In this document: positions 1 through 64,000 of the stretch, piece after piece | How positions within the stretch are numbered: the stretch's first letter is position 1 | How the letters are laid out: each line of letters opens with the position of its first letter | Source of the DNA: Naegleria gruberi | Lineage: Eukaryota | Assembly (NCBI GenBank): GCA_000004985.1 | Contig: GG738891.1 | Reading direction: 5' to 3' (one strand) | Length of the DNA: 64,000 nt | Notes under the pieces: generated by a model | What the model was told of the DNA's origin: nothing | Database searches by the model: none | Seen by the model: the letters and a program-made list of their open reading frames with translations, nothing else | Translations under genes and position numbers: made by a program

Positions 1-88
1 AAAGACAATACCACTCAAAGTTGACAAAAGCCGTGAAGATTTTCCTCCAACTCAAAATCCTCCAACTCCAGAACCTTAGACATTTGGG

Positions 89-796
89 TTAAAAGTGTTT
101 TTTTGATGTTTTATTGGAAACTTGATGAAATACCCAAAGTGGAAAGTAAAATTGCATTGTTGATTGTTCATCGTAGGCAAATGAAGCTCTCCTTCTGAGA
201 ACACTTCTTCTCTTTACTGTTTTCTTAGTTTTGTGAATAGCAGTTGGTTGGTTAGGTGTCGAATTGTCATTCAGTGAGGTGGTTCTAGTTTCAGATATCG
301 AATTGGAATCAACCACCTTACTTATTGAAAAAGAGGTCTGTACATTCTCTTCAATGATCTGTTGGTGCTTTCTTTCATCAAGGTGATGATTTGAATTTTC
401 TTCTGGCATTTCTCTCTCATTTGTCATGATTATTGAAATATCTTGATAATAACTTCTTATCAAATCTTCGTAATCTAAAGATAACATAAGCTGTGTATCT
501 TCATACTTGTCAATGATTGGTTCCCTGCTCACTGGATCCAACAGTGAAGATCTTGTGGTATTGGTGGACAATGGTGGAGAAAAGGAAGGAGATGGAAGGG
601 AAGAGCTAGCTGATGAAGTTCTTGTTGGGGCCAATTCATCACGAGAATAGTATTGACTGTTAAAAGAACAAGATAACATTTGGTCGCTATTGACATTTCT
701 TGGCAAATTTCTCTTATTAGTTTCCTCTCGAGACGAATCAATGACGGAAACAAGAAATTTCAGCATCAGGTCTTCAACAGAAGTAATTTTCGACAT
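89..796 (-). CDS. hypothetical Ser/Thr-rich protein (235 aa)
   Basis: This is the longest ORF in the region and starts at an ATG. Its S/T/N-rich low-complexity composition resembles other coding regions here. I recognise no domain. Confidence 0.35.
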   Translation of the reverse strand: MSKITSVEDLMLKFLVSVIDSSREETNKRNLPRNVNSDQMLSCSFNSQYYSRDELAPTRTSSASSSLPSPSFSPPLSTNTTRSSLLDPVSREPIIDKYEDTQLMLSLDYEDLIRSYYQDISIIMTNEREMPEENSNHHLDERKHQQIIEENVQTSFSISKVVDSNSISETRTTSLNDNSTPNQPTAIHKTKKTVKRRSVLRRRASFAYDEQSTMQFYFPLWVFHQVSNKTSKKHF

Positions 797-1803
797 CTCT
801 GTTGGGATTGTTGTATTAGAAGTGTATCAATTTTGTTTGTTTTTGAAAATTGCTATTGAGCCAAACGAATTTCATCGAAACCAAGCGAAACAATATGGTG
901 GGAAATTTTTACTTTTCTTGTCACACACCTTCCCTTTGTGAATTGTCAAACTGTGACAGCGCTAAATCCAAATCCATAAGCTAGAACAGAAAAAGGCTGA
1001 TAATACACCATTGTTGACACTAGTAGCATCTTTCGTCCACTTTAAGCTAAATTTCTCCACCAATTTCACTATTGTTTTGGATTTAAGCAACTGTATTGTG
1101 TAACCAACAACTTTTTAGAATCGTATGTCCACGTCTTTGATGCTTGTAATACCTTGAAAATTAGCATGAAACCAATTATGCATTTCGAATAACAAAAAAG
1201 AATAAAACTGACCATATAAAAGGAATTTTGAATGTCCATAACAACAGAATCAAACCATATTGTTAAATAAATCACACTGTCCTCTAATACCGAATTACTC
1301 CGTTTTCTTATGCATCCTTAACTAATACTAAAAAACAATTCTATTTAGTAATGTGCCATTTTGACAAGTTTGCATTTGTCTTGAGATTTCACTCAGATTT
1401 TTTCATCCCACTTAAACATCCAATAAATCATGAAGTGATTCTTGAAAATATTTCCAATTTGTAAAACGTGTCATTTAATCACAAATCTTCAGAATCCTGC
1501 AAAATTTCACTCTTTGCAATATTTTGAAGAAATTTCTTCTTTTTCTTAATATTTAGAGGTAAATTTTTATAAAAGATGGAGTGGTTCAATAGTATTTTCT
1601 AATTCTCAGTTTTACTGTAAATTTCAAAAGGAATGTTTCGTCAGCAGTTTAGTTTATAAAACTAAATGAAAAATGTTAATTGATTTTAAATTTTTGGAAA
1701 GTGGACGAATATGAGGAAAATCCAAAATTAAATTGAATGAGATTGATTTTCAAAGGTAAATAAGGGAGCGGTAAAAATAGATTTCAAACACATCCTTAAA
1801 AAA

Positions 1804-3306
1804 ATGAAACCGAAATGTTGTATTGGAAATGTTTCGAATACTACAACTTGGACGTTTAGTTCAATAATGAAGAGCATTCCGATAGAAGTTATACAACACA
1901 ATATTTTCCCCTATATGGAACATGCTGATTTGAAATATTGTAGATTGGTTTGTAAACTGTGGGACGAATTTTGCCGAAACACATCAACATTTATTCTATT
2001 GAATGTTCAATTAAAATTTGATGAAGAACTGTTTCATTTAAACAGAAAAGGATTCGGTTTCCACGATTGGACAATCAACAAATTGAAAATTGTAAATAAT
2101 AATATTGACTATGAATATATTTATCAGATTTTAAGAGAAATTAAACGAAAGAGCGATTTGGAACATTTAATTTTGGATAAAAGAATTGATTTCAATCAGC
2201 CAATGAGTCAACTGGTATTAAATTTCCCAAATTTGAAACATTTTTCTATGAACAGCACAAATCTCACCAATCATGCTGGTTTGATTCGAATAGTTTCCAA
2301 TCTAGAAAGTTTAAAACTAAGAGTAATGAATTTGGAAAAGGACTTTCTTCTAAACTTGACCAATAATTTTGGATCCAATTTGGTAAAACTCAAAATTGGA
2401 GCAAGTTTTATTGGAAATGAACATTTATCATGTTTGACAAGCTGTAAACAAGCAAGAAATTTGAAATGTTTAGAAATTGTTTCAAGGAGACATGAAAAAT
2501 TTAACATTGAGGCTAATTTTAGTAATTTTAAGGAAGTGGAAGAGCTGAGTTTGGAATTTGGTGATGCCAATGGCGAAGCTTGTTTGAATGAAATTGTAAA
2601 GATTGAGAATTTGAGAGTTTTATCCTTATCGAGGATGAATCTGGGTGATATTTCTAAACATTTTGAAAAACTGAAGAGATTAGAAAGTCTTTCACTTCAT
2701 AATTGTAATTTTAAAGGATTGAATCAAGTTTACAAATTGCAGAGATTGAAATGTTTGAGTATTAAGGGAGGCACACTGGATGAGCAGGATGTTGTGGGAA
2801 TTTCACAATTGGAGTTGACTAAATTGGCTTTGGATCGTTGTGGAATCTCTGCAGATTTGATTTGTAAACATTCAAGAATGAATTCTTTGAGGGAACTTTC
2901 TCTAACAGGAATTCCGCTCACTGAGGAAGCAATTTCAATAATAGGCAGAGAATTTACCCAATTGAGAACACTCTCCATTAGTTCAATATCAATGGAAAAG
3001 GAAAAACTTCAAAGATTGTTAAGAAATGATTTGTTTAGCTCTCTAAGAAATCTCTCCCTCATATCTTGCAATCTCAATGATGATCATTTGGAAACAATCT
3101 TGGACACAACAAGTATTCTTTCCAGATTATCCAATCTCAATATTGATTTGAATGATTTTTCAGAGAATTCCCTCAAATCTTTGCAAAATCAAAATGCTGC
3201 CTCAATGACAACCATTTCTACCCGATCTAGAAAGTCCAGTTTCAGCAATTCTGATCGACCTACCTCTCCCAAAAGAAGAGAAAAACAAGGATGTCTATTC
3301 CAATAA
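1804..3306 (+). CDS. F-box / leucine-rich-repeat protein (500 aa)
   Basis: The ATG follows an A-run. The N-terminus has an F-box-like motif (IPIEVIQHNIFPYMEHADLKYCRLVCKLWDEF). It is followed by many ~24-28-aa LxxLxLxxC/N repeats of RNI/AMN1-like LRR type. Confidence 0.7.
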   Translation: MKPKCCIGNVSNTTTWTFSSIMKSIPIEVIQHNIFPYMEHADLKYCRLVCKLWDEFCRNTSTFILLNVQLKFDEELFHLNRKGFGFHDWTINKLKIVNNNIDYEYIYQILREIKRKSDLEHLILDKRIDFNQPMSQLVLNFPNLKHFSMNSTNLTNHAGLIRIVSNLESLKLRVMNLEKDFLLNLTNNFGSNLVKLKIGASFIGNEHLSCLTSCKQARNLKCLEIVSRRHEKFNIEANFSNFKEVEELSLEFGDANGEACLNEIVKIENLRVLSLSRMNLGDISKHFEKLKRLESLSLHNCNFKGLNQVYKLQRLKCLSIKGGTLDEQDVVGISQLELTKLALDRCGISADLICKHSRMNSLRELSLTGIPLTEEAISIIGREFTQLRTLSISSISMEKEKLQRLLRNDLFSSLRNLSLISCNLNDDHLETILDTTSILSRLSNLNIDLNDFSENSLKSLQNQNAASMTTISTRSRKSSFSNSDRPTSPKRREKQGCLFQ

Positions 3307-3370
3307 ATCAACCAACTCGAAATCCAATTTTAATTCTCATCCAACTCAATTAAAGTACATTTATTTACAA

Positions 3371-5029
3371 TTATTCCTCTTCCTCATCCACTACACATGC
3401 ATCATCGCTTTCATATCCACTTGTTGATTTTCTTGGCATACGATTACCAATAGTGCTCTGGAAACGAGGAGCATTTGGATTTGGGAGTGGTCTCCTAGAA
3501 TCACGAACAACAGCTCTCTTTCTAACTGGTATTTTGATTTTCCTCACTGTTTGTCCTTCATTGTCAACTTCTGCTGTTTGTTGTTGATTCACTCCTTCTA
3601 CTGTATTTGCTGTTGGTTGTTGACTCATTTCCTCATCACTATTCGATTTTACATCTTCCGTAGTATCGTATTGTTGTGGAGATTCTTGACGTTGATCAAC
3701 AACTGCTTGTCTTTGTTTTGGTGAAATATCCATAACTTCCATCACTGGAGGTTCTGTTAGATAAGTTTGTTTCGAATTATTCATCTCCAAAGGATTCAAC
3801 AAAACAGGTGGTTGATTAAACGAGGTTTGTGGAGAAGTAGGAGTTGGCAATGCTTTCAAATACCCACTATGTGTCTTTATGCCATTGTGTGGTGTTGTAC
3901 TAATTTGTGGAGGTGGTGCCTGTTTCTTCACTGGTTTATCCCAAGTTGTCGTGCCAGATTGTGCATGATGATAATAGTACTGATTGCTTCCGTAATCGTA
4001 GTAAGCTACCCAACCCTCTTCCAATTGTTCTTCCTGTTGTTGTTGTTGTGTTGTACTAGTAGTTGTTGTTGTAGTTGTTTGTGTGTTGGAAACAGTTGCA
4101 GTTGTTGAGGCAGTTGTTGAAGAAGAAGACGAATTATTGGAAGTGTTTGATGAGGATATTGAGGATGCTGATACTGATGATGATGATGATGTACTGCTGC
4201 TATTATTTGATGATTCATCATCTCCGAATATAGAATGTGCTTCAGCAATCAGGGTTGTCATTAAATTACTAGAATATTTGGAATCCTGGAGAATTTCCAT
4301 GTGACTTTGAGGAAGATCTGATTTTAACAAGTTAGGAGCAAAAACAATGGCCAAATTACTTGGCGACATTTTGTTAATACTTGAATTTGCAGCAACTTTC
4401 TTCAAGAATAAACATAAATTCTTTAAAATTGTAAAGTTTGTGGGTGGAAGAAACTTGATTACTTTTTGAATCATGACCAATCTTTGTTCTTCATCAGGAA
4501 TTCTCTGAATATTTGTGAATTTCATGAATAATTTTCATTTGAATTATATTTTCGAAAGTCAAATGATTCGAATAAGATCTAAAAACAAGTCTAAATAACA
4601 TACCTCAGCTGCCAAAAACATTCCATACTGTTCATATGTCAATAAAGGATCCATCAATTCTCTCAAATACAATTTCAGTAAACTACTCGCCAAGTGAATT
4701 TCATATTTCTCATACGGAACATCAAATTTAATATTTTGCTCTAATTGTTGAATGACTTCATCTTCATCTGATTTTTTAGGTGAAATTCTAAAGATACCTT
4801 CAATCTTTAGTCCATTTTCGTCTAGATAGGACATGGCTTTTAATACGAAAGGAGGTAAATCATTTGGATCGAGTGGAAGTTTCTTTGCAAAAACTTTGGA
4901 ATTTGCAAACTTTTCATTGGTTGGGAATTTTTGTGAACCTGGTGAGTTAGCAGCAACTGGTGATGATGGTGAGTTGGAATTGGTTGGTGGAGATGTCGAT
5001 TTCTTGTTATTCTTTTTAAAGATTTTCAT
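3371..5029 (-). CDS. RhoGAP domain protein with WW domain (2 exons)
   Basis: Exons are 4604..5029 and 3371..4504. The intron 4505..4603 is 99 nt (GTATGT...CAG, phase 0). Joining restores one RhoGAP domain (GIFRISPKK...LLKLYLRELMDPLLTYEQY / RIPDEEQRLVMIQKVIKFLP...NKMSPSNLAIVFAPNLL). A WW motif follows (EGWVAYYDYGSNQYYYHHAQSGTTTWDKP). The ORF-track start at 5092 is GTG, and the first ATG is at 5029. Confidence 0.75.
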
Positions 5030-5672
5030 CCCTTCTTCTTTGTTTTTATACGAAAGTAAACTAATGCTATTAGAAATATGATGAACACACACTATTGTAT
5101 GGTCAATATGAAGATGTTGAATGGAAGATGATGACGAAGGCTTTGTTGCTAATCCGAAAGTCCCAAATGATACTGTTGTGTTTTTGTGCTATTTTTTTTT
5201 ATGCTTGTCTGAACATTCATTGGACATTTGACGTGTGAGCGGGTCAGCCAACAGAAACTTGATTCCTAAAAACCCGTAAGTCTGAGGATTCGTGAGACTC
5301 GAGATTAATATTGGCAAAACGAATCCACATATTTCATTGTAATCAAATGCCAAATGCCAAACTGTCGAGACAATAAAGAATATAATCAAGCAAAAACAAG
5401 AGAAGATGTAAAAAGAGACAAGATATAAATTTCTTCATTGTGAAAAACATCAAATATTGCAAACGAACATGAAAACAGCAAGTAACACTATTTTCTAAAT
5501 TTATTCTTATTGAGGCAAGCTTTGATAGCATGAATTTTATTTCCTTTTGGGGATTGTTGTAAAATTAAAAGGAACAGGAAGTTTGGTAGAATGTCATGAA
5601 ATGCTTGCCGAATCTATTCGAATCAATTTTATTATTAATAATTCGAAATTAGGATCTTTTTTGTCGTGTCTG

Positions 5673-6350
5673 TTAAAACAACTTTCGCACAGATTTAATA
5701 ACCCAAAACGAAACTACACTTCCCACCAATACATTAATCAATGAGTTTACAATTATTGTAAAGGCATTCATCAAGACAATTTCAATTTTTTCAATGAAAA
5801 TTGGAATTATAATTTGAGAGATTGAATCTCCTAAAACTTCACTAATTGTTTTTCCCAATAATTTGCTCGCAATTTTCAGCTCAAAATCTTGTAACAATTT
5901 TAAAGAGCTAACGTTTACAAATTGTAATGGAAGTGAAGAGTTTGATAAATGTGGAATTGTAAAATAATCAAATTTCATAGAGATGGAAACATGTTCGAGT
6001 GATATTTTACCTTGATCCCAAATAAAATTCTTTCCTTTTTGGTTAATTCTTTGAATTTTGTAATCAAATTCCAAATTTGTTAATTTAAAGTGATTTAAAT
6101 TTTTCAAATCCAAAATAATAGTTGTATTTTCCACAGAGAAGAGTAAATTAGAATTGGAAAGTACTTGATTCAATAGTGAATATTTCAATTCGATGGATTT
6201 TTCAAATTTAATTGAAGAGAGAAAGTAAGATGAGAAACTTTCCGAAATGGCAGTTGAAGTTTTTGAGAGGAAGGTTGTATGTTCCAAGCCTGATGAATTT
6301 TCCAATAGAAAAAAACAAGCAAGCAACATTAGCAAAAACACGTGTTTCAT
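5673..6350 (-). CDS. hypothetical secreted or membrane-anchored protein (225 aa)
   Basis: The ORF has an N-terminal signal-like hydrophobic segment (VFLLMLLACFFLL) and a C-terminal hydrophobic segment (IIVNSLINVLVGSVVSFWVI). I recognise no family with confidence. Confidence 0.4.
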   Translation of the reverse strand: MKHVFLLMLLACFFLLENSSGLEHTTFLSKTSTAISESFSSYFLSSIKFEKSIELKYSLLNQVLSNSNLLFSVENTTIILDLKNLNHFKLTNLEFDYKIQRINQKGKNFIWDQGKISLEHVSISMKFDYFTIPHLSNSSLPLQFVNVSSLKLLQDFELKIASKLLGKTISEVLGDSISQIIIPIFIEKIEIVLMNAFTIIVNSLINVLVGSVVSFWVIKSVRKLF

Positions 6351-6484
6351 TTTTTTTTGAAATTAGAAACTTAAGTTTATGTAGTTTACAATGAAGAATG
6401 GTCCCTGCCATGAAAAATTGGATAGTAATTGCAATTGTTAGTTTTTGGAGTCATCTTAATTTTATTTTAACAAAGAAACAAAAA

Positions 6485-6602
6485 GACTACAGCACCACAG
6501 GTTCCCAAGTTGTCTCCAACCTCAGTACTGATGTGGCTCGACGATGCTTAACTTCTCAAATCGGACGGGATGAGGTGCATTCATCGTGATATGGCCGTAG
6601 CC
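6485..6602 (-). rRNA. 5S ribosomal RNA
   Basis: The minus strand reads GGCTACGGCCATATCACGATGAATGCACCTCATCCCGTCCGATTTGAGAAGTTAAGCATCGTCGAGCCACATCAGTACTGAGGTTGGAGACAACTTGGGAACCTGTGGTGCTGTAGTC, followed by TTTTT. It is colinear with the eukaryotic 5S consensus (GCCTACGGCCATACC..CCGATCTCGTCTGATCTCGGAAGCTAAGC..AGTACTTGGATGGGAGACC..GGGTGCTGTAGGC). The 5' and 3' ends pair as helix I. Confidence 0.9.
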
Positions 6603-6793
6603 ATTCAATTACTAGATTTCTGAGTTATAAATCAAAGTTGCAATCAATTTATTTTCGCAACTAAGCTTACCATGCAATTACAAAATAAAGTTGATAGACA
6701 ATTGGTGAAACAGACCTGCCTTTGAAGGATGTAAATCTTTATTGATCATTCCATCAGGTCTCAAAATAATCCTACCCTGGAAAATTAAAAATA

Positions 6794-6866
6794 TGCCGAC
6801 ACCAGGGATCGAACCAGGGACCTTAAGATCTTCAGTCTTACGCTCTCCCAACTGAGCTATGTCGGC
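6794..6866 (-). tRNA. tRNA-Phe (GAA)
   Basis: The minus strand reads GCCGACATAGCTCAGTTGGGAGAGCGTAAGACTGAAGATCTTAAGGTCCCTGGTTCGATCCCTGGTGTCGGCA. The 7-bp acceptor stem is perfect, the anticodon loop is CTGAAGA and the T-loop is TTCGATC. There is one T:T mismatch in the T-stem. A TTTTT terminator follows. Confidence 0.9.
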
Positions 6867-6978
6867 TTCTTAATTCATATGTGTAAGTATTAAGGTTCCT
6901 TATATAAGAAAATGGAACTTTAGCAAAGTTGCCTCTAAATTGGTTAAATAAAAAAACCTTTAAACTGTTAGAAAATGT

Positions 6979-9342
6979 TTAATAAAATGGTTCCCCTCCA
7001 TTATAAACGTCCAAATATTCGATTCCCTCGAACTGTCTAAATCTGAAGTAATGAGCACCTGCAACTGATTGAATTAGGGCAGGATCCATCTCACTTGAAA
7101 CTATTGAGGCATCAGGAATCATTTCTGATGTTACCCTTTCAACAATCTCTTTCAGTTTTGGAATGTTAAAAGTACCTCCGGAAAGGATAACATGCTTAAT
7201 CTTTGGTACTCTTCCATATGGCGAAGGAATCATTCCCTCTGTGATGGATTCTCTTAGTAACTTCTCAAAGTTTGCAAATTCGTTTTCACATAGAGTGTAA
7301 AATTCATCCCTTGTAACTGTAACAGAAGATCCATTTGAAAGTTCTACGATTGTGGAATTATTGATAGAAAGGGAACCCTTTACCTTTTCACATTGCTTAA
7401 GATCGATTGAGGAGCTGTGCTTTTCTTCCAAATGCTTCAATAAAATGAAACTGAAATCCTTTCCATTACAGCATTCCAAAAACTTTTCAAATATAAGATG
7501 ACTGTAGTAGTATTGAGAAACCTCACTGATATTGACTACTGGCTTACTACTTGACCAATTAACCACTAGACAATCACTGCCCATAATTGATTGGATGAAT
7601 GCATAAGGTATAATTTCTCTTCCATCCTCACAACATTGCAAGACTGACAATCCACAAGCTTTAGCAGATTCTACAACTAGATATTTATCCTCTGTTGGGA
7701 CTAGTAATTGTACAATTTTGGTTGAGAAGTATTTCACATTACCATCAAGATTGATCCGATCACTTGCATAGCTTGTCTCCATGTGTTGTTTGAATTCTCT
7801 GAATAATTCCTTCATTCTTTCACTGTTCGAATAAATATTTTCATCATTCGTTTGAATAACTTTTGCTGTTACTCCAACTGAATTACTAATTGAAATTGAA
7901 GCTTTCCATCGAGTTCTTCCACAATCAATTGACCAAGGAGCATGATTAAATTTACATCTGGAAATGATATTGTCTCTAATAGCTTGATCTCTTAAAGTAG
8001 TAATTGCCCATGAAATAACAGGTTGAATTCCATCCAATTCAGGATTGTAATCAACTCCCATAAATCCAGAAATGTAATGAAACTCTTTCCACTTTTGATG
8101 ATTCAACACCTCGACACTTGTTGCCGTAATTGGATTAGGGAAGCATCCAATTTCAAAAGCCTCTCTCCATCTGAAAACTTTTGCAAGTTTCTCAACTTCA
8201 GACTCTCCAGTTTCTTCAAACAAGTAGCCCTGAGAGAAATCATCAGTATATGGTTCATTTTCAGCAAATTTAGAATCCATCTCGATAAATTTCTGTAAAT
8301 GGTATGAAACTCTGTTCTCTTTATCATATGGGAAGAAGTAATTGATCCATCCAGAAATGAAATCAAAGCCACTGCTAGAATCAAAGAGAGCAATACCATT
8401 CCAAAATGTTTTCAACTCTTCAGTGAGAGTTTCTTCTTGGGCTGTTTTGATAATCCTATCAAGAATGAGTGTCAAAACCTTTCTCCACCAAGCCATATCA
8501 TATTCGTCAAGGAGTTTGAGCTTCTCTCTCATTCCCAACCAGTCATCCATAGTTCCCAAAATTGTAACACTTGGAAGACCACATAAGAAATCATTCTTAT
8601 ACGAATAAAAATCCTTAAAAGCTTCCATCAACAACATTTTCGAGGCAACTTTCTCAACTTGGGTAGAAGTTGAAAAGTTGTGATCTATAAAGTCCATCAA
8701 TTTGATTTTTCTCTCATCTCCCTTATGGGATGAAACATCATTTACAATTGCCTGATGAATTTCATTCACAACTCCCTCCCAATTAATCTCAGCACTCACT
8801 GGATCAATATATTGAGGCATAGCAACAACAATATCCATCTTGTTTTGCTTTTCTTCAGCATTGCCAATCAATTCAGGTCTCAAAGCCAAATGCTTTACCA
8901 ATCCCTGTGTAATCATCATCCAAATGTGATCAGGACTCACAATCAATGGATAATGTTCACTGTAAGCAGTACAATAACAAGCAACAACAGGATGAGGTCT
9001 CACCAATAGATTCTTCAATGCATAGACATTATCGGGTGAGTGTATGACACTGTAACGGGATCGAATTAAATCCTGATCAACTTTATCTCCCTTCTCAATG
9101 GTATTAGTAAATAATTGATTTAATAAAACTCTTTCAGAAGGCTGACTGTAGAGTTTGCCAATTTCATAGGGTTTGGCTTCTTCTTGTTCATCCTCATCAA
9201 TCGGATGCTTCTTCTTTGGAGTCCATGATGAAGCATAGAAGGGAGTAAAATCCCTCTTACAAAGAACCTTCATGTTGCGCAATTTTTTTGGAATTGTTCC
9301 ATCTTGTTCCTTAACAACAATATCTTTGATATCTGCTTCCAA
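6979..9342 (-). CDS. DUF4419-like domain protein with C-terminal actin/Hsp70-like ATPase-like region (787-aa ORF)
   Basis: This is a single long ORF. The N-terminal half carries the motif I associate with DUF4419 (HPVVACYCTAYSEHYPLIVSPDHIWMMITQGLVKHLALRPE). The C-terminal third has Hsp70/actin-fold-like motifs (WSIDCGRTRWKASI; VILSGGTFNIPKLKEIVERV; QSVAGAHY). The ORF-track start at 9342 is TTG, and the first in-frame ATG is at 9273. Confidence 0.6.
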   Translation of the reverse strand: MEADIKDIVVKEQDGTIPKKLRNMKVLCKRDFTPFYASSWTPKKKHPIDEDEQEEAKPYEIGKLYSQPSERVLLNQLFTNTIEKGDKVDQDLIRSRYSVIHSPDNVYALKNLLVRPHPVVACYCTAYSEHYPLIVSPDHIWMMITQGLVKHLALRPELIGNAEEKQNKMDIVVAMPQYIDPVSAEINWEGVVNEIHQAIVNDVSSHKGDERKIKLMDFIDHNFSTSTQVEKVASKMLLMEAFKDFYSYKNDFLCGLPSVTILGTMDDWLGMREKLKLLDEYDMAWWRKVLTLILDRIIKTAQEETLTEELKTFWNGIALFDSSSGFDFISGWINYFFPYDKENRVSYHLQKFIEMDSKFAENEPYTDDFSQGYLFEETGESEVEKLAKVFRWREAFEIGCFPNPITATSVEVLNHQKWKEFHYISGFMGVDYNPELDGIQPVISWAITTLRDQAIRDNIISRCKFNHAPWSIDCGRTRWKASISISNSVGVTAKVIQTNDENIYSNSERMKELFREFKQHMETSYASDRINLDGNVKYFSTKIVQLLVPTEDKYLVVESAKACGLSVLQCCEDGREIIPYAFIQSIMGSDCLVVNWSSSKPVVNISEVSQYYYSHLIFEKFLECCNGKDFSFILLKHLEEKHSSSIDLKQCEKVKGSLSINNSTIVELSNGSSVTVTRDEFYTLCENEFANFEKLLRESITEGMIPSPYGRVPKIKHVILSGGTFNIPKLKEIVERVTSEMIPDASIVSSEMDPALIQSVAGAHYFRFRQFEGIEYLDVYNGGEPFY

Positions 9343-9442
9343 AATATTTGTGCTTTCCCTTGTAAGGTGTTTTGTACAGTCCGCAGAGCAAAGATTGAGA
9401 AATTACAAAGGATTTGAAAATCATAAAATATATCTTACACGT

Positions 9443-11299
9443 TTATAACTTAGGGGTAGTGCTATTCTTTCTTACAGTAATTTCCTCATTTAGGTTTTCT
9501 TGTATGCATGCTAAAATCTTAGATTTGTTTTCAATGGCATAAAATTGTGACATTAAGTGAATTTGTTGAATTGGAGAATAGATTCTTATATTAATTCTTG
9601 CTTGAACTAGATCAAACCAATTAATGGAAGGGGGTGGAGCTAGAATTCCTGTAGTATATTCAGCAAGTGATTTCTCATCAATACTCCAATTATGTCTATA
9701 AATTTCTTTCCATATAACATCAGACTTGGCAGATTCGTACCAATGTCTACAAACAGAGAAACATGTCAATAAATCAGGTATATCCAAAAAGAGGAATATA
9801 TACACTAGGGAATCTGTAGTAATACGTCTATTGAGTTCACCATTATTCTTCTTTGATCCTTGCTTAATTGTAAGTTTAAATCCTTCAATGCATTGCATTA
9901 AATAGTCAGATGAAATATATATACAATTATCAGAATTATTTGAGAAGGTTTTCTGAATATTTTGTAAACTTAATACTTGAGTGTCTGATCCTACTGGAAG
10001 TGTGACAATCTTTCTATGTTTGGGTTTGCTTTGAATGACAACAGGTTTTTCTTCTTCTGGCACATACTCATCATCGTCAGCTTTTCTCTTTCTTTTACCT
10101 TTTCCAGTTCCAACAATTGTTAGTTCAGATTCCTCATCCATCATCTGATCTGCATCATCTGTACTTGATTGAGGTGCACTTGGAAGTGGTTTAGTTCTTG
10201 GTCTACCTCTTCCTCTCTTCTTTTCCACTTGTGGTGGTGATGGAGGTGGTAGTTCAACACTTGATGAGGCAGAAGCTACAATTGTTTGTACAGTTGCTTC
10301 CAAAGGAGGTGCTGGTTTTTTCTTGTTGGAAGAACCTTTTGGACGACCTCTACTCCTCTTTCCTTGTTTTTCAGGTGTTGAAACATTAGTAGATGTTGTT
10401 GTGGCAGCTGCTTCCAATGATGTTTGTGTGTTTGTCAATTGTGAAGAGGTTGCAGATTCCTCAGTGCCAGTAGTACTACTACTAGAAGATGATGGTTTGC
10501 TTTCATCAGTTGCTTTAAGAGATTCGGAAACAAGATGGCCTGCATCATTGTACTTGATAAAAGGTCTCACTCCCTGTTGGGCTCCTGTACCAGGATCTAA
10601 AAAGCCTACATTAGTGGAATATTTAATACCACAAGCATTACATAATGTTCCTGTTCCAAGAGGTCCCTTTCTCCAAGTAGGAGTATCCATACATCCACAA
10701 TTAGAGCAAACAGCCTTCGCTTGAATTCTCTTCACTTTCAATGAAGAAACAATAGAATCTCTTTCACCTTCTGCCAATTGTACAATTTCACCCTTCTTGC
10801 CAGGCTTCTTTTTCTTTTGGTGTTCTTCTGTGGTTGCTGTTGGTACTGTTGTGGATGCATCCTTGTCCCAAATTAATTGTAGTGTGGTTGGTGCCTCTGT
10901 ATTGATTGTTGTTGGTGGTAAATTGTTACAAGGAAGGGAGGAAGAGGCTGGATCTTGTCTGCCAACTTGTCCTCCTGAGGCTGAAAATACATTGGGAATA
11001 ACAGATGATCCATTCACAACACTACTAATAGAACCCTTCTCGGCACTAGAGGTTAATTGATCCAGAATACTACCGAGTGTTATTTCATTGGTGTTATCTG
11101 AGGTCATCCCGACAATCCCTGGCGTGTTAGTATCAACAGATGAAGCAGTTAGGGGTGTACTAGACTCTTGAACCTCTAGTTTGACTGTAGAAGATGACAA
11201 CACGTCTACAGCTGCTGGACTAACAGTGTTAGCCTCCTGAGTTGTTGAAGGAGGATGATTCAGCTGTGTTTCTTCTTGGTTTTCGGAGGCGAGGCTCAT
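9443..11299 (-). CDS. GATA zinc-finger / AT-hook / F-box-like protein
   Basis: The protein has a GATA finger (CSNCGCMDTPTWRKGPLGTGTLCNACGIKY). It has two AT-hooks (KRSRGRPKGS, KKRGRGRPRTKP). A C-terminal F-box-like motif follows (FLDIPDLLTCFSVCRHWYESAKSDVIWKEIY). The likely start is ATG 11299 (MSLASENQ) after AAAAAA. The ORF is open up to 11398. Confidence 0.7.
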   Translation of the reverse strand: MSLASENQEETQLNHPPSTTQEANTVSPAAVDVLSSSTVKLEVQESSTPLTASSVDTNTPGIVGMTSDNTNEITLGSILDQLTSSAEKGSISSVVNGSSVIPNVFSASGGQVGRQDPASSSLPCNNLPPTTINTEAPTTLQLIWDKDASTTVPTATTEEHQKKKKPGKKGEIVQLAEGERDSIVSSLKVKRIQAKAVCSNCGCMDTPTWRKGPLGTGTLCNACGIKYSTNVGFLDPGTGAQQGVRPFIKYNDAGHLVSESLKATDESKPSSSSSSTTGTEESATSSQLTNTQTSLEAAATTTSTNVSTPEKQGKRSRGRPKGSSNKKKPAPPLEATVQTIVASASSSVELPPPSPPQVEKKRGRGRPRTKPLPSAPQSSTDDADQMMDEESELTIVGTGKGKRKRKADDDEYVPEEEKPVVIQSKPKHRKIVTLPVGSDTQVLSLQNIQKTFSNNSDNCIYISSDYLMQCIEGFKLTIKQGSKKNNGELNRRITTDSLVYIFLFLDIPDLLTCFSVCRHWYESAKSDVIWKEIYRHNWSIDEKSLAEYTTGILAPPPSINWFDLVQARINIRIYSPIQQIHLMSQFYAIENKSKILACIQENLNEEITVRKNSTTPKL

Positions 11300-11562
11300 T
11301 TTTTTAATTAAAAATAATAAAATATTTGTGATGATGATAGAAAATTGTTCATCAAAGGACAACCTGTTGTGATCTTTGTTGTAACTTGAATGGAACACAA
11401 TTTTAGATTAATGGATTGTGTTTATTTTGTGGTGGTTGTACTGTGTCGGATGATCGTATTGCAAGACTTTCATTATCTAACTTTTGTCATTTTCAAATAT
11501 GTTGATTATTATTGCAATGTTGAACACAATTTGGATGAGAACAAGGATTAGATTCTTTCTTG

Positions 11563-12831
11563 ATGATGGAAAGAGAAAGAAGTGAACTTGCTATTACAAT
11601 AAAGTTTAAAAAAATGACTTCGGCTCTGCAGCCAGGGAAAATGCTCAGCAACAATAACCAAACATCAAGTTGTTGCCCACCATCTTCTCAGTTGCAGCAT
11701 CAGCAAGGAGGTACAATGACTATCGGAAGAATGTCTTCAGTGGCCAATCATCATAAACGTGGTGGAGCTAATAGCAATGGAAAGAGAGGACTGAACATGA
11801 CTACAACAAGAATAAATCAACAGAAAGAAATTAATGATGGAGAGGGTATGAGAGATGATTCATCTCTCATTAATCAGAAGCTTCAAAATAGTAGTAATGA
11901 TAATAATAATTCGGAAAGGGAGAAGGAAACAATTGTTAATTCAGATCGTTTGAGATTATTGCTTTTTAATCATAAAAGCAGAAATACAATTTATAATAAT
12001 TCTCTAAATAAGCAACAAGTAACTGTTAAGAACTTGGTCCATGTCGGTGTTGAACAACAGCCAGCAAAAAAATATAATCATTCTCAATCAGAAAAATCAG
12101 ACAATTGTTTTGATGAAGGAAATCAAGAGAAAATTAATAGTACTGTGGAAGAAATGAATTCTATTATAAAACCGAAATGGTTAAAATCTATTGTGGATAA
12201 TCAGTGCGATTTGGGTTTTGTGAAGGAAAATGGAAATTGTACAAATATGAATCATTACCCAAAGATAAGGGAAAATAATTCTTTTATGGATACCAAATCA
12301 AAGAAAGTTTCAAAAGAGTCAATTAATGTGAAAAAGAAGAATGGTTCCAATAGGAAAATTGAAAGGACAGAAAAATCCTTTAATAATGTAATGTTGGAGT
12401 TATTCAAAGAAAGGTCAACCGAAATACAACCTCCACAAGATATTCAAAGTAATGACACAATGTTTACAAAGCTAACCAAGTCGTGGAATAGATTCTTATT
12501 CTGGTGGATTAAATGGAAGAGGGATTTCACCACCAACACCATTCACCAATTTTTGAGTTCATATGATCCAGTGATGAGGACATTTGAGTGTGTTTTCATA
12601 TTTTTCGAAACTTTTAGAATACCCTATCCTATTCGATATGCTGTTCATCGAATCAGACACTTTTTATATTTGATATTTCAATTTGTGTGGACATCCACAT
12701 TTCTCTTTGAGGAAAATTCAGAATTTGAACGTGAGCTTTTATCTCACAACAATAGAAGAAACGACTCTCAAATCTACAATGCCGATCCAAGATATTATTA
12801 CGATGATGTAAATTACTATTCACAAAATTAA
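11563..12831 (+). CDS. hypothetical protein, N/S-rich with hydrophobic C-terminus
   Basis: This is a ~420-aa ORF. The first ATG is at 11563. An alternative ATG at 11614 has the better A-run context. I recognise no domain. Confidence 0.4.
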   Translation: MMERERSELAITIKFKKMTSALQPGKMLSNNNQTSSCCPPSSQLQHQQGGTMTIGRMSSVANHHKRGGANSNGKRGLNMTTTRINQQKEINDGEGMRDDSSLINQKLQNSSNDNNNSEREKETIVNSDRLRLLLFNHKSRNTIYNNSLNKQQVTVKNLVHVGVEQQPAKKYNHSQSEKSDNCFDEGNQEKINSTVEEMNSIIKPKWLKSIVDNQCDLGFVKENGNCTNMNHYPKIRENNSFMDTKSKKVSKESINVKKKNGSNRKIERTEKSFNNVMLELFKERSTEIQPPQDIQSNDTMFTKLTKSWNRFLFWWIKWKRDFTTNTIHQFLSSYDPVMRTFECVFIFFETFRIPYPIRYAVHRIRHFLYLIFQFVWTSTFLFEENSEFERELLSHNNRRNDSQIYNADPRYYYDDVNYYSQN

Positions 12832-13144
12832 TTTAAGATTATAAGATATAATAAGAAAATTGGTAGTATTAATATGAATTAGTTTATGCTCAACGTTAAT
12901 AGCTAAAGTAATAGAAAATATATTGAGAATAGGGAAGAACGCCTTTTATTAACGTTAAATATTTAAAAAAAATATTTTAAGGAAACTCAAAGCCTTAGAA
13001 AATTTCTAACCGACGAAAATTTTCATCCCTCAATCAAGCGTTCTATCATTGTGATTATTATATATATTGCGTGTATATTTATACTGTTGGAAATTGTAGG
13101 ACCAATCCGTTGATGATCTAATATTCACTCACAATTCGAGGAAA

Positions 13145-14173
13145 ATGATAAGCAACAACAAGTTACCATCATCCATATTATTATCATCATCTTCAAATTC
13201 TAATAACAATAACATTTCAACAACACCACGAGGGGAAATGCTTACCATCAATGATTTGCAATCACCTTCTCCGAATAGATCTGGAAGAGTAGCCTCTTCG
13301 GGTTTATTATTGGCAACATCAACTCCTCCTCCCCTCAATATTTCAAAGAAGCTGAATAATTCAACGATGGGTTTAGCAAATAGTAATAATAATAGCAACA
13401 ACAATAGTAGCAACAATAGTGCTCGTGTGAGTCCCCTCGTTGAAAGATTGAATGCAGTTAAGAACACAGCCCAATCATTTAATGGAGGATTAATGGAAGA
13501 TTTAAATTCTAGGAAGGAAGTAGAACAAACCAAAGTGTACGAACTAAGAGATACTGTATCTAGATTGGAGAAGGATTTGACTATGGAAATGAGGAAGAGA
13601 GCAGATGGAGACAAGGTCTTACAAACAATGTGTGATAACAAGATAAATACTATACAGGATTTGATAGAGAAGAAAATGTCTGAAAAGTTTTCTCAAATGC
13701 AACAAACTGTTGATACTCTCACTAAACGTGTTCTAAGTCTGGAAAAGTGTTTGGCTGAGGAGAAGGATTATTCATCCAAGTTTTCAACCTCTATGAAATC
13801 TGGTGTTTTGGGACAATTGGAAGAACTCAGAAATCTAGTTGAGGACGAAAGATTGAATCGATTGGATAGAGAATCTCAAATGATGAGAAAGTTCAATGAT
13901 GAATATTACAAACTCTCTCAAAAGTTAGACACTGAAAAGAAATCTAGGGAAATATTTATGAATTCCACACGTGAGGAAATTGAAAGAATTGAACAAGCTA
14001 AGGCCAAAATTGATCAGGACTTTAGAGCTCAACTCTTTGAAGAAATTGATTCGATTCGTGATGAAATCAAAGTTGAAAAGGAACAACGAGAAATTGTCGA
14101 TGAGCAAATAGTTTCTTCCTTAGATACGATTATCAAGGAAGTCCACGACTCTCTCAGATTAGTTACTAAATAA
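13145..14173 (+). CDS. coiled-coil protein, SF-assemblin / beta-giardin-like (342 aa)
   Basis: The N-terminus is low-complexity. About 250 aa of heptad-rich coiled coil follow. Segmented repeats and the C-terminal ending (IVSSLDTIIKEVHDSLRLVTK) resemble striated-fibre assemblins. Confidence 0.55.
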   Translation: MISNNKLPSSILLSSSSNSNNNNISTTPRGEMLTINDLQSPSPNRSGRVASSGLLLATSTPPPLNISKKLNNSTMGLANSNNNSNNNSSNNSARVSPLVERLNAVKNTAQSFNGGLMEDLNSRKEVEQTKVYELRDTVSRLEKDLTMEMRKRADGDKVLQTMCDNKINTIQDLIEKKMSEKFSQMQQTVDTLTKRVLSLEKCLAEEKDYSSKFSTSMKSGVLGQLEELRNLVEDERLNRLDRESQMMRKFNDEYYKLSQKLDTEKKSREIFMNSTREEIERIEQAKAKIDQDFRAQLFEEIDSIRDEIKVEKEQREIVDEQIVSSLDTIIKEVHDSLRLVTK

Positions 14174-14394
14174 AAGAAACAAACCTGTACTTCATTGATA
14201 CAGTATTTTACTAATGATATTTTTGATATCTAAGCTTTTCAATATTTCAACAAGATTCGATTACATTGCAATGGCATTTCCAGATGGCGACAATGGCGAC
14301 TTTTTTATCAAAATTAGAAAACCTTCCATACCAGTTTGTATTTAAATTTACTAATCTCTCCAAGCAAAGATATCCAAAAAGTTCTTCAAAAAAA

Positions 14395-15531
14395 ATGTCA
14401 TCAATACTCCACCTAGTTTTTAGATCAATTTTTAGAGTCTCTGTTTGGTGTTATGGTTGTTATCGATTTGTCACTGGTGCCTCGTCATCATCAAATAGTG
14501 ATGTCTCCTCGGAAACCTTGCTATGGAATAAATTTATATCTGCTGGAATGGATATCAAGTTTGAAGAGGTTGAAAAGTTCAGACAACAGTCCAGAACACT
14601 CATTCCTATCATGTTTGCTCCAATGGATAATTCTCTATTCGGATGTGCTGATAAAATTGAAAAAATTGAAGAATTGAGAGGTTCCTATTGGATTTCATTG
14701 GAAAAGAAACAGGGAGCAGTTATGGTATTTATGCATGGAGGTGGATTCATCTCTGGTCATCCAATTGGAATGGATTGTCAATCGATAGTGTATGCTTTAA
14801 AGGATTTCAATAAGAAGAATTCGACAACTCAAAAATGTAGTCACGTCTTGTCAGTTGAATATAGATTATGTGATGATCCAAATAATAAGGATAGAATGGA
14901 TAGAAATTTGTGTACAGATAATTTGAATGATCAATTGGAGGATTGTTATGAAGCTTTCAGATGGTTGATAGAGGAGAAGGGAATTAAGGCAAGTAATATT
15001 GTGCTTGCTGGTTATTCTGCTGGTGCTACACATGCTGCAATGCTAGTTTTGAAAAAGTTGATGAATAGTGAAAATCCAGAAATGTGGCCAATTCGATCAG
15101 TTGCCATGTGTTCAGCTTCATGTGATCTCTCCAATCGAATTGTTAACTCTGATGAGAAAAAAGCTGGTGGAGTAACAATTATTCATCAAGGTTTGAGAAA
15201 TCTCATTACCAAGTGCGTTCCACAAGAAGAAAAGGACAAGTACTCTTTGATAGGAACAATGAATGAAATGGAAAAACAAGATTCTTCCTTCTTTTCTAAA
15301 GTATTAAGCACCAAATGGATTGTCAATTATAGTAGTGATGAAGAATTGGCAGCTTCCAATTTATATCTTGTGGATAAATTGCAAATGAAAGCTCAGGAGT
15401 TGAATCTACCAGATCATCAAGTTGTAGAAATTGCTGAACCAAACCAAATGCATTGCTATTTAGTTGGTTATTCTGTTCTTCAAGTTGCCAAACAATCAAT
15501 GAGCAGATTCCTTGAAAATGCCTTCAATTAA
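14395..15531 (+). CDS. alpha/beta-hydrolase, esterase/lipase (HGGG / GxSxG, Abhydrolase_3-like)
   Basis: The oxyanion motif is VFMHGGGFISGHP and the nucleophile elbow is GYSAGATHAA. The ATG at 14395 follows an A-run. The ORF is open from 14266. Confidence 0.7.
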   Translation: MSSILHLVFRSIFRVSVWCYGCYRFVTGASSSSNSDVSSETLLWNKFISAGMDIKFEEVEKFRQQSRTLIPIMFAPMDNSLFGCADKIEKIEELRGSYWISLEKKQGAVMVFMHGGGFISGHPIGMDCQSIVYALKDFNKKNSTTQKCSHVLSVEYRLCDDPNNKDRMDRNLCTDNLNDQLEDCYEAFRWLIEEKGIKASNIVLAGYSAGATHAAMLVLKKLMNSENPEMWPIRSVAMCSASCDLSNRIVNSDEKKAGGVTIIHQGLRNLITKCVPQEEKDKYSLIGTMNEMEKQDSSFFSKVLSTKWIVNYSSDEELAASNLYLVDKLQMKAQELNLPDHQVVEIAEPNQMHCYLVGYSVLQVAKQSMSRFLENAFN

Positions 15532-15657
15532 TAAACCTGTACATACTCCTTTTTATTCTAATAAGATATTAAGAAAAGTTTGTTGGACCATTTTTAGCTA
15601 CCTTAGCACCTTAACAAGGATAATCATTATTTATAATTTTGATGTTGATGTATGTAA

Positions 15658-15728
15658 TCGGGTGTGGTATAGTGGTAGCATTCCAGACTGTCACTCTGGC
15701 GACCCGGGTTCAATTCCCGGCACTCGAG
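15658..15728 (+). tRNA. tRNA-Asp (GUC)
   Basis: The sequence is TCGGGTGTGGTATAGTGGTAGCATTCCAGACTGTCACTCTGGCGACCCGGGTTCAATTCCCGGCACTCGAG. The acceptor stem pairs TCGGGTG with CACTCGA, the anticodon stem is CCAGA/TCTGG with loop CTGTCAC, and the T-arm is CCGGG-TTCAATT-CCCGG. A T-run lies shortly downstream. Confidence 0.9.
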
Positions 15729-16358
15729 TAACAATTTTATTTTATCCAGTTTATTTCTTTTTTTTTGTTTACGATTTTTATGTGTAATGTACTCCAGATA
15801 TCTTACTTCTTAAGTACGTTTTTATTTTTTAAAATTCTTTTTATTTCCATTTTTGGAAACCTCGGCTTGAAGGTCATTTTTTTTACATCCAAACTAGCTG
15901 AGTATTTTGGTAAATTCAAATTATTTTTTTAAACTACTTGATTTGTGTTTGAAAGAGTATGAAAAATGTCTCTTCTGTTACTTTCACCAACACTAGTAAT
16001 CGAGTTAAATCCTATCACCTTCCTCTAATCTCTGATATAAAAGCAGAGAAATTCAAAACATCCTTTTCCAAATAACAAGCTTCATCGAATTCATTAAACC
16101 ACTTTGGTTGCATTTCTCTTTTTTATTAGATTGATGAATTTTCAATCAAAAATCCTTGATAATTAGTTATGGCTTGGTCACATCCAGGGATTTGGATTTT
16201 ACTATTCATCATTTAATAATGATTAATTAAAAAGTAACCCAATAAACACAAAATTATAAGTTGACCCACTTGTTTTTGTACTATTTCCTCTTTTGTCAAT
16301 TAACATTTTGAGAAAATCATTAAAAAATAAAAATTCAAAATAACCAATTTTAAACAAA

Positions 16359-16753
16359 ATGAAAAAACTATCAATAACAAGCAAACTATTTACAAAGAAG
16401 TGGAAATTTTCCCAAAATCAAGTTCGATTTGTTCAAGTAAGTTTCAAACCCCAAATTAATTCACACAATAATCTCTGTTTTTGACAATGAAACTCACACA
16501 GACCGCATTGGTCACTGAGGAGGGAGATCGATTTGAACAGGAGGTTCAAAAAACACTCAAGGGAGATGTTGCCAAAACCATAATTGACTATCAAGGATGG
16601 AATGAAACTTTAGGATCATCCAGTGAGGCAATCGTTAAAGCAGAACGTTCAGAACAATTGAATGGACCAACGATGGAAGACCTTCAAAAACAAACCATTG
16701 AATTTCTTCATGAGAGAGAGGATAAGAAACAATATCCATTCGATAAAGAATAA
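16359..16753 (+). CDS. small hypothetical protein, basic presequence-like N-terminus (2 exons, ~110 aa)
   Basis: Exon 1 is 16359..16436 (MKKLSITSKLFTKKWKFSQNQVRFVQ). The intron is 16437..16501 (GTAAGT..CAG, phase 0). Exon 2 is 16502..16753. This is a hand-built model only. Confidence 0.35.
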
Positions 16754-16932
16754 TCAATATGGAGATGAAATAAATTATTGTTCTACCTATTTCAAGCTCG
16801 AGAAAGGGATTTTTATTGAACATGAAAAGAACACGAATTGAGTATGAGAGATTATGAAGATATTCTGGTTAGGGATGATACAATACTTTAAATATCAAAG
16901 TTTATCCTCTTCAAATAGTAGTGCTGAGCTAC

Positions 16933-17281
16933 TTAGTTGATTTTGTGACCATTAACTGAAATGTTACCATACTTGTAAATAATGACAAACAGAATAATGA
17001 AAGTAACGATACTACATGCAAGGAAACAGAAAAACAATCCCAAACCAATAGCTCCAAACTATTACAATTTCAAATTCTGATCTACTTACTTTTCTTCCTC
17101 TACTGCTATACTTGGTACGATTTCTTGTAATGAAAAAGAGAACAATCCAAATGATTGGCAAACAAAATCCACCCAAGAATAACAAAAAGGCCATGTCATC
17201 ATTCTTGTTCATTTCAGAATTTTCATTTGGCATGAGTATTTCATTTGGTCTATTTTCTGTGAGTGAATGCTGAGTTTTCAA
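16933..17281 (-). CDS. small two-TM membrane protein (model depends on a 31-nt intron)
   Basis: Exon 1 is 17090..17281 and ends ..YSSRGRK. Removing 17059..17089 (GTAAGT..ATAG) continues the frame as FGAIGLGLFFCFLACSIVTFIILFVIIYKYGNISVNGHKIN, with a stop at 16933. The unspliced ORF instead ends at 17012. Confidence 0.3.
17038..17062. repeat. 25-nt local repeat, copy A (partner 17828..17852, 24/25 identical)
   Basis: TCCCAAACCAATAGCTCCA[A/C]ACTAT occurs twice in direct orientation. In copy A it spans the proposed intron acceptor and exon-2 start of the small TM gene. Confidence 0.8.
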
Positions 17282-17559
17282 TTGCTTACTTACTGGTAAT
17301 TGGTTTGAGAAGGGTAACCATTATTGTGAACGAGTTGATCTTGCATTCGATAAATATATTTGTTTTCTATTCAAATTTGAGTTTCTACCAGTGATTAGTT
17401 TTTTTCTGATAATTGTTTCTCAAACAGAGTGAATCAAACACTTGTAGTCAATTTTGGCCATAAAACAAGTAACCCTTACAGTCAACATATTGGCATTAGA
17501 TTTCAATGTGCTGCTCTTTCTTCCTTTTTACCTTGTGTAATCGTGATACATAATTATTG

Positions 17560-17581
17560 GAATGTTATTGGAAGGTTACAT
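17560..17581. repeat. 22-nt direct repeat, left copy (partner 18133..18154, 21/22 identical)
   Basis: GAATGTT[A/T]TTGGAAGGTTACAT occurs at both positions. The two copies flank the segment that contains the RGS-gene fragment. Confidence 0.8.
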
Positions 17582-17640
17582 GAATTCACAGTATTCAAAC
17601 TCTAATTCTGAAGAGATTTGAAGTTGGCGATTTCACAAAT

Positions 17641-17793
17641 AGAGACCAATCGAGAGAGTAACACCAATTCTTATACTGATGAGAGTACATGAATCTTGGA
17701 ATAATATCACTCTTAATCATATGAAGAATGATCGAGTGAGCCTCATCGAACACGTCCATTGTTAAAACCGACAAGATATTAGAGGTCGCATGT
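17641..17793 (-). pseudogene. inverted duplicated fragment of the RGS-domain gene (copy of 21780..21932)
   Basis: By-eye alignment gives about 8 mismatches in ~152 nt against the reverse complement of 21780..21932. On the minus strand it reads TSNILSVLTMDVFDEAHSIILHMIKSDIIPRFMYSHQYKNWCYSLDWS. The parent gene reads TSNILSVLTIDVFDEAHSIILHMIKSDIIPRFMYSHQYKNWSYSLDWS. Confidence 0.8.
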
Positions 17794-17827
17794 CACGCTT
17801 CATAGTATTGTTGTGAACTTTGAAAAT

Positions 17828-17852
17828 TCCCAAACCAATAGCTCCACACTAT
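17828..17852. repeat. 25-nt local repeat, copy B (partner 17038..17062)
   Basis: On the minus strand it is preceded by a GTAAGT...ATAG intron-like 51-nt segment, mirroring the structure at copy A. The downstream frame (CGAIGLGIF..) is truncated. Confidence 0.7.
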
Positions 17853-18132
17853 ATCAATAATTCATTAATTAATCATATTCAACATCTTTAACAACTTACC
17901 TCTATCACCAGTCAATAAGGCATTTTGTCTTAACATTTGTTATAGTTTCGAAATTGCAGCAATCATCTGATACGTTTCCATAATGAGCATGTTAATATAT
18001 AGATCAGTACTTAAATGCTGACACTTGGTTAGGATAACAAATAGATTCCTTTTCAATTTTACAAATAAGGGATTGTAAAAATTATGTCATAACACCTATA
18101 GTCTATTATAGCACAGATTTGCTTTCTGACTA

Positions 18133-18154
18133 GAATGTTTTTGGAAGGTTACAT
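18133..18154. repeat. 22-nt direct repeat, right copy (partner 17560..17581)
   Basis: The sequence is GAATGTTTTTGGAAGGTTACAT. Confidence 0.8.
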
Positions 18155-18424
18155 ACTTCTCCAGTGCTTTGAACCCTTGCTCTCAGTGTATTCATAATAT
18201 TCTTGTTATTAATTTCAACATTTAGTGAGCTGGTTAAACTTTTCATCAAAGAGGGGTAGAGCAGTACTTATTAATGAATATAGGTCAATACTATTTGTTA
18301 ATATTGAATCAAGAAAAGCATTGAAAATATTGTGGACTAAACCAAACTTTTGTTTACAAAAAATCAATCTGATCCTCTTTACTTATACAAATTGAATTAT
18401 TTGTACTTGTATATTATACATCAA

Positions 18425-19051
18425 TTATTCCTTAGTAAATTTACCATAAATAACTTTGGCATCATTGAAATCATCAACAACAACCTTTGAAGTAACATGC
18501 TTAACACCATCCTTTTCAACTTCTCTATATTTCAATGAACCTCTAATAGAGACAATGACACCCTTCTTGAAGAATTTAGTGGCAACCTTTGCCAAAACTG
18601 GATTGAAGGAAACTACACTGTGGAATGTAGATTGTTCTTCAATATTTTCACCCTTCTTAATTCTCTCCGAGGTAACAACAGTCAAACCAGTAAAAGTTCC
18701 ACCATTTGCAATTTCCTTTATAACAGCATCAGAAGCAAGAGTACCAATAAGATGAACAGAATTGACTGATCCTCTAATTTGGAAAGTTTGTCCTTCTTCT
18801 TGAGAAGGTGCTGGCTTTGAAGATACATTTGTCTTTTTGTATGAAGAATTTGATGATGATGAATAAGAAGGAGTATCACTATTTGATGATGAAGAGGATG
18901 AAGTTGTTGTTGTTGGTTTAACGCTCACTCTTCTGGTAACATCGGAGAGGGTTTGGCTTGTGTGATAGGAACAAGCAGAAGAAGCGAATTGATGGTGGTG
19001 GTGATACAAGGCTGAAGATCTGTTGCCAATAATTGAAATTCTCTTTAACAT
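18425..19051 (-). CDS. mitochondrial single-stranded DNA-binding protein (SSB, OB-fold)
   Basis: The C-terminal ~115 aa match the SSB pattern (VNSVHLIGTLASDAVIKEI..GGTFTGLTVVTSE......EEQSTFHSVVSFNPVLAKVATKFFKKGVIVSIRGSLKYRE). The N-terminus is presequence-like (MLKRISIIGNRSS), followed by an S/T-rich linker. Confidence 0.7.
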   Translation of the reverse strand: MLKRISIIGNRSSALYHHHHQFASSACSYHTSQTLSDVTRRVSVKPTTTTSSSSSSNSDTPSYSSSSNSSYKKTNVSSKPAPSQEEGQTFQIRGSVNSVHLIGTLASDAVIKEIANGGTFTGLTVVTSERIKKGENIEEQSTFHSVVSFNPVLAKVATKFFKKGVIVSIRGSLKYREVEKDGVKHVTSKVVVDDFNDAKVIYGKFTKE

Positions 19052-19379
19052 TTTTTTAATTTTTTAAATTTTCCAAAGTTGAGCGGGAGAGTTTCATATC
19101 CTCGGAATTGATGAAATGATGATGATATTGATGATGGAATGAATAGGATGAGATTATTCATAGGAATGTATCAATAAGGTCTCATTCCGATTAAATTAAT
19201 TTTTCATCAAATCAATTATTAAAATTTCAGAGATGATGAAGAACAAAGTAATCTTTCCTTTCATCAAACATCTTTTCAACTGCAAGCAAATATCATTCTC
19301 TTTGCATATAAACTAATAGAAAATGAAAAGATCAAGATAGCCGTTGCCAACTGCAGTTGTTGTTTCCAAATAGAAAAAA

Positions 19380-20463
19380 ATGGGCAACGTGAACAAGCAA
19401 TTGGATCGTCATCAATTGTTTGATATTCAAAAGAGAACAACCTGTAGGTAGAAGAATTATTGTTACTTTAAATGTATCTAATTTATTGTTGCTCCTATCA
19501 TGATCTTTTGGATTTTTAAATTCCGATACTTGTTCATGAATTATAATAATATTAATTTTAATAATGGGAATTTAATCATGATAATTTAATTTGGATAATA
19601 TGATAATAGTATCGGCAAAGGAAATTAAGGAATGGTACTCGTTGTTTATGAAACAATTTCAAGATACCAAAGTTTCAAAGGATAAATACTTGCCAAGCCT
19701 AAAGATTCATAGTTTACCATCGAGTTATGAAAATACGACAACAATAATCACAACAACATCTCCATCTTTGAATAATAGTAATACTAATGGAAATAATTCA
19801 TCTTTAAATAATCAACAATTGGATTCTAATGAAATTAGTGATAAACAAGTAGAAATTGAAATTGTTGATAAGAAGGAAATGACAACGTCGACAGCACCAA
19901 ATCATGAAAAACAAGAACCAAAGAAATTGACAGATCTTACCTATCCAGAATTAATTTATGATACAACCCACTTGTCATTTCTCAAATATTTCTATTCGGA
20001 AGATTATCCAGGATCAAATTATAGGAAGAGTCAGTTACAGTTCGTACATTTCATACCATCGTATGAAATTTATTTGAAAGGTAATAGAGTATCACAAGCA
20101 GATTGGACCTATACAGCCATAACAAGCCAGAAGAGGATGGAAGATACAGAACCAGAAAAGAAGAAGAAGCATACACCATTTTCCATCTCCTTTCATGACT
20201 TGTCTGTATTCTTTGAAGTTATCTATGGATATCTTCAACTGAGGCCTTTCGAAATTGGAAAGCTGCCCAAACACCTGCACAGTCCAGAAGCATGTACAAG
20301 ATATGTTTTTCAAAATGTATTGAATTTTGTTGGAATTGATACTGATAATTTGGAAAACAAAGCAATCTCCAAACAACAATTTATGGATTATTGTTTTCAT
20401 AAATTGAGTCAAGAAAGTACTCAAGTATTGGAACAGTCGTCTCAAACCAACCTTGTCAATTAA
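19380..20463 (+). CDS. hypothetical protein with N-myristoylation-type, NCS-like N-terminus (2 exons)
   Basis: Exon 1 is 19380..19443 (MGNVNKQLDRHQLFDIQKRTT, phase 1). The intron is 19444..19609 (GTAGGT..ATAG). Exon 2 is 19610..20463 and continues LSAKEIKEWYSLFMKQF. The rest of the protein has no domain I recognise. Confidence 0.5.
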
Positions 20464-20656
20464 TTGTAAATTTTGTAAATATTTCAAAAACTCCCAAATT
20501 AAATTACATTTCAAATCAAATATTAATGAGCTTGGCAAGTTTATCTTTCCAAGAATTACTGAATCAGTGAATTGTAAATTATTCAAAGAATATTGCAACT
20601 AGTTCTTGCATGTCAACGTCAGAAATTCATCAGTGATTATTTCAATTTTAAAAAAA

Positions 20657-22236
20657 ATGGTGAATGGAATCTTTAATAGTGGCAGAGCATCTGTCGATTT
20701 TAATTACCGTCCTGGTATGCATCGGTTTGCAGATCCTTCAATGACCAGTGACAGAATAATGCTAGGAAGAAGTCCAGGAGCTGGTTTCGGAGGCATGTAT
20801 TTAATGTCAGGTACATCAGAAATTTCTGCTTTAACAACACCTTCACAATCCACAAAAACATCTTTTGATTCGATTGGAAAAATTTGGATTAATTTAATTG
20901 AAGCAAGAAAACTTTTGGCAGCTGACGTGAATGGAACCTCAGATCCTGTAAGTTTTTGTGTATTTCATATTTAATTTTACAAATTTGATATAGTATGCTG
21001 TTATATTGTGTAGGTGTTATGAATTTTAAATTGAGTTTAATAATAATGAAAGTTGGTGATATTCAAAAAAAGTCACGTGTCATGTACCATAATTTAGATC
21101 CAATTTGGAAGGAAGAATTTTATTTTGATATTTGTGAAACGAATGAAAGTTTAAAGATTTATATTATGGATAGTGATACAATTGGTTCAGATGATTTTTT
21201 AGGATTGGTTGAAGTGCCAATCAAGTCAATTGTTGAATCAAAAAATGATTTAATAGACAAGTGGTATAAATTGAAATCTACTTCAGTAAGTTTACAATTT
21301 TTCAAATCAAATGAAAATTAACTTTCTCAGTTGACTACTCGAGTAACAGGTGAACTTCATTTGCAACTCAAATTTTTACCAAACAATGCACGTCAAGCCA
21401 TAATGTCACCAATCACGCCAATTCCAACTTATTCGGATACTGATTTATCCAGTGAACGATCCACCGATTATATGGAACAAGTAGATGATCTGGGAGCCAA
21501 TTTTTCAATGAATACTGAAAAAATGTTGAGTGACATTCATTCAGCTCGTTATTTACATTCATTTATGAAGGAGCAATTTTGTGAGGAATGTTTGGAATTC
21601 ATTTATGCAGTGGAACAATTTAGGAAAATTTATAAAAATCGACAAGTGGATCCAAAAGAATTGAAGAAGGTTGCATTTGTAGTTTATGAGAGATTTTTAC
21701 AATTTGGAAGTCCACAGGAGGTTGCAATTCCGTTCATGATTAGAGTAGAGCTACAGGACTTTTTTGAGAACAAATTGGAAGATGAGACGTCTAATATATT
21801 GTCGGTTTTAACAATTGACGTGTTCGATGAGGCTCACTCGATCATTCTTCACATGATTAAGAGTGACATTATTCCAAGATTCATGTACTCTCATCAGTAT
21901 AAGAATTGGAGTTACTCTCTCGATTGGTCTCTCCAATTCCGAATGATGGAAGAAAAGAGGAGAAAGCAAAGTTTGACCTATCTCATTGAAATGATGGATG
22001 AGAAGAGTTTGCAATTTTTAAAGAAGAGAATTATTGAGAGACAAAAGAAAAAGAATTCCTCCAATAGTACTTCTTGTAATTCTGCATTTGATGATTGTGA
22101 TTCGGATGAGGAAGGAATTTTGGAAGAATTGAATTTGAGTGATTTCAAATCAACTAAATTTTCCTCAACCCAACAAGCTCAACAGGGCCAACAACAACCA
22201 ACAATTGATATGGGAGAGTTTGTTTTAACCTTGTAA
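20657..22236 (+). CDS. C2 domain + RGS domain protein (4 exons including a 16-nt micro-exon)
   Basis: Exons are 20657..20947, 20994..21009, 21053..21285 and 21331..22236. Introns are 46, 43 and 45 nt (GTAAGT..TAG, GTAGGT..AAG, GTAAGT..CAG). The joined C2 sequence is IWINLIEARKLLAADVNGTSDP-YAVIL-FGDIQKKSRVMYHNLDPIWKEEFYF. The RGS domain is YLHSFMKEQFCEECLEFIYAVEQFRKIY...IIPRFMYSHQYKNW. Confidence 0.7.
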
Positions 22237-22382
22237 ATAATAAATAAGCTCACAGAATTTGATTTATTTCCCTTTTTTCACTTTTTTCATTAATAATCAG
22301 GATGTTGGTTGCGTGCTGGTATCGTTTGGGTTAACGGAATGGTCAAATGTCTGGTCAAGGTAAAGAGCATTTATACTCAGGT

Positions 22383-23482
22383 TTAACAGTATCTAATGTC
22401 ATCCTCATCTTTTTCATAGACAAGTACTTCATAAATCAACGTTTTCAACTTGGGAGCTAGTGCTAATTTAATTTTCTCAATGTGATCTTCTTTAAAAATT
22501 GTTCCATCCAAGTCCAATGTTGTCAAGCTCTTCATGAGACATATAACTTGTAAATCCAATTCTGGATCACTGCCAATCTGTGAACATCCCCTCAATGACA
22601 AACAGCTTAATTGACTCAATTTGGCGAGTTGTACTAAAGAATCATGAGTTATTGATCCATTACATCCCAGGTTTAGTGAGGTCAATTTTGGCAGCTTTTC
22701 ACAAATTACTTTAACTTCCGAATCTCCAATCCAGGTACTTCCAAGGTCAAGGCTTGTGAGATTTCTCAATTTTGAGCAGACAAATGAAAGCAAATCCTTG
22801 TTCATATTTGATAGTCCAATATCAAGAGATTGTAAATCTGTTAAAGCGCAAATATTTCTTATATCACCATGGTTGATTTCAGTACGACACAATCCAAGAG
22901 ATTTCAGTTGTTTCATTGAGCTGATTATTGTTGTGCCAACATTTCCAACTTTGGTATGTCTCATGTTTAATTCAGTTAAATTTTCCAAGTTTTGTATGTA
23001 TTTCAAGTTCCTTGGATTTATACTACAAACTTCCAATGTTAAGGAGTGTAAAAGTTTCATATTTTGGCAGAAACTCATTCCCTTTTCATCTATTGAAGCT
23101 CCATACAGAGACAAACTTGTTAATTTATCCTTCAAACAATCACTCAATATCTTAAAATAACTACTATCAACAGTAACAAGCCAATTACTTCCAATTCCAT
23201 CATAATGATAGGCAAATGATGTGATATTTGCATGTTGCTGCAATCAAGAGAAAGAATTTCTTGAAATGGTTCAAAATAGAACGATTTCACCTTCAAATGA
23301 ATAGGAAATTGTCTAATTGCCACCAAATACCACTGTTTTGATACGAGAGAATACCTCTCCATCACTTCTTTTCTATCCAAAAATTTTAATATTTCATAAC
23401 AAATATCATCGGGTATGATCGGTGCCTCACTACTTTCAAACTTCTTTACAGGAGGAGAGGCAGATAACCCTTGCTTGTCCAT
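22383..23482 (-). CDS. F-box / leucine-rich-repeat protein (2 exons)
   Basis: Exon 1 is 23291..23482 (F-box-like IIPDDICYEILKFLDRKEVMERYSLVSKQWYLVA). The intron is 23238..23290 (53 nt, GTGAAA..CAG, phase 0). Exon 2 is 22383..23237 and carries cysteine-containing LRRs (LTSLDLGSTWIGD, LTSLNLGCNGSITHDSL, LSCLSLRGCSQIG). Confidence 0.7.
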
Positions 23483-24419
23483 GTTTTGTATTGGATTTTG
23501 CTGCTTTTGGGGGTTTTGATGGTTTACTCATTTTTTTATTGAGTGAACTTGAACCTCCTTAATAGAATTTAGAGATTTAATGAGAGATAATTGTTGATTA
23601 CAATAATCCATGGTCATTTAGTAAGGCAACGCCTCTCTCTTATTAATTTACTTAATTAGTGTAGGGCAGAGTGTGATTTTAACCTGTCCCTTCAATCAAG
23701 GTACTTATCATTGTTCTGATACACGTATTCAATGAAACAAAAATATTGTGAAGATTTCTTGTTTTTGGATTCTTATTAAGTTGGTAGATTGAAGTGTATC
23801 AAGATTAGAGAATAAATTGGAATCAAACTTTTATACAATGTTCTTGAAAAGAAAAGTCGATATTCCTGTATGAATCTATCAAGTGCAGGTTTAGACTCAG
23901 AAAACACCATTTCAATTAAAATAAACAAAAATACAAACACCACATAAATGACTCATTAATCCAAATTGTAATCAATTTTTGTAAACTTTCCAAAAAGATC
24001 TTTAATTGTACAGTTTTCAAAAACAACTCCTAAAATCACCATATTTGAAATTGTAAATCCAAAAGGCGCCAAACAAATGAGTTCCATCGAGCAAATCCAC
24101 GAAAAATCATCAAATCTCAATATTTATTTTTAGAAGCAACATTTGAGTCATTATTGCTTTCTCTGAAAAGTGCGCCAAAAAAACCTTCCAATTTGAACCT
24201 CAATCTTCATCCCTTCAAATATGACACGTTCTCTTCACCACATCATAATAAGCAGCACTTGCTGAGTTTTATTAATAACCAAGGAATAAAACTACTAGTA
24301 GCTGTTGGGCAAGGGCATTTGAATAAAACGGTTAGCAAGGGAGTGGTGACTCGAACAATTTTCCATAATAAAAAAAGATAACAACTTGAATCAACATTGA
24401 TTGTAATATAATAATAGAT

Positions 24420-24692
24420 ATGGCTCAAAGATCTTCATTGCCACTTCATAGTCAAGAAGAGGAACAAGCTTCCTTAACTGCTAATGCTGCTCCTCATCAT
24501 CATCCTCATCATAGAATTAAACAACAGGATGAGTCACATTTTGTGATATTAGAGAATGGATCTTCTGTTCCATTGTCAGATGTGATGGATAAGGAGGAAA
24601 GAGAAAATCCGAGTGATTTGTTGTTGAGAATGATGAAGAAGAGAGCTGTTGCATCACTACTCGATTCACGAAGGAATACTTTGAAGCAATAA
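24420..24692 (+). CDS. small hypothetical protein (90 aa)
   Basis: This is an ATG ORF with His/acidic-rich sequence. I recognise no domain, and it could be non-coding. Confidence 0.3.
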   Translation: MAQRSSLPLHSQEEEQASLTANAAPHHHPHHRIKQQDESHFVILENGSSVPLSDVMDKEERENPSDLLLRMMKKRAVASLLDSRRNTLKQ

Positions 24693-24943
24693 TTGAGTAT
24701 TCTTTCGAATGTATTTGTATGGTATTCTTCATAGTATTGGAATACATTGGATAACAATCAACATGCATAATGTTGATTTTGTATAATATAGCACATCGAG
24801 TATAGCAACACCTCTAACTTATCTAACTAAATAAAAACGTTTTAATTATTTCAATCATTCTCTATTCGAAATGTTTCTTTTGAAATTTCAGGCTTTGATT
24901 CCTTGTTCCTCGTTTCGAATGAAAAGAAAATAAAATTCAAGTT

Positions 24944-27763
24944 CTAAAAGCTTTCAAAACTTGCCTTCTGATTTGACTTTCTAATTCTTCTTCCCAAATC
25001 CTTGTCTAATGGAACGTTACTGGCACGAATATTCTTAAGATTGGGTGATCTTGCAACAAGTGTCTTGATACTCTTTTCATTAAGACTAGTTCCTCTAATG
25101 TCAACAATTGCCAGATAGGGAAGTGTTGATTTTTTGGATTGGAATTTGAGTTGTGTCAGTTGAGTACATGAAGATACATTCATCTTGATGAGAGAATTAG
25201 ATCCTTCAGGTATTATTATTGATTTGACATTTCCACTATTCATGCTTAATACCCTCATCGATGGAAGAATATTAATTGAAGGAATTTCTCCATCAAATGT
25301 TAAACTTTCCAAATTTGATAACTCACTCAAAACCTCTTGAAATTTCGGTCCAACCTTTCCCTCATGAATTGCAATCCTTTTCAGATTTTTAAAGAGTGGA
25401 ATACTTTGTCTAAAATTCACAATGTTACAACTCCTTAATGTTAGAGAGTGGACGCTAGAGAAGGCGTTTTCCTTTGCCTCATTTTGTACGACCAATTCCT
25501 TAATTTCACAATTGGTTGCATTGATATCTTTCAATAAATTAGATTTCAGATAAACGTAGGAGGTATAGGTAATGTTCAAGCTTTCAAGAAGTGGTGCAAA
25601 TATTGAGAATTTCACATCGGTTGCCTGCTTTAGTAAAATCTCCAATCTTCTCAAATTCTTGTGGTCTATATTGAAAACGAATGAGTCATTGGAAAATCTA
25701 GATGACAAACCAAACTCCTCTAAATTATTGATATTCATCAATAAACGTGACATTCTCACCGATGAAATGTGTTTCATATTGCTTTCAATGTGAAAGTGTA
25801 GCTTCTTCAATGCCTTCATGTTTTCATATTGATTTGACAGATAGGTCCACAGAGGTGACTCAAAATCTCCATAATAGAACAGTGATTCGAATGTATGCAT
25901 CATTGGTTCTGGTGTCATACTTCTCAATCCATTACAATTGGAAAGTTTGATGTGGCGAATTTGTGGATAAATCTCACGATCTCCCAATTCAAAACTGAAT
26001 TCTCTTAGACTTTTTACATGTTTCAGGGAGAGTTTCTCGAGAACTATTCCATTATTTTCAATTAAATGAAGTCCCACACAAGCAATTGATACCTTTTCGA
26101 GTTGAGGCATGGAAGAGATTTTCAAAGTTCTCAGCTGTACAAAATTATTCACGTATGGATCTTTGAGAATATGAATCGATCGAATATTAAAGCAATCTCT
26201 AATTCTAAACTCAGTCAAAGAGTCAGAACATTTTCCAAGCAGTGCATTCAAGTGTCCATTGAACATGAAAGAATTTGCAATTCGTAAATTTTGTAATTTT
26301 TTCAATTCACTCAGCACCATGAGCTCTCCAAAATTTTGAAGTATTAACTTTTCTATATTTGGTAAATCCAACTGTACAAGACTCTCTCTACAGCAAACTG
26401 GATAGTTAATGAAACGTAGCTGTTTCAGAGAGTTGCTTTTGAGAATTACTTTCCCATCTACTTCAGTGTTAGAATCTGGTCGAATTATGGAAACATTGAG
26501 GTATTGTAAATTTGGAAGATTATTGAGAATTTTCTGAATATCTCTTGCTTCCTTTGTGCGAAATGCTTCAATAACCATCTTGGTTAAATTATTTCTTGGA
26601 ATGGTTGGTAAATTGAATGGCTGTATGCAATTCAAACCCCCAATCAAAATTTCTTCCATTTGTGGCAAAACTTCTTCTCTTTCAATTTGGAAAAATGTAT
26701 TCACAAAATCTTCTATTGTAATATTTTGACATCCAAAACTCTTCAATGATGTCCCTAGTTGATTACTGATCGCCAATAATTCATTCTTACTAAACTCATA
26801 ACATGTTATGTTTCCCCTCTTGTTAAATCCAAAATGTAAAGATTCCAAACTATTTAAACTCGATATAAACTCATTAAACCCCTGATTGGCAATAAATGAT
26901 AAATTTTGATTGGCATCATTTGTGAAAAATGAAATTTTCAATCTTTTAACATTGGTCTGAGCTAGAAATTCCTTAATAATCCTCAATTCATTCGAAACAT
27001 CCTTAAATTTAATATTCAATAATTGTAAATCACACAACTCGGTAAAAGACTCTGCCAAATATTGAATATCATTCCTTTCCAATGAAATATACATGTACTT
27101 TTCAAAATCCAAAACCAATCTCGTCACATTCACTAAAAATGGGAAATGTTCCAAATAAATTGAAAAGAAAGACCTCAAGGTTGTGAAATTACTAATAGGA
27201 AGAGAAATATTTGACAAGATTGCCATTCCCAATGTTGAACTCGTCGAAGAATCAAACACCAAAGCATTTGAAATTGTTGGAAGGAAATTCATTTCATCCA
27301 ATCCTTGCCAAAACTCCTTTCTCATCAAGTATTCACTCCTCAAATAGGAACACGTTTGAGAGAATTTCAAAATTGAATTTAAATCCAAATAACTGACAAT
27401 AATTCTCATCTGATAGAGGGGAATATATTGGAAAAAGTACTTTTCGGAATTGTTAACAAGATTGGGTCTTCTTCTTTTGGCTTCAATTTCTGTAATGTCC
27501 ACTTCTTCAACCTCGTAGTCATCATCATCTCCTACTACTACTAGTTGATGATTAATTTCATTATTTTCCTCTTGATGATTATTGGTTTTACTATTTTCTT
27601 GGAATTTTCGTTTTAGTGGATTTTCATTATTTTCATCATCATCATCGGAAATGACCACTACATCATCATCACTACTACTTTCCGAAGAGGAAGATGAATC
27701 TTCATCCTCCTCCTCATCACTAAAATCCAAGTCAATTTCGTTGCTTACTTGACTTTTAGTCAT
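24944..27763 (-). CDS. large F-box-like / leucine-rich-repeat protein with acidic N-terminus (939 aa)
   Basis: This is a single ORF from an ATG. It has an acidic Ser/Asp/Glu N-terminus and an F-box-like segment (IPLYQMRIIVSYLDLNSILKFSQTCSYLRSEYL). About 700 aa of irregular LRRs follow. Confidence 0.7.
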   Translation of the reverse strand: MTKSQVSNEIDLDFSDEEEDEDSSSSSESSSDDDVVVISDDDDENNENPLKRKFQENSKTNNHQEENNEINHQLVVVGDDDDYEVEEVDITEIEAKRRRPNLVNNSEKYFFQYIPLYQMRIIVSYLDLNSILKFSQTCSYLRSEYLMRKEFWQGLDEMNFLPTISNALVFDSSTSSTLGMAILSNISLPISNFTTLRSFFSIYLEHFPFLVNVTRLVLDFEKYMYISLERNDIQYLAESFTELCDLQLLNIKFKDVSNELRIIKEFLAQTNVKRLKISFFTNDANQNLSFIANQGFNEFISSLNSLESLHFGFNKRGNITCYEFSKNELLAISNQLGTSLKSFGCQNITIEDFVNTFFQIEREEVLPQMEEILIGGLNCIQPFNLPTIPRNNLTKMVIEAFRTKEARDIQKILNNLPNLQYLNVSIIRPDSNTEVDGKVILKSNSLKQLRFINYPVCCRESLVQLDLPNIEKLILQNFGELMVLSELKKLQNLRIANSFMFNGHLNALLGKCSDSLTEFRIRDCFNIRSIHILKDPYVNNFVQLRTLKISSMPQLEKVSIACVGLHLIENNGIVLEKLSLKHVKSLREFSFELGDREIYPQIRHIKLSNCNGLRSMTPEPMMHTFESLFYYGDFESPLWTYLSNQYENMKALKKLHFHIESNMKHISSVRMSRLLMNINNLEEFGLSSRFSNDSFVFNIDHKNLRRLEILLKQATDVKFSIFAPLLESLNITYTSYVYLKSNLLKDINATNCEIKELVVQNEAKENAFSSVHSLTLRSCNIVNFRQSIPLFKNLKRIAIHEGKVGPKFQEVLSELSNLESLTFDGEIPSINILPSMRVLSMNSGNVKSIIIPEGSNSLIKMNVSSCTQLTQLKFQSKKSTLPYLAIVDIRGTSLNEKSIKTLVARSPNLKNIRASNVPLDKDLGRRIRKSNQKASFESF

Positions 27764-27826
27764 TTCAATTTTTTTTTTGTTTCAGATTTTAAATTGAAGA
27801 TAGAAAGTAAATTTTATGAAACAAGT

Positions 27827-29593
27827 TTAAAGAACAGTGACAGTCTTGGCCAAATTTCTTGGTTTGTCTGGATCGTGACCACGGAGAAGAGCCAATTCGT
27901 AAGCAACCAATTGGAGTGGAATATTGGCCAACAAGGCACTGAAAATACCATTAGATGGAACATCAATAACATAGTCAGCTTCATGGGATGGAATCTTATC
28001 TGGAATATCAGTAATAGCTACAGTATAAGCACCTCTTGATTTGATTTCAGCAGCAGCTGTCATATTCATCTTAAAGTACTTGTCATCAAGAATGAAAACA
28101 AAAATAACAGTTCCTGGTTCAATAAGGGCGAATGGACCATGTTTCAAGGCACCAGATGAGTAACCTTCGGCGTGAGTGTAAGTAACTTCCTTAACCTTCA
28201 AAGATCCTTCATAAGCAACAGCTTCACCATAACCCTTACCCAACATGAAAAGAGTATTGCCCTTCATGTTATAAATATGTCTGGCAATATGTCTACACTT
28301 CTCTCTAACTCTGCTCAAAACCATACCTGCACTAGTTGGCAAACGATGGAGGTATTGAATAATGGCTTGACGATGTTGAAGTTGGAATTTTGGTGATCTG
28401 TTTTGAGCAAACCACAAACCAATCAATGCCAAAACAGTAACTTGGCAAGAGAATGCCTTGGTTGAGGCAACAGCAGTTTCACGACCAGCATTAATATACA
28501 CACCACACTTTGTAGTTCTAGCAATAGTTGAACCGACACGATTAACGCAGGAGAAGCTTGGAACGCTCAATTGTTCTGCAATATAAATACATCTCAAAAC
28601 ATCAGCTGTTTCACCACTTTGTGATAAAACCAAAAGGCCAGAATTTTCAGGGCAAAAATGTGATTCCTCAAGTTCAGCACCATCAATAACTTGGATAGTC
28701 TTGAAGCATCTCAAATCTCTGAAAATTTGAGCACCATAGAGACCAGCATAGTAACTAGTACCACAACCAGCAATAACCAAATGTTCAATACCAGATAACC
28801 ATTCCTTATTATCATCCAAACCACCCAATTTAACATGACTATCATCACTAATTCTACCACCAAAATTCAAAGATCTTGAAATTGATTCAGGTTGCTCCAA
28901 AATTTCACGAATAGTCCAGTGAGCATGTGGATGAGGAGTCTTTTCAATCTTTTCTTCTTCAACAACAATCTTTCTTTCATAAGGAAGAGTAACACCTTCA
29001 GAGGTAATGACAGCAATTTCATTATTTTCCAAACTGATCATTTCTCTAGTGTACAATCCGAATGCAGAACTTTCGGAAGCAACAAACATCTTACCTTGTG
29101 AAACACCGACCAAGAGAGGAGAACCATTTCTGGCTACAACCAAACGATCTGGTTCAACTGTAGACATAATAACCAAACCCCAAGTACCTTCCAAATGTTT
29201 AGTAGTCTTGAGAACGGCCTTTTCAACAACATCTTGCTTCATTCCATCCTTTAACATTTGGTCCAAATAGACACCAATCATTTGAACAATAACTTCAGTA
29301 TCTGTTTCACTCTTGAATTTAATTCCGTGCTTTTCTATCAATTCCTTTTTCAATTCACCAGAATTTTCAATGACACCATTGTGAACAAGAATCACACGAC
29401 CAGATTGATCCATGTGAGGGTGAGCATTCATATCAGTTTTAGCTCCGTGAGTAGCCCATCTAGTGTGAGCAATACCAATACTATCATTTCCGTGTGTATG
29501 TAAAGTTTCTCTCAATCTCTTAAGAGCATCACTTGTTGTTTGAGAACTGGCATATTTAGTTGTGTGGAAGCAAGGTTCTCCCTTATCGTTTTG
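27827..29593 (-). CDS. GFA1: glutamine--fructose-6-phosphate aminotransferase (isomerizing), 5'-truncated by assembly gap
   Basis: Glutaminase-domain motifs are present (GIAHTRWATHG, NAHPH, LVHNGVIEN). Two SIS domains are present (GCGTSYYAG; LSQSGETADV; GREtaVASTKAF). The C-terminus reads LAYELALLRGHDPDKPRNLAKTVTV. The N-terminus (MCGI...) is lost in the N run. Confidence 0.9.
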   Translation of the reverse strand, partial: QNDKGEPCFHTTKYASSQTTSDALKRLRETLHTHGNDSIGIAHTRWATHGAKTDMNAHPHMDQSGRVILVHNGVIENSGELKKELIEKHGIKFKSETDTEVIVQMIGVYLDQMLKDGMKQDVVEKAVLKTTKHLEGTWGLVIMSTVEPDRLVVARNGSPLLVGVSQGKMFVASESSAFGLYTREMISLENNEIAVITSEGVTLPYERKIVVEEEKIEKTPHPHAHWTIREILEQPESISRSLNFGGRISDDSHVKLGGLDDNKEWLSGIEHLVIAGCGTSYYAGLYGAQIFRDLRCFKTIQVIDGAELEESHFCPENSGLLVLSQSGETADVLRCIYIAEQLSVPSFSCVNRVGSTIARTTKCGVYINAGRETAVASTKAFSCQVTVLALIGLWFAQNRSPKFQLQHRQAIIQYLHRLPTSAGMVLSRVREKCRHIARHIYNMKGNTLFMLGKGYGEAVAYEGSLKVKEVTYTHAEGYSSGALKHGPFALIEPGTVIFVFILDDKYFKMNMTAAAEIKSRGAYTVAITDIPDKIPSHEADYVIDVPSNGIFSALLANIPLQLVAYELALLRGHDPDKPRNLAKTVTVL

Positions 29594-29663
29594 TCTTAAG
29601 NGTTGCAATACCTNNNNNNNNNNNNNNNNNNNNNNNNNNNNNNNNNNNNNNNNNNNNNNNNNN
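29581..29663. other. assembly gap (N run with a few called bases)
   Basis: An N at 29581 and a run of Ns at 29594..29663 are written in the sequence. Confidence 1.
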
Positions 29664-29664
29664 G

Positions 29665-30737
29665 AAGATGTGGAAGTCACCAAATGGTACTATTAGAAAC
29701 ATTTTGGGTGGTACTGTCTTCAGAGAACCTATTGTTATTGAAAACATTCCAAGATTAGTTCCTGGATGGACTCAACCAATTGTTATTGGTCGTCACGCTC
29801 ATGGTGATCAATACAAGGCTACTGACTTGGTTATTGGCGAACCAGGAAAGATGGAACTTGTTTTCACTCCAAAGAATGGTGGTGAAACTCAAAGATACAC
29901 TGTCTTCAACTTTGAAGGTTCTGGTGTTGCTATGGGAATGTACAATACTGATGAATCTATCAGAGATTTTGCTTACTCATGCTTCCAATTGGCTGTTGAC
30001 AAGAAATGGCCATTGTACTTGTCCACCAAGAATACCATCTTGAAGGCTTATGATGGTAGATTCAAGGATATCTTCCAAGAAATCTATGAAAAGGAATTCA
30101 AGACTAAATTCACTGAATTGGGTATCTGGTACGAACACAGACTTATTGATGACATGGTTGCTCAAACTTTGAAGAGTTCTGGTGGTTTCATCTGGGCTTG
30201 TAAGAATTATGATGGTGATGTCCAATCCGATATTGTTGCTCAAGGTTATGGTTCTTTGGGTTTGATGACTTCTGTCTTGTTGTGTCCTGATGGTAAGACT
30301 GTTGAAGCTGAAGCTGCTCACGGTACTGTTACTAGACACTACAGAGAACACCAAAAGGGTAAGGAAACCTCCACCAACCCTGTTGCCTCCATCTTTGCTT
30401 GGTCTCGTGGTTTGGCTCATCGTGCTAAGCTCGATGGTAATGCTGAATTGGCCAAGTTCTGTGATGCTTTGGAAGCTGCCACTATTGAAACTATCAGAGC
30501 TGGTAAGATGACCAAGGATTTGGCTATCTGTGTTCACGGAAACAAGTAAGTTTTTTCACACACGACAGATTTTCTAATTATTATTTTATTATTAATTATT
30601 TGATATTGTGATGATATTAATATTGAAAATTTGCATGATTATTATGGATAAACAGTGTTGATCGTTCTCAATACCTCAACACCAATGATTTCATGGCTGC
30701 TATTGATGAAACTTTGAAGAGTAAGCTCGGATTGTAA
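29665..30737 (+). CDS. IDH: NADP-dependent isocitrate dehydrogenase, 5'-truncated by assembly gap (2 visible exons)
   Basis: Visible exons are 29665..30545 and 30656..30737. The intron is 30546..30655 (110 nt, GTAAGT..CAG, phase 2). The sequence is [23 protein letters not shown]...GRHAHGDQY...[28 protein letters not shown]...[26 protein letters not shown]. The splice yields ..[30 protein letters not shown]. Confidence 0.9.
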
Positions 30738-31049
30738 GCATTTAATTCTTGATCACATTCTTTAATTCAAAAAGATTAAATTTACCAAAACAACGAGCAT
30801 CCAAACTGTAATAAAAAAGTTTAAAAATCCCTCCGAATCATGGACAATTGAGATGATCATCCTTCCCTTGTAATTTAAATTTATTTATTCTCCACCATTA
30901 TTTGTAAATTGTTAATCCTAGAATTTAGTCAATTAGTATTAAATAGTATTATTGAAATTTGTTCTTAGTTCTTTTTCAAAGGAATATCAAATTATTAATT
31001 ACAACCAATTAAAATCTAAATAATTAAAAACAGTTAAAAAAATCGAAAC

Positions 31050-33570
31050 ATGACAACTGAATTGGCTGATGAAGTAGAAACCATCAGAAAGACCTTTCCA
31101 ATTCTATTACACGATGAGGAATTTTCAGATGGAGCCATGCACGTCTCTCTTCGTTATTCGGAACGTGGTAATATCGTAGAGGCTAATCTGTGTTGGGATT
31201 GTAACATGTCATTAGAGGATTTTGTAAATAATACTTGTTGTAATGAATATCATTTGCCAATTTATTTAAAAGATAGTATTACTCATCAATTGTATGAATT
31301 AGTTAGAGAGAGACAATTAGTGAGAAATGATCAAATTACTTGTGATTTTTTCCAATCAACTTTTAGACATCAAGATGATGATGATGAGGAATTGAAACAA
31401 CAAGAAGAACAACAGGCACATGTACAATTTGGACAAGCAATTGATGATTATCGGGATGATGATGATGATGAAGAAGGAGAAGGATGTGATGATGATGATG
31501 ATGATGATGATTATTATTACGATTCGGAAGATAATGAAGATGATGTGGAACAAGACAATGATGAAGAAAATAATGATGAAGATTATTCGGAGGAGGAAAT
31601 TACAGAAGAAGAGGCAACAACTGAATCTGATATTGGAACTTATACAACAACTGAATCGACAATAATAGAAACTGAACAGCATCCAATGAACTTTTCACAA
31701 TTTTACAAGGTTTTTCATTCAAGTGCTACTAGTCAAATTACCTTGACCAAAGTAGCAAATGATTTAAAGTGTGTATATCAGGATAAATATCAAGAAAGAG
31801 ATAGAGGCATTAATCAAATTCAAAAAGAGTATGTTTTATTGAATTTTGAACTCTGAGTCATTTATCACAATTTTATCTAAATTTCACAATAATTATTATA
31901 GACATAGAGATGGAGTTGAACAAAATAATGAAAGAATTGATCAGGTTCAACAAATGGTTCTTGATCACATGAAAGAATTGGAAGAATTTGAGGAAAGATG
32001 GAATTTAGAATTGAGTGAATTGAGAACGAATATCAAACAAACTTTTTGGAATTTTGTGCATGATTTTGAAAAGGATGAAGATAAATCCAAACCAAAAAAC
32101 AAGCAATCCAACACTGTTAGGAGTAAGGAAGAACTCCTACTACCAGGATTCAGATTGATGGAACCAAGAGGCAAACAATTTGAACTTTTATTGAGAAATG
32201 AATTACAAGAAAAGTCAAATACTCAGATTGTTTCAAAATTCGCCTACTTGAAAAGTATTTTAAAGAGAATTAAAAAGAAATCTAATTCTCCAAAGGTTAC
32301 TGTCAATGATCCTTGGACCGTTGTTGAGGATTATGATGCCATTGAACATGTTCAATCAAGTTCGAGTACTCATTCTAACAATCCAGCATCTAGTCAAGAG
32401 CTTGCTAAATCTGCCCTCAACTCTATCAAAATATTCATGAAGAGTCTTTTCAGGGATAACAGATTACTGACAGATATTCCACGATTGATTCAAAATGAAA
32501 GATTCCACGTCTTGTCCTTCTACAAGAAGATTGAACGAATGTATCTCGAGTCAGATGAAATTTTCAGTCCATATGATGATTCATTTGTTTTCATTGAGGA
32601 TGAGAGTGAGAAGGAGGATCCAAACAAGAGATTGTGTGGAAGAATATTTGTAATTTACACTGCTGATATGAGCGATTGTATTTCTAAAAACTACAAGAAG
32701 GATGAAGAGGAAAGAGACTATGAGGAGGAGTATCTTTTATTCAAAACTAGACACTTGTACAATTTGTATCAATCTAGATTGAGTGCACTTGTGGTGAGTA
32801 GTTGCATTCATGATGATCCACAGGATGAGAATGATTCTACCATGAATCAACAAGTTCTCTCTTGGACTATGAGGGACATGGAGAGAATTTCATTTGAGGC
32901 CAATCATGGACAAGGCCCAGATTTTCATTTCCCATCCCTCAATGATCAAGTTTCCCAAATGAAAAGAGACATTAGAAGAAGGTTGAAGAGACAGGAGGCC
33001 ATTGATTTGGGCGAATATTATTTGACCAAACATTCAAATCTGAGTTATGCCAATTGCCTATTCCATATGGTTGCACAATTGGATTCCAAAAAGGAGCATA
33101 ATCTCGACGATTACAACAAGATTCTTCAAGCATACTCAAATATTATAGATGAATGTAGAAATATGGGTATTAGAAATTTATCTATTCAATTACCACTCTC
33201 ACTATCTTACAAACATCCTAAAATTGATGGAAATTTACCAAATGGAGATACTATTATATTGCAAATTAGGGATATTATGAAGATTTATTTAAAGAAACAG
33301 AAAGAATATGGATCATGGTTCCTCCCTAATCTATTCTTCTATTGTCCAAAGAATCCAAAACATTCATCAGGAGATTTCCAATGTCAGTGTCACTATTCCA
33401 TTCTCAAAACATCAGATGATATTTTACATGTTTCAGGTAGTGAAAATTCAGACAATCGCTATGAAGAAAGTCACAATGAGAATGATAATCTTCACAAGTA
33501 CATTGTTGAACCATTCTTCAAATCTTATTTGAATTCCAATATTCAATTACCACCTTCATGGATGCAATAA
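31050..33570 (+). CDS. hypothetical protein with long acidic (poly-Asp/Glu) region (2 exons, ~815 aa)
   Basis: Exon 1 is 31050..31828. The intron is 31829..31901 (73 nt, GTATGT..TAG, phase 2). Exon 2 is 31902..33570. The junction reads ..INQIQKE-HRDGVEQNNERID. I recognise no domain with confidence. Confidence 0.55.
31488..31511 (+). repeat. (GAT)8 trinucleotide repeat inside coding sequence (poly-Asp); a second (GAT)5 lies at 31455..31469
   Basis: This was read directly from the sequence. Confidence 0.95.
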
Positions 33571-33663
33571 AACTTGAACAACGTTTGTTCTTAAAATATC
33601 TCATTAACTTTTTCATGTTAAATTGAAAAGTGTGTAAATGTACATTGTGAGTTAATATTTATT

Positions 33664-34728
33664 TTACAAATCATCATTAAATCTATCCAATCCAGCATCT
33701 TGATTTGAATGCATTGATGTAAACATGGATCTAATTGACTTTTTAGGTTTTGCTTGTTTAGAATTAGGATATCTCCATTCAGGATTCGGTTGATAAGTTT
33801 CAAAAGTTCTCAATACTTTTACCAAATGTTGAAAACACTCCTCAACATTCTTTCTAGTTTTTGCCGAAACATAATAAATCGGACATGATAATTTCAATTC
33901 ATTCTTGACAATCATTGAAATTGTCTTTTCTGGAATATGACTCATCAAATCACACTTATTTCCAACAATTACACATGGAAAATCCAAATTATCTAGAGTA
34001 GGACATGGCCTATATTTATCATTCTTTATCGATCTAATTTGCTCAATAAATGGTTGAAGTCTACGAAGTGATTCATCTGCTCGAGAAACATCAAAAACTA
34101 GAATAAATCCATAACATGATTGCATGTAGGATTGTCTTAGTGCCTAGTTTCGAATAGTTTCAATTGAAATAGATATGATTATAATCAGTCCATGAAATAT
34201 TATAATAATTGAGTAATACTATTTCAATATATATAGTTACCTTATAATCATCTGCATTACAATAAATTGTAAATAATTAGGATCATTATTATATTCGAAA
34301 GTATACTTACCTTGTCCGGCAGTATCAATAATTTCCATTTCCAAACTCAAATCATCATATTGTCTCTTTACATAAAAACTCGTTTCAATAGTTGGATCAT
34401 ACAACTATTAAATATTTAAATATTATTACAAAAATATTACAAAATATTGTAATTGGTAATATTGTTATATTCGAAAGTGATTATTTGAAAAGAAACCTAC
34501 ATCCTCTCCTTCAAATTTATTTTGTGTATACTGGATAGTCTTTTTTTCCGAAATACGTTTATTTCCACAACTTTCGAATAATTTATTGAACCTACCACCG
34601 ATGTTTTTCCAACTCCACCATCTCCAACCTAATTGTTATTATTATTCAGAATATATTTGATGATGAAAAATTAAAACACGTACGATGGCGACTTGGTAAA
34701 AATTTACATTGTCTTTGGTTTTTGGCAT
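33664..34728 (-). CDS. Ras-family small GTPase without CAAX box (6 exons including an 11-nt micro-exon)
   Basis: Exons are 34684..34728, 34596..34628, 34501..34539, 34311..34404, 34241..34251 and 33664..34143. Introns are 55, 56, 96, 59 and 97 nt. The joined protein starts MPKTKDNVNFYQVAIVGDGGVGKTSVTIQYTQNKFEGEDLYDPTIETSFYVKRQYDDLSLEMEIIDTAGQDDYKALRQSYMQSCYGFILVFDV...VIVGNKCDL...YYVSAKT. The G1, G3, G4 and G5 boxes are all present only after joining. Confidence 0.75.
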
Positions 34729-35918
34729 TTTTTTTATAGTTTGGCAGATGACATGTTAAAAAGGAACGCGATTATGGCAACCAAAATAATCAGAATGGGA
34801 AGGTTCATCATATTGTAGTTAATTTTTCGTGATATTATATTGTACTTGTTTACAATAATACTATTTAATGTTATTGTAAACTATTGAATTGTGCGCGGGA
34901 GATGACCTTTCAATGGAAAGAATCTTATTTTGATTGATTAGAACTTCAATAGTTTTGTAGATCGTACACGTGTCTTGAAGTGAGGAGGTAGGTGTAGAAA
35001 CATTCAAATTGATTAGAAAGATATTCAGCTCAAAAAAAGACTTTGAGTTTCTGAATTGGCTATTTTTGAAAATTAATGAAAAACTGGTCATGTAGCTAAG
35101 GAGGAAAGCTTTAATCTTCAATGGAGCCCTGTTCATCAAGTAATCAAGTCATTTACATACAATGAAACTTCACTTTCTGATAGAAATTCGAAACTAGCTC
35201 AGTGATTGACTCTAGTTGTGTAGTCGTTATATCTCCATCAGTTCCATCAGTTATGGAACTTTTCAAAGCTGTCATTAATAGTACATCTCTTGCAACATGA
35301 ATTACAATGGTTCACTAAAAAGTTGAAATCATTTTACAATGACTATCTTTTGGCTTTTTTCTTTGAACAGTTCAACAATTTACAAACTTTTTCACAACTA
35401 CCAACACAGGTTGCCACATCAATTGATTCGGAATTCCAATTATTATTAATTTCACTACTTTCCAACTAACATTTCGCAATAGCAATAGGGCTAATTACCT
35501 GCGAGCTGTATTAACAAACACATCGTAGAATCGTACTTGATAGAGATTGTCCTCACCACATCGACTCTCACTTGACCACCAGATGAATTTGAATGATGAA
35601 ATGAGCATTGCTGCCTTGCACTTAATATCCATTATCGATAGTTGAAAGTAGTTGAAACGCTGTTGCTTATTCTTCGCGCACTTGGAGCACTTGCGGTATA
35701 GCATCTAAGTGCGCCACTGCTTTCTGCTCAAGAGAGAATCTCCTAGTGCTGCAGCAAGGACGATGTTCGGCAATTTTTTTCCAAACTTAAGTGCGCCAAA
35801 GTCTTTCTCGAAAATAGATTCAAACAGAAAAAAAAAACAACGCCACATTTGTGTTGATATTATCTCATCTATATAATTGCTACTAGTTATTAGATAACAC
35901 CAAGAATAGAGAGAGAAA

Positions 35919-38059
35919 ATGGCTAGTGAAGTGAATATGTTGAGTGGCACATCGGTCGATTTGAATGATGAAAAGCCTTCGGATCACAAAGTACACGTAG
36001 AACCAGCACCACCACAGGCACAATCCCGAAATCCTTTCAAAAGACTTAAACAACGAAAAGAGAAGGCTAATTTGAAACATAATAGTGAAGAAATACCAGA
36101 TCCTAGGGACCCTAAAATTGGTTTTAAAGACCAAATGGTTCTATTCAAAATGTTTGGAGCAGCAAATTGGTTTTTAATCTTTTTGGGTAGTATTGGTGCT
36201 ATGGGGTAAGTAGTTTATAATGATATGATGATTCTAATGTATTTAGTGCTGGTGTTATTCCATTGACTTTCCAATTTGTTTTGGGAGATTTATTGAATTC
36301 TTTGGCTACTGCTTTTGCAGATCCTAATGCTTTGAGAGATAGTGTTAATACAATTGCTGCTAAATTTGCAGGTATTGCATTGGGTGCTTTGATTGCGAAT
36401 TTCATGATGCAATTCTTTTTGAACTGGGCTTCCGAACGTATTGCTGTTGCTTTAAGAGAAGGATATTTCAATGCTCTTACAGCTCAAGAAATGGCCTTTT
36501 TTGATATTAAGAAAGTTGGTACTCTTACTGTAGCACTCAGTGAGGATGTTGCCAAAATTCAAGATACTTATACTTTAAAGTTTGCCACATTTTTACAACA
36601 AATGACACAATCCGTAGTTGGTATTGTTCTTGCCTTTGTCAGTAGTTGGCAAATGAGTTTAGTCATGATTTCAACTTCACCATTGATGGTTGTGTTTGTT
36701 GGTGGTTTGTCACAAATGATTAAGTGGTTGACCAAAAAAACAAACGATGCCAATGAACACTCTGCTGCCATTGCTACAGAAATTATTTCTTCAATGAGAA
36801 CTGTTAGAAGTATGGCTGGTGAAATTAAAGAACAAAATAGATTTAAGGAAGATTTGAAGAAGGTTGGATTATTCGGTTTTTGGAAAGCAATGTTCCAAGG
36901 TTTAACATTTGGTTCAATTACCTTCATTCTTTGGGGTACTGTTGCTTTGGCATTTTGGGTAAGTAGTAGTATGCATTTATTTAATGATAACTGTTTATTA
37001 TTAGTATGGTGGTGGTTTGACTGTTGATAAAACTATCACTCTTGGTGATATGTTTAAGGTATTCGGTCTTATGCTTATGGGTGTTCTCGGTCTCTCCCAA
37101 GCAGGTACCTTCTTCCCAGATTTGAGTAAGGCAAGAATGAGTCAAGTTACTCTTTTGAAAGTTATTAGAAGAAGTCCAGAAATTCCATTCAAGGGTGGAA
37201 AGACTTTGGAAAATATTTCTGGTAATATTTCTATTAGAAATGTCGATTTTATCTATCCTTCTCGTCCAAATATTACTGTTTTGAAGAACTTCTCCCTTGA
37301 AATTACACCAGGTCAATCCGTAGCTCTTGTTGGTCCTTCAGGTTCTGGTAAATCAACCATTGTTGGTCTTGTTGAAAGATTTTACAATGCAAACTCTGGT
37401 CAAATCTACATTGATGGTGTTGATATTACTGAACTCGATCCAATGTGGCTTCACAGAAAGATTGGTATTGTTACTCAAGAACCAGTGCGTAAGTATCTTT
37501 TGTTTTTATGCAATTAACAATTTGGAAAATAGTTTTTGCTTGTAGTATTAGAGATAACATTGCCTATGCTGTTGGTGCCGAAAATGTTACACAAGAACAA
37601 ATTGAAGATGCTGCTAAAGCTGCCAACTGTCACAATTTCATTGTTGATCTCCCAGAAGGTTATAACACAATGTTAGGTGAAAAGGGTGTTTCATTATCAG
37701 GTGGTCAAAAGCAAAGAATTGCTATTGCTCGTGCCTTGTTGCAAAATCCATCTGTTCTTTTATTGGATGAAGCTACATCTGCATTGGATACTGAATCAGA
37801 AGCTCTCGTTCAAGCTGCTTTGGACCATTTAATGAAAGGACGTACTTCAATTTGTATTGCCCACAGACTTTCAACAGTTAAGAACTCTGACACCATTTGT
37901 GTTTTGGCTAAGGGTGTTTTGGTTGAAAAGGGTAAACATGAAGAATTGTTACAAATTGAAAATGGTGTTTACAAAAAGTTAGCTGAAAAGCAAATGATGT
38001 TTGGTAAATCAGAGAGTAAGATTGATTTGGAAGCAGTTATGGATATTATTGAAGAGTAA
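35919..38059 (+). CDS. ABC transporter, B-family half-transporter (TMD-NBD, 4 exons)
   Basis: Exons are 35919..36205, 36247..36958, 37005..37488 and 37533..38059. Introns are 41, 46 and 44 nt, all with GTAAGT donors. The junctions read [25 protein letters not shown] and [17 protein letters not shown]. Walker A is GPSGSGKST, the signature is [14 protein letters not shown] and Walker B is [12 protein letters not shown]. Confidence 0.85.
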
Positions 38060-38279
38060 ACAATTTTGATAGAGAACGATTGTAAATAAATATTACGAGT
38101 TATTTAATTCTTTTACAAACTCTGAAAATATTCCCATATTGAATGAACATGCAAATTGTGATTCATTTTATTCCACTGCCGTATTATAATATTGAAGACT
38201 ATTGTAAAAATAGCATTTACAATATACTACGTATTTCAAATACGCATTTGCTGGATTATGAAAATATTATTAAAAAAAA

Positions 38280-39458
38280 ATGTCATCACTCAATCATGAA
38301 CAACGATTTTCCCGAATTGAAAAATTATTCAAAAACTTAGCCTCTACCCACAATCCTTCCGGAGAAGAATCCAATCTCATGCTCGAGATTAAATCCTTTC
38401 TACTCGATCACCAATTGATTGACAATTCAAATAGTTGTCATGATAATTTCCTCCTCTTTGATACTCAAATTGGAATGATATTCAAATGTAGTACTTTCAA
38501 TGATGAGAATCAAAATTTCATTTCGGATGAAAATTCACCATCGATTTGTTTATTTGCTCATCTTGATAGTGATCACATTGAATTGGAACAAGAAAAATTG
38601 AAACAATTAATTTGGAGAAGAGATGAAAATCTTCTTTACTATTCAAATAATGAAGAAATTGTTGAGGTTGGACTTGATGATAAGAGTGGAATTTGTGTCA
38701 TTTTGGAAACCTTGTTGAGATTGAAAGAAATGAAGGGTATTAGAGTGAATGTTTATGTTTGTTTTTCAGTACAGGAAGAAACTGGACAGAAAGGAGTTAT
38801 GAGAATGGATCATTTGATGTTTAAATCAATGGTTGAGGATGGAGGAGTGGGTTGTGGAATTGCTGTTGATAGAATGACATATTATCATCCAGAAAATAAG
38901 AGACATTTAGTGGACGAATATTGCCGAATTCCATTGATACCCAACGATCAAAAAGACTCTTTCATGAATCAATTTAATAAGAGCAGTCAATTGGTGGAGG
39001 GATGCGACATTGATTTCATCCCAAGTGAAAATTGCAGTGATCTATTGGAATATAAAATCAAATTGGATTGTGAAATTATTGCACCAGAAATGTTAGAATC
39101 CTTAAACGCTCACGATGTTAAATTATTCGAAAAACTTTCAACTCTCTTAGAGAAATATGAAAATATCACGAGTGAAATTAAGAAAATTATGAATAACATT
39201 TCAGCAACGAGTAGAGTGAGTGGATTTAAAAGTCATCCAAGATTTACCAGATATCAACTGGCACATCAAATTAATTCATTGATTTACTCTGACAAGGTAT
39301 TGAAATTTTACAATGAAACATCATTGAAAAAGTATTTAAATGTTTCTTTTGTAAATTTGAGTTTGGATTATGATGACAGTTGTGGATTTGTTTCTTTGAA
39401 AGAATTGGATAATACAGCTGAAATTTTATTTGATTTTATTAGAAATTATCACCTTTAA
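38280..39458 (+). CDS. putative zinc metallopeptidase (M20/M28/M42 superfamily-like)
   Basis: The 392-aa ORF starts at an ATG after an A-run. Its motifs resemble metal ligands of this clan (FAHLDSDH; VGLDDKSGICVILE; FSVQEETGQKG). The family assignment is tentative. Confidence 0.5.
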   Translation: MSSLNHEQRFSRIEKLFKNLASTHNPSGEESNLMLEIKSFLLDHQLIDNSNSCHDNFLLFDTQIGMIFKCSTFNDENQNFISDENSPSICLFAHLDSDHIELEQEKLKQLIWRRDENLLYYSNNEEIVEVGLDDKSGICVILETLLRLKEMKGIRVNVYVCFSVQEETGQKGVMRMDHLMFKSMVEDGGVGCGIAVDRMTYYHPENKRHLVDEYCRIPLIPNDQKDSFMNQFNKSSQLVEGCDIDFIPSENCSDLLEYKIKLDCEIIAPEMLESLNAHDVKLFEKLSTLLEKYENITSEIKKIMNNISATSRVSGFKSHPRFTRYQLAHQINSLIYSDKVLKFYNETSLKKYLNVSFVNLSLDYDDSCGFVSLKELDNTAEILFDFIRNYHL

Positions 39459-39662
39459 AATTATTAATAAATTGATAGAATGCAAAACAATCCATTTATC
39501 ATTGTAATTTGAATACTAGTGCCATCTTCCTTGTGTTCATCAGGTATCCTTGATACATGATCTAAGACAATATTCTGAATTCTCAAATTGATAACTTACT
39601 GATCAGCCATCTTCATGATAAAATCTTTATTGATGGTTTTGAAACAACTTATTTTAAATAGC

Positions 39663-41558
39663 TCACTTGTATGAAATTTCTTTCATATCAAAGCTAGTAT
39701 TGATAAAGTCAATGATGTTCTTCTGAGTGTTTGTAATCAAGTGAGATTTACCTTGCATTGTGGTAATTCTAGATCTAAAGTCTCGTTCATCGAGTGATAA
39801 GTTCAGAATGGCATCTAAATTTAACAATAAATCAGAAGTATAGTCTTCCAAACGAGATAGATGGTCATTAAATAAATAACCATAGGTCTCTAACATTAAA
39901 AATTCCTTCTCTGACTTTTTGGTTGTGTTAAATTTGATTTTGAGTGTGTCAAATCCGAAATGAATGTAAGCAAATGCATAACATGAACGTAAGAGTCTTC
40001 TACATCTGTAGATATTTCTGAAAGAGTCGAGAAGGAATTTGAGATCCTTGGTTGGTCTAATATGGAAAAACTTTTCCTTATAATTTGCAATTTCGAGTCG
40101 ATAGTGACCTGTTCGTTTATGTTCCTCCAACCATTGATTGTGTCTTCTGTATAATGAGACGAATCTTCCATAAAGTTCTTCTGCTGCAGAGAATAATTTA
40201 ATATCTTCAGATGTTTTCACTGTCTTTGGAGCACAAACTGTTTCAGCATGAACGTAGGATGTATACTCTGAACCACACTATCGATGAAGAATCAAAACTA
40301 AACTCTCTTTGATGATGATACTTACAATATAACAAAATTCATGTCCACAAACACAATTAATGTGATTACATCCAACATCCTTAAATATAATTCTTTTACA
40401 CTTGTTACATTGTTGACTTGTTCTGTGAATAAACTCTTTCGATGCAAAATCATCCTGAGCAATAGTCAAGAATCTCTTATACACATCACATGAGCATGGG
40501 AAGTGAGGATCCTTATCACATTGGAAGCAACACTCTTCACCACACTTGCATTGAGCAATGTACAAACTTTCATCACATAGTTTCTTGATTGCATAGGGAC
40601 CATCACAGCCTGGATTAGGACACCACTTTAGTCTGTAACTTGAACCCACATATGAATCAATCTTTCTCTGGAAAAACTTTTCAAATAATTCCTTATCTTC
40701 CTTTGGATCCAATTGTGACAACATAAATGTCTCAGTAAGTGTAGTCTTACATGAATAGTCCATACACTTTACAGTATTATCATTCATTGCTGTTTTGACA
40801 TGATTGACAATATATTCCTTCCAACAAGTTCTACAGAAAACATGTCCACACATATCATATGCGTACAATGGAACATCATCTGAATAACAAGCATCACATG
40901 TGCCAATTGTTGAAGATGAACATGATTTTTTGAAATCTGGATTGAGTCCACACTTGGTTAATAAAGCATCCAATCCCAAATCACCATAATCTCTAATTAA
41001 TTTCTCTGTATTCCACTGATATTCCTTCAACATACATTCCACAAATACTTTACTCTTCAATTGAAGAGTTTCAGCTGCTGTCTTTACTTCTGCCTCTTGA
41101 TCTTGCAATAATTCCTTTGTATCAAGTACCTTGTACAATTCTCCTTTTGTTTTAAATTCCCTCGTCTTGACAACTTCTACAAAGGCAGATTCGTCCACTT
41201 GTTCACCAATATCATCATCAAAGTAATGTTCTTCTCCTACTATATCATCTTCATTGTATTCAATTTCCTCCTCCTCTTCATAATTTTCCTCTTCATGATC
41301 ATGATGATCACAACCACATTCCGGCGTCTCGTGCTCTTCTTCCTTCTCTTCATCATCAATTGAAGCTTCCAATAAATCACCATTCTCCTCACACATCTGA
41401 ATGACAGTCTCTATGGCAAGAGCCTCATCTAAATTACAATCCAAAACCACTTGATGGAGTGTTTGGAGGCTAATACTGGGAAAGAGTTCGTTCAATGAGA
41501 GAACGATTGCTTTTATTTTTTCCTTTCGTTTGTCCTTCTCGGATTGTTGTTGACTCAT
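39663..41558 (-). CDS. RBR (RING-IBR-RING) E3 ubiquitin ligase, Ariadne-like (2 exons)
   Basis: Exon 1 is 40326..41558. The intron is 40278..40325 (48 nt, GTAAGT..TAG, phase 0). Exon 2 is 39663..40277. RING1 is CDACYSDDVPLYAYDMCGHVFCRTCWKEY. The IBR is WCPNPGCDGPYAI...CKCGEECCFQCDKDPHFPCSC. RING2 is CNKCKRIIFKDVGCNHINCVCGHEFCYI-CGSEY and spans the splice site. A helical Ariadne-type C-terminus follows. Confidence 0.8.
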
Positions 41559-41750
41559 TTTTTTATTTTGTTGATTTCTACGCTGTTTGTTTTCGAAATT
41601 GAAGTTGAGATGCTGAAAGTTCTTTGATAATGAAAAACAAACAAGAGTACTAAGTTACAAAAAAGGAAAACTTAAAAGGAAAGGGGACCAGTGGGAATCG
41701 AACCCACGGCCTCTCGCACCCAAAGCGAGAATCATACCACTAATTTTTAT

Positions 41751-41825
41751 GAAAGGGATTTGTGAAGAAGGGATCTGTGAGGAAGGGATCCGTTACAAAA
41801 GGGATTCATTGAGAATGTGTTAGTT
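41751..41825 (+). repeat. GGGAT-core ~16-bp tandem array 1 (4 intact + 1 degenerate unit)
   Basis: GGGAT cores lie at 41755, 41770, 41785 and 41801, followed by a GTGTTAGTT variant. The array is preceded by ATTTTTA. Confidence 0.85.
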
Positions 41826-42241
41826 ACTTTCGAATATTTAATTGAAATTTGATCTATATTAAAAAAAATTGCGGAAGGGGTAGTCTCTTTTTTGAAATTA
41901 ATAAAAATATACAATTTTGAAAATTAAAAATCAAGTTTTTTTATTGTTATTTGATGTTTGATTATTTTCTGTAAATTGATTAATTTCACATTTTCTATTA
42001 TGACAATAATGTGAATAATTAACACTTTTTGATGGTTTGTAATTTTGATTCATTTTCTTTTTTAAAATTTAATCTCATTCTAATTTTTAAAAATGTAATT
42101 GTTCATATTATTAAAATGTTATTTTTCTATTTACAATAAATTATTCTATCTCTCTTGAATATTTTTAATAATTGTAAATTTTCTAAAAAAAGGAAATAGA
42201 TAATATTCAATTAAATCCCTTCTAATTTTAAATTTTTTTTT

Positions 42242-42335
42242 GAGAAAGGGATTTGTGAGGAAGGGATTCATTGCAAAAGGGATCCGTTCTGAAAGGGATT
42301 CATTGAAAAATGGATTCATTATGGATGTGATAGTT
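42242..42335 (+). repeat. GGGAT-core ~16-bp tandem array 2 (4 intact + 2 degenerate units)
   Basis: GGGAT cores lie at 42248, 42263, 42279 and 42295. TGGAT variants lie at 42311 and 42322. The array is preceded by T9. Confidence 0.85.
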
Positions 42336-42403
42336 TCAAATTTTAATTAATAATATAAAATTAACACAATATTTATTCTATTTATATACATTTCTTTTTT
42401 TGG

Positions 42404-42510
42404 TAATGGATTTCATTGCAAAAGGGATCCGTTAAAGAAGGGATTCATTACAGAAGGGATCTGTTACAAAAGGGATTCATTGTAAACGTGTTTCATTGAG
42501 AAAGTGTTTC
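42404..42510 (+). repeat. GGGAT-core ~16-bp tandem array 3 (4 intact + 3 degenerate units), abutting the right TSD
   Basis: A TGGAT variant lies at 42407. GGGAT cores lie at 42424, 42440, 42456 and 42472, followed by CGTGTTTCATT and AAGTGTTTC variants. The array is preceded by T7. Confidence 0.85.
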
Positions 42511-42787
42511 TACCACTAGACCATGGTCCCTTACGTTTAAAATCCATTATATTTAAAATTGGTGCCTATAATACGGACTACATCTATTTTCCTTGTGTGA
42601 TTCATTACAAAAGGATGGCTATTCAAAACTTTAGAAGGTTACAATTTTAAATGTACTTTGCATGTTACTCACTATTTTTAGTGTCCCAATAGATTTCACT
42701 CACATTCTATTGAAGGTGTTGTGAAAAAAAAAGCACCAACAACCAATACCTTTACTAATCGCTCACTGCCAGCAGTTCATTACCAAC

Positions 42788-43789
42788 ATGTTTACCTTCG
42801 AAGACGAAGAAGCTGAACAAGGTTTTCCATTTGAAAACTCAACCCCAGAGCAAATTATTAACCATCTACAAACTCATGACCATCCTGAAACAATCATCAA
42901 TTCTCAACAAGTGCTTATCATGGCTGTTGAGAATTGTAAAGATTGTTATGAACAGGGAGAAGAGGAAGACTACGTGGAATGGTTCAAATTATGTGAATAT
43001 TTAACATCCAAAAGTGGAGTTAATATTAATGTTTGTAGATGTATTGAAGATGACTATGATTATCCATTATCAATTGCCATTGAATCGTGCGATTTAAAAT
43101 TGATAGAATTGATACTCTCTCATGGAGCTGATCCAAATAATGGAGCTGGTTTCAGATGTAGAAATGTAATGATTAACCTTGCAATTCAAGAAGGATCGAT
43201 GGATATTTTGAAATTATTGCTAAAATATGGAGCTGATGTCAACAAATTCAATACAGTGCATTGTGGAAGATTCTCTCCATGGAATTGTGCCTATTCGAAT
43301 CAAGAGTTTGAAATATTGGATTTTCTCCTAAATCTTCCAAATATTTCTCTAAAGAATTCAAGAATTTTTCATGAAGCTTCTGCGAATGGAGATGTGAAAA
43401 TGGTTGAATTATTAATTAAGAATCATTTTCCAATTTTGGATTTGAATCATGGTAATTATTCAACTCCATTATTTGAAGCATGTAAGGGACAATTCGTTGA
43501 AGTTGTGAAATTACTTGTTCCTCTGCCAGGAATTGACATTAATTTGGGAAGCTATTCTGGAAGAATGGAAACACCTTTACAAAATGCAATTCGAAATTCA
43601 AATATTGAAATTGTCAGTTTGCTAATTTCACACGGAGCCATATTTACAGAATCTGATAGTTTGGAAGCACATAATAATGCAGGTATCAATCTTTATCAAA
43701 TCAAACTTCAAACACAACCAGTTTCGCAACTTCAAAAATTGCTACATTCTAACCTTGCACTTTCTGACACCACATTCGAATATCAATAA
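42788..43789 (+). CDS. ankyrin-repeat protein (333 aa)
   Basis: Repeated ankyrin signatures are present (LIELILSHGADPNNG; MDILKLLLKYGADVNKF; TPLFEACKGQFVEVVKLLV; TPLQNAIRNSNIEIVSLLISHGA). Confidence 0.75.
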   Translation: MFTFEDEEAEQGFPFENSTPEQIINHLQTHDHPETIINSQQVLIMAVENCKDCYEQGEEEDYVEWFKLCEYLTSKSGVNINVCRCIEDDYDYPLSIAIESCDLKLIELILSHGADPNNGAGFRCRNVMINLAIQEGSMDILKLLLKYGADVNKFNTVHCGRFSPWNCAYSNQEFEILDFLLNLPNISLKNSRIFHEASANGDVKMVELLIKNHFPILDLNHGNYSTPLFEACKGQFVEVVKLLVPLPGIDINLGSYSGRMETPLQNAIRNSNIEIVSLLISHGAIFTESDSLEAHNNAGINLYQIKLQTQPVSQLQKLLHSNLALSDTTFEYQ

Positions 43790-43835
43790 GAAGCATTCAA
43801 TTTAGTGTAAATATCAATAAATCTTTTTATATAAA

Positions 43836-44531
43836 TCAAACACTAACTTCCTTAATATTTGAATCAATATTTCTCAATCTTACAACACCAGAAACACAAC
43901 AAACAGTACAACAAATAACTCCAATGCATGCAAATATAGAAAATATGATCAAGAATGGAAGAAAGTAACGACCATGTGAATTGGGGATGAAATTATATCC
44001 AGTTGTGAAGAAGGAAACATAAATAAATATAAATTCCCATACGAAAACCAACATTCCCAAACTTAGAAAAACAACATGCAACAATGAAAATCTTGCAGTT
44101 TTGGTTGAATTTTGTTTGGTGGATAAAACTCCAAAAACACCACTCAAAATCAACAAGATTGCATTCAATGCCAACAATGGGAATTTCACAAAACTGACAG
44201 CAGGTGCATTGTGTGGACTTCCATTCGGATAAGTTGATGATGAATAATAAATTGCTCCAGCAATTAAATCTGCAAGAAGAAACATGGTAATAATTGCAGT
44301 TCCAATGAATAAAAGAATGGAGCCAATTGCAATGACTTTGGTTGTCTTGGGATTTTCATCATTTGCATTGTAAGCATGTTGAGGTGGTGAGGAGGAAACA
44401 ATATTCGAATCAATATCCGAATGAATAAGTGATTCTTGTTGATAGAGAAGAGGAGCAGAACTCTTCTCATATGGTTGTTGTGGTTGTTGTTGTTGATAAC
44501 TAACAGTATTACCTTGAAGATGTGGATACAT
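43836..44531 (-). CDS. tetraspan membrane protein (4 predicted TM segments)
   Basis: The likely start is ATG 44531 after a T10 run on the + strand (A10 on the sense strand). The ORF is open to 44624. The N-terminus is Q/P-rich. Four hydrophobic stretches follow, the last Cys-rich (ACIGVICCTVCCVSGV). Confidence 0.5.
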   Translation of the reverse strand: MYPHLQGNTVSYQQQQPQQPYEKSSAPLLYQQESLIHSDIDSNIVSSSPPQHAYNANDENPKTTKVIAIGSILLFIGTAIITMFLLADLIAGAIYYSSSTYPNGSPHNAPAVSFVKFPLLALNAILLILSGVFGVLSTKQNSTKTARFSLLHVVFLSLGMLVFVWEFIFIYVSFFTTGYNFIPNSHGRYFLPFLIIFSIFACIGVICCTVCCVSGVVRLRNIDSNIKEVSV

Positions 44532-45712
44532 TTTTTTTTTGACTTGATTGACAAGATTTGCTTTTCGTGCAGTTGAATTTATTTCACCTTCTTTATAAAG
44601 AATTAAAAAACGTTCTAAACACATTCTGTGCTCCTTCTAATGTTCCAGCTAGAAAGTCAAGCAAGTTATTGTAAGTTCGTCCACTACAGCAAAGTTATGA
44701 GAAAAAGGCAATCAATAAAATATTGTGATTTTTGACCAATCAATTTTTGGCTGGATTTTGATCATGATATTAAAGCTGTGCACTACTACATAAAACTGAG
44801 ACCAGGTAGGAGTACACACAATACATCAAATCGTTCTAGATGATCTCTAGAATTTGATTTTTGATAGCGTGAGATTCTAGTAACTATAATTTTGGAATTT
44901 GAATTGTTTTTAAGAAAAAAGAATCATTTTGGCCCAGTTTCTTGCTGAAGGTGAGTTTGGATGAAGAGTTAGAAACACACTTATATACGTAATACTGGTT
45001 TTGTGAAGAGGAGTTTTTCGCTCTTATTGAAATTTTAGAAGATCTTGCAAGAAAATAGAACCACTTTGGAAAGGGCAAGTAAATTTTGAAATAATTGACA
45101 AGAGAACCATGAGAAATCTTCAGACGGTGGTTGAAAAAATTGTTTTCAAATTGAGTTCAAGATCATTAGAAAAAGAATCGAAATTTACCGTGAAGTGGAA
45201 CATTGAAAAGTGTTTTCTCATATCTGATACCCTCCTATTATCACAAGCTTTCTCATCAAGACATAATGCCCTAAATCTTATAAGATTGAAATTCCTCTTC
45301 AAAGTCATCAATCTATTTCAATAAATAACAATAAAAATGGTTAAACTCCAACATCATGGTGATAAAGATAGTGAACTTCCCGATTAATTCAAGTATTAAT
45401 TTAAATCTGCATTTTGTAATTGCACTACTATTCATCCCCTTTGTAAACTCTCAATACCCATCCTTCAACAAATCCCATTGAATTTGAATTTCCAATCAAC
45501 ACCTATTCTTTCAAGATCTCTAAATTGCAATCAGATTCACAAATTCCATGTCACTTCATCATCAACTTCATATGAATGAATTAAATTTTCAATAAATATT
45601 TGAAAATGCACAATTTTAAAATAAAGGCCTCTCCTCAAAAAAATATCTCAACACCTTTAAACGCCACACTCCCTAACCGAGCAATATTAGTAGTCATATA
45701 TAAAACAGCAAG

Positions 45713-46635
45713 ATGAGTTCTCTCCCAACAACTTTCCCTACTGAATTTTTACATTCTCACACTCAAGTTAAGAAGAAGGAAGAGGATGTAACTACAAGTT
45801 TGTTCTCAAAGAAAGCCGAAAAGGAAAAGGAAATTGCTACAGTCCAAAGATTGGTTTCCTATGTTAATAATTTTAAAACTCCATCAAAGCAACCATTTAT
45901 TATTGGTGTTTGTGGTGGTAGTGCTTCTGGTAAAACAACTGTCTGTAGAGAAATTGTCAAGAGTTTGTCCGATAAGAGAGTTGTCGTTGTTTCTCAAGAT
46001 AGTTTCTATAGAAATTTGAATGAAGAAGAACGTGAACTTGCCAGAAATAACGTTTATGATTTTGATCATCCAGGTATGTGCTCTTGATTGTCATCATTTT
46101 GAAAATTAATTTTTCAATAATTAGATGCTTTTGATTATGAAGCCTTTGAGGAAACAACCAGAGAATTGAAGGCTGGTAATCCTGTCGATATACCAGTTTA
46201 TGATTTCAAGACTCACTCTAGAACAACTGAAACTGAACCTGTTGAAGGTGCCGATGTCATCATTATTGAAGGTATTCTCATCTTCTTCACCAAGGAAATG
46301 AGAGAATTGATGGATATGAAGATTTTCGTTGATACCGATGCAGATGTTAGATTGGCCAGAAGAAGTATGTAATAATTAGTAATATTAATAGTAATTATAA
46401 TAATAATATTTAAATAGTTAGAAGAGATACAAAGGAAAGAGGACGTGATCTTGAAGGAGTTTTGCTTCAATATGAAAGATTTGTCAAGCCATCATTTGAT
46501 GATTACATTATGCCTACAAAGAAGTATGCTGATATTATCATTCCAAGAGGTGGTGCTAATACTGTTGCTATTGATTTGCTCACCCAACACATTCATCTCA
46601 AGTTGTTGGTTTTGAGTGATAGTGCTTCTAAATAA
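45713..46635 (+). CDS. UCK: uridine kinase / uridine-cytidine kinase (3 exons)
   Basis: Exons are 45713..46073, 46125..46364 and 46418..46635. Introns are 51 and 53 nt (GTATGT..TAG, both phase 1). The joined sequence is [16 protein letters not shown]...[10 protein letters not shown]...[14 protein letters not shown]...[11 protein letters not shown]...[63 protein letters not shown]. Confidence 0.85.
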
Positions 46636-46712
46636 GTTTACAAAATTCTCATAATTATTTGAGAAAATGGAAAAGAATTCTTGTAAATAATTGTTTTAAT
46701 ATGAAATAAAAA

Positions 46713-47188
46713 ATGACAAATTCAACAACTCCAAAACAACCCTACAGAAGAGGAAGAAATTTTTTCACTAGAGCACTGTTTCATCCGAATACTTATTATC
46801 TGGTGCAATATGGTGGTTTGCTCACAATTTCTTATTTGATTTTAATTAAAACAAATTGGAAAGAAGGAACAATATTTTATGATGTGAGTTTTTGAAGAAT
46901 GAATTAGTGTACAATAATAATATCGGAAATTGGATTTTAATATTCATCATCATCTATTATAATTTATTTAATTGAATGAAAATATTTTGATTGAATTTTT
47001 ATCGGATTTAATTTTGATTGAATGATGTATTTAAATATTTGGAAATATTAATAATATTAATAACAATATTGGAAAAAATATAGTTTAAACAATATTTACA
47101 AGAAAAGAGAAGAAATTTACTTTCAATGAGTGAGGAAGAAATTCAAAAACAAAAGGAACTTCTCAAATTATCCAAAGAATCTAAATAG
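46713..47188 (+). CDS. small hypothetical single-TM protein (2 exons, ~91 aa)
   Basis: Exon 1 is 46713..46883. The intron is 46884..47083 (200 nt, GTGAGT..TAG, phase 0). Exon 2 is 47084..47188 (FKQYLQEKRRNLLSMSEEEIQKQKELLKLSKESK). This is a hand-built model only. Confidence 0.4.
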
Positions 47189-47216
47189 CCAATTATTATT
47201 AAATTATTTAAATCAA

Positions 47217-48633
47217 TTATTTTACATAAACTCTCTTCAATCTAGGTAATAAAGCAGTTACAACTTCATAGTTAATAGTATTGGACCAGTGTGACACCAT
47301 TTCACATGTCACTTCCTTACCATCTTGTTCACCAATTAAGACTACTTCATCATTGATTTTAACTCTATCTACAACAGTTGGAGAAATTTTAACTACAAAT
47401 TGATCCATGCAAATTCTACCAACTATTGGACACTCTTCACCTCTAATTAATACGTGGGCCTTACCAGTATTAATTCTCTTGTATCCATCTCCATAACCAA
47501 CTGGGACTAATGCAAGGGTTTCGTCATCCTCTGCAACTGTATAGGTATTTCCGTATGAAACTGGTGATCCCTTTGGGAATTTTTGAACTCTTCCAAGGTG
47601 CGAAACAACAGTGAGAGCAGGTTTCAATTTGAATGGAAGTCTTGGATCATCTCTATCATTACTTGGTGAAAGTCCATAAATTGAAATACCTGGTCTAATC
47701 ATATCCATGTGCATTTCTGGGAAGAATAGAGTTCCAGCACTATTGCAACAATGGTAAGTGAGTGGCTTTTCAAAAACTCTTGAAACTTGATGATTTTCAA
47801 TCATTTTCTTCACCTCCATGAATTTATAAAATTGCTCTCTCGTATAGTCTGGGCTCATCTCATCAGCACTTGAAAAGTGTGTAAATACTCCTGTAATTTT
47901 GATTCTATTGTACAATTTCATTGGATTAATAGTGAACCATCTCAAGAAATTTTCCAATTTTTCAGGATGAGCTCCAAATCTTCCCATTCCAGTATCAACC
48001 TTCAAATGTACATTAATGGTTTTATCTTGTTTTTCACATTCTCTAAACAGAGTTTCAACAATTAATCTACTGCCTGAAATAGTTGGAGTTAAATTGTAAG
48101 TGACACATTCCTTCACCTCCTCTGGAATGGCATAACCCAACACTAGAATTTCAATATTTGCATTTTCCTTACTCAAATTACTACGAATTTTAACACCTTC
48201 CTTCACTCTATTTACTGCAAATTGTTTAATTGACAATTCATTGTAAAGTTCCCTGACAACTGGTGTATCTCCGTGTCCTATAATATCATGAAATCATGAA
48301 ATTGGATTCGTCGTATGAGTGAAATTGTCATCACATCCGAAATTAATTTTTTCATCATTAACAAATATACATCATGAGAATATTTTCAACATCATGATTA
48401 AATATATTCCGATCCATAATTTACCTACCATAGGCATTGGCTTTAACCACTGGCATTACGTGAATATCCTGATTGTAGTTTTTAGCAAAATTTACAGTAT
48501 TTTCCACATTTTCAGTGATATTCCTCAAATTCACAATCGCACACGAAGTTGATTGTAGTTTTCGTGGCACATTGGACAAGGTTGTTCCCAAATGTTTTAA
48601 CAAGTTGGATGTTGTTGTTCCTTGTTTCATCAT
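47217..48633 (-). CDS. alr: alanine racemase, bacterial type (PLP-dependent; 2 exons)
   Basis: Exon 1 is 48429..48633. The intron is 48278..48428 (151 nt, GTAGGT..TAG, phase 1). Exon 2 is 47217..48277. The junction restores the PLP-lysine motif VMPVVKANAYG-HGDTPV. Further motifs are HLKVDTGMGRFG, VFTHFSSADE, IRPGISIYGLSP and the C-terminal beta domain (PVGYGDGY..; RICMDQFVV). The ORF-track start at 48648 is TTG, and the first ATG is 48633 after A8. Confidence 0.85.
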
Positions 48634-49282
48634 TTTTTTTCTGAGCAAATTGTTTGTTTACTTTCTTAAATTTGGACAATTTGTGAAAAGTTACTTATCG
48701 AGAGAAGATGATTGTAATTGCATTAGATTGGCATTGTTAATAGTGTGAATATTAAATGTTTATTTCAATAGATGTATTTATGAAATTGACTAATTCATGT
48801 TCATGTGAAAATTTGTGAATTTTAGTAGAAAATTGACTCAGTCAAGAAGAATTACACTCGTGAGGGTTGCAATCCTCTCAATAATATGGCGAATTTCATT
48901 TCATATTGAACTTTCACAATATGTTCATTGTAATCAAGTAATTTAATATATTTAAAAATCTTAACATTCAATCCTTTCCCATCTCTCAATTTAATCCATC
49001 CTCATGTCCCTTCCAAATTCTCCTATAATTATTCATCTCAATATTCTAAACATTTTCCTCCTCCCTAAACAGCAATTGCTTCTTCCTGAACATTCACCCA
49101 ACAAACCAACAGCAACAACAACCATATGAAAGATCATCATCCTCACCACCACCAACCAAGCAACCTTATCAACAAACCAATCAAGTCATTCACCACCCAC
49201 TCTCTATCCAACCACCAAATATCACTTCTTATCAAAAGACAAAGAAAAACCAATTGCTCTTGAATTTTTAAATAGATAAAAA

Positions 49283-50983
49283 ATGTTGTCATCATCATCG
49301 GGTGCTGATAATAACAACAAAAGCAGTAATAATAATAATAATAATAGAATGGATAATAGTACTAATAGCAATTGTAGCAACAACAACAACAGTAGCAACA
49401 GTAGCAATAATGTTGGTTTGGGAGGTTCTGGTAGTGCTCTGAAGGGATCGGAGGAGAAGAAGAAACAACAGGCTCCTATTAAAATTCTCAAGAAGAATGA
49501 TTTTAGACAGGATAATGATGAAGAGTTTTCAATGAGTCCAAAGTTAGTTACGAGAGGAGTTTTATCAGTTAAAATTCCACCTGCTAATGTTAATAGTAAT
49601 AATGGATCTCCCCTCCCTTCATATAAGAAGAGTTCAGCCTCGCCTTCAGCATCTTCACCACCAGCATCAGAATTATCTAAAGCTTTAGTATCATCGGAAG
49701 ATCATGATGGTCAAAGTCCATCACCAACAACATCTTCTTCTTATGAGGAGCAAGGAATTGCTGAAAATCATTTTATATTTCTTCCGAATCATAATGAATT
49801 GTTTAATCACTTTGCATTAGATATTGGTGGATCACTTGTCAAGATGGTTTACATGTTACCTTTTAGTGATAATGAATTTATTTATCAAACTCAAGATTCT
49901 GAAAGTAATGAACTTGAAGCTTATTATCATCAAGCTGTTAGTAGTGATGATGAAGAGGTTGATGGACAATTATCCATAAAATCACTTCCTCCACAATCAC
50001 CATTAATCATTTCAAAGGATGTTGATCATTTTTATGAATCTGAAAATGGTGTTAAAAAGAGAGGTTCTAAACTTTGTTTTGCTAGATTCCAAACACAAGA
50101 TATTGAACAATGTTTGAGTTTAATTGAAAAGTTACTGAAATTAGATGAATCAATAACTGGTTCATCAGAAGCTCCTTGTATTAAACATATTAATGCTACT
50201 GGTGGAGGTGCATTCAAGTTTTCAGCACTATTGAAAAATAGATTTGGTTTTGAAGTTAACAAGCTAGATGAAATGGAATCATTGATTAAGGGGTTAAACT
50301 TTTTATTGTTAAATATTCCAAATGAATCATTTACATTCACAAAGGAAAAGAAGAGAGAATACCTTTCTTTCCATGACAAGTTACATACAGATATTTTCCC
50401 ATATTTAATTGTAAATATTGGAAGTGGTGTGAGTATTGTTAGAGTTGATGATGTTGGTAAATTTGAAAGAGTTTCGGGAAGCAGTATTGGTGGAGGTACC
50501 TTCTGGGGTTTATCAAAATTATTAACAGGTTGTAATTCATTTGAGGAATTGTTGAAATTAACCAAGACTGGTGACAACAAAAAGGTTGACATGTTAGTTG
50601 GTGATATTTACGGAAGAGATTATGAAAAAATTGGTTTGAATTCTGATATTATTGCTAGTAGTTTCGGTAAAATGATTCAGTACAAAGCTGGAGAAGGTGA
50701 AGAACCAAAAGATGCCGATCTTGCTAAATCTTTATTATTTATGATTTGTAACAATATTGGTCAAATTGCCTATCTTAATGCTCTCAGATTTGGCCTTAAA
50801 AGAATATTTTTTGCTGGTTACTTTATCAGAAATCACGATGTCACAATGCACTACATTTCCTATGCCATCAACTTTTGGTCTAGGGGTGAAATTTCTGCCA
50901 CTTTTTTGAGACATGAAGGTTATTTGGGAGCAATTGGTTCCTTCCTTTCATCTCCTCAAAAAGATTCAGAAAATTCTGAATAA
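49283..50983 (+). CDS. PANK: pantothenate kinase, eukaryotic type II (fumble family)
   Basis: The N-terminus is low-complexity N/S-rich. The kinase region reads FALDIGGSLVKMVY...INATGGGAFKF...YLIVNIGSGVSIVRVDDVGKFERVSGSSIGGGTFWGLSKLLTG...VDMLVGDIYG...IASSFGK...IFFAGYFIRNH..TMHYISYAINFWSRGEISATFLRHEGYLGAIG. Confidence 0.85.
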   Translation: MLSSSSGADNNNKSSNNNNNNRMDNSTNSNCSNNNNSSNSSNNVGLGGSGSALKGSEEKKKQQAPIKILKKNDFRQDNDEEFSMSPKLVTRGVLSVKIPPANVNSNNGSPLPSYKKSSASPSASSPPASELSKALVSSEDHDGQSPSPTTSSSYEEQGIAENHFIFLPNHNELFNHFALDIGGSLVKMVYMLPFSDNEFIYQTQDSESNELEAYYHQAVSSDDEEVDGQLSIKSLPPQSPLIISKDVDHFYESENGVKKRGSKLCFARFQTQDIEQCLSLIEKLLKLDESITGSSEAPCIKHINATGGGAFKFSALLKNRFGFEVNKLDEMESLIKGLNFLLLNIPNESFTFTKEKKREYLSFHDKLHTDIFPYLIVNIGSGVSIVRVDDVGKFERVSGSSIGGGTFWGLSKLLTGCNSFEELLKLTKTGDNKKVDMLVGDIYGRDYEKIGLNSDIIASSFGKMIQYKAGEGEEPKDADLAKSLLFMICNNIGQIAYLNALRFGLKRIFFAGYFIRNHDVTMHYISYAINFWSRGEISATFLRHEGYLGAIGSFLSSPQKDSENSE

Positions 50984-51038
50984 GCTGTAAATATGTATTG
51001 AATTGTATTAAAAGAAATATATTTATTAAATTTACAAT

Positions 51039-54000
51039 TTAAAAGTTCATTGTCATCTTTTTCTTAGGTTGTTTGGCAGCAACTTTCTTTTCTGTCTTGG
51101 CAACAGCTGCTTGTTGTTGTTGTTTTGCAAAATCTTGAATATCCAGTAAAACTGATGAAGGTAAGAGTTGTGAAGTGATTAAGGATTTGAATTGTTCTGG
51201 AGCAACTTTGGTCAATCTGTCAAAACATTGAACTCCAAGAAGGAAGAGTTTGGAAAGGGCATTATTCTTGGCAAATTTAGTTACTTTCACTAACATTGGT
51301 ACAATCATACTCAAATAGCTTTGAATACCTTGAGAAGGTGTATTCAATTCAGCCAAAAGTGAAAAACCAGCCAACAAAATATTGATTGCTGGAGGAGCAA
51401 TCTTATCTGCACCATTAACAACAAGAAGTCTCGATTCTGATGAAAGACTCAGAACAATTTCTTCAGCAATCTTCATAGAATAGAAAACTGAAAGTTTTGC
51501 AAGACCGTTTCTAGCCAAGAATAGAATACCATTCTGAATACCATAAAGTAAGTTGAAAACATTGTCAACTGATTTGGCTTGTTTGATTTGATCAGTTCCG
51601 TGAAGAATTTCAATGTCAGAAGTAATTGCCTTACGAATAGCTGAGACAACATTTTCATGGATTGAAACATCAGAACATAGAGATGAAGAAAGGAAAATAA
51701 ATAATAATTCAACTTCTGGATTGGTAATTAGCTTTCCAGAGGCAACTCTACCAATAATATTTTCAATAGAGGCACTGATTGCTACTTGCCAAATACTGAA
51801 TTTCTCTTCAGCAGAGATGGATTGATCTTTGGATTCACTTTCATTTCTCAATTTTTCGCTTACCTCAATTATGGCTGTTGTGGTATCTAGACCCATGTTT
51901 GATTTGGTGAATTGAATGACTCTACAGGTTGTGTACAACAAAGTTGGGACTACAGCACCAGTAATTGACAAGCCAAAGACTTTAACAATTGTTTTCAAGG
52001 ATTTCATACTATTAGCAATTAAAAGTTTTTGTTCCTTTTCCAATTCAAAAGATCCTAGTTCAAATTCACTGTCTTGTTTGAAGAGATATGGGAAATGAAG
52101 TCTCAATGGCTTTAAGCAAACTTCAGTACTGGTTGTCACAACTGCTTGAGCATTGACTTGATCACTTGAAACAAAGAGAGAAACATCTACACTACTCAAA
52201 ATCTTTTCCAAAAGTTCAAGGCATGCATTATGAAGTTGGAAATGTCTGACTCCTTGAATTTCAATCAATAGCAAGAATACTTCGAAAACTGCTCCAGGAG
52301 CATGGTGATGTTTTTGGAATTGTTTGGTGGCCATTATTTCACCAATAGCTTTAATACACTTGATAGCCTTATCCACATTTCTCTTGTCAGTTCCATATAA
52401 TCCAGAAATTGCAAGACCAATCAATAGAGAATCATTATAGTCAATATCTTCAGCTACAGCTTCAAGACCAGCCTTCTCCTTTGCAAGCGTAATACCATTC
52501 AAAACACTAGCATAAGCTTGCTTGTAGTAGTAGAGTACATTTCTTTCGGTACCTAAAGCAACATAGTAGAATCTGTTAAGATTTTCTTCAGCTTGTTCAT
52601 AAATTGGAGAATATTGATCAGAACTTGATCTGACCAAGATGTTGTCATCCTCTTCGTCTGTTACCACAATTGTCAAGTTGGCAAAATCTTGCAATAAAGT
52701 ATACCAACTAATAAATATATCCTTCATATTTGGTTTAAGGATTTCAATGAGTTCAGTGTTTTGAGTTTCTTGAGCAGCTACATAAATATCAGCAAGAGCA
52801 GCTAATACAGAAACCTTAATCATACAAGTAGTAACCTCACCGCCTGCATTAATAAATAACTTTTCATCAATAACATAATTTACAAGGTAGGAACACATTA
52901 TGGAAAGTAATTTGTTTTGATTTCTAAGCATCTTAGAAGGAATGATTATTGATGAAAGTTGACATGCAACATATACTAGTAGAGGCGAGTTGATTTGTGT
53001 GATAGTTTCACAAACAGCTGTTGTAAATCTAAGTGAATGTTGTTGAAGTAAAACTTCACATGGACTAACTGGATCAAGTACTTCTCCAAAGACATTGTTA
53101 ATATTAATCATTAACACAAGCCCAGCATGTTGAACTGAAATAGTTCCTTTGTTTGTTGCAATAGAACAAATATTGATTATTTTTTCCAAATGATTAACCA
53201 AACAATCCTTGTCAGTATTCTTTAGAGCAACAGCCGCATCAACATGATGTAACTCATCCTTGAGTGTTTCGATAAGTTGTTGTAAACACTTCATGGAGAA
53301 TACCTTTGTTTGCCAACTGAAGGCAACAACTACTGATTTTCTTTCAACAGGAGTATCATCCTTTTCATCAGTATCACTCAACATTACACTTTGACTCTTT
53401 TCTGCTTCTGCTATCTTAGTTTCTGAAGAAACAACTGTAAAAATCAAATTGACCCAATCCTTTGGTGGTATTAATTTGCTTGAAATTAAAGATAAAACAA
53501 TATTCTTAAAGTGATTTTCTTGGTTATTTCCAGAAACATAGCTATCATTTGAACTTTGCGAAAGTGATTGATAGGTGAGAGCTTGTGAAATACTAAAATC
53601 AATTGAATCAATGATTTGGAACAATTCTTCAGGTGAGAAGTATTTAGAAATAAGTTCTGGCCTTTGGTCACAAATAATCTTGATACATTGACCAATCTCG
53701 TTTTGTATGTTTTCTATGTACAATCTTTCCTTCTTTGTGGAGAGTACTTGCTTCAAATATTGAACAATCATTTCAAAATCAGAAATCATATATGGTGTAA
53801 AAATGATAGCTCTTTGCATCAGTCTAACAAATTCAATTAGTAATCCATCGGTAATATCCAATTCAGAGGTGGTTAAAGTGGCATTCATAATGTCAGTAAT
53901 AAAGTATTGGAAAATCTTATCGAATGGAAGATTTCTGAGTTGCAAAAGCTCTGGGCCCAAACCAATCAATGCTCGCATAATTTTACAAACTCCAGTCATA

Positions 54001-57000
54001 ATAGAGGTTGGAGAGTTTGGATTTTCAAAGAGAAGTAAGAACAAGTGTTGAATGATTGACTCAGTGTGAGGCACGAAGGCAACACCATTAGTCTCAATAG
54101 TCTGGTAAATTGATACGATTGAGCTCTTTTGAACGTCTTCTTCTATAATCTTTGAAAGAGCAAGCAAGAAGCTAACTGTTGATGGTAAGGAAGCTCTACT
54201 CTTAAGAGCACCAATGGCTCTATTGACTGAACCGAGAGCTAAAGCTAAACCAGATTTGAGGGCAATATTAGTAGTGAGGATCTTTTCCTGGCAACGCTTA
54301 ACAAGGTCATTGAGTAAAATATCTCCTATAAGTTTACCAAATGAGTGCATACATTCGGCAGCAGCAGCTCTCACAAATGAATCTGAAAACCCTAAAGCAG
54401 CATTCAGAATGGAATGTACTTGGGTGAAAAATTTGTGTTTCCTGTTTTCTTCAATATTTGTCTCTAAATTTCTGAGAATGCAATAAACAGAAGCAACAAC
54501 GTTACTGAAAATGCACAACCCAACATCGGCTGGTCCTGTTTCTTCATCAAGTCTACTTCTTAAAGGTGTTGATGATGGAGAGATGAAGTTATTGGCAAGA
54601 GCTGTTTTGATTTGTTGTACTAAATGTTCAATAATTTGGGTCTTGGAGTTTGGTTTGTGGTAAATAAATAATTTTCCTAACAATCTGATTGAGGAGTCAA
54701 CTAATCTGACAGCCAGTGATGGTAATTTCAAATAAATACTTTCAGAATAGAATAAATTAGAAATATTATCAAATAAAACACAAGCTGCATCTAAACTATC
54801 AACTGATATTGAGGTTACTTTGCTTTCGATTGCTTCCAATTTGACTTTAAGATCAACCATTGAATCAACAAGAGAAGTTCTAACTGGTACTGAATCTGTT
54901 GATGTAGCATCAGCCTCAGCAAATGCCATCTTGGTAACAAAATTGATGACGTGTCTATGTTGAGGTAATTGCAACTTGCTGTCAACAGATGGTACATATG
55001 CAAGCATTACTTCTGGAAGTTTTCCAATCAAGTTAAATAAATTCATCTTGAGTAATCTTATTGAGTATAACCCTATTGAAGTAGTAGATTTAAAGTTGGT
55101 AGGTAAACTAGAGAGCAACTCAATGGTGGAGGAAATATATCCGAAAATCAAGTTCATCTTTTCTGGTGTGAGTAAAGGAGCACAATTAGTAATAAAAACT
55201 TGCAATGAAAGAAGGCAGCAAGCTCTAGATCTGAGTCTATATGTAATAATTTCCTCCTTAGTTGTATAAGTAATAGGTTCTTCATACTTTCCACTCATTG
55301 TTTCATTCCATAATTCGAGAATCTTCTCTAAATTATTCTTTACCCAGTAATCATTGAGAGAAAGAACTGAACAGATAAGTATCCAACAAGATTCTTGTCT
55401 CTTCATAGATACATAAATATCATCAATATCTCGATGAGCTGCTTTACCAAGCAGACATGCTGTATCTAAAACAGCAGAGCACAAACTATGAGAAATAGTC
55501 AAGCTATGTTTGGCAGATACAGTAATTAACGCAGCCAAGGCACATGAATGTCCATGTAACGAATTAGCATAATTTTTGATATTTTCATCCCTCTTGGAAG
55601 CTGTTGCTAATTCACCATGATCAATTTGTACCATGTTCATCAAAGCACTAATTAGACCTGTTGAGTGTGATGGTAAAGCTTCCATGAGTTGCTTAATTGT
55701 CAATGCTCCAACATATCTCACATTTTCAGATGGATATTTAAGACTACATAAAATAGCATCCAAAATAGAATCTCTTTGTTTAGAAACACATTCTCCTAAA
55801 ACTCTACATAATTTTCCTATACAATATAGCACAGTTGTAAAACAACTCTCATTGGACAAAACTGTATGGCCAACAACTAATTGAACTAAATTTGATAGTA
55901 AAGAAAGTCTTCCTGCTTCTGTTAATCTATCAATAAGACCAATACTAATCATTTTAGTTACATAGGTTTGGGCATATTTCTTGTCATTGTTTGTAATGTT
56001 GTTTGAACTGATCGAGATGAGTCCTGTTAAATTTCTTACAATTGTATCCATATTGTTGATAATGACTTCCTCTGGGCATTTAGAGAAGAAATAAATGATA
56101 CATGATGAAATAGCTGCTCTGAGCTCTTTTGTTTGTCCAATTCTTGTGAAAGGTGCTGTAGCAACCATGATGGCATACAGACAAGTGTATTCTTTAGAAC
56201 GTTTGGCTGTACTTCTTGGAGTTGTTCCACCATCTTCATTACCTACGGAATCATAAACACCTGTGTCACTCATACATGATAGTAATAATTGTGCTGTGCT
56301 ATGACTAAACACTTCTCTAACTTCTTCATCCGTTTCCTCCATAGCTTTCAAAGAAATATTAAGAGAAGTTTCAAAGATTTTTAGATTAACATCCGAAGGT
56401 CTCGCATAATTGATAGCAACAGCAAGCATAAGTTGCCCACAAGCTACTTTCACTTGTTTGTTTGTTTCTTGTGTTCCTTTCATAATTAATTTCAAGTATT
56501 CAGTCCACTCATTCTTCACTCTCTTTTTAGAGTTTGCTACAAACTTTGTACATAATAATAACATTGATTCTTTCATCGGATCATCCTATAATAATCATCA
56601 AATATTAAATCCAAATAACAATAAAGTTATAACAATGTTTAAATAATTAATCAAATAATAAAGTATAATAACAATAAATCTATAATCTAACAATTAAAAA
56701 CAACTTACATTCAACTTCCACAATCGTGTAAAGAGGCCATTCATGATCAAATTAAATAAACTTGGAACAAGATGTGATTGTATCGAATAGGCCTCTCCGA
56801 GTATATCCAATAAACAGGAAATTTCGTTCAACTTTTGTGGATTTCTAGCAAGATTGGAGTGTTGTTCAAGTGATTGAATAATACGACTTGATCCGGATGG
56901 AATCAACGATGTTGGATTTATCCTATAAAATCTATTAAAACATCTACACAAAAGTCGTTTCGTGAGAGAAGGATTGCCAATATTTGTCAGAAAAGACACT

Positions 57001-57176
57001 GACTTTATCAATGTAACTTCAACATTCTTATCCAATTTATCATAACCAGTATTCTCCAAATAACCACACAAATCGGTGAATATCAGATAAATTTGTTGTT
57101 GTTGAGTACTATTTATCTTTTTGTTTTGTGAGGCAAGCGTACAAAACTGTGTTAGCTGAGAGAGACAGGCCTGCAT
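51039..57176 (-). CDS. giant HEAT/ARM-repeat protein, HEATR5/Laa1-like (2 exons, ~2005 aa)
   Basis: Exon 1 is 56709..57176. The intron is 56586..56708 (123 nt, GTAAGT..TAG, phase 0). Exon 2 is 51039..56585, and the junction reads ..TRLWKLN-DDPMKESMLL. The composition is all-helical and repeat-like throughout. Size and N-terminal layout suggest HEATR5, but the family call is tentative. Confidence 0.55.
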
Positions 57177-57435
57177 TTTTTATGATTTGAAATTGTCGTT
57201 GGATAATTTCCCTCTTCTCTCACCACTTATCACAAACAACAAACATATCATAAAAAAATTATTAAAAAAATATCAAATAATGAAACCTTAATCCCGAATA
57301 ATAATATTATTTCATTGTTTATGATGAAGACTTTGATTACATGACTGGTTTGTTGCAGAGACTGAAATCAAGAAATGAATATATTGCCAAGAAGTAGGAG
57401 GACTAAATTTAGTCATAATCATTCTTGCAATTTGT

Positions 57436-58998
57436 TTAATCAAATTTCCAACCAGAACTGAACATATTCTTGTAATTTCCTTCACTTTGAAAGATGCCAA
57501 AGGCCATATGATAAATACTATCAAGTATTTGAATTCTTTCTTTTCCAAAATCTGAGAATCTTCTTTTAAATTCATTCCATTCTAAATAATTAACCTTATT
57601 ATTGATAGATTTCAATCCAATCTTGAACAGTAAATATCTTGCCAATTTCATCTCTCCAATAATTTTTGTAATTCTGCACGGAATATTTGCTCCTAACTTG
57701 TATTGGAATGTGTTTATGACCTCATCCACTTTTTTACGGTCTTCTTCAGTTATTTGAGCAAATCTTTTTTCAAATTTCTCATCATTGTCATTCAATTCTT
57801 TCAAGTAAGCTCCAAGCTCCTCAGTTGATTTGAAATCATTAATGTCAATAAAAAGGCTTGAAGGAAAACCCCAATCCTTAATATTTTGAGCTCCTCTATA
57901 AATGATTAATAACTTGGCACCATTTTGAAGAGCTTTCACACCCTCAAAGAATTTCTCTGTAACGTAATCCTTTGAAATGGAATTCTCAGCAGCAAAATAG
58001 AATTTGCAATTATTCTCCAATTCAAATTGTTTTCCATCAGGGCCTTCTTGAGCATTTCTTCCACAACGTCCATACTGTCTTATTGGAATAAACTTGGATA
58101 ATGTGGTGAGAGTTTGATATCTTTCTTTTGCATAGGTTCCATCCTTGCAATTCGAAACAAAGGCACAAATTCCAGAATTTCCACTTCTTTTCTTTTTTCC
58201 AAAGAATGCACTCTTTGCCAACTCGATAGGATAATACAAATAATTTACCCAAACAGAGCAAGTTGACAAGTAACAAACGCTAATATCTGCAGTAGATTCA
58301 GAGAATCTCTTCATGGATTCAATATCTGAAACTGTTTGAGTGAGAGGTTGAATATTTTCATGAAGAACTGCCTCACTACACATAAAGATTGATAATCTTC
58401 TCATTCCTCTCCACATATTCTCACCATACAATTCATCAATTTTATGGGAACGAATCAAGCTTTGAGAACTTTCCAATTCTATAACTCTTTGAAATACTTC
58501 AATATTTCTCAATTCTTCCTCTTTTGTGCTGAGGAAGAATGGCTGAGAATATTCACACAACACTAAAACTGCATCCAAATTCAAACCTCTTTCTTTTGAT
58601 ACAATGTCAGCACTCTTATCTCCATATATTTTACTTGAATGTTGTCTAGTACATTTTGATGTATCAAAAGTTCTAAAATAGGAAAACATTGAATCACTTG
58701 TTGTCCAAGTATCTTGAAATCCTAACTTTGCCATGATTGGATCAGAAAATTTAGTATTTCCCAACATGTTATTTTCCAATTGTTTTCGGTACCATCCATA
58801 ACTTCCTTCGCTGTCTTGATATGGATTTGTTAATTGTAGAGCAATTGCTGTGAAAACATCGTGTGAAGGAAGGAAAATATTAGAAAGGAACCAAATTATT
58901 AAAACAGTAAAAATTATTATTCCATAGATCAAATGTTTCTTATTTCCAGTGATCTTTTTTAATAACAATTTAAATTTGTTGGTTTTGGCTTGTTTCAA
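57436..58998 (-). CDS. alpha-1,3-fucosyltransferase-like glycosyltransferase (GT10), type II membrane topology; 5' end unresolved
   Basis: An N-terminal TM segment is present (HLIYGIIIFTVLIIWFLSNIF). The GT10 motif region reads ICAFVSNCKDGTYAKERYQTLTTLSKFIPIRQYGRCGRN...CKFYFAAENSISKDYVTEKFFEG. The first codon of the ORF is TTG, and there is no in-frame ATG before the TM segment. Confidence 0.65.
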   Translation of the reverse strand: MKQAKTNKFKLLLKKITGNKKHLIYGIIIFTVLIIWFLSNIFLPSHDVFTAIALQLTNPYQDSEGSYGWYRKQLENNMLGNTKFSDPIMAKLGFQDTWTTSDSMFSYFRTFDTSKCTRQHSSKIYGDKSADIVSKERGLNLDAVLVLCEYSQPFFLSTKEEELRNIEVFQRVIELESSQSLIRSHKIDELYGENMWRGMRRLSIFMCSEAVLHENIQPLTQTVSDIESMKRFSESTADISVCYLSTCSVWVNYLYYPIELAKSAFFGKKKRSGNSGICAFVSNCKDGTYAKERYQTLTTLSKFIPIRQYGRCGRNAQEGPDGKQFELENNCKFYFAAENSISKDYVTEKFFEGVKALQNGAKLLIIYRGAQNIKDWGFPSSLFIDINDFKSTEELGAYLKELNDNDEKFEKRFAQITEEDRKKVDEVINTFQYKLGANIPCRITKIIGEMKLARYLLFKIGLKSINNKVNYLEWNEFKRRFSDFGKERIQILDSIYHMAFGIFQSEGNYKNMFSSGWKFD

Positions 58999-59208
58999 GT
59001 CATGGAAGGAATGATCAGTACTTGGTTCGTGTGGTCTGCTTCTTCTGGTGAGGTTAGGAATAACACCACGATCTTAGTGAGTAGGAAGGTAACATTTTTT
59101 CACAACCTTTCAACTCTCTTTTGAAGTGTGACGCTGATAAAAGTCAAGACCGACTATTAAAAAGGAAATCGAGTTTAAAGAGCAAAATTCAAAATTAAAA
59201 TTGAGTGT

Positions 59209-61077
59209 TTAGTATTCAAAGCTTTGTACCAGGTTTTCTTCGTAAAGATCTTCCTCTTCTTCGAAACCATCAAACATTCTTCGAGAGTTAGATTCCTCAA
59301 TGTATTCATCCATTCCCACATTTACTGTACAAACTCTGCTGGGTATTGATTGTGAGACACTACTACTCTTATTGACATATTCCTCATCTTCTTCAGTTAA
59401 GCTGGCTAACATTGTGTTTCTTTCAATAAAACTGTCATGCTTTGATCTTTTTGGCTCCATATGGTCTTCATCCAACAGCACAATATCATCATCTTCAAAT
59501 AGTTGAGGATTATATCTCTTTTCTTCCTTAAATTTATAACTATTAATCGTCTTGATGCTCTTTCTTGGTGGGTATTGTAAGGAAAATTCTTCATTTGCAA
59601 TTTCTTCTTCCAGCTCATTGGATCCTTCTTCCTCTTCAATTTCCTCGTCACTAAAGTCTGTTTTTCCAAACAAGTCACTATTTGTATCCTCTTCATCTTC
59701 GTCTTCGTTATCCATTCCTCTAAATAACGTGTTCTTAGATGGTGTTGATCTAGAATCTTGTAACTTTACAGAGGTCAAACTCTTTTCCAGATTTGAGATG
59801 TTGTCATATGATTTTTGAATTGACTTTTTAGAGAAAGCTTCTGGAGGAGGCTGATAAAGAGGAGAATCGTCCAATTCATCGCCAATATCTTCCTCTGAAA
59901 TAATAATCATGTCATCATGAGAAGCAGAAGCTTGATAATGTTCTGGATGGTACTCTTCCTTTGGAGGTTTTTTTAAAATTCTTAATTCCTCTATTGAATA
60001 GTGTTGTGTGTCTTCTTCCAAAATATCGTCTTGTTCCTCTCTGTTTTCATACCTAGATATTTGAGAATCATTTGGGATATTGCTATGAGAAATTAATAGT
60101 ACATGATTTTGTTGCTTATTGGAGCTTCCTAGTTTGGATTGAACTTGACTCTTGTTGTTTTGTTTTGCAGTTTTGGTAATTGGTTTGGCTCCTTGCATGA
60201 CAAGAGCTTTGGAATTGGTTGGACTGGTGGTGTTTGGAGTTGTTATCATTCTTGGTAGAGCTGTTTGTGGTTTAGGTTCAGTTAGGAATGATGATTGGTC
60301 CAGTATCGATTCAGACATGTCAATATTGGTTGTGTTAGGTCTGTTTGAAGTTTTTGCCATTCTCCTTCCGAAGGCAATATGTGGTTTATCTTTTGATGTA
60401 TTCAATGGTTTCTCAATGGCGAGTGGTTTCTTCTTCAGAGCTAACTTTTCTTCTTCTGTCAGATATGAAGATGCATCTATCATGCATACGTTATTATCTC
60501 CCATATGTGTAAATGCCAATTTCTTCGGTATGAGTGCCTCCGTGACAGGATTCTGTCTTAGGGAGTATATTTTCCTTAACGTACAAGCTGGTCCAATACT
60601 AATCCTATCCATGCAATAGTACTCTTCCTTATCATTGAATGACATGGATGTCAGTTCTTGTAAATCAAAACATAAATTCATCCACTCTCCACTTTTTACA
60701 ACATCAGAAATTGGTATTTGCGTATGCAGTTGTGTCTTGGTAACAGTTTTAAAACTACTAGAGAAAATCAATCTCTTTTTGATTTGTTTTTTATCCCGAA
60801 TATGTATTTCTATTTGAAAAACTGATCCGATACAACATTGTAGTACTAAATATCGATGCATAATTTGTAGTGTTGATGTTGTCGATTTCGGAAGCTCAAT
60901 GTTCGTTGTATGAAAGGAACTTCCCTCAATACAAACAACAAACGATTTAACCTCTTTATCAAATTCTTTTTTTACCATCTTTGTATTCTTAATTGCAATA
61001 TTAGCAAGAGCACTCGATCCCTGAGTTGACAGCAATTCAATACTATCACCCGAACTTGAGGCAAGATTTGTCGACAT
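59209..61077 (-). CDS. CFAP20-domain (DUF667)-containing protein with long acidic disordered C-terminus (622 aa)
   Basis: The N-terminal ~180 aa are colinear with the CFAP20/BUG22 fold pattern (SFVVCIEGSSFHTTNIELPKS..TLQIMHRYLVLQCC....FQIEIHIRDKKQIKKRLIFSS...GEWMNLCFDLQELTSMSF......MDRISIGPACTLRKIYS). The remainder is low-complexity. Confidence 0.5.
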   Translation of the reverse strand: MSTNLASSSGDSIELLSTQGSSALANIAIKNTKMVKKEFDKEVKSFVVCIEGSSFHTTNIELPKSTTSTLQIMHRYLVLQCCIGSVFQIEIHIRDKKQIKKRLIFSSSFKTVTKTQLHTQIPISDVVKSGEWMNLCFDLQELTSMSFNDKEEYYCMDRISIGPACTLRKIYSLRQNPVTEALIPKKLAFTHMGDNNVCMIDASSYLTEEEKLALKKKPLAIEKPLNTSKDKPHIAFGRRMAKTSNRPNTTNIDMSESILDQSSFLTEPKPQTALPRMITTPNTTSPTNSKALVMQGAKPITKTAKQNNKSQVQSKLGSSNKQQNHVLLISHSNIPNDSQISRYENREEQDDILEEDTQHYSIEELRILKKPPKEEYHPEHYQASASHDDMIIISEEDIGDELDDSPLYQPPPEAFSKKSIQKSYDNISNLEKSLTSVKLQDSRSTPSKNTLFRGMDNEDEDEEDTNSDLFGKTDFSDEEIEEEEGSNELEEEIANEEFSLQYPPRKSIKTINSYKFKEEKRYNPQLFEDDDIVLLDEDHMEPKRSKHDSFIERNTMLASLTEEDEEYVNKSSSVSQSIPSRVCTVNVGMDEYIEESNSRRMFDGFEEEEDLYEENLVQSFEY

Positions 61078-61309
61078 TTTTTATTCTTATTTTTAGATGA
61101 CAAACAGCCTCAATAGCAAACCTAAAAAAAACCGTAAATTCGCTTGATTGCTTGCGATTTTGATCATCATAACCTTCATGAAAAAATATATTAGAAAGTA
61201 AATATGGGAAATGAGAACACTGGAAGTGAAAAAAGCAATAAGGCAATTTTAAATAATAATAATAAATAATATTTAATATTAATGAACAAGTTTTCCCTCC
61301 ATCAAAAAA

Positions 61310-62757
61310 ATGCCAGCAAAGAAAGTGAAGAGTAAAGACTCTACTACAACAACACAGCAACAACAGAGACATCCAAAACTAAGAAGAAGTCATCATCATC
61401 GAGTAGTAGTGCACCGAAAAAGTCTTCATCTTCGGGTAGTAGTGCTGCTACACCAAGTACTCCAACAATAGCATCGAATGTGAATACAACATCAAAATCA
61501 TCATCAAAACAGGCATCAGCAACATCTTCTGTTGATTCTGTTCACAATTTATCATCATCTGTGGCTTCTCCTTCTCCCTCTGTAACAAAACCTAAAAAAA
61601 CAAGTAAGAAAACAAAAACTTCTTCATCTATAACTTCAGGCAGTGCTAGTAATTCTTCTGTTGCTGCTACAAGTGCTCCGATCATTCCACAAGCCTCTAT
61701 TCCTCCTTCCTCACAAATTGCAACCCCTGTAACTATAAATTATGCACAACAGGCAGTACCTCTGGCTTTTCCACCACAGTTTGCCAATAAGAATACCAAT
61801 CCTACACCACCATCAAATGTGGAGGTTCCATACTCGGAGGAAATCAGTAAAATGTTGATGGTATTTTGTTATACGAGCAGAATTGAGCCAAATGGAAATA
61901 GAATTATTGAAAGATATACTAGAAATCATTTAATTCAATTAATTTCAACAGCTTGTGAACAGATACAAAAATCAGCCACACAAACAGATAGTTCAATAAC
62001 TATTTCTCCAGATGACATTCTCTTCTTATTTAAAAATAATAGTCTAAAATTAGCTAGGATTGAAAATTTAATTAAAGTGAAGGAAATGAGGAAAAAGGAT
62101 GAAGAAAGTACATCAGAATCTGATCCAAAGAAGAGAAAACTTACAGCAATCCCATTATTAAAGGAAAAAAAGATTAAATATGATCCAATTTTAGAGATTG
62201 GACATTTTTCTGATGATGAGGATTTGGAAAATGAAAAATCAAGCTACGATCCTTTTGCCACATACATGCACGAAAAACGAAAGGCTGCTGATTTTTTAAC
62301 TAAATGTATGACAACAAATGAATATATGGAATTTACAAAGAATAGAGAGTCTGCAAACATGTTGACTAAGGGAACCAAAAAATTCAGACAATGGCTCGAC
62401 GTGTCGAACGATATCAAGATGAACGACCTTGTTTTAGAAATATTAGCAATGGAAGCTTTCGAAACTATTGGAATACTCTGTCAAGTAGCTCTCATAGTAG
62501 CTATCGATAGTCAAAATAGAAGAATATCACCATTCGAGGATGCTCTTTTCAAGTATGCTGGCTTACTGTCCGAGAGAGCCAGAAGGATGTACTCTCAACA
62601 TCCACAAGACCCGATAGACTTGGCCACTTCGAAACCAGTTCCAACTGTAAATAATAGTTTCCTTACTAATAATCACTTCCTTAGCGCAATCACCTTACTC
62701 CACCCACCAAGTTGCGGAAAACATTATAACCCTCTCAAATTTATTGTGAACATATAA
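61310..62757 (+). CDS. SPT3/SUPT3-like (TAF13-type double histone-fold) transcription factor; 5' end has a frame problem
   Basis: The first histone fold reads EEISKMLMVFCYTSRIEPNGNRIIERYTRNHLIQLISTACEQ...ITISPDDILFLFKNNSLKLARIENLIKVKEMRK. The second reads FRQWLDVS...NDLVLEILAMEAFETIGILCQVALIV. The main frame is open from ~61340 but has no ATG. A good-context ATG at 61310 lies in another frame. Confidence 0.55.
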
Positions 62758-63319
62758 ACCCATATTCTTTTGAAGCGACATCAACTTTGAGGTATTTCAG
62801 TTTCTAAACAAGTTTTCAATGAAAAATTGCTTATTATACAAAAGAACTTAATCCTTAATGATGCTTAATGATGGAATTTACAGTAAAACAGAAATTTCTT
62901 TCCAAATATATAATAATAGAGTATTGAACCTCTAATGAGCAGATATATATTACATTTAATATTCTTAATAAATAGTTTCATTATTTGTAATTTCTATTTT
63001 TTGTAATATTTTTGGAATATCACAATTATCACCATCATTCAAATAACATTTACTTTTTAATGAATGAATATTATTTGATTGAGGTGTTGTATCAGAAACT
63101 CCACCTATTGTGGATGAAGAGGAGTGACGAATTGTAATCAAATTGTTTGATCAGATTTTAACTGAAAATCATAGTGAAAGTTCGTATGATTGTTGTAATA
63201 ATGAGAGCGGTTACAATTGATCATCCACCAATGGATTGGAAGGAGGGTTTCACCGCAAATTTTGCTAACTCCTAAACTTTGAATGCACATATTTGGAGAG
63301 ATTTTCAGCAAAAGAAAAA

Positions 63320-64000
63320 ATGTTTACAAACGACTTACTGTTTGTTGCATTGTGTCTTGTTTTCGCTCTTTATGTTGGTCAATTTGTCCATGTGACTAAT
63401 GGCCAAAATTGTTCAGCATCAAGTTTAGTTTCGAATTTCGCTATTGATCAAGCTGCCAATGTTCAATGTCAAATTGGCTACGCTCCAGACAAACTTTCAT
63501 TACAATGTAGACCCTATGACACTGTATTCGATGAAAATTATGGTAAACTTTGTAATGTCTCAAGTGATTGTCAATTAAGTTTCGTTTGTAGTGAATTGTC
63601 AAAGATTTGCGTTCCTTCCAAAACCAGAAGATTAGGAGACGCATGTCTTGCAAGAGAAAGTTGTGTAGAGCCATTCAATTGTTTTAACGGAGTTTGTTCC
63701 ATTGTAAAGGAAAGCAGTGATAGAAAATTTGGTGAAAAGTGCAATTTCATTGATTATGCCAATAATACAAAGCACTTATGTAATCCTACCTTTGCATGTC
63801 TAGCTGTTTCTTATCCAATTTATCACTGTTTTGAAAGAATAGAATCTGATATTGGTGGATTTTGTGGTCAGAACTCAACTTCTTTCCAAAGTGGTTCTTG
63901 TAAAGTGGGAATGTGCAATGCCATAACTGAACAATGTGTTCCATATCTTACCAATGCAACAGAAGGTCAAGGTTGTGAAATTATGACACCAAATTCGTAT
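63320..64000 (+). CDS. secreted cysteine-rich protein, 3'-partial (runs off the window)
   Basis: This gene is not in the ORF track because it has no stop. The ATG at 63320 follows an A-run, and the frame is open for all 227 codons to the window end. It has a signal-like N-terminus (MFTNDLLFVALCLVFALYVGQ). Spaced Cys patterns repeat (C..C......C.....C). Confidence 0.55.
   Translation, partial: MFTNDLLFVALCLVFALYVGQFVHVTNGQNCSASSLVSNFAIDQAANVQCQIGYAPDKLSLQCRPYDTVFDENYGKLCNVSSDCQLSFVCSELSKICVPSKTRRLGDACLARESCVEPFNCFNGVCSIVKESSDRKFGEKCNFIDYANNTKHLCNPTFACLAVSYPIYHCFERIESDIGGFCGQNSTSFQSGSCKVGMCNAITEQCVPYLTNATEGQGCEIMTPNSY

What the first reader, a model, noticed from the sequence alone, without database searches (positions are those of the whole stretch)
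17641..17793. Inverted ~150-bp, ~95%-identical copy of an internal RGS-domain coding segment lies 4 kb upstream of its parent gene
17641..17793 on the + strand is the reverse complement of 21780..21932, which lies inside exon 4 of the C2+RGS gene. I count about 8 mismatches in ~152 nt. Similarity stops abruptly at 17641 (AGAGACCAATCG...). The copy keeps the reading frame, with 3 amino-acid changes against roughly 4-5 silent changes, but it is immediately preceded by an in-frame TGA. Any read-through transcript of this region made from the + strand would be antisense to the RGS mRNA. Transcripts spanning both loci could form a long hairpin. It may therefore be a source of antisense RNA or siRNA against the parent gene. 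Alternatively it is a recent gene-fragment capture.
Basis: seen in the sequence. Interest (0 to 1): 0.55.

Follow-up and report, generated by a model that had tools for sequence, protein, structure and literature searches.

The report
Stray inverted RGS gene fragment
A 151-base piece of a Naegleria gruberi signalling gene (C2+RGS) was copied backwards into non-coding DNA 4 kb away, where it looks like a decaying scar of DNA repair and not a working regulator, so it is real but ordinary.

Summary
Window 17641-17791 is the reverse complement of 21782-21932: 151 nt, ungapped, 7 mismatches (95.4%), with sharp ends. It is the only dispersed repeat in the 64-kb window. The window is Naegleria gruberi. 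The parent segment lies in the last exon of a C2+RGS gene and covers only the last third of the RGS domain.

Six of the seven differences are private to the copy. They hit residues conserved in orthologues, and the synonymous/non-synonymous split is compatible with neutral decay. A TGA in the flank closes the frame.

The copy sits in non-coding DNA of a minus-strand small membrane-protein gene. It is inside the 560-nt intron 1 of one gene model, or about 290 nt upstream of the likely ancestral ATG. Expected transcription there gives RGS-sense RNA, not antisense.

Two more short local copies lie beside it: 31-36 nt of the host gene's own intron 3/exon 4 junction, 31 nt away, and a 22-nt repeat. 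Together they suggest one complex templated insertion, either repair filler DNA or replication template switching.

No evidence supports an siRNA or antisense role, and none of these tools can exclude it.

The parts
17641..17791 (-). Inverted 151-nt copy of the RGS coding segment. It reads as RGS sense on the minus strand. Copy-private substitutions are at 17788, 17784, 17775, 17757, 17721 and 17663.
21782..21932 (+). Parent segment, inside the last exon of the C2+RGS gene. It spans residues 151-201 of ORF 21331-22236, which is the last ~42 residues of the Pfam RGS match plus 9 more. Position 21867 is a parent-lineage T>C change.
20657..22236 (+). C2+RGS parent gene (N. gruberi XP_002673332 / NAEGRDRAFT_51651). 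It is intact and collinear with the N. lovaniensis and N. fowleri-like orthologues.
17793..17795 (-). In-frame TGA in the non-homologous flank, one codon upstream of the copy.
17595..17759 (-). 54-codon ORF (MDVFDE...RIRV*). Its ATG was created by the copy-private ATT>ATG change at 17757. It has no Pfam match and the exact sequence is absent from the protein collection.
17823..17858 (-). Patch P36a, a 31-36-nt copy (86-90%) of the host gene's intron 3 / exon 4 junction, including an ATAG acceptor. It lies 31 nt upstream of the RGS copy on the minus strand.
17033..17068 (-). P36b, the original of that patch. It is the 3' end of intron 3 plus the start of exon 4, encoding the conserved FGAIGLGL motif of the small TM protein.
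17560..17581 (-). P22b, one of two 22-nt direct repeats (21/22 identical). It lies 59 nt downstream of the RGS copy on the minus strand.
18133..18154 (-). P22a, the second 22-nt repeat, 197 nt upstream of the gene model's exon 1.
17340..17899 (-). Intron 1 (560 nt, GTAAGT...GCAAG) of the small TM gene model P0011. It contains P36a, the RGS copy and P22b. The gene's other introns are 44 and 31 nt.
16933..17936 (-). Host gene, encoding a small two-TM-helix protein. Model exons are 17936-17900, 17339-17294, 17249-17090 and 17058-16933. A likely ancestral start, ATG CAA GAT CAA, is at 17347.

Best explanation
A 151-nt stretch of the last exon of the N. gruberi C2+RGS gene was copied at the DNA level, in inverted orientation, into non-coding DNA 3,990 nt upstream. 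The acceptor site is intron 1 or the 5' flank of a small minus-strand membrane-protein gene. I infer that this happened in one complex templated-insertion event that also copied 31-36 nt of the host gene's own intron 3/exon 4 junction, and perhaps a 22-nt piece. Such an event could be double-strand-break repair with mosaic filler DNA, or replication template switching of the FoSTeS/MMBIR type.

The copy has no function of its own and has since been drifting as a gene-fragment relic.

Shown here: the repeat; its derived, partial, non-coding state; its location and orientation; and the adjacent patches.

Inferred: that a single event produced all the patches, the repair or replication mechanism, and the lack of function.
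For: 1. The repeat is real, ungapped and sharply bounded.

2. Its boundaries do not coincide with exon or domain ends. It covers only residues 151-201 of the exon, the last third of the RGS domain.

3. The parent gene is intact and collinear with the N. lovaniensis and N. fowleri-like orthologues across both arm edges. The new junctions are therefore those of the upstream copy.

4. No closer paralogue exists among database proteins. The next hits are orthologues at 47-48%.

5. Six of the 7 differences are private to the copy. I>M and S>C hit positions conserved in all orthologues. The 3 synonymous: 3 non-synonymous split is not distinguishable from neutrality (p = 0.085).

6. All three frames upstream are closed, with a TGA one codon before the copy.

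7. A second local copy patch lies 31 nt away, and a third lies within 60 nt on the other side. Both are significant against shuffles. Their divergence (3-5 of 31-36 nt; 1 of 22 nt) fits the same age as the 4% copy-private divergence.

8. There are no TIRs, poly(A) or repeated carrier element.

9. There is no unusual local RNA fold (z = -0.55 and -0.70) and no Rfam family on the copy.

10. Filler DNA copied from sites near a break, sometimes as a mosaic of several templates, is documented (PMC2686159).
Against: No empty-site allele could be found, so junction microhomology, any accompanying deletion and the single-event claim are untested.

The filler stretches between the patches show no enrichment of short local templates. 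There is no extended homology beyond the patches.

At 151 nt, the copy is at or above the upper end of the filler sizes quoted in PMC2686159 (1-131 bp).

The synonymous excess (3 of 6 changes, against 19% expected) leans weakly toward constraint.

Absence of function is inferred from sequence alone, since no expression or small-RNA data were available.
Confidence: 0.7

Rival explanations
1. Endogenous RNAi trigger. Either + strand transcription across the copy gives antisense RNA to the RGS mRNA, or one long transcript carrying both arms folds into a 151-bp hairpin that is diced into siRNAs repressing the C2+RGS gene.
For: The two arms could form a duplex of -243.8 kcal/mol with perfect runs of 42, 35 and 22 bp. 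Naegleria encodes Dicer-like and Argonaute homologues (PMC13315211; PMC10328071). Gene fragments that make trans-acting siRNAs are known in plants (bioRxiv 10.1101/2021.06.10.447945). The RGS exon is unusually invariant between strains, though coding constraint explains that as well.
Against: All transcription units around the copy are on the minus strand: SSB, the snoRNA-like element and the TM gene. The expected RNA is therefore RGS-sense. The nearest + strand gene upstream ends at 16753 and converges on the TM gene. A hairpin transcript would have to run 4.3 kb, antisense through the TM gene's intron 1/5' flank, the snoRNA-like element and the SSB gene. The copy accumulates changes at about the neutral rate. 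RNAi has not been demonstrated experimentally in Naegleria (PMC13315211).
Confidence: 0.07
2. The fragment is expressed as part of the host gene's mRNA. This would happen if the duplicated acceptor P36a is used with the exon-1 donor (a 51-nt intron), making the RGS-sense fragment part of a long 5' UTR or poison exon. Alternatively, the 54-codon ORF created by the ATT>ATG change might be translated.
For: The sequence GTAAGT...ATATAG|TG at 17899-17849 has the same form and size class as the gene's 31- and 44-nt introns. The model's own acceptor, GCAAG, is atypical. The spliced mini-ORF MLRQNALLTGDRVWSYWFGNFQSSQQYYEA* is in the same frame as the fragment, separated only by the TGA. The ATG at 17759-17757 is copy-derived.
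Against: Stops occur in all three frames. The ORF has no Pfam match and is absent from 15 billion catalogued proteins. It covers only a third of an RGS domain, which is unlikely to fold alone. No transcript evidence is available.
Confidence: 0.1
3. The gene fragment was captured and moved by a transposable element (Pack-MULE, Helitron-like, or retroposition with template switching). The 22-nt direct repeats would be target-site duplications.
For: Direct 22-nt repeats (21/22 identical) bracket a 573-nt block containing the copy.
Against: There are no terminal inverted repeats, no poly(A) and no hairpin end. The repeats are not flush with any recognisable element. The block contains an intron/exon junction patch, so it is DNA-derived and not a cDNA copy. 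No other copy of any part of the block exists in the window. No TE protein domain is present.
Confidence: 0.05
4. The copy is a remnant of a larger inverted segmental duplication, or the footprint of an inversion breakpoint (staggered-break model), possibly kept similar by gene conversion.
For: The region is rearranged between Naegleria species. The SF-assemblin block is inverted relative to the RGS gene compared with N. lovaniensis. The 290-aa gene at 19591-20463 lies downstream of RGS-LRR-OTU in the N. fowleri-like contig but upstream here.
Against: Those species are about 47% identical in protein, far older than a 95%-identical repeat. The RGS gene is collinear with its orthologues through both arm edges, so the interval between the arms was not inverted relative to the gene's 3' end. 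No residual homology exists outside the 151 nt.
Confidence: 0.05
5. Assembly or cloning artefact, such as a chimeric read.
For: Raw reads were not available for checking.
Against: A chimera would be identical to its source. Instead the copy carries 6 private substitutions and no indels. At 21867 it keeps the T also seen in the independent strain contig L002, whereas the window's parent has C.
Confidence: 0.03

Closest known systems
Filler DNA / templated insertions at double-strand-break repair junctions (NHEJ, SDSA or polymerase-theta end joining; complex mosaic filler as described in maize, PMC2686159)
   Same: A short stretch is copied from an intact donor a few kb away, in either orientation. 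Its boundaries ignore gene features. A second patch copied from another nearby site lies next to it. The product is non-coding.
   Different: At 151 nt it is at or above the upper end of the sizes quoted there (1-131 bp). No empty-site allele was found, so microhomology and any associated deletion were not seen. This has not been described in Heterolobosea, to my knowledge.
Replication-based template switching (FoSTeS / MMBIR; template switching as a source of inverted copies, e.g. PMC11790251)
   Same: An inverted copy of a sequence lies within a few kb, with several local templates joined in one place.
   Different: Those models are usually invoked for kb-to-Mb copy-number changes, or for the inverted triplications of ODIRA. 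Here only short patches are involved and there is no copy-number change of whole genes.
Gene-fragment siRNA loci and inverted-duplication hairpin loci (Brassica/Arabidopsis siren loci, bioRxiv 10.1101/2021.06.10.447945; from my own knowledge, Drosophila hpRNA genes and young plant miRNA genes born from inverted gene duplications)
   Same: A fragment of a protein-coding gene sits in non-coding DNA, with enough identity (perfect runs up to 42 bp) to target the parent.
   Different: There is no evidence of small RNAs, of antisense or hairpin transcription, or of the associated TE motifs. The arms are 4 kb apart with minus-strand genes between them. The copy evolves as if unconstrained.
Duplicated (non-processed) pseudogene fragments
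   Same: A partial copy of a coding sequence with no start, a closed upstream frame, and derived changes at conserved residues.
   Different: It is much shorter than typical duplicated pseudogenes and is embedded in another gene's intron or 5' flank, next to a patch of that gene's own splice junction.

Membership tests
Filler DNA / templated repair insertion | The inserted sequence is a copy of a nearby donor that itself remains intact | tested here: met
   The donor lies 3,990 nt away inside an intact ORF that is collinear with its orthologues.
Filler DNA / templated repair insertion | Boundaries are unrelated to exon, domain or mobile-element ends | tested here: met
   The copy spans residues 151-201 of a 301-codon exon and starts inside the RGS domain. 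No TIR or poly(A) is present.
Filler DNA / templated repair insertion | May be a mosaic of several local templates | tested here: inconclusive
   Two further significant local patches lie within 31 and 59 nt of the copy. However, the intervening filler shows no excess of local k-mers.
Filler DNA / templated repair insertion | Junction microhomology and/or a deletion relative to the pre-insertion allele | not testable with these tools
   No empty-site allele was found. Close-strain contigs L002, L005 and L006 do not cover 16.4-18.4 kb. Further searches failed.
Endogenous hairpin / antisense siRNA locus | An inverted duplicate of the target gene with long perfect pairing | tested here: met
   151 nt at 95.4%, with perfect runs of 42, 35 and 22 bp and a duplex energy of -243.8 kcal/mol.
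Endogenous hairpin / antisense siRNA locus | The fragment is transcribed antisense to the target, or both arms lie on one transcript | not testable with these tools
   No RNA data are available. Context is unfavourable because the flanking and host units are on the minus strand.
Endogenous hairpin / antisense siRNA locus | Small RNAs map to the arms | not testable with these tools
   No small-RNA data are accessible.
Endogenous hairpin / antisense siRNA locus | RNAi machinery is present in the organism | not tested
   This rests on literature only. Dicer-like and Argonaute homologues are reported for Naegleria, but RNAi is not demonstrated (PMC13315211).
TE-mediated gene-fragment capture (Pack-MULE / Helitron / retroposition) | Element termini (TIRs with TSD, Helitron ends, or poly(A) with TSD) bracket the captured piece | tested here: not met
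   No TIRs or poly(A) were found. The only direct repeats are the 22-mers 573 nt apart, with no element features.
TE-mediated gene-fragment capture (Pack-MULE / Helitron / retroposition) | The carrier sequence is repeated elsewhere in the genome | tested here: inconclusive
   There is no other copy in the 64-kb window. The whole genome could not be searched.
Inversion-breakpoint inverted duplication (staggered-break model) | The two inverted copies flank a segment that is inverted relative to the outside flanks | tested here: not met
   The RGS gene reads continuously through the parent arm and is collinear with its orthologues on both sides.

The most novel reading that the evidence does not exclude
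The inverted fragment, with its parent 4 kb away, is a young endogenous RNAi trigger. Occasional read-through transcripts carrying both arms, or + strand antisense transcripts, would be diced into siRNAs that tune the C2+RGS gene. This would be a first natural hairpin or antisense siRNA locus in a heterolobosean. A second, even less likely reading is that the 151-bp inverted repeats mediate a recombinational flip of the 4-kb interval. That flip would swap the conserved C-terminal tail of the RGS protein for the 15-codon tail LFVKSPTSNLFRIRV.
Probability: 0.06. Interest if true: 0.55.

Novelty: new member of a known kind. Interest (0 to 1): 0.2.

Why it matters
As it stands, it matters little. 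It is one clean, datable example of a short inverted templated insertion in a protist genome, lying next to a duplicated splice acceptor inside another gene's intron or 5' flank. It could serve as a marker for strain phylogeny in the N. gruberi complex and as an anecdote about how break repair seeds gene fragments and cryptic splice sites. It would become interesting only if small RNAs or antisense transcripts from it were found, because RNAi has not been demonstrated in Naegleria.

Tried and rejected
1. Tandem duplication of the host gene's 5' part, with the RGS piece at the junction. The order P22-P36-RGS-P22-P36 suggested it. I rejected it because there is no homology between the units beyond the two short patches, and the P22-to-ATG intervals are less alike than shuffles (z = -2.2).

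2. Patchwork of many tiny local templates. There is no k-mer enrichment in the filler.

3. Staggered-break inversion footprint. This is incompatible with the intact, collinear parent gene.

4. TE capture. There are no termini and no repeats of a carrier.

5. Structured RNA or a known RNA family on the copy. Only a chance snoR60 hit appeared (E = 2.6), fold z-scores are about -0.6, and no SECIS element could rescue the TGA.

6. Finding the site in a close strain. Exact ORF look-ups failed. A concatenated-ORF protein search saturated at 8000 candidates and returned nothing, wasting the last search. The JGI metagenome 25-mer scan and the protein-guided scan found nothing. Contigs of the close strain (ERZ929261) stop 18 nt past the SSB stop codon. 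The N. gruberi NCBI records could not be fetched by the look-up of encoding contigs.

Full report
**Observation**

Three independent methods agree that window 17641-17791 (+) is the reverse complement of 21782-21932. These are MAFFT, the repeat finder pair I1 and blastn self-comparison. The match is 151 nt, ungapped, with 7 mismatches (95.4%, E about 1e-64).

Homology stops dead at 17641/21932. At the other end it fades within two bases of 17791/21782. In a self-comparison of the whole 64-kb window, this is the only dispersed repeat below E = 1e-4. The only other hits are tandem-like repeats at 41.7-42.5 kb.

**Organism and parent gene**

The single-exon SSB ORF at 18425-19051 (-) is 100% identical to Naegleria gruberi XP_002673393 (NAEGRDRAFT_51649), which lies on a 339-kb scaffold. 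The window is therefore N. gruberi.

The parent ORF, 21331-22236, carries Pfam RGS (E 2.4e-14). The preceding ORF, 20995-21321, carries Pfam C2 (E 1.8e-15). It belongs to XP_002673332 / NAEGRDRAFT_51651. Orthologues in N. lovaniensis and N. fowleri are 47-48% identical, and no closer paralogue turned up. The neighbouring gene is therefore the donor.

The copied stretch covers residues 151-201 of the 301-codon exon. That is the last ~42 residues of the RGS domain match (63-192) plus nine more. It is neither an exon nor a domain.

**Direction and state of the copy**

The RGS gene is collinear with its orthologues through and beyond both arm edges. The novel junctions are therefore those of the upstream copy.

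A contig from an independent assembly of a close strain (L002, ENA ERZ929261) is 98.4% identical over 2,249 nt and lets the differences be polarised:
- Six are private to the copy: GAG>GCG, ACG>ACC, ATA>ATC, ATT>ATG, CAC>CAT and AGT>TGT. Five of the six are transversions.
- The seventh (21867) is a T>C change in the window's parent. The copy and the other strain's parent both keep T.

The I>M and S>C changes hit positions that are hydrophobic or serine in all orthologues, so they are derived in the copy.

With 27.7 synonymous and 119.3 non-synonymous sites, a 3:3 split is not significantly different from neutrality (one-sided p = 0.085).

Upstream of the copy all three minus-strand frames are closed. 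In the RGS frame a TGA sits one codon before the homology. The ATT>ATG change happens to create a 54-codon ORF (17759-17595). That ORF has no Pfam match and is absent from the protein collection.

**Age**

The two strains differ by about 2.5% in the SSB-upstream intergenic region and the adjacent LRR gene, but by only 1 in about 1,000 nt in the RGS gene. The copy has 6/151 = 4% private changes. That is about three times the per-lineage strain divergence, although the Poisson interval is wide. The duplication is probably as old as, or older than, the split of these strains. It is vastly younger than the Naegleria species splits. The orthologous loci L001 and L003 show a single RGS copy within the flanks that were fetched.

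**Where the copy sits**

A search of 1.84 billion representative proteins with the neighbouring small ORF (17012-17281, -) showed that it belongs to a real family of small two-TM proteins. The search also returned P0011, a 122-aa gene model. P0011 maps exactly onto the window's minus strand as exons 17936-17900, 17339-17294, 17249-17090 and 17058-16933. Its introns are 560, 44 and 31 nt long.

The RGS copy lies inside the 560-nt intron 1, in sense orientation relative to the host gene.

The homologues start MQQDN/MHQDN, which resembles the in-frame ATG CAA GAT CAA at 17347. The model's intron 1 acceptor (GCAAG) is also atypical. The model's first exon may therefore be a 5'-UTR exon or a prediction artefact. 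In that case the copy lies about 290 nt upstream of the start codon.

The surrounding units are as follows:
- Upstream on the minus strand are a SNORD29-like C/D-box snoRNA candidate (18178-18254) and the SSB gene.
- The nearest + strand unit on the low-coordinate side is a two-exon gene ending at 16753, which converges on the TM gene's stop at 16933.

Transcription through the copy is therefore expected on the minus strand. That yields RGS-sense RNA, not antisense.

**Neighbouring patches**

Thirty-one nt upstream of the copy on the minus strand, 17858-17823 repeats the host gene's own intron 3/exon 4 junction (17068-17033). The match is 28/31 or 31/36 and includes the ATAG acceptor. The exon 4 version encodes the family's conserved FGxxGxGL motif, so it is the original.

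Fifty-nine nt downstream, 17581-17560 repeats 18154-18133 (21/22 identical).

Both patches are absent elsewhere in the window and are not expected in shuffles. In these pairs both partners are largely free to drift, and their divergences fit the age of the RGS copy.

Nothing else aligns:
- Local and global alignments between the putative 'units' are no better than shuffles.
- The filler between the patches is not enriched in local k-mers.

**Interpretation**

The simplest account is a DNA-level templated insertion. Candidate mechanisms are complex filler DNA laid down during double-strand-break repair, or replication template switching. The event used at least two, perhaps three, donors within 4 kb, and the product then decayed neutrally. 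Filler DNA copied from sites near a break, sometimes as a mosaic, is documented (PMC2686159).

I could not obtain an empty-site allele. The single-event claim and the mechanism therefore remain inference.

**Rivals**

*RNAi trigger.* The arms could form a 151-bp duplex (-243.8 kcal/mol; perfect runs of 42, 35 and 22 bp). Naegleria has Dicer-like and Argonaute homologues, although RNAi is undemonstrated there (PMC13315211). Gene-fragment siRNA loci exist in plants. However, strand context is unfavourable, the copy drifts, and no RNA data are available.

*Expression within the host mRNA.* This could occur via the duplicated acceptor, giving a 51-nt intron from the exon 1 donor. It is conceivable, but it would give a stop-riddled 5' leader.

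*TE capture.* This lacks termini and a repeated carrier.

*Inversion footprint.* This is incompatible with the intact parent gene.

*Assembly chimera.* This would not carry six private substitutions plus an ancestral allele.

*Structured RNA.* The copy region has no unusual fold on either strand and no credible Rfam match.

**Verdict**

It is most likely an inert gene-fragment relic of a local templated insertion. It is a new instance of a known kind, of low general interest unless RNA data show otherwise.

Noticed in passing
window 18178-18254 (-): Candidate C/D-box snoRNA. It has a UGAUGA C box, a guide (UAACCAGCUCACUA) nearly identical to the SNORD29 consensus, a CUGA D box and a terminal stem. 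It scores 25.5 bits against RF00070, below the gathering score of 48 (E = 0.019 for the 1.1-kb search). It sits between the SSB stop and the small TM gene.
   Followed up: partly
window 20657-22236 (+): The NCBI/JGI model of the RGS gene (XP_002673332, 398 aa) joins ...VNGTSDP directly to LTTRVTGE..., skipping 20995-21321. That interval has a clear Pfam C2 hit (E 1.8e-15) and is conserved in the 478-aa N. lovaniensis orthologue. The annotation probably omits the C2 exons.
   Followed up: partly
window 16933-17936 (-): The small two-TM-helix protein gene has tiny introns (44 and 31 nt). Its annotated first exon (MLRQNALLTGDR) is unlike the MQQDN/MHQDN N-termini of the homologues, whereas an in-frame ATG CAA GAT CAA (MQDQ) at 17347 matches them. 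This points to either exon gain or a mis-prediction. Family members include a 323-aa protein with two units and a 1673-aa protein with six matching stretches.
   Followed up: partly
window 21220-22240 versus 22380-23460 (L002): Between the window and a close strain, the RGS gene region has 1 difference in about 1,000 nt. The adjacent F-box/LRR gene has about 26 in about 1,000 nt, a striking local contrast in diversity.
   Followed up: no
window 4.5-27.5 kb versus L001 (N. lovaniensis) and L003 (N. fowleri-like): Synteny is heavily rearranged. The SF-assemblin and 387-aa gene block (12.1-14.2 kb) is inverted relative to the RGS gene. The 290-aa gene (19591-20463) lies downstream of RGS-LRR-OTU in L003 but immediately upstream here. 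The GATA/F-box and RhoGAP genes lie on the opposite side and in the opposite orientation.
   Followed up: partly
window 41744-42508: A cluster of direct, tandem-like repeats of about 70-77 nt at 77-84% identity. These are the only other internal repeats in the window.
   Followed up: no
window 22236-22383: The RGS gene (+) and the F-box/LRR gene (-) converge, with only about 147 nt between their stop codons. Overlapping 3' ends could give natural antisense RNA independently of the fragment.
   Followed up: no
window 16360-16753 (+), 15658-15728 (+), 6794-6866 (-): A small two-exon gene (MKKLSITSKLF...; intron GTAAGT...CACAG) encodes a charged ~110-aa protein (spliced; my estimate) that was never searched against a family library. 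tRNA-Asp(GTC) and tRNA-Phe(GAA) genes are also present.
   Followed up: no

What the first reader, a model, noticed from the sequence alone, without database searches (positions are those of the whole stretch)
34144..34595. Introns of the Ras-like gene (and the RhoGAP intron at 4505..4603) share an ACTTTCGAA(A)TATAA motif and hairpins, suggesting paralogous or inserted introns
Read in gene sense, Ras intron 4 is GTAAGTAT-ACTTTCGAATATAATAATG-ATCCTAATTATTTACAATTTATTGTAATGCAG. Ras intron 3 contains ACTTTCGAATATAACAATA-TTACCAATTACAATATTTTGTAAT. The two share the 15-nt motif start ACTTTCGAATATAA[T/C] (14 of 15 positions identical) and a downstream TTACAAT/ATTGTAA hairpin. Intron 2 has the reverse-oriented AACTTTCGAATAAT on the + strand at 34569, and intron 5 has ATTCGAAACTAG. 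The unrelated RhoGAP gene's only intron has GACTTTCGAAAATATAATTC plus a second TTCGAA. That makes 6 TTCGAA sites in about 460 nt of these introns, and none in the other ~15 introns I modelled. The window-wide frequency of TTCGAA looks roughly as expected for this base composition. The 13-mer TACTTTCGAATAT also occurs inside the tRNA-Pro insertion at 41825..41837. Shared sequence between introns is the hallmark of intron duplication or introner-like mobile introns.
Basis: seen in the sequence. Interest (0 to 1): 0.5.

Follow-up and report, generated by a model that had tools for sequence, protein, structure and literature searches.

The report
Copied intron in Naegleria Ras gene
Two neighbouring introns of an unannotated Ras-like gene in the amoeba Naegleria gruberi share a copied stretch of about 47 bases, and one of them is missing from related species, so it is probably a young intron built from its neighbour; the wider "shared motif" is a short word that is common in this genome, not evidence of a mobile-intron family.

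Summary
The minus-strand Ras-family gene (34728-33664) has five GT-AG introns and an 11-nt micro-exon, and it is not in the public protein set. The RhoGAP intron reproduces the annotated protein exactly.

One part of the finding is real homology. It scores 28.1 bits, against 20.9 for intron 4's next best hit in the window. In a 98.4%-identical sister strain it scores 32.8 bits. Intron 4's position is empty in the N. fowleri and Willaertia magna orthologues. Intron 4 is therefore most likely a young intron derived from intron 3. The copy direction is unproven.

The rest is weaker. A[C/G]TTTCGAA is over-represented, lies mostly in non-coding DNA, and clusters at this locus. Introns 2 and 5, the RhoGAP intron and the tRNA-Pro insertion match only over about 20 nt. 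The hairpins are no more stable than shuffles. There is no evidence for an introner family, but that needs the whole genome to test.

The parts
33664..34728 (-). Ras-family small GTPase gene (ATG 34728, stop 33664-33666), six exons, 233 aa; absent from the public N. gruberi protein set
   Evidence: Pfam Ras E = 2e-35. 60% identity to N. fowleri P0001. The exact sequence is not in the collection.
34629..34683 (-). Intron 1 (55 nt), no TTCGAA
   Evidence: Same position in N. fowleri.
34540..34595 (-). Intron 2 (56 nt); carries the motif in reverse orientation (ATTCGAAAGT in gene sense)
   Evidence: Position shared with N. fowleri and W. magna.
34405..34500 (-). Intron 3 (96 nt), at an old position shared with N. 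fowleri
34436..34479 (-). Core of intron 3 that is homologous to intron 4 (ACTTTCGAATATAACAAT...TTACAATATTTTGTAAT)
34252..34310 (-). Intron 4 (59 nt), phase 1 between Q70 and D71 of DTAGQ|DDYK; lineage-specific
   Evidence: No intron at this position in N. fowleri or W. magna. Present in sister strain L002.
34256..34302 (-). Core of intron 4 that is homologous to intron 3 (47 of its 59 nt)
34241..34251 (-). 11-nt micro-exon (AT GAT TAT AAG) between introns 4 and 5
   Evidence: It is needed to keep the reading frame and restores the conserved DDYK.
34144..34240 (-). Intron 5 (97 nt); ATTCGAAACTAG at its 3' end
   Evidence: Position shared with N. fowleri.
35187..35196 (-). TAGTTTCGAA site about 460 nt upstream of the Ras ATG, in a stretch with no ORF of 100 aa or more (apparently intergenic)
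4505..4603 (-). RhoGAP intron (99 nt) with ACTTTCGAAAAT and a second TTCGAA
41826..41837 (+). ACTTTCGAATAT inside the 768-bp insertion that splits a tRNA-Pro gene

Best explanation
Short-range copying of sequence between introns of one gene explains the finding. The largest copy, about 47 nt in the same orientation and 176 nt apart, links old intron 3 to intron 4. Intron 4 exists only in the N. gruberi lineage and consists almost entirely of that copy (47 of 59 nt).

Most likely, intron 4 was created after the N. gruberi / N. fowleri split from intron-3 sequence placed at a proto-splice site (CAAG|AT) inside the conserved DTAGQDDYK codons. This produced an 11-nt micro-exon.

Shown: the homology, the lineage-specific position, and the fact that intron 4 must be spliced out.

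Inferred: the direction (I3 to I4) and the mechanism. Two mechanisms fit. One is reverse splicing of the excised intron 3 into the transcript, followed by cDNA recombination and later shrinkage by two deletions of about 15 nt. The other is a templated patch laid down during double-strand-break repair.

The shorter A[C/G]TTTCGAA(T) matches in introns 2 and 5, the upstream spacer, the RhoGAP intron and the tRNA-Pro insertion reflect a short, N. gruberi-specific, mostly non-coding over-represented word. At this locus, smaller copy events of the same kind may add to it. They are not a family of whole introns.
For: - I3 against I4: 36 identities in 47 columns, z = 5.4 against dinucleotide shuffles.
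- It is the best non-self hit of I4 in the whole window, E = 4e-5.
- With composition-aware scoring it reaches 28.1 bits, against 20.9 for the next hit.
- Real non-coding segment pairs reach 28.1 bits in 3 of 38,844 trials, and none reach the sister-strain value of 32.8 bits.
- The four-way alignment with strain L002 implies an ancestral run of about 22 identical bases, CACTTTCGAATATAATAATTAT.
- The N. fowleri gene model with four introns reproduces P0001 exactly. It reads GCCGGCCAAGATGATTACAAA straight through the I4 site.
- W. magna has introns only after codons 12 and 26.
- Orthologous N. gruberi and N. fowleri introns are unalignable, scoring 9-14 on the scale where I3-I4 scores 23.5. The copy is therefore younger than the species split.
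- I4 is 59 nt, so retaining it shifts the frame. Splicing restores the conserved DTAGQDDYK.
- Exact direct repeats of 14 nt or more lying less than 1 kb apart are in excess (7 against 1.3 expected), while inverted ones are not.
- I3 and I4 differ between the two strains about ten times more than their surroundings: 10 events in 145 nt against 15 in 2,341 nt, including an 11-nt tandem duplication. This points to an unstable patch.
Against: - The shared block is short and AT-rich. In an all-against-all comparison of the window's non-coding DNA it ranks only about ninth.
- Both ends of the two introns differ: GTAGGTTTCTTTTCAAATAATC against GTAAGTAT, and AATATTTAAATATTTAATAG against GCAG. A full-length reverse-spliced copy therefore needs two later deletions, and a templated patch needs splice sites from elsewhere.
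- The direction of copying is not established.
- A paralogue in N. lovaniensis has an intron only 6 nt upstream of the I4 site. An old intron near this site cannot be excluded.
- No transcript evidence was available for the gene.
Confidence: 0.5

Rival explanations
1. A patch was copied between two introns that both already existed. Intron 4 is older. It was either gained earlier or lost precisely in N. fowleri and W. magna. A neutral duplication of about 45 nt from its interior was inserted into intron 3, or the reverse. On this reading the similarity says nothing about how intron 4 was born.
For: - Insertion into an existing intron is neutral and needs no new splice sites.
- In intron 3 the core is flanked on both sides by unique sequence, as an insertion would be, and TAAT lies at both junctions.
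- The CTAAT branch-point-like element lies in the I4 copy, while the I3 copy reads CCAAT or CCCAT.
- Local direct duplications are in excess in this window.
- A paralogue has an intron 6 nt from the I4 site.
- W. magna has clearly lost or never had several of these introns.
Against: - It needs two independent events.
- Intron 3 without the core would be only about 38-42 nt, shorter than any candidate intron seen in the window, which are 45 nt or more.
- N. fowleri intron 3 is 87 nt, close to 85 nt in strain L002.
- The source segment would have to fall almost exactly within the 59-nt intron.
Confidence: 0.25
2. Chance or convergence. I3 and I4 are unrelated AT-rich introns that each contain two words common in N. 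gruberi non-coding DNA: A[C/G]TTTCGAAT and TTACAAT/ATTGTAA.
For: - TTCGAA-centred words and ATTGTAAA (35 against 13 expected) are among the most over-represented k-mers in the window.
- Intron 3 has an equally high-scoring hit to an intergenic AT-rich stretch at 62979-63019.
- The I3-I4 alignment consists of two well-conserved blocks joined by a poorly conserved linker with a gap.
Against: - An empirical null built from real non-coding DNA, which contains those same words, gives P of about 1e-5 to 8e-5 per pair.
- The sister strain's versions are more alike still, at 32.8 bits. Positions that vary between strains resolve towards identity of the two introns.
- The best hit of I4 in 64 kb is the adjacent intron of the same gene.
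Confidence: 0.12
3. Introner-like or mobile-element origin. A small N. gruberi element carrying ACTTTCGAATAT, possibly related to the 768-bp insertion that disrupts tRNA-Pro, seeds or invades introns.
For: - The same 12-13-mer lies in an element that is demonstrably an insertion with an 8-bp target-site duplication.
- Intron 2 and the RhoGAP intron hit the same 21-23 nt of that element, with 19/21 and 20/23 matches.
- The motif is absent from 21 kb of N. fowleri and 7 kb of W. magna, so it is specific to the lineage.
Against: - Those matches have E = 0.01-0.14 and sit among chance hits of equal score.
- The introns show no TIR or TSD.
- Neither the 47-nt core nor the 768-bp element has another copy in the window.
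- The metagenome scan found nothing related.
- No paper in the searched library links introners to Naegleria.
Confidence: 0.08
4. A functional cis-element. A[C/G]TTTCGAAT would be a palindrome-cored binding site clustered at this gene, or the complementary copies in flanking introns would pair in the pre-mRNA to help splice the 39-nt and 11-nt exons.
For: - Five of the seven A[C/G]TTTCGAAT 10-mers in the window lie within 1.05 kb of this locus, in both orientations.
- The core CTTTCGAATAT is invariant in I3 and I4 of both strains while the flanks vary.
- The predicted fold pairs the I2 motif with the I3 motif and the I4 motif with the I5 motif.
Against: - The fold is no better than shuffles (z = -0.87).
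- The motif is not conserved in the N. fowleri orthologue.
- Its position within the introns is not consistent: it begins 9-84 nt from the 5' splice site in the five motif-bearing introns (sequences).
- Invariance of 22 nt at this level of divergence is not significant.
Confidence: 0.05

Closest known systems
Intron transposition / intragenic intron duplication (cases inferred in Oikopleura and Mycosphaerella; review PMC3443670)
   Same: A lineage-specific intron resembles another intron of the same gene. It lies in the same orientation and sits at a proto-splice site (AAG|A).
   Different: Only the interior 47 nt is shared. The splice-site-proximal ends differ, so a full-length reverse-spliced copy is not demonstrated. 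The direction of copying is unproven.
[quoted passage not shown]
   Same: A short local template, 176 nt away, was copied in direct orientation. The region is rich in indels between strains. Local direct repeats are in excess.
   Different: No clear flanking direct repeats beyond a 2-nt AG. The origin of the GTAAGTAT and GCAG ends is unexplained.
Introners / introner-like elements (Micromonas, Aureococcus, Zymoseptoria and other fungi)
   Same: Introns that share sequence, and a lineage-specific gain.
   Different: Introners occur as many near-identical full-length copies in unrelated genes, often with TIRs and TSDs. Here there is one pair in one gene, sharing 47 nt, with no TIR or TSD.
Tandem genomic duplication of an AGGT-containing exon segment
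   Same: A local duplication that creates an intron without changing the protein.
   Different: In that model the new intron is a copy of adjacent exon sequence. Intron 4 matches intron 3, not the flanking exons.

Membership tests
Intron transposition (intragenic intron duplication) | The new intron is at a position that is empty in the orthologues of related species | tested here: met
   N. fowleri (two strains) and W. magna have no intron at Q70|D71. The intron is present in N. gruberi NEG-M and in strain L002.
Intron transposition (intragenic intron duplication) | Significant sequence similarity to another intron, in the same orientation | tested here: met
   28.1 bits, or 32.8 in L002. Empirical P is about 1e-5 to 8e-5 per pair.
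Intron transposition (intragenic intron duplication) | Similarity over the full intron length, including the splice-site-proximal ends | tested here: not met
   The first 8 nt and last 4 nt of I4 have no counterpart adjacent to the core in I3. Two deletions of about 14-16 nt would be needed.
Intron transposition (intragenic intron duplication) | Insertion at a proto-splice site (MAG|R) | tested here: met
   CAAG|ATG. This is weak evidence, because most introns satisfy it.
Intron transposition (intragenic intron duplication) | An RNA intermediate (reverse splicing followed by reverse transcription) | not testable with these tools
   Sequence alone leaves no signature that separates this from DNA-level copying.
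Introner / introner-like element family | Many near-identical copies in unrelated genes across the genome | tested here: inconclusive
   No further copy in the 64-kb window, which is a small fraction of the genome. N. gruberi loci could not be fetched. The metagenome scan found nothing related.
Introner / introner-like element family | Terminal inverted repeats and/or target-site duplications at the intron ends (DNA-transposon type) | tested here: not met
   Only a 2-nt AG repeat flanks I4. The motif orientations, read in gene sense (reverse, forward, forward, reverse for I2-I5), do not delimit an element.
Introner / introner-like element family | Stable predicted secondary structure (fungal ILEs) | tested here: not met
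   z-scores of -0.07 for I3 and +0.73 for I4 against shuffles.
Tandem-duplication (AGGT) intron gain | The intron sequence is a duplicate of the adjacent exon | tested here: not met
   The best hit of I4 is I3. No flanking-exon sequence is among its six best window-wide hits.

The most novel reading that the evidence does not exclude
N. gruberi carries a lineage-specific family of very small introner-like sequences with the core ACTTTCGAATAT. The family would be related to the 768-bp element that has inserted, with an 8-bp target duplication, into a tRNA-Pro gene. It would both invade existing introns (I2, I3, I5, RhoGAP) and create new ones (I4). This would be the first introner system reported in Heterolobosea/Discoba.
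Probability: 0.07. Interest if true: 0.75.

Novelty: new member of a known kind. Interest (0 to 1): 0.4.

Why it matters
Cases where a young spliceosomal intron can be traced to an identifiable source sequence are rare. The review PMC3443670 counted 14 for intron transposition, in two genera. How introns are gained is still disputed. This locus offers several things in a culturable discoban amoeba: a candidate gain, a source only 176 nt away, a micro-exon created by the event, and a sister strain that already shows rapid change at both copies. Sequencing the same 1 kb from other Naegleria species would settle the direction of copying. As it stands, the evidence is one short pair in one gene, so the finding is a useful data point and does not establish a new principle.

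Tried and rejected
- **Fetching more of the N. gruberi genome.** Exact-protein look-ups with window proteins, P0124 and P0009 all returned "not on record". No genome-wide intron test was therefore possible.
- **JGI metagenome scan.** The pattern CTTTCGAATAT-N(8-25)-TTACAAT-N(1-6)-TTGTAAT gave one hit, L006. It is an unrelated AT-rich contig with no similarity in the spacer.
- **Automatic intron cataloguing.** ORF-joining and a codon log-likelihood filter were either too noisy or too strict. I used only introns checked by homology or exact annotation, plus a model-free split into long-ORF and other sequence.
- **Hairpin function.** Rejected on fold z-scores.
- **Known RNA families.** None in 34000-36000.
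- **TIR or MITE reading of the motif.** Rejected from the orientation pattern.
- **Tandem-duplication origin of intron 4.** Rejected because there is no similarity to the exons.
- **Segmental duplication including the flanking exons.** No similarity seen by eye between the exon sequences flanking I3 and I4.
- **Motif conservation in N. fowleri and W. magna.** Absent.
- **Literature link between introners and Naegleria.** None found.

Full report
**Source of the window and validity of the gene models**

Eight of nine long-ORF products from the window are exact matches to annotated proteins of Naegleria gruberi NEG-M on one 339,217-bp scaffold. GC content is about 33%.

The finding lies in a minus-strand gene with ATG at 34728 and stop at 33664. 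Removing five GT-AG introns gives a 233-aa protein. The introns are 34683-34629, 34595-34540, 34500-34405, 34310-34252 and 34240-34144. The protein matches Pfam Ras end to end, E = 2e-35.

Its closest relatives are N. fowleri P0001 (60% identity) and Willaertia magna P0003 (52%). The exact protein is not in the 15-billion-sequence collection, and no near-identical full-length N. gruberi protein was returned. The gene therefore appears to be unannotated.

The RhoGAP model with the 4603-4505 intron reproduces XP_002673390.1 exactly and has an uninterrupted RhoGAP domain.

**Checking the observation**

There are six TTCGAA in the 462 nt of Ras introns 2-5 plus the RhoGAP intron.

It occurs 36 times against 16.75 +/- 4.1 in dinucleotide-preserving shuffles. 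Under a maximal-order Markov expectation the excess is about 1.5-fold. It is enriched both in long-ORF sequence (22 against 12.5) and outside it (14 against 5.4).

Extended words are over-represented more strongly:
- ACTTTCGAA: 5 against 0.67 expected.
- TAGTTTCGAA: 5 against 0.09 expected.
- TTCGAA-centred words rank among the top 8- to 10-mers under a third-order Markov model.

Eleven A[C/G]TTTCGAA sites exist. By my count from the site list and the ORF tables, eight lie outside long ORFs and five lie within 1.05 kb of the Ras locus.

The motif is absent from 21 kb of the N. fowleri orthologous region and from the W. magna locus.

The hairpins are real inverted repeats but fold no better than shuffles. 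The z-scores are -0.07 for I3 and +0.73 for I4.

**The part that is real homology**

Intron 4 and intron 3 align over 47 columns with 36 identities and one 4-nt gap, in the same orientation. The supporting numbers are:
- z = 5.4 against shuffles.
- E = 4e-5 in a search of the whole window.
- With composition-aware scoring, 28.1 bits, against 20.9 for intron 4's next best hit anywhere in 64 kb.
- Random pairs of real non-coding segments, which contain the same common words, reach 28.1 bits in 3 of 38,844 trials. A Gumbel fit gives 1.4e-5.

A metagenome contig, L002, is 98.4% identical to window 32009-34490 and carries both introns. In that strain the pair scores 32.8 bits, a value never reached in the null. 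Positions that differ between strains mostly resolve towards identity of the two introns. This implies an ancestral run of about 22 identical bases.

In an all-against-all comparison of the window's non-coding DNA the pair ranks only about ninth. After correcting for the few dozen same-gene intron pairs, the significance is about 1e-2 to 1e-4. That is convincing but not overwhelming.

**Intron 4 is lineage-specific**

The N. fowleri gene with four introns reproduces P0001 exactly. Its introns sit at the positions of I1, I2, I3 and I5, and the sequence reads straight through the I4 site. A second N. fowleri-like assembly is the same. W. magna has only two introns, after codons 12 and 26.

Orthologous N. 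gruberi and N. fowleri introns are unalignable, scoring 9-14 on the scale where I3-I4 scores 23.5. The I3-I4 copy is therefore much younger than the species split.

Intron 4 is 59 nt long, so it must be spliced out to keep the frame. Splicing restores the conserved switch-II sequence DTAGQDDYK and leaves an 11-nt micro-exon.

**Interpretation**

The simplest single event that explains both a lineage-specific intron and its resemblance to its neighbour is that intron 4 was made from intron-3 sequence. This is an intron duplication of the kind the review PMC3443670 calls intron transposition, or a DNA-level equivalent through templated break repair.

I hold this at about 0.5 because the direction of copying is not shown. 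The main rival, at about 0.25, is a neutral patch copied from a pre-existing intron 4 into intron 3. Three observations favour that rival:
- The core in intron 3 is flanked on both sides by unique sequence.
- The branch-point-like CTAAT lies in the I4 copy.
- A paralogue in N. lovaniensis has an intron 6 nt from the I4 site.

Two observations count against it:
- Intron 3 without the core would be only about 40 nt.
- N. fowleri intron 3 (87 nt) is about as long as the present N. gruberi one.

Two further observations suggest a locally unstable copy-and-paste region:
- Exact direct repeats of 14 nt or more lying less than 1 kb apart are in excess, 7 against 1.3 expected, while inverted ones are not.
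- I3 and I4 differ between the two strains about ten times more than their surroundings. There are 10 events in 145 nt, including an 11-nt tandem duplication. The remaining 2,341 nt have 15 events, and intron 5 has none.

**The rest of the claimed family**

The other matches are short:
- Intron 2 against intron 4 in reverse: 20 of 25.
- Intron 2 against intron 5: 18 of 21.
- Intron 2 and the RhoGAP intron against the tRNA-Pro insertion: 19 of 21 and 20 of 23.

All are centred on the same word. They have E-values of 0.01-0.14 and empirical P of 0.003-0.05.

These matches may be older or smaller copy events, or simply the over-represented word. They are not evidence that whole introns are paralogous. 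Their intron positions are old, being shared with N. fowleri, whereas the motif is not shared.

No TIR, TSD or additional copy supports an introner family. A specific gapped-pattern scan of JGI metagenomes found only an unrelated sequence. No paper in the library links introners to Naegleria.

The genome-wide test remains undone because the N. gruberi genome could not be reached.

In a predicted fold of the pre-mRNA, the I2 motif pairs with the I3 motif and the I4 motif with the I5 motif. The fold is no better than shuffles (z = -0.87), so I treat RNA bridging as speculation.

**Verdict**

What is there is a probable young intron, or at the least a young inter-intron copy, in an unannotated Ras-like gene of N. 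gruberi. It sits on a background of a lineage-specific, mostly non-coding, over-represented TTCGAA-centred word. It is a new example of a known kind of event. Interest is moderate.

Noticed in passing
window 41683-42530 (minus strand): A tRNA-Pro(UGG) gene is split in its D-arm by a 768-bp insertion (41743-42510) flanked by an 8-bp direct repeat, TAGTGGTA. Removing the insertion and one repeat copy gives an intact tRNA by ARAGORN. The insertion has no evident terminal inverted repeats and no other copy in the window. It looks like a mobile element.
   Followed up: partly
window 41744-41821, 42237-42330, 42398-42508: Inside that insertion there are three arrays of a 16-nt tandem unit (about GAAGGGATTCATTACA). 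The first two are each followed by a related ACTTTCGAATATTTAATT / AGTTTCAAATTTTAATT segment.
   Followed up: partly
window 33664-34728 (minus strand): The Ras-like gene has no exact or near-identical full-length match among N. gruberi proteins in the collection. It appears to be missing from the public annotation.
   Followed up: yes
window 34252-34500 compared with L002 1-226: Introns 3 and 4 differ between two 98.4%-identical strains about ten times more than the flanking exons, intron 5 and the neighbouring gene. No explanation was established. Ectopic exchange or instability of the AT-rich palindromes are candidates.
   Followed up: partly
L007 2265-2342 (N. lovaniensis paralogue P0006): The paralogous Ras gene has a phase-1 intron inside the G codon of DTAGQ. 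This is 6 nt upstream of the intron 4 position and in the same phase.
   Followed up: partly
window 1032-1041, 1700-1709, 38909-38918, 41190-41199, 44676-44685: The 10-mer AGTGGACGAA occurs five times against 0.06 expected. Two copies lie about 50-100 nt upstream of start codons and two lie inside ORFs. The flanks share no similarity.
   Followed up: no
window-wide, for example 3363, 20462, 50985, 51030: ATTGTAAA / AATTGTAAAT is strongly over-represented (35 against 13, and 11 against 1.8). TGTAAA lies within 2-44 nt after the stop codon in 5 of 10 checked genes. This suggests a UGUAA-type polyadenylation signal.
   Followed up: partly
window 17038-17056 / 17828-17846 and 17568-17581 / 18141-18154: There are two local direct repeats with different offsets (790 and 573 nt) in a region without long ORFs. 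One is a 19-mer encoding WSYWFG in both copies. This suggests a diverged internal segmental duplication in a multi-exon gene on the minus strand.
   Followed up: no
window 6484-6602 (minus strand): A 5S rRNA gene (Rfam, 105 bits) lies about 190 nt from a tRNA-Phe gene (6794-6866).
   Followed up: no
window 29601, 29614-29663: There are runs of N (an assembly gap) where the minus-strand ORF 27827-29683 and the plus-strand ORF 29560-30549 overlap. Gene models here are unreliable.
   Followed up: no

What the first reader, a model, noticed from the sequence alone, without database searches (positions are those of the whole stretch)
41683..42530. tRNA-Pro(UGG) gene split in its D-loop by a 768-bp non-coding insertion with a perfect 8-bp target-site duplication
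On the minus strand, 42530..42511 reads GGGACCATGGTCTAGTGGTA. On the same strand, 41742..41683 reads TAGTGGTATGATTCTCGCTTTGGGTGCGAGAGGCCGTGGGTTCGATTCCCACTGGTCCCC. Deleting 41743..42510 plus one copy of TACCACTA (41735..41742 equals 42511..42518) restores a textbook 72-nt tRNA-Pro. That tRNA has a 7-bp acceptor stem, anticodon loop TTTGGGT and T-loop TTCGATT. This is therefore an insertion into a once-functional Pol III gene between its A and B boxes. The insert has no long ORF and no terminal inverted repeat that I can find. On the tRNA-sense strand it ends in a short A-run (CATAAAAAT) next to the duplication. An 8-bp duplication is typical of hAT-type DNA transposons, while A-tail plus duplication is typical of retroposons. 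The element fits neither class cleanly, so it may be an undescribed non-autonomous family, possibly with tRNA-gene targeting.
Basis: partly seen in the sequence, partly recalled or inferred. Interest (0 to 1): 0.75.

Follow-up and report, generated by a model that had tools for sequence, protein, structure and literature searches.

The report
Mobile-element insertion splitting a tRNA-Pro gene
A proline tRNA gene of the amoeba Naegleria gruberi has been cut in two and inactivated by a 768-base non-coding mobile element of unclassified type, which is a real but fairly ordinary kind of event.

Summary
On the minus strand, 42530..42511 plus 41734..41683 rejoin into a 72-nt tRNA-Pro(UGG). ARAGORN calls this gene only after the insert is removed in silico. 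The 768-bp insert (41743..42510) is flanked by an exact 8-bp duplication, TAGTGGTA, which covers tRNA nt 13-21 (A box and D loop). The window comes from Naegleria gruberi.

The insert is 24% GC and has no ORF longer than 57 aa, no Rfam match and no terminal inverted repeat. Fourteen T-runs on the tRNA strand rule out a Pol III intron.

The best reading is a recent staggered-cut insertion of a non-autonomous transposable element. The closest described kind is Dada. Dada elements are DNA transposons without inverted repeats that insert inside tRNA A boxes with 6-7 bp duplications, sometimes apparently 8 bp. Membership is not shown, because the site and duplication length differ and no Dada transposase was found for Naegleria.

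Interest is moderate to low.

The parts
42511..42530 (-). 5' fragment of tRNA-Pro(UGG), nt 1-21: acceptor 5' strand, D stem 5' strand and D loop. It carries a complete A box and ends in duplication copy 1.
42511..42518 (-). Target-site duplication copy 1, TAGTGGTA (tRNA nt 13-21)
41743..42510 (-). 768-bp insert: 23.7% GC, non-coding, no terminal inverted repeat, 14 runs of T>=4 on the tRNA-sense strand
42394..42510 (-). Left (5') module: header GAAACACTTTCTC, then six 16-bp units AAYGRATCCCTTnnnn, then the A-run AAAAAAAG
42233..42320 (-). Internal module: five units of the same 16-bp motif ending in CACAAATCCCTTTCTC, then A9
41743..41821 (-). Right (3') module: header AACACATTCTC, then four units ending in CACAAATCCCTTTCAT, then AAAAAT, abutting the duplication. 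Same orientation as the other two modules.
41735..41742 (-). Target-site duplication copy 2, TAGTGGTA
41683..41742 (-). 3' fragment of tRNA-Pro(UGG), nt 13-73: D stem 3' strand, anticodon arm (TGG), variable loop, T arm with the B box GGTTCGATTCC, and acceptor 3' strand
41658..41682 (-). T-runs directly after the tRNA 3' end (TTTCCTTTTAAGTTTTCCTTTTTT), read as a Pol III terminator
   Evidence: the terminator role is inferred from general Pol III knowledge
42599..42614 (-). One isolated copy of the 16-bp unit (15/16 match, same orientation). It lies outside the insert, 69-84 bp upstream of the tRNA start. Whether it belongs to the element is uncertain.

Best explanation
Shown: a functional-looking tRNA-Pro(UGG) gene of Naegleria gruberi was split between nt 21 and 22. 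A 768-bp piece of non-coding, AT-rich DNA sits there, and 8 bp of target (TAGTGGTA, the D loop and distal A box) are duplicated on both sides. This is the signature of joining to an 8-bp staggered break followed by gap repair. The gene is now dead. Its A and B boxes are 776 bp further apart, and the insert carries 14 oligo-T Pol III stop signals.

Inferred: the insert is a non-autonomous transposable element moved in trans by a DDE-type transposase. The 16-bp unit AAYGRATCCCTTnnnn, iterated 4-6 times at each terminus and once more internally, is read as the protein-binding array that defines the ends. Because it has no inverted repeats, has asymmetric ends and sits in a tRNA A box, it works most like the Dada superfamily, which holds small-RNA-gene-specific DNA transposons without inverted repeats.

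The insertion looks recent: the duplication is perfect and neither tRNA half shows decay.

The confidence given (0.42) is for the inferred DDE-transposon mechanism. That this is an insertion of mobile DNA which killed the gene I hold at about 0.9.
For: - Exact restoration of the tRNA and an exact 8-bp duplication.
- Neither ARAGORN nor Rfam at gathering threshold calls the gene in the interrupted state.
- There are 14 T>=4 runs on the sense strand, the first 40 nt into the insert.
- All 8 exact hits of GGGATYCRTT in 64 kb, and all 10 hits of AAGGGATYCRTT with up to one mismatch (1.9 expected), lie inside the insert on one strand.
- The three modules align at about 80% over roughly 70 nt. Left and right share a header; internal and right share a tail.
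- No inverted repeat at any boundary phasing, but a strong direct repeat between the ends: score 42 against 10.
- Dada precedent from the literature: no inverted repeats, insertion inside tRNA genes at the A box, a 6-7 bp duplication that can look like 8 bp, and presence in the protist Perkinsus marinus.
- I re-observed this anatomy in Perkinsus olseni, where a Dada copy lies in a tRNA-Arg/Ser array with TAGCTC/TAGTTC duplicated at nt 8-13. The Perkinsus targets TAGCTC and TAGTCT and ours, TAGTGG(TA), all start with TAG.
Against: - Only one copy is available, so mobility, family ends and targeting are all inferred.
- The duplication is 8 bp at nt 13-21, not 6-7 bp at nt 8-13.
- No Dada-like or other transposase lies in the window.
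- No Naegleria protein appeared among the Dada-profile hits I could inspect. However, only 150 of 2957 hits were visible, and I looked up the source organism for only 10 of them.
- Arrays of direct repeats at both ends are not a described Dada feature.
- Protein-binding repeats at the two ends of cut-and-paste elements are normally in inverted orientation, not direct.
- The A-rich 3' end of each module also fits a retroposon.
- An identical TAGTGGTA in tRNA-Asp is unoccupied.
Confidence: 0.42

Rival explanations
1. Non-LTR-type retroposon (SINE-like or a processed fragment) inserted by target-primed reverse transcription on the tRNA-sense strand. A nick at the target is followed by a second nick 8 bp away, which gives the duplication.
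For: - No inverted repeats and asymmetric ends. An 8-bp duplication is within the usual 7-20 bp range (established knowledge).
- The sense strand ends in ATAAAAAT next to the duplication.
- Each of the three modules ends in an A-run (A7, A9, A5), as if short A-tailed units had been joined.
Against: - The terminal A-run is only five A's in a 24% GC sequence and is followed by T.
- There is no tRNA-, 5S- or 7SL-like head, no internal Pol III promoter and no ribozyme.
- No reverse transcriptase lies in the window.
- The repeat arrays at the 5' end have no obvious role in this mechanism.
Confidence: 0.2
2. A hAT-like (or P, Merlin or Mutator-like) non-autonomous cut-and-paste element whose terminal inverted repeats are too short or too degenerate to see. 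It landed in the tRNA gene only because Pol III genes and divergent promoters are open chromatin.
For: - The 8-bp duplication is the hAT hallmark (established knowledge).
- Subterminal short repeats are typical transposase-binding sites.
- The tRNA lies in a short divergent intergenic region between genes starting at 41558 (-) and 42788 (+).
Against: - No complementarity at the ends, not even for the terminal 2-3 bases, at any phasing.
- The subterminal arrays are direct, not inverted.
- TAGTGGTA does not fit the hAT target consensus nTnnnnAn (established knowledge).
Confidence: 0.15
3. Miniature LTR-type element (TRIM-like), with the left and right modules acting as terminal direct repeats.
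For: The left and right modules are direct repeats of about 70-80 nt that share a header and flank an AT-rich interior.
Against: - An 8-bp rather than a 4-6 bp duplication. There are no TG...CA ends, no primer-binding site and no polypurine tract (family features are from established knowledge).
- The left and right modules are only about 80% identical, whereas the duplication and tRNA halves show no decay. LTRs are identical at insertion.
- A third array sits inside the element.
Confidence: 0.04
4. Site-specific integration by a tyrosine recombinase (Crypton-like or integrase-like). On this reading the 8 bp is not a duplication but the crossover core shared by a circular element and the tRNA gene, as when prokaryotic elements integrate into tRNA genes.
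For: - No inverted repeats.
- 6-8 bp is the usual overlap length for tyrosine recombinases (established knowledge).
- Direct arrays could be arm-type binding sites.
Against: - There are no inverted core-type sites around the 8 bp in either the element or the tRNA (by inspection).
- No recombinase gene lies in the window.
- To my knowledge, no eukaryotic precedent for targeting tRNA genes in this way exists.
Confidence: 0.04
5. An extraordinary D-loop intron, so that the locus still produces tRNA-Pro.
For: Both halves are intact, and the pre-tRNA minimum-free-energy fold can pair the acceptor ends.
Against: - There are 14 oligo-T Pol III terminators in the insert.
- The position is not 37/38.
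- The 8-bp repeat is a duplication signature, not a splice motif.
- The insert is roughly ten times longer than known tRNA introns.
Confidence: 0.01
6. Assembly chimera.
For: Read support could not be checked. The assembly does contain gaps (N-run at 29614-29663).
Against: A misjoin would not create an exact 8-bp duplication that restores a perfect tRNA. The two halves are collinear, in the same orientation, and lie between annotated neighbouring genes on one 339-kb scaffold.
Confidence: 0.02

Closest known systems
Dada superfamily of DNA transposons (Kojima & Jurka 2013, PMC3706591; Kojima 2022, PMC8869645)
   Same: - Inserted inside a multicopy Pol III gene rather than next to it.
- The target lies in the tRNA A-box/D-arm region.
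- No terminal inverted repeats.
- A short duplication that in some families reads as 8 bp.
- Occurs in protists (Perkinsus). Those targets start with TAG (TAGCTC, TAGTCT), as does ours (TAGTGG).
- Non-autonomous deletion derivatives are known.
   Different: - Duplication of 8 bp at nt 13-21, against 6-7 bp at nt 8-13 or the anticodon arm.
- No transposase and no autonomous partner identified.
- Naegleria is not among the reported hosts.
- Direct 16-bp repeat arrays at the ends are not described for Dada. The Perkinsus olseni copy examined here (L108) has different ends.
hAT-type non-autonomous elements (MITEs)
   Same: An 8-bp duplication, small non-coding size, and short subterminal repeats.
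   Different: No inverted repeat, subterminal repeats in direct orientation, and a duplication that does not fit nTnnnnAn.
Retroelements associated with tRNA genes (Dictyostelium TRE5/TRE3 and DGLT-A; yeast Ty1/Ty3)
   Same: Mobile elements associated with Pol III genes in compact protist or fungal genomes, where such genes act as 'safe havens'.
   Different: Those elements insert upstream or downstream of tRNA genes through contacts with TFIIIB/TFIIIC and leave the gene intact. This one sits inside the coding region and destroys it. No reverse-transcriptase signature is present.
Target-specific non-LTR retrotransposons of multicopy RNA genes (R1/R2, Utopia, Keno, Mutsu)
   Same: Insertion inside a conserved multicopy RNA gene with a short duplication and no inverted repeat.
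   Different: Those carry, or depend on, a LINE with a defined 3' tail. No such partner or tail is evident here.

Membership tests
Dada | Inserted inside a tRNA, snRNA or 5S gene | tested here: met
   The insert splits tRNA-Pro(UGG) at nt 21/22.
Dada | No terminal inverted repeats | tested here: met
   Inverted score 10 against 7.6 +/- 1.3 for shuffles. No register reaches 9/15 matches.
Dada | Target-site duplication of 6-7 bp | tested here: inconclusive
   The observed repeat is exactly 8 bp. The Dada papers report apparent 8-bp cases that they reinterpret as 6 bp plus 2 terminal bases. One copy cannot settle this.
Dada | Family-specific site, usually tRNA nt 8-13 or the anticodon arm | tested here: not met
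   The site is nt 13-21. It is adjacent and still within the A box and D loop (compared).
Dada | Encodes, or shares termini with an element that encodes, the Dada DDE transposase (DUF6729 zinc finger, DDE, DxxH) | tested here: inconclusive
   None in the window. No Naegleria protein among the inspected profile hits, but only 150 of 2957 hits were visible and only 10 were looked up by source. N. gruberi DNA was unreachable.
Dada | Several copies in the same position of the same gene family | not testable with these tools
   There is no access to the rest of the genome. The window holds a single copy.
hAT | 8-bp duplication | tested here: met
hAT | Short terminal inverted repeats | tested here: not met
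hAT | Target consensus nTnnnnAn | tested here: not met
   TAGTGGTA and its complement TACCACTA both have A at position 2 and T at position 7 (sequence; consensus from established knowledge).
Non-LTR retroposon / SINE | 3' poly(A) or simple-repeat tail abutting the duplication | tested here: inconclusive
   The end reads ATAAAAAT, with only five A's, in AT-rich DNA.
Non-LTR retroposon / SINE | Head derived from a Pol III RNA, or an internal promoter | tested here: not met
   No Rfam match inside the insert at E<=10 other than noise. The only B-box matches in the window belong to the three tRNA genes.
LTR / TRIM | Near-identical terminal direct repeats with TG..CA ends, a primer-binding site, a polypurine tract and a 4-6 bp duplication | tested here: not met
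   The end modules are about 80% identical, start with GAAACAC, and flank an 8-bp duplication.
tRNA intron | Transcribed through by Pol III and excised at position 37/38 or at a bulge-helix-bulge motif | tested here: not met
   There are 14 T>=4 runs and the position is 21/22. No RNA data were available.

The most novel reading that the evidence does not exclude
The insert is one copy of a family of DNA transposons in Heterolobosea that lack inverted repeats and target tRNA genes. This would be the first such family in Discoba. It recognises the D loop and A box (TAGTGG/TA) and makes 8-bp duplications. Its ends are defined by same-orientation arrays of a 16-bp protein-binding unit. It would be either a deep new Dada lineage with a shifted target or a separate superfamily.
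Probability: 0.2. Interest if true: 0.6.

Novelty: new member of a known kind. Interest (0 to 1): 0.35.

Why it matters
If further copies sit at the same tRNA position, this would extend sequence-specific targeting of small-RNA genes by DNA transposons to a very distant eukaryotic lineage. So far this is known from Dada in animals, fungi, algae and Perkinsus. It would also provide a compact 768-bp substrate, with an obvious candidate binding motif, for studying how a transposase defines ends without inverted repeats. If it is a single random hit, it is only one more tRNA pseudogene created by a transposable element. It would then serve as a clean, datable example for annotating the largely unclassified repeats of N. 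gruberi.

Tried and rejected
- **Reaching other N. gruberi DNA.** Exact-protein contig look-ups for two window proteins found no record.
- **Motif scans of public collections.** A two-unit motif scan gave nothing in viral contigs. In metagenome contigs it gave 107 loci, none of them Naegleria-like. These were bacterial chance hits plus an unrelated family with inverted repeats, 42-49% GC, that merely shares AATGAATCCC. In prokaryotic genomes the scan gave four chance hits. BLAST of the insert against plasmids found nothing.
- **Other copies in the window.** None.
- **Ribozymes or structured RNAs in the insert.** None.
- **Dada transposase in Naegleria.**
  - A profile built from the published alignment found only Perkinsus, fish and related hits.
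  - An exhaustive profile search gave 2957 hits, of which 150 were visible.
  - I looked up ten of them: nine of the most AT-biased plus the best-scoring new hit. All came from metagenomes, Lottia or a pipefish.
  - One AT-biased metagenome contig (L113) is 41-45% GC and has no tRNA fragment.
- **Spliceosomal reading.** Using GT/AG inside the duplication does not restore the tRNA exactly (by inspection).
- **Tyrosine-recombinase core sites around the 8 bp.** None seen.
- **A shared upstream motif among the window's tRNA and 5S genes.** None.
- **Not attempted.** Searching insert-derived short ORFs against the protein database. The odds of success were judged too low for the cost.

Full report
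**Origin of the window**

Two ORFs translate exactly to annotated Naegleria gruberi proteins, EFC40593.1 and EFC40657.1, on one 339,217-bp scaffold. The window is gene-dense and 33% GC. None of the roughly 35 ORFs of 150 aa or more matches a transposase, integrase or reverse transcriptase.

**The observation**

Joining minus-strand 42530..42511 to 41734..41683 gives a 72-nt tRNA-Pro(UGG) that ARAGORN calls. It has a 7-bp acceptor stem, anticodon loop TTTGGGT and T loop TTCGATT.

In the real, interrupted sequence neither ARAGORN nor Rfam at gathering threshold reports it. The 3' piece alone reaches 28.4 bits against a threshold of 29.

TAGTGGTA occurs at 42511-42518 and at 41735-41742. The bases beyond it differ, so the duplication is exactly 8 bp. 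It corresponds to tRNA nt 13-21, which is the last D-stem base plus the whole D loop and overlaps the A box. T-runs follow the 3' end, as expected for a Pol III gene.

**Anatomy of the insert (41743-42510, 768 bp)**

- It is 23.7% GC. Its longest ORFs are 57 and 55 aa. It has no credible Rfam match.
On the tRNA-sense strand the unit reads AAYGRATCCCTTnnnn.
  - The left array has six units, directly after a 13-nt header GAAACACTTTCTC.
  - The internal array has five units.
  - The right array has four units after a similar header, AACACATTCTC, and runs into the last six bases, AAAAAT.
- All arrays have the same orientation.
- All 8 exact GGGATYCRTT matches in the 64-kb window are inside the insert. 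All 10 matches to AAGGGATYCRTT with up to one mismatch are also inside it, against 1.9 expected.
- Each array is followed by an A-run (A7, A9, A5).
- The two 100-nt ends give a direct local score of 42 but an inverted score of only 10. Shuffles give 7.6 +/- 1.3. No phasing of the boundaries within the duplication gives even 9/15 terminal complementarity. The element therefore has terminal direct repeats of an iterated motif and no terminal inverted repeats.
- One further unit (15/16 match, same orientation) lies outside the insert at 42599-42614, 69-84 bp upstream of the tRNA. I cannot explain it. The other Pol III genes of the window have nothing similar upstream.

**What it is not**

- **Not an intron.** The sense strand of the insert has 14 runs of four or more T, the first 40 nt in. 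Pol III would therefore stop early. The position, 21/22, is also not a known splice position.
- **Not an LTR pair.** The end modules are only about 80% identical, while the 8-bp duplication and both tRNA halves show no decay. The duplication is 8 bp rather than 4-6 bp, and there is no TG..CA end, primer-binding site or polypurine tract.
- **Not a typical hAT.** There is no inverted repeat. TAGTGGTA does not fit the hAT consensus nTnnnnAn (established knowledge).
- **Not convincingly a retroposon.** That reading rests on a five-A run in AT-rich DNA and finds no Pol III-type head.
- **Very unlikely a misassembly.** A misjoin would not produce an exact duplication that restores a cloverleaf. Reads could not be checked.

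**Closest known kind**

The Dada superfamily consists of DDE DNA transposons that insert at family-specific sites inside U6, U1, 5S and tRNA genes. They have no terminal inverted repeats and make 6-7 bp duplications. In some families the duplication appears to be 8 bp (TAGCTCAG, CTGCGAAT).

In both fish and the protist Perkinsus marinus they favour tRNA nt 8-13 in the A box, with targets TAGCTC followed by AG and TAGTCT followed by AA.

I checked this anatomy directly. A Perkinsus olseni homologue found with a profile of the published transposases lies in a tandem tRNA-Arg/tRNA-Ser array. The junctions of a neighbouring, second Dada copy in that array read GCCCGAT-TAGCTC-AG|element...element|TAGTTC-AGCTGG. 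That is a 6-bp duplication of nt 8-13.

The Naegleria insert shares four features with Dada:
- It lies inside a tRNA gene.
- It lies in the A-box region.
- It has no inverted repeats.
- Its duplication is short and starts with TAG.

It differs in three ways:
- The duplication is 8 bp, not 6-7 bp.
- The site is nt 13-21, not nt 8-13.
- Its direct-repeat arrays are not a described Dada feature.

**The test that could not be completed**

The defining feature of Dada is a Dada transposase partner, and that could not be established. None lies in the window. The word-indexed search returned only Perkinsus, fish and related proteins. The exhaustive profile search found 2957 relatives but shows only 150. 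The ten I looked up were not Naegleria.

Motif scans of metagenomic, viral, prokaryotic and plasmid collections returned nothing related. Copy number, consensus ends and tRNA targeting therefore remain untested.

An identical TAGTGGTA in the D loop of the intact tRNA-Asp at 15670-15677 shows that suitable targets are not saturated. A recent methylome study notes that only a small fraction of N. gruberi repeats can be assigned to known transposable-element classes. An unclassified family would therefore not be surprising.

**Verdict**

I am about 90% confident that this is a recent staggered-cut insertion of a mobile, non-coding element that destroyed a tRNA-Pro gene.

For the type of element:
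- A Dada-like non-autonomous DNA transposon without inverted repeats is the best-fitting mechanism. I put the specific Dada-like reading at about 0.3-0.35. With the less specific reading (some DDE transposase recognising the 16-bp arrays), this gives the 0.42 reported for the best explanation.
- A retroposon is at about 0.2.
- A degenerate hAT-like element is at about 0.15.
- The other readings are minor.

The finding is real and tidy. On present evidence it is a single insertion of a transposable element into a multicopy gene, so interest is moderate to low. Interest would rise if genome-wide copies prove tRNA-specific.

Noticed in passing
window 6484-6602 (-) and 6794-6866 (-): A single 5S rRNA gene (105 bits) lies 191 bp downstream of a tRNA-Phe(GAA) gene on the same strand. 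This is a dispersed 5S gene linked to a tRNA gene rather than part of a 5S array.
   Followed up: no
window 15658-15728 (+), motif at 15670-15677: The intact tRNA-Asp(GTC) carries the identical 8-mer TAGTGGTA in its D loop. The sequence duplicated at the tRNA-Pro insertion therefore exists unoccupied 26 kb away.
   Followed up: partly
window 42599-42614: One isolated copy of the insert's 16-bp unit (GATTCATTACAAAAGG on the + strand, 15/16 match, same orientation) lies outside the duplication, 69-84 bp upstream of the tRNA start. About 0.18 such matches are expected in the whole window. It may be a remnant of an older copy or chance.
   Followed up: partly
window 41559-42787: The split tRNA lies in a divergent intergenic region between an IBR-domain gene (start 41558, -) and an ankyrin-repeat gene (start 42788, +). 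The insertion enlarged this shared promoter region from about 453 bp to 1229 bp.
   Followed up: no
window 29601 and 29614-29663: An assembly gap (51 N) lies where ORFs for a GFAT-like protein (SIS/GATase domains, - strand) and an isocitrate/isopropylmalate dehydrogenase-like protein (+ strand) overlap. The local gene models there are unreliable.
   Followed up: no
window 47217-48236 (-): An intronless ORF has full alanine racemase N- and C-terminal domains (E about 1e-40 each). This is a typically bacterial enzyme in a eukaryotic window and a possible lateral gene transfer.
   Followed up: no
L080 717-765 and 3528-3577; L051 444-492 and 1317-1366; about 60 further metagenome loci: A repeated element family in JGI metagenome contigs (42-49% GC) has inverted ends GGTGTAGCAGTCTGCAATGAATCCCC... 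and AATGAATCCC units at 16- and 32-bp spacing. It often lies at contig ends. It shares only the 10-bp core with the Naegleria unit, and it was found because the search pattern selected for that core.
   Followed up: partly
L108 (Perkinsus olseni JABANP010000185.1) 957-4851 and 5162-9627: Two Dada-type elements lie back to back inside a tandem tRNA-Arg(ACG)/tRNA-Ser(GCT) array with a period of about 316 bp. The first has a clean 6-bp duplication (TAGCTC/TAGTTC, tRNA nt 8-13) and an imperfect terminal inverted similarity. The second has a tRNA-Arg left junction, but its right flank starts in array spacer. This resembles the one-ended events described for zebrafish Dada-tL.
   Followed up: partly

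What the first reader, a model, noticed from the sequence alone, without database searches (positions are those of the whole stretch)
41751..42510. Three same-orientation, phased arrays of a ~16-bp GGGAT-core repeat organise the insertion into T-run + array + AT-rich-spacer modules
GGGAT cores on the + strand lie at 41755, 41770, 41785 and 41801. A second group lies at 42248, 42263, 42279 and 42295, followed by TGGAT at 42311 and 42322. A third group has TGGAT at 42407, then GGGAT at 42424, 42440, 42456 and 42472. Spacing is 15-17 bp with approximate consensus RAAGGGATYYRTTNNN. Each array is preceded by a T-run (ATTTTTA, T9, T7) and decays at its 3' side into GTGTT/GTGAT variants. Arrays 1 and 2 begin with nearly the same 25 nt (GAAAGGGATTTGTGA[A/G]GAAGGGAT). 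The sequences after them are alignable (GTGTTAGTTACTTTCGAATATTTAATTGAAAT versus GTGATAGTTTCAAATTTTAATTAATAAT). The element therefore looks like 2-3 tandem modules with spacers of unequal length (~420 bp between arrays 1 and 2, ~70 bp between arrays 2 and 3). Twelve intact phased copies of a short core, all in one orientation, resemble arrays of binding sites for a sequence-specific protein such as transposase or recombinase subterminal sites or iteron-like sites. They do not look like coding or random low-complexity sequence.
Basis: seen in the sequence. Interest (0 to 1): 0.6.

Follow-up and report, generated by a model that had tools for sequence, protein, structure and literature searches.

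The report
Repeat-ended mobile insertion splitting a tRNA gene
The three GGGAT repeat arrays are real and form the ends of a 768-base non-coding mobile insertion that split a proline tRNA gene in the amoeba Naegleria gruberi, but the element matches no known transposon family and no second copy could be found.

Summary
The window is Naegleria gruberi nuclear DNA. The arrays lie inside a 768-bp, 24% GC, non-coding insertion (41743-42510). It splits a tRNA-Pro(UGG) gene on the minus strand at D-loop nucleotides 13-20 and is flanked by a perfect 8-bp target duplication (TACCACTA). Removing it restores a canonical 72-nt tRNA.

The unit is AAGGGATYYRTK plus 3-5 variable bases, with a period of 15-17 bp and a 32-bp higher order. 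Twelve of the 15 AAGGGAT copies in the 64-kb window lie in the element. The three arrays are colinear cassettes, 75-81% identical, and each follows a T-run. Array 1 starts 9 bp from the left end. Array 3 runs flush to the right end.

There are no terminal inverted repeats, no ORF above 57 aa, and no PBS-like TGG start beside the arrays. The spacers after the arrays are not significantly alignable. One inverted core copy exists.

No second copy was found in the window or in any searchable collection. The N. gruberi genome itself could not be searched.

Best reading: the arrays are cis-acting end cassettes of a non-autonomous element without inverted repeats. hAT, Dada, LTR/TRIM and IS607 each fail at least one defining feature that was tested. 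A retroposon origin remains a serious rival.

The parts
41683..41742 (-). 3' portion of the split tRNA-Pro(UGG) gene (tRNA nt 13-72), including the left copy of the target duplication
   Evidence: Rfam tRNA partial match at 41689-41749, 28.4 bits. Joined with 42519-42530 it folds as a 72-nt tRNA-Pro(tgg) in ARAGORN. Numbering.
41735..41742 (.). Left copy of the 8-bp target-site duplication, TACCACTA
   Evidence: Identical octamer at 42511-42518. Flanking bases differ on both sides, so the boundaries are unambiguous.
41743..42510 (.). The inserted element: 768 bp, 24% GC, non-coding, no terminal inverted repeats
   Evidence: Length and GC. Longest ORF is 57 aa. The left end against the reverse complement of the right end scores no better than shuffles.
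41744..41829 (+). Cassette 1: T5 run, four AAGGGAT units (cores at 41755, 41770, 41785, 41801) and a GTGTTAGTTAC tail. It begins 9 bp from the left end.
41830..42232 (.). AT-rich interior (17% GC, against 23-33% in neighbouring intergenic DNA); no significant internal homology to the shorter spacer
42212..42222 (-). Single inverted copy of the core (AGAAGGGATTT on the minus strand), 20 bp upstream of cassette 2
   Evidence: Minus-strand hit at 42210-42222. About 0.03 such hits are expected in 768 bp. Only a 9-11 nt match.
42233..42338 (+). Cassette 2: T9 run, four AAGGGAT units (42248, 42263, 42279, 42295), two TGGAT units (42311, 42322) and a GTGATAGTTTC tail
42339..42394 (.). Short spacer, 9% GC
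42395..42510 (+). Cassette 3: T7 run, one TGGAT unit (42407), four AAGGGAT units (42424, 42440, 42456, 42472) and two GTGTT units (42488, 42504). It ends flush with the right end of the element, inside a unit.
42511..42530 (-). 5' portion of the split tRNA-Pro(UGG) gene (tRNA nt 1-20). Its first 8 plus-strand bases (42511-42518) are the right copy of the target duplication.

Best explanation
The arrays are the end cassettes of a 768-bp non-autonomous mobile element that inserted into the D-loop/A-box of a tRNA-Pro(UGG) gene of Naegleria gruberi. The insertion went in at cuts staggered by 8 bp, or at an 8-bp crossover core, and inactivated the gene.

Each cassette is a T-run followed by 4-7 phased copies of AAGGGATYYRTK. 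I take the cassettes to be the cis-acting sites where a mobilising protein, supplied in trans, binds cooperatively as a multimer or filament. One platform sits at the left end (cassette 1). A double platform sits at the right end (cassettes 2 and 3).

The sites point the same way at both ends and there are no terminal inverted repeats. The enzyme is therefore unlikely to be a classical symmetric DDE transposase. It is more likely an asymmetric-end system. Candidates are a Dada-like DDE without inverted repeats, or a recombinase acting on a circular form. In such a circle, cassettes 2-3, the 8-bp core and cassette 1 would form one continuous attP-like site.

Shown: the insertion, the duplication, the split tRNA, the cassette architecture, the absence of inverted repeats and of coding capacity.
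Inferred: mobility as a family, protein binding, a DNA rather than RNA intermediate, and the enzyme class.
For: Organism: an ORF in the window is 100% identical to N. gruberi pantothenate kinase.

Insertion: a perfect 8-bp duplication TACCACTA flanks the element. Excising 768 bp plus one copy restores a canonical 72-nt tRNA-Pro(tgg) with an intact acceptor stem. Rfam detects the tRNA part.

Foreign character: the interior is 17% GC and the spacer 9% GC, against 23-33% in local intergenic DNA.

Cassettes: 12 of the window's 15 AAGGGAT copies are here. The motif hits 17 times against 2.6 expected. The three arrays are colinear and 75-81% identical. A T-run precedes all three (chance about 0.001). 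Cassette 1 starts 9 bp from the left end and cassette 3 is flush with the right end.

Motif-like conservation: AA, GGGAT and T(+8) are invariant in 12 units, and indels occur only in the spacers.

Other points: no inverted repeats and no ORF above 57 aa. Published precedents exist for multi-site, same-direction end binding without inverted repeats (IS607 TnpA filament, PMC6188088) and for DNA transposons without inverted repeats inside tRNA A-boxes, including in a protist (Dada, PMC3706591 and PMC8869645).
Against: Only one copy is known. Nothing related was found in the rest of the window, in viral, metagenome or prokaryote contigs, in plasmids or phages, or in protein space. A repeated family is therefore unproven.

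No candidate enzyme gene lies in the window. The invariance of GGGAT is partly circular, because units were recognised by it, and the units are related by descent. Degenerate units at array edges are what passive tandem arrays also show.

On the minus strand every cassette is followed by an A-run, which fits retroposon 3' ends at least as well. No inverted core-type sites flank the 8-bp core, as a tyrosine recombinase site would usually have; this was judged by reading and was not formally tested.
Confidence: 0.4

Rival explanations
1. Retroposon made by target-primed reverse transcription, with the minus strand as the sense strand. Each cassette read on the minus strand is a 3' end: a 16-nt repeat array followed by an A-run (A7, A9, A5). 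The element would be three head-to-tail units with progressively longer 5' parts (0, about 56 and about 400 nt of body). They would be joined by RT template jumping from the 5' end of one RNA to the poly(A) end of the next. The whole is flanked by a single 8-bp duplication.
For: There are no inverted repeats. The duplication has a length compatible with TPRT. A homopolymer run adjoins all three cassettes (chance about 0.001). All cassettes point the same way. On the minus strand the element starts inside a repeat unit, as a 5' truncation would. There is no coding capacity, as in SINE-like or deleted LINE derivatives.
Against: The terminal A-run is only A5 and is interrupted (ATAAAAAT), although the duplication and tRNA halves are pristine and so the insertion is young. 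The about 56-nt body of the middle unit is not significantly similar to the array-proximal part of the long body. No tRNA-, 5S- or 7SL-like head or any Rfam family was found in the element. No RT gene lies in the window. Sixteen-nt units are much longer than the 3-8 nt tail repeats I recall for non-LTR elements (own knowledge).
Confidence: 0.28
2. The element is mobile or was inserted, but the arrays are passive. A 16/32-bp minisatellite cassette was duplicated twice inside the element by slippage or unequal exchange and has no binding role.
For: Degenerate units (TGGAT, GTGTT, GTGAT) sit at array edges, as in arrays homogenised by unequal exchange. A 32-bp higher-order period is present. No protein partner or second copy was found.
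Against: The cassettes have defined starts (T-run plus a shared 25-nt block in cassettes 1 and 2) and defined ends (a block about 88% identical in cassettes 1 and 3). They sit at both termini of the insertion. The spacer varies freely while 8 of 12 motif positions are invariant.
Confidence: 0.15
3. Non-autonomous member of the Dada superfamily. These are DNA transposons without inverted repeats that insert specifically into tRNA and snRNA genes.
For: It lies inside a tRNA gene in the A-box region, has no inverted repeats, and the orientation is defined. Dada occurs in protists (Perkinsus) and has internally deleted derivatives.
Against: The duplication is 8 bp at tRNA nt 13-20, not 6-7 bp at nt 8-13 or the anticodon stem. 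No 7-9 bp subterminal inverted repeat shared with the target was found; only a 6-nt ATGAAA, at chance level. Dada is not listed for Naegleria. Phased arrays are not described for Dada in the passages read.
Confidence: 0.1
4. Not a transposable element. Filler DNA was captured during repair of a staggered break in the tRNA gene, or the structure is an assembly artefact.
For: Only one copy is known. A related environmental strain's contigs end at this tRNA, so the filled state could not be confirmed independently.
Against: A clean 8-bp duplication with exact restoration of the tRNA is the signature of enzymatic staggered cleavage. The insert has an organised cassette structure at both ends. The contig breaks in the environmental assembly are what a multicopy tRNA gene would cause.
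Confidence: 0.05
5. Iteron-type replication origin: direct repeats next to AT-rich DNA that bind an initiator.
For: Phased direct repeats lie next to a 17% GC stretch.
Against: It is a chromosomal insertion with a target duplication in a eukaryotic nucleus. No Rep-like gene was found. There is no match to plasmid or phage records.
Confidence: 0.02

Closest known systems
Dada superfamily (DNA transposons without inverted repeats that target tRNA, snRNA and 5S genes; Kojima and Jurka 2013, PMC3706591; PMC8869645)
   Same: It is inserted inside a tRNA gene within the Pol III A-box region. It has no terminal inverted repeats and a short target duplication. The family occurs in protists, and non-autonomous deletion derivatives exist.
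   Different: Dada makes 6-7 bp duplications at tRNA nt 8-13 or the anticodon stem; here the duplication is 8 bp at nt 13-20. Dada has short subterminal inverted repeats mirrored in the target; none was found here. Phased 16-bp arrays are not described for Dada in the passages read. No Dada transposase could be looked for in N. gruberi.
hAT elements and their MITEs (Ac/Ds, Hermes) with subterminal transposase-binding repeats
   Same: An 8-bp target duplication. Many short subterminal repeats that bind transposase, extending about 100-250 bp from the ends. Small non-coding derivatives.
   Different: hAT elements have terminal inverted repeats, and their subterminal repeats occur in both orientations. 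The TSD consensus nTnnnnAn (own knowledge) is not matched by TACCACTA or TAGTGGTA. Here there are no inverted repeats and 12 of 13 cores point one way.
IS607-family serine-recombinase transposons (PMC6188088)
   Same: No terminal inverted repeats. Both ends carry short directly repeated motifs, on which transposase dimers assemble cooperatively into a filament.
   Different: IS607 makes no target duplication and exchanges at a GG dinucleotide. Here a perfect 8-bp duplication flanks the element and the termini are AT...TC. The comparison is functional only.
Non-LTR retroposons and SINE-like elements with repeat-bearing 3' ends
   Same: No inverted repeats, a duplication of compatible length, an A-run after each cassette on the minus strand, an apparent 5' truncation, and head-to-tail arrangement.
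   Different: The A-tail is very short in an apparently young insertion. The units are 16 nt rather than 3-8 nt. No Pol III-type head is present. The bodies of the putative tandem units are not demonstrably homologous.
attP-type sites of tyrosine-recombinase integrative elements, and eukaryotic Cryptons (own knowledge)
   Same: A tRNA gene as target. A short identical core repeated on both sides of the integrated element. Arrays of arm-type sites on both sides of the core once the ends are joined in a circle. No inverted repeats.
   Different: No recombinase gene was found, and no inverted core-type sites were seen around the 8-bp core. Such miniature elements are not known in eukaryotes. None of this could be tested here.
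LTR-type miniature elements (TRIM/SMART)
   Same: Direct repeats of about 90-115 bp at both ends of an element under 1 kb.
   Different: There are no TG...CA termini and no PBS-like TGG start beside the end repeats; a polypurine tract was not looked for. The duplication is 8 bp rather than 4-6 bp. A third internal repeat copy is present.

Membership tests
hAT superfamily (MITE derivative) | 8-bp target-site duplication | tested here: met
   TACCACTA at 41735-41742 and 42511-42518.
hAT superfamily (MITE derivative) | Terminal inverted repeats | tested here: not met
   The left 30 or 80 nt against the reverse complement of the right 30 or 80 nt gives only a 6-nt match, no better than shuffles.
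hAT superfamily (MITE derivative) | TSD consensus nTnnnnAn (own knowledge) | tested here: not met
   TACCACTA and TAGTGGTA have A at position 2 and T at position 7.
Dada superfamily | Insertion inside a multicopy small-RNA gene | tested here: met
   It splits tRNA-Pro(UGG).
Dada superfamily | No terminal inverted repeats | tested here: met
   the family feature is.
Dada superfamily | 6-7 bp TSD at tRNA nt 8-13 or the anticodon stem | tested here: not met
   The duplication is 8 bp at nt 13-20.
Dada superfamily | Short subterminal inverted repeats also present in the target gene | tested here: not met
   The only inverted match is ATGAAA/TTTCAT at unequal distances from the ends, at chance level.
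Dada superfamily | Dada DDE transposase in an autonomous relative in the same genome | not testable with these tools
   The N. gruberi assembly could not be reached. No transposase lies in the window.
Non-LTR retroposon / SINE | 3' poly(A) or simple-repeat tail abutting the TSD | tested here: inconclusive
   The minus-strand 3' end is ...CATAAAAAT, A5 only. The plus-strand 3' end is a 16-nt repeat array.
Non-LTR retroposon / SINE | Internal Pol III promoter head (tRNA-, 5S- or 7SL-derived), for SINEs | tested here: not met
   An Rfam E-value scan of 41400-42800 finds only the host tRNA fragment.
Non-LTR retroposon / SINE | Copies with a constant 3' end and variable 5' truncation | not testable with these tools
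   No second copy is available.
LTR-type miniature element (TRIM) | TG...CA termini, a primer-binding site next to the 5' repeat, and a 4-6 bp TSD | tested here: not met
   The termini are AT...TC. No TGG-initiated PBS follows either end repeat on either strand. The duplication is 8 bp. All read.
IS607 family (serine recombinase) | Directly repeated subterminal motifs at both ends, without terminal inverted repeats | tested here: met
   the family feature is.
IS607 family (serine recombinase) | No target-site duplication; GG crossover dinucleotide at the termini | tested here: not met
   There is a perfect 8-bp duplication and no terminal GG.
Plasmid-type iteron origin | Phased direct repeats next to an AT-rich region | tested here: met
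Plasmid-type iteron origin | A cognate Rep initiator gene and an extrachromosomal replicon | tested here: not met
   It is a chromosomal insertion with a target duplication. No Rep-like ORF was found. No plasmid or phage match was found.
Tyrosine-recombinase integrative element / Crypton-like | Recombinase gene in an autonomous partner; a circular intermediate carrying the 8-bp core | not testable with these tools
   This needs the whole genome and an experiment. Only the architecture is compatible: core flanked by arrays once the ends are joined, tRNA target, no inverted repeats.

The most novel reading that the evidence does not exclude
The element is a miniature integrative cassette. When its ends are joined, cassettes 2-3, the 8-bp core TACCACTA and cassette 1 form one continuous attP-like site. 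About 17 same-orientation arm-type sites would then flank a crossover core identical to the D-loop octamer shared by several tRNA genes. It would be mobilised in trans by a site-specific recombinase, or by an unknown asymmetric-end transposase, that targets tRNA genes in a heterolobosean. That would be a eukaryotic counterpart of prokaryotic tRNA-integrating elements and a new class of transposon.
Probability: 0.1. Interest if true: 0.75.

Novelty: new variant of a known kind. Interest (0 to 1): 0.4.

Why it matters
If the cassettes prove to be the working ends of a family, this would be a transposon type without inverted repeats whose two ends carry recognition arrays pointing the same way, and which lands inside a tRNA gene. 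That combination fits none of the standard eukaryotic superfamilies as tested here. It would point to an unusual mobilising enzyme in Naegleria. [quoted passage not shown] Elements that target tRNA genes are also of practical interest as safe-harbour integration systems. If it is instead a one-off or an ordinary retroposon, it is simply a disrupted tRNA gene, of interest only for annotation.

Tried and rejected
1. Terminal inverted repeats: ends compared with shuffle controls; none found.
2. Homology of the AT-rich spacers after arrays 1 and 2: not significant.
3. Other copies in the window: blastn with word size 7 and nhmmer on the masked window gave only low-identity AT-rich noise.
4. Collection scans with one- and two-unit patterns:
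   - Viral contigs: 0 hits, then 1 chance hit.
   - Metagenome contigs: 113 stretches, all single chance hits or unrelated tandem repeats such as L042, L044 and L014.
   - Genome contigs: 59 single chance hits.
5. Plasmid and phage BLAST: nothing relevant.
6. Reaching N. gruberi DNA through exact-protein look-ups: four window ORFs plus P0001 are not on record.
7. Empty-site test:
   - A 99%-identical Ariadne protein from an environmental sample (ERR1078381) gave contigs that stop at or 28 nt inside the tRNA 3' end, so they are uninformative.
   - The ankyrin gene on the other side has no relative there.
   - The N. lovaniensis syntenic region has no tRNA.
8. Protein-space search with the 57-aa ORF spanning cassette 2: one chance hit to a protease repeat.
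9. Rfam: no ribozyme or other RNA family in the element; the GIR1 and XIST hits are far below threshold.
10. RNA folding of either strand: z-scores of -3.0 and -1.7, with no discrete conserved structure to interpret.
11. A sub-element bounded by the inverted core at 42212-42222: only a 9-nt match, rejected as an inverted repeat.
12. Similarity of flanking DNA to the units: 42599-42629 reached p about 0.04 before correction for four tests, so it is not accepted.
13. Literature searches for the unit sequence and for Naegleria transposons: nothing on this element.
Full report
**What the window is.** The ORF at 49283-50983 is 100% identical to a predicted pantothenate kinase of Naegleria gruberi on a 339-kb contig. 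The neighbouring ORFs are ordinary eukaryotic host genes: Ariadne-type RBR ligase, ankyrin, alanine racemase, HEATR5, SF-assemblin and others. GC content is about 29-41% throughout. None of the 30 ORFs scanned against Pfam resembles a transposase, recombinase or reverse transcriptase.

**Check of the observation.**
Successive spacings are 15-17 bp, except for one 11-bp step at the decaying end of array 2.
- The degenerate 13-mer with one mismatch hits 17 times in the window against 2.6 expected; none of 100 shuffles reached 17. Fourteen of the hits fall in 41752-42481.
- AAGGGAT occurs 15 times in 64 kb, 12 of them here, which is about 300-fold denser than in the rest of the window.
- Tandem Repeats Finder reports periods of 15-16 and, with better scores, 32 bp. 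This reflects alternating GGGATTCATT and GGGATCYGTT units.
- In the 12 intact units the motif is AAGGGATYYRTK. The AA before the core and the T at +8 are invariant and were not used to find the units. The spacer of 3-5 nt varies freely, and all length variation lies there.
- The T-runs (T5, T9, T7) are real. Such a run lies just upstream of about 10% of positions in this AT-rich DNA, so three out of three is about 0.001 by chance.

**Corrections to the observation.**
- One core copy is inverted (AGAAGGGATTT, minus strand, 42212-42222).
- The AT-rich sequences after arrays 1 and 2 are not significantly alignable beyond about 19 nt.
- The arrays are colinear copies of one cassette, 75-81% identical. 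Cassettes 1 and 2 share a start block. Cassettes 1 and 3 share an end block that is about 88% identical by my count from the alignment.

**What surrounds the arrays.**
- The sequence left of 41743 is the 3' part of a tRNA gene on the minus strand, and the sequence right of 42510 is its 5' part. The octamer TACCACTA is present at both junctions, at 41735-41742 and 42511-42518. The bases outside it differ, so the boundaries are unambiguous.
- Deleting 41743-42510 and one octamer gives a 72-nt tRNA-Pro(tgg) with a perfect 7-bp acceptor stem. Rfam independently detects the 3' part.
- The duplication corresponds to tRNA nucleotides 13-20. By standard tRNA numbering that is the D-loop, inside the A box of the Pol III promoter. 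The gene is therefore inactivated.
- The same octamer is present, unoccupied, in the tRNA-Asp gene at 15658-15728.
- The insertion is 768 bp and 24% GC. Its interior is 17% GC and its short spacer 9% GC, well below the 23-33% of nearby intergenic DNA. Its longest ORF is 57 aa.
- The duplication is perfect and the restored tRNA folds canonically, so the insertion looks young. That is an inference.

**Anatomy of the element.** From left to right it contains:
1. Nine bases including a T5 run.
2. Cassette 1, with 4 units and a GTGTT tail.
3. About 400 bp of very AT-rich DNA, ending with the single inverted core.
4. A T9 run and cassette 2, with 4 intact and 2 degenerate units.
5. A 56-bp spacer.
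6. A T7 run and cassette 3, with 1 degenerate, 4 intact and 2 degenerate units. It ends inside a unit, exactly at the right boundary.

There are no terminal inverted repeats. The left end against the reverse complement of the right end gives only a 6-nt match, which 43 of 500 (30-nt ends) and 332 of 500 (80-nt ends) shuffles equal or exceed.

**Search for relatives.**
- Nothing related is present in the remaining 63 kb of the window.
- Nothing related is present in IMG/VR contigs, JGI/ENA metagenome contigs (the multi-hit loci are unrelated tandem repeats) or GTDB prokaryote genomes.
- Plasmid and phage records give nothing.
- A 57-aa ORF across cassette 2, searched against 1.84 billion proteins, gave only a chance hit.
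- The N. gruberi assembly itself could not be reached.
- An environmental strain with a 99%-identical Ariadne protein has the tRNA 3' end at the same place, but its contigs stop there. The N. lovaniensis syntenic region has no tRNA.
- So copy number, polymorphism and the existence of an autonomous partner remain unknown. This is the main limit of the analysis.

**Mechanism.** Three things are shown: an insertion with an 8-bp target duplication, organised cassettes at both ends, and no inverted repeats or coding capacity. From this I infer a non-autonomous mobile element whose cassettes are its cis-acting ends.

The invariant 8 of 12 motif positions, the free spacers and the regular 16/32-bp phasing fit cooperative binding of a protein multimer. 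Thirty-two bp is about three helical turns, so like units would face the same side of the helix. This is the best-supported reading (confidence about 0.4), but binding is untested. The conservation argument is also weakened by ascertainment on GGGAT and by the common descent of the units.

Same-orientation sites at both ends argue against a classical symmetric DDE transpososome. They are compatible with two alternatives:
- Filament-type end recognition, as in IS607 TnpA.
- A recombinase acting on a circular form. In the circle, cassettes 2-3, the 8-bp core and cassette 1 would make one attP-like site.

**The strongest rival (about 0.28)** reads the minus strand as sense. Each cassette is then followed by an A-run, the element begins within a unit, and the three cassettes look like head-to-tail 3' ends joined by RT template jumping under one duplication. 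Four points count against it:
- The terminal A-run is only A5.
- The units are 16 nt long.
- There is no Pol III-type head.
- The two bodies show no demonstrable homology. At 9-17% GC and about 78% cassette identity, though, this last test has little power.

**Other rivals.** Passive minisatellite cassettes (about 0.15), Dada membership (about 0.1), repair filler or assembly artefact (about 0.05) and an iteron origin (about 0.02) are listed with their evidence.

**Comparison with known families.**
- hAT shares the 8-bp duplication and subterminal binding repeats. It fails on inverted repeats and, from my own knowledge of the family, on the TSD consensus.
- Dada shares the tRNA A-box target, the lack of inverted repeats and a protist distribution. 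It fails on duplication length and position (6-7 bp at nt 8-13, against 8 bp at nt 13-20) and on subterminal inverted repeats.
- IS607 shares the end architecture without inverted repeats and with direct repeats. It makes no duplication.
- LTR/TRIM fails on termini, primer-binding site and duplication length.
- SINE/non-LTR is neither met nor excluded.
- The element therefore works like a transposon with multi-site ends, but it cannot be filed in any of these families on present evidence.

**Verdict.** The insertion and the terminal placement of the arrays are solid. The modular-spacer idea and the single-orientation claim need correction. The binding-site function is plausible but untested.

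Novelty: a new variant of a known kind, namely a non-autonomous mobile element with an atypical end architecture and a tRNA-internal target. Interest is moderate (0.4). One genome-wide search, which these tools could not run, would either raise it substantially or reduce it to an ordinary retroposon or a one-off insertion.

Noticed in passing
window 6484-6602 (-) and 6794-6866 (-): A 5S rRNA gene (Rfam 105 bits) lies about 190 bp from a tRNA-Phe(GAA) gene on the same strand, forming a small Pol III gene cluster.
   Followed up: no
window 15658-15728 (+): The D-loop of tRNA-Asp(GTC) contains the same octamer TAGTGGTA that was duplicated at the tRNA-Pro insertion, but it is unoccupied. The target octamer is therefore shared by several tRNA families.
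   Followed up: partly
window 42599-42629 (+): About 80 bp beyond the right duplication, in the tRNA's upstream region, GATTCATTACAAAAGGATGGCTATTCAAAA aligns with 1.5-2 units of cassette 3 in the same orientation. Eleven of 300 shuffles score as well, which is not significant after four tests. It could be a relic of an older copy or chance.
   Followed up: partly
window 42527-42558 (+): Two 16-bp tandem units, TCCCTTACGTTTAAAA and TCCATTATATTTAAAA, start in the 5' end of the tRNA. Read on the minus strand they give TAATGGATTT...AAGGGACC, which shares a 10-mer with the start of cassette 3. The tRNA's own GGGACCATGG loosely resembles GGGATTCATTG. The similarity is not statistically supported.
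   Followed up: partly
window 42212-42222 (-): A single inverted copy of the repeat core lies 20 bp before cassette 2. With the first unit of that cassette it forms an 11-nt imperfect inverted repeat around the T9 run.
   Followed up: partly
window 39663-40220 and 40278-41558 (-): The Ariadne-type RBR ligase is split into two ORFs 57 bp apart, probably by a short intron. The same two-ORF arrangement occurs in the environmental contig L115.
   Followed up: no
L115 / L116 (ENA ERZ929261, Logan ERR1078381): A metagenome contains a close relative of N. gruberi: 99% protein identity, visibly diverged intergenic DNA, and the same gene order to the left of the tRNA. Its contigs end at or 28 nt inside the tRNA-Pro 3' end. 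Raw reads from this run could show whether that strain has the insertion.
   Followed up: partly
L014 2560-2700 (-): An unrelated metagenome contig carries AAGGGATTCATTGTTT in three direct and several inverted copies. The 12-nt core resembles the Naegleria unit, but the context shows no other similarity, so it is probably coincidence selected by the search pattern.
   Followed up: partly
window 41743-42510, minus strand: Every unit carries CCCTT on the minus strand. From my own knowledge this is the pentamer recognised by poxvirus-type topoisomerase IB. It is noted only as an idea and there is no supporting evidence.
   Followed up: no
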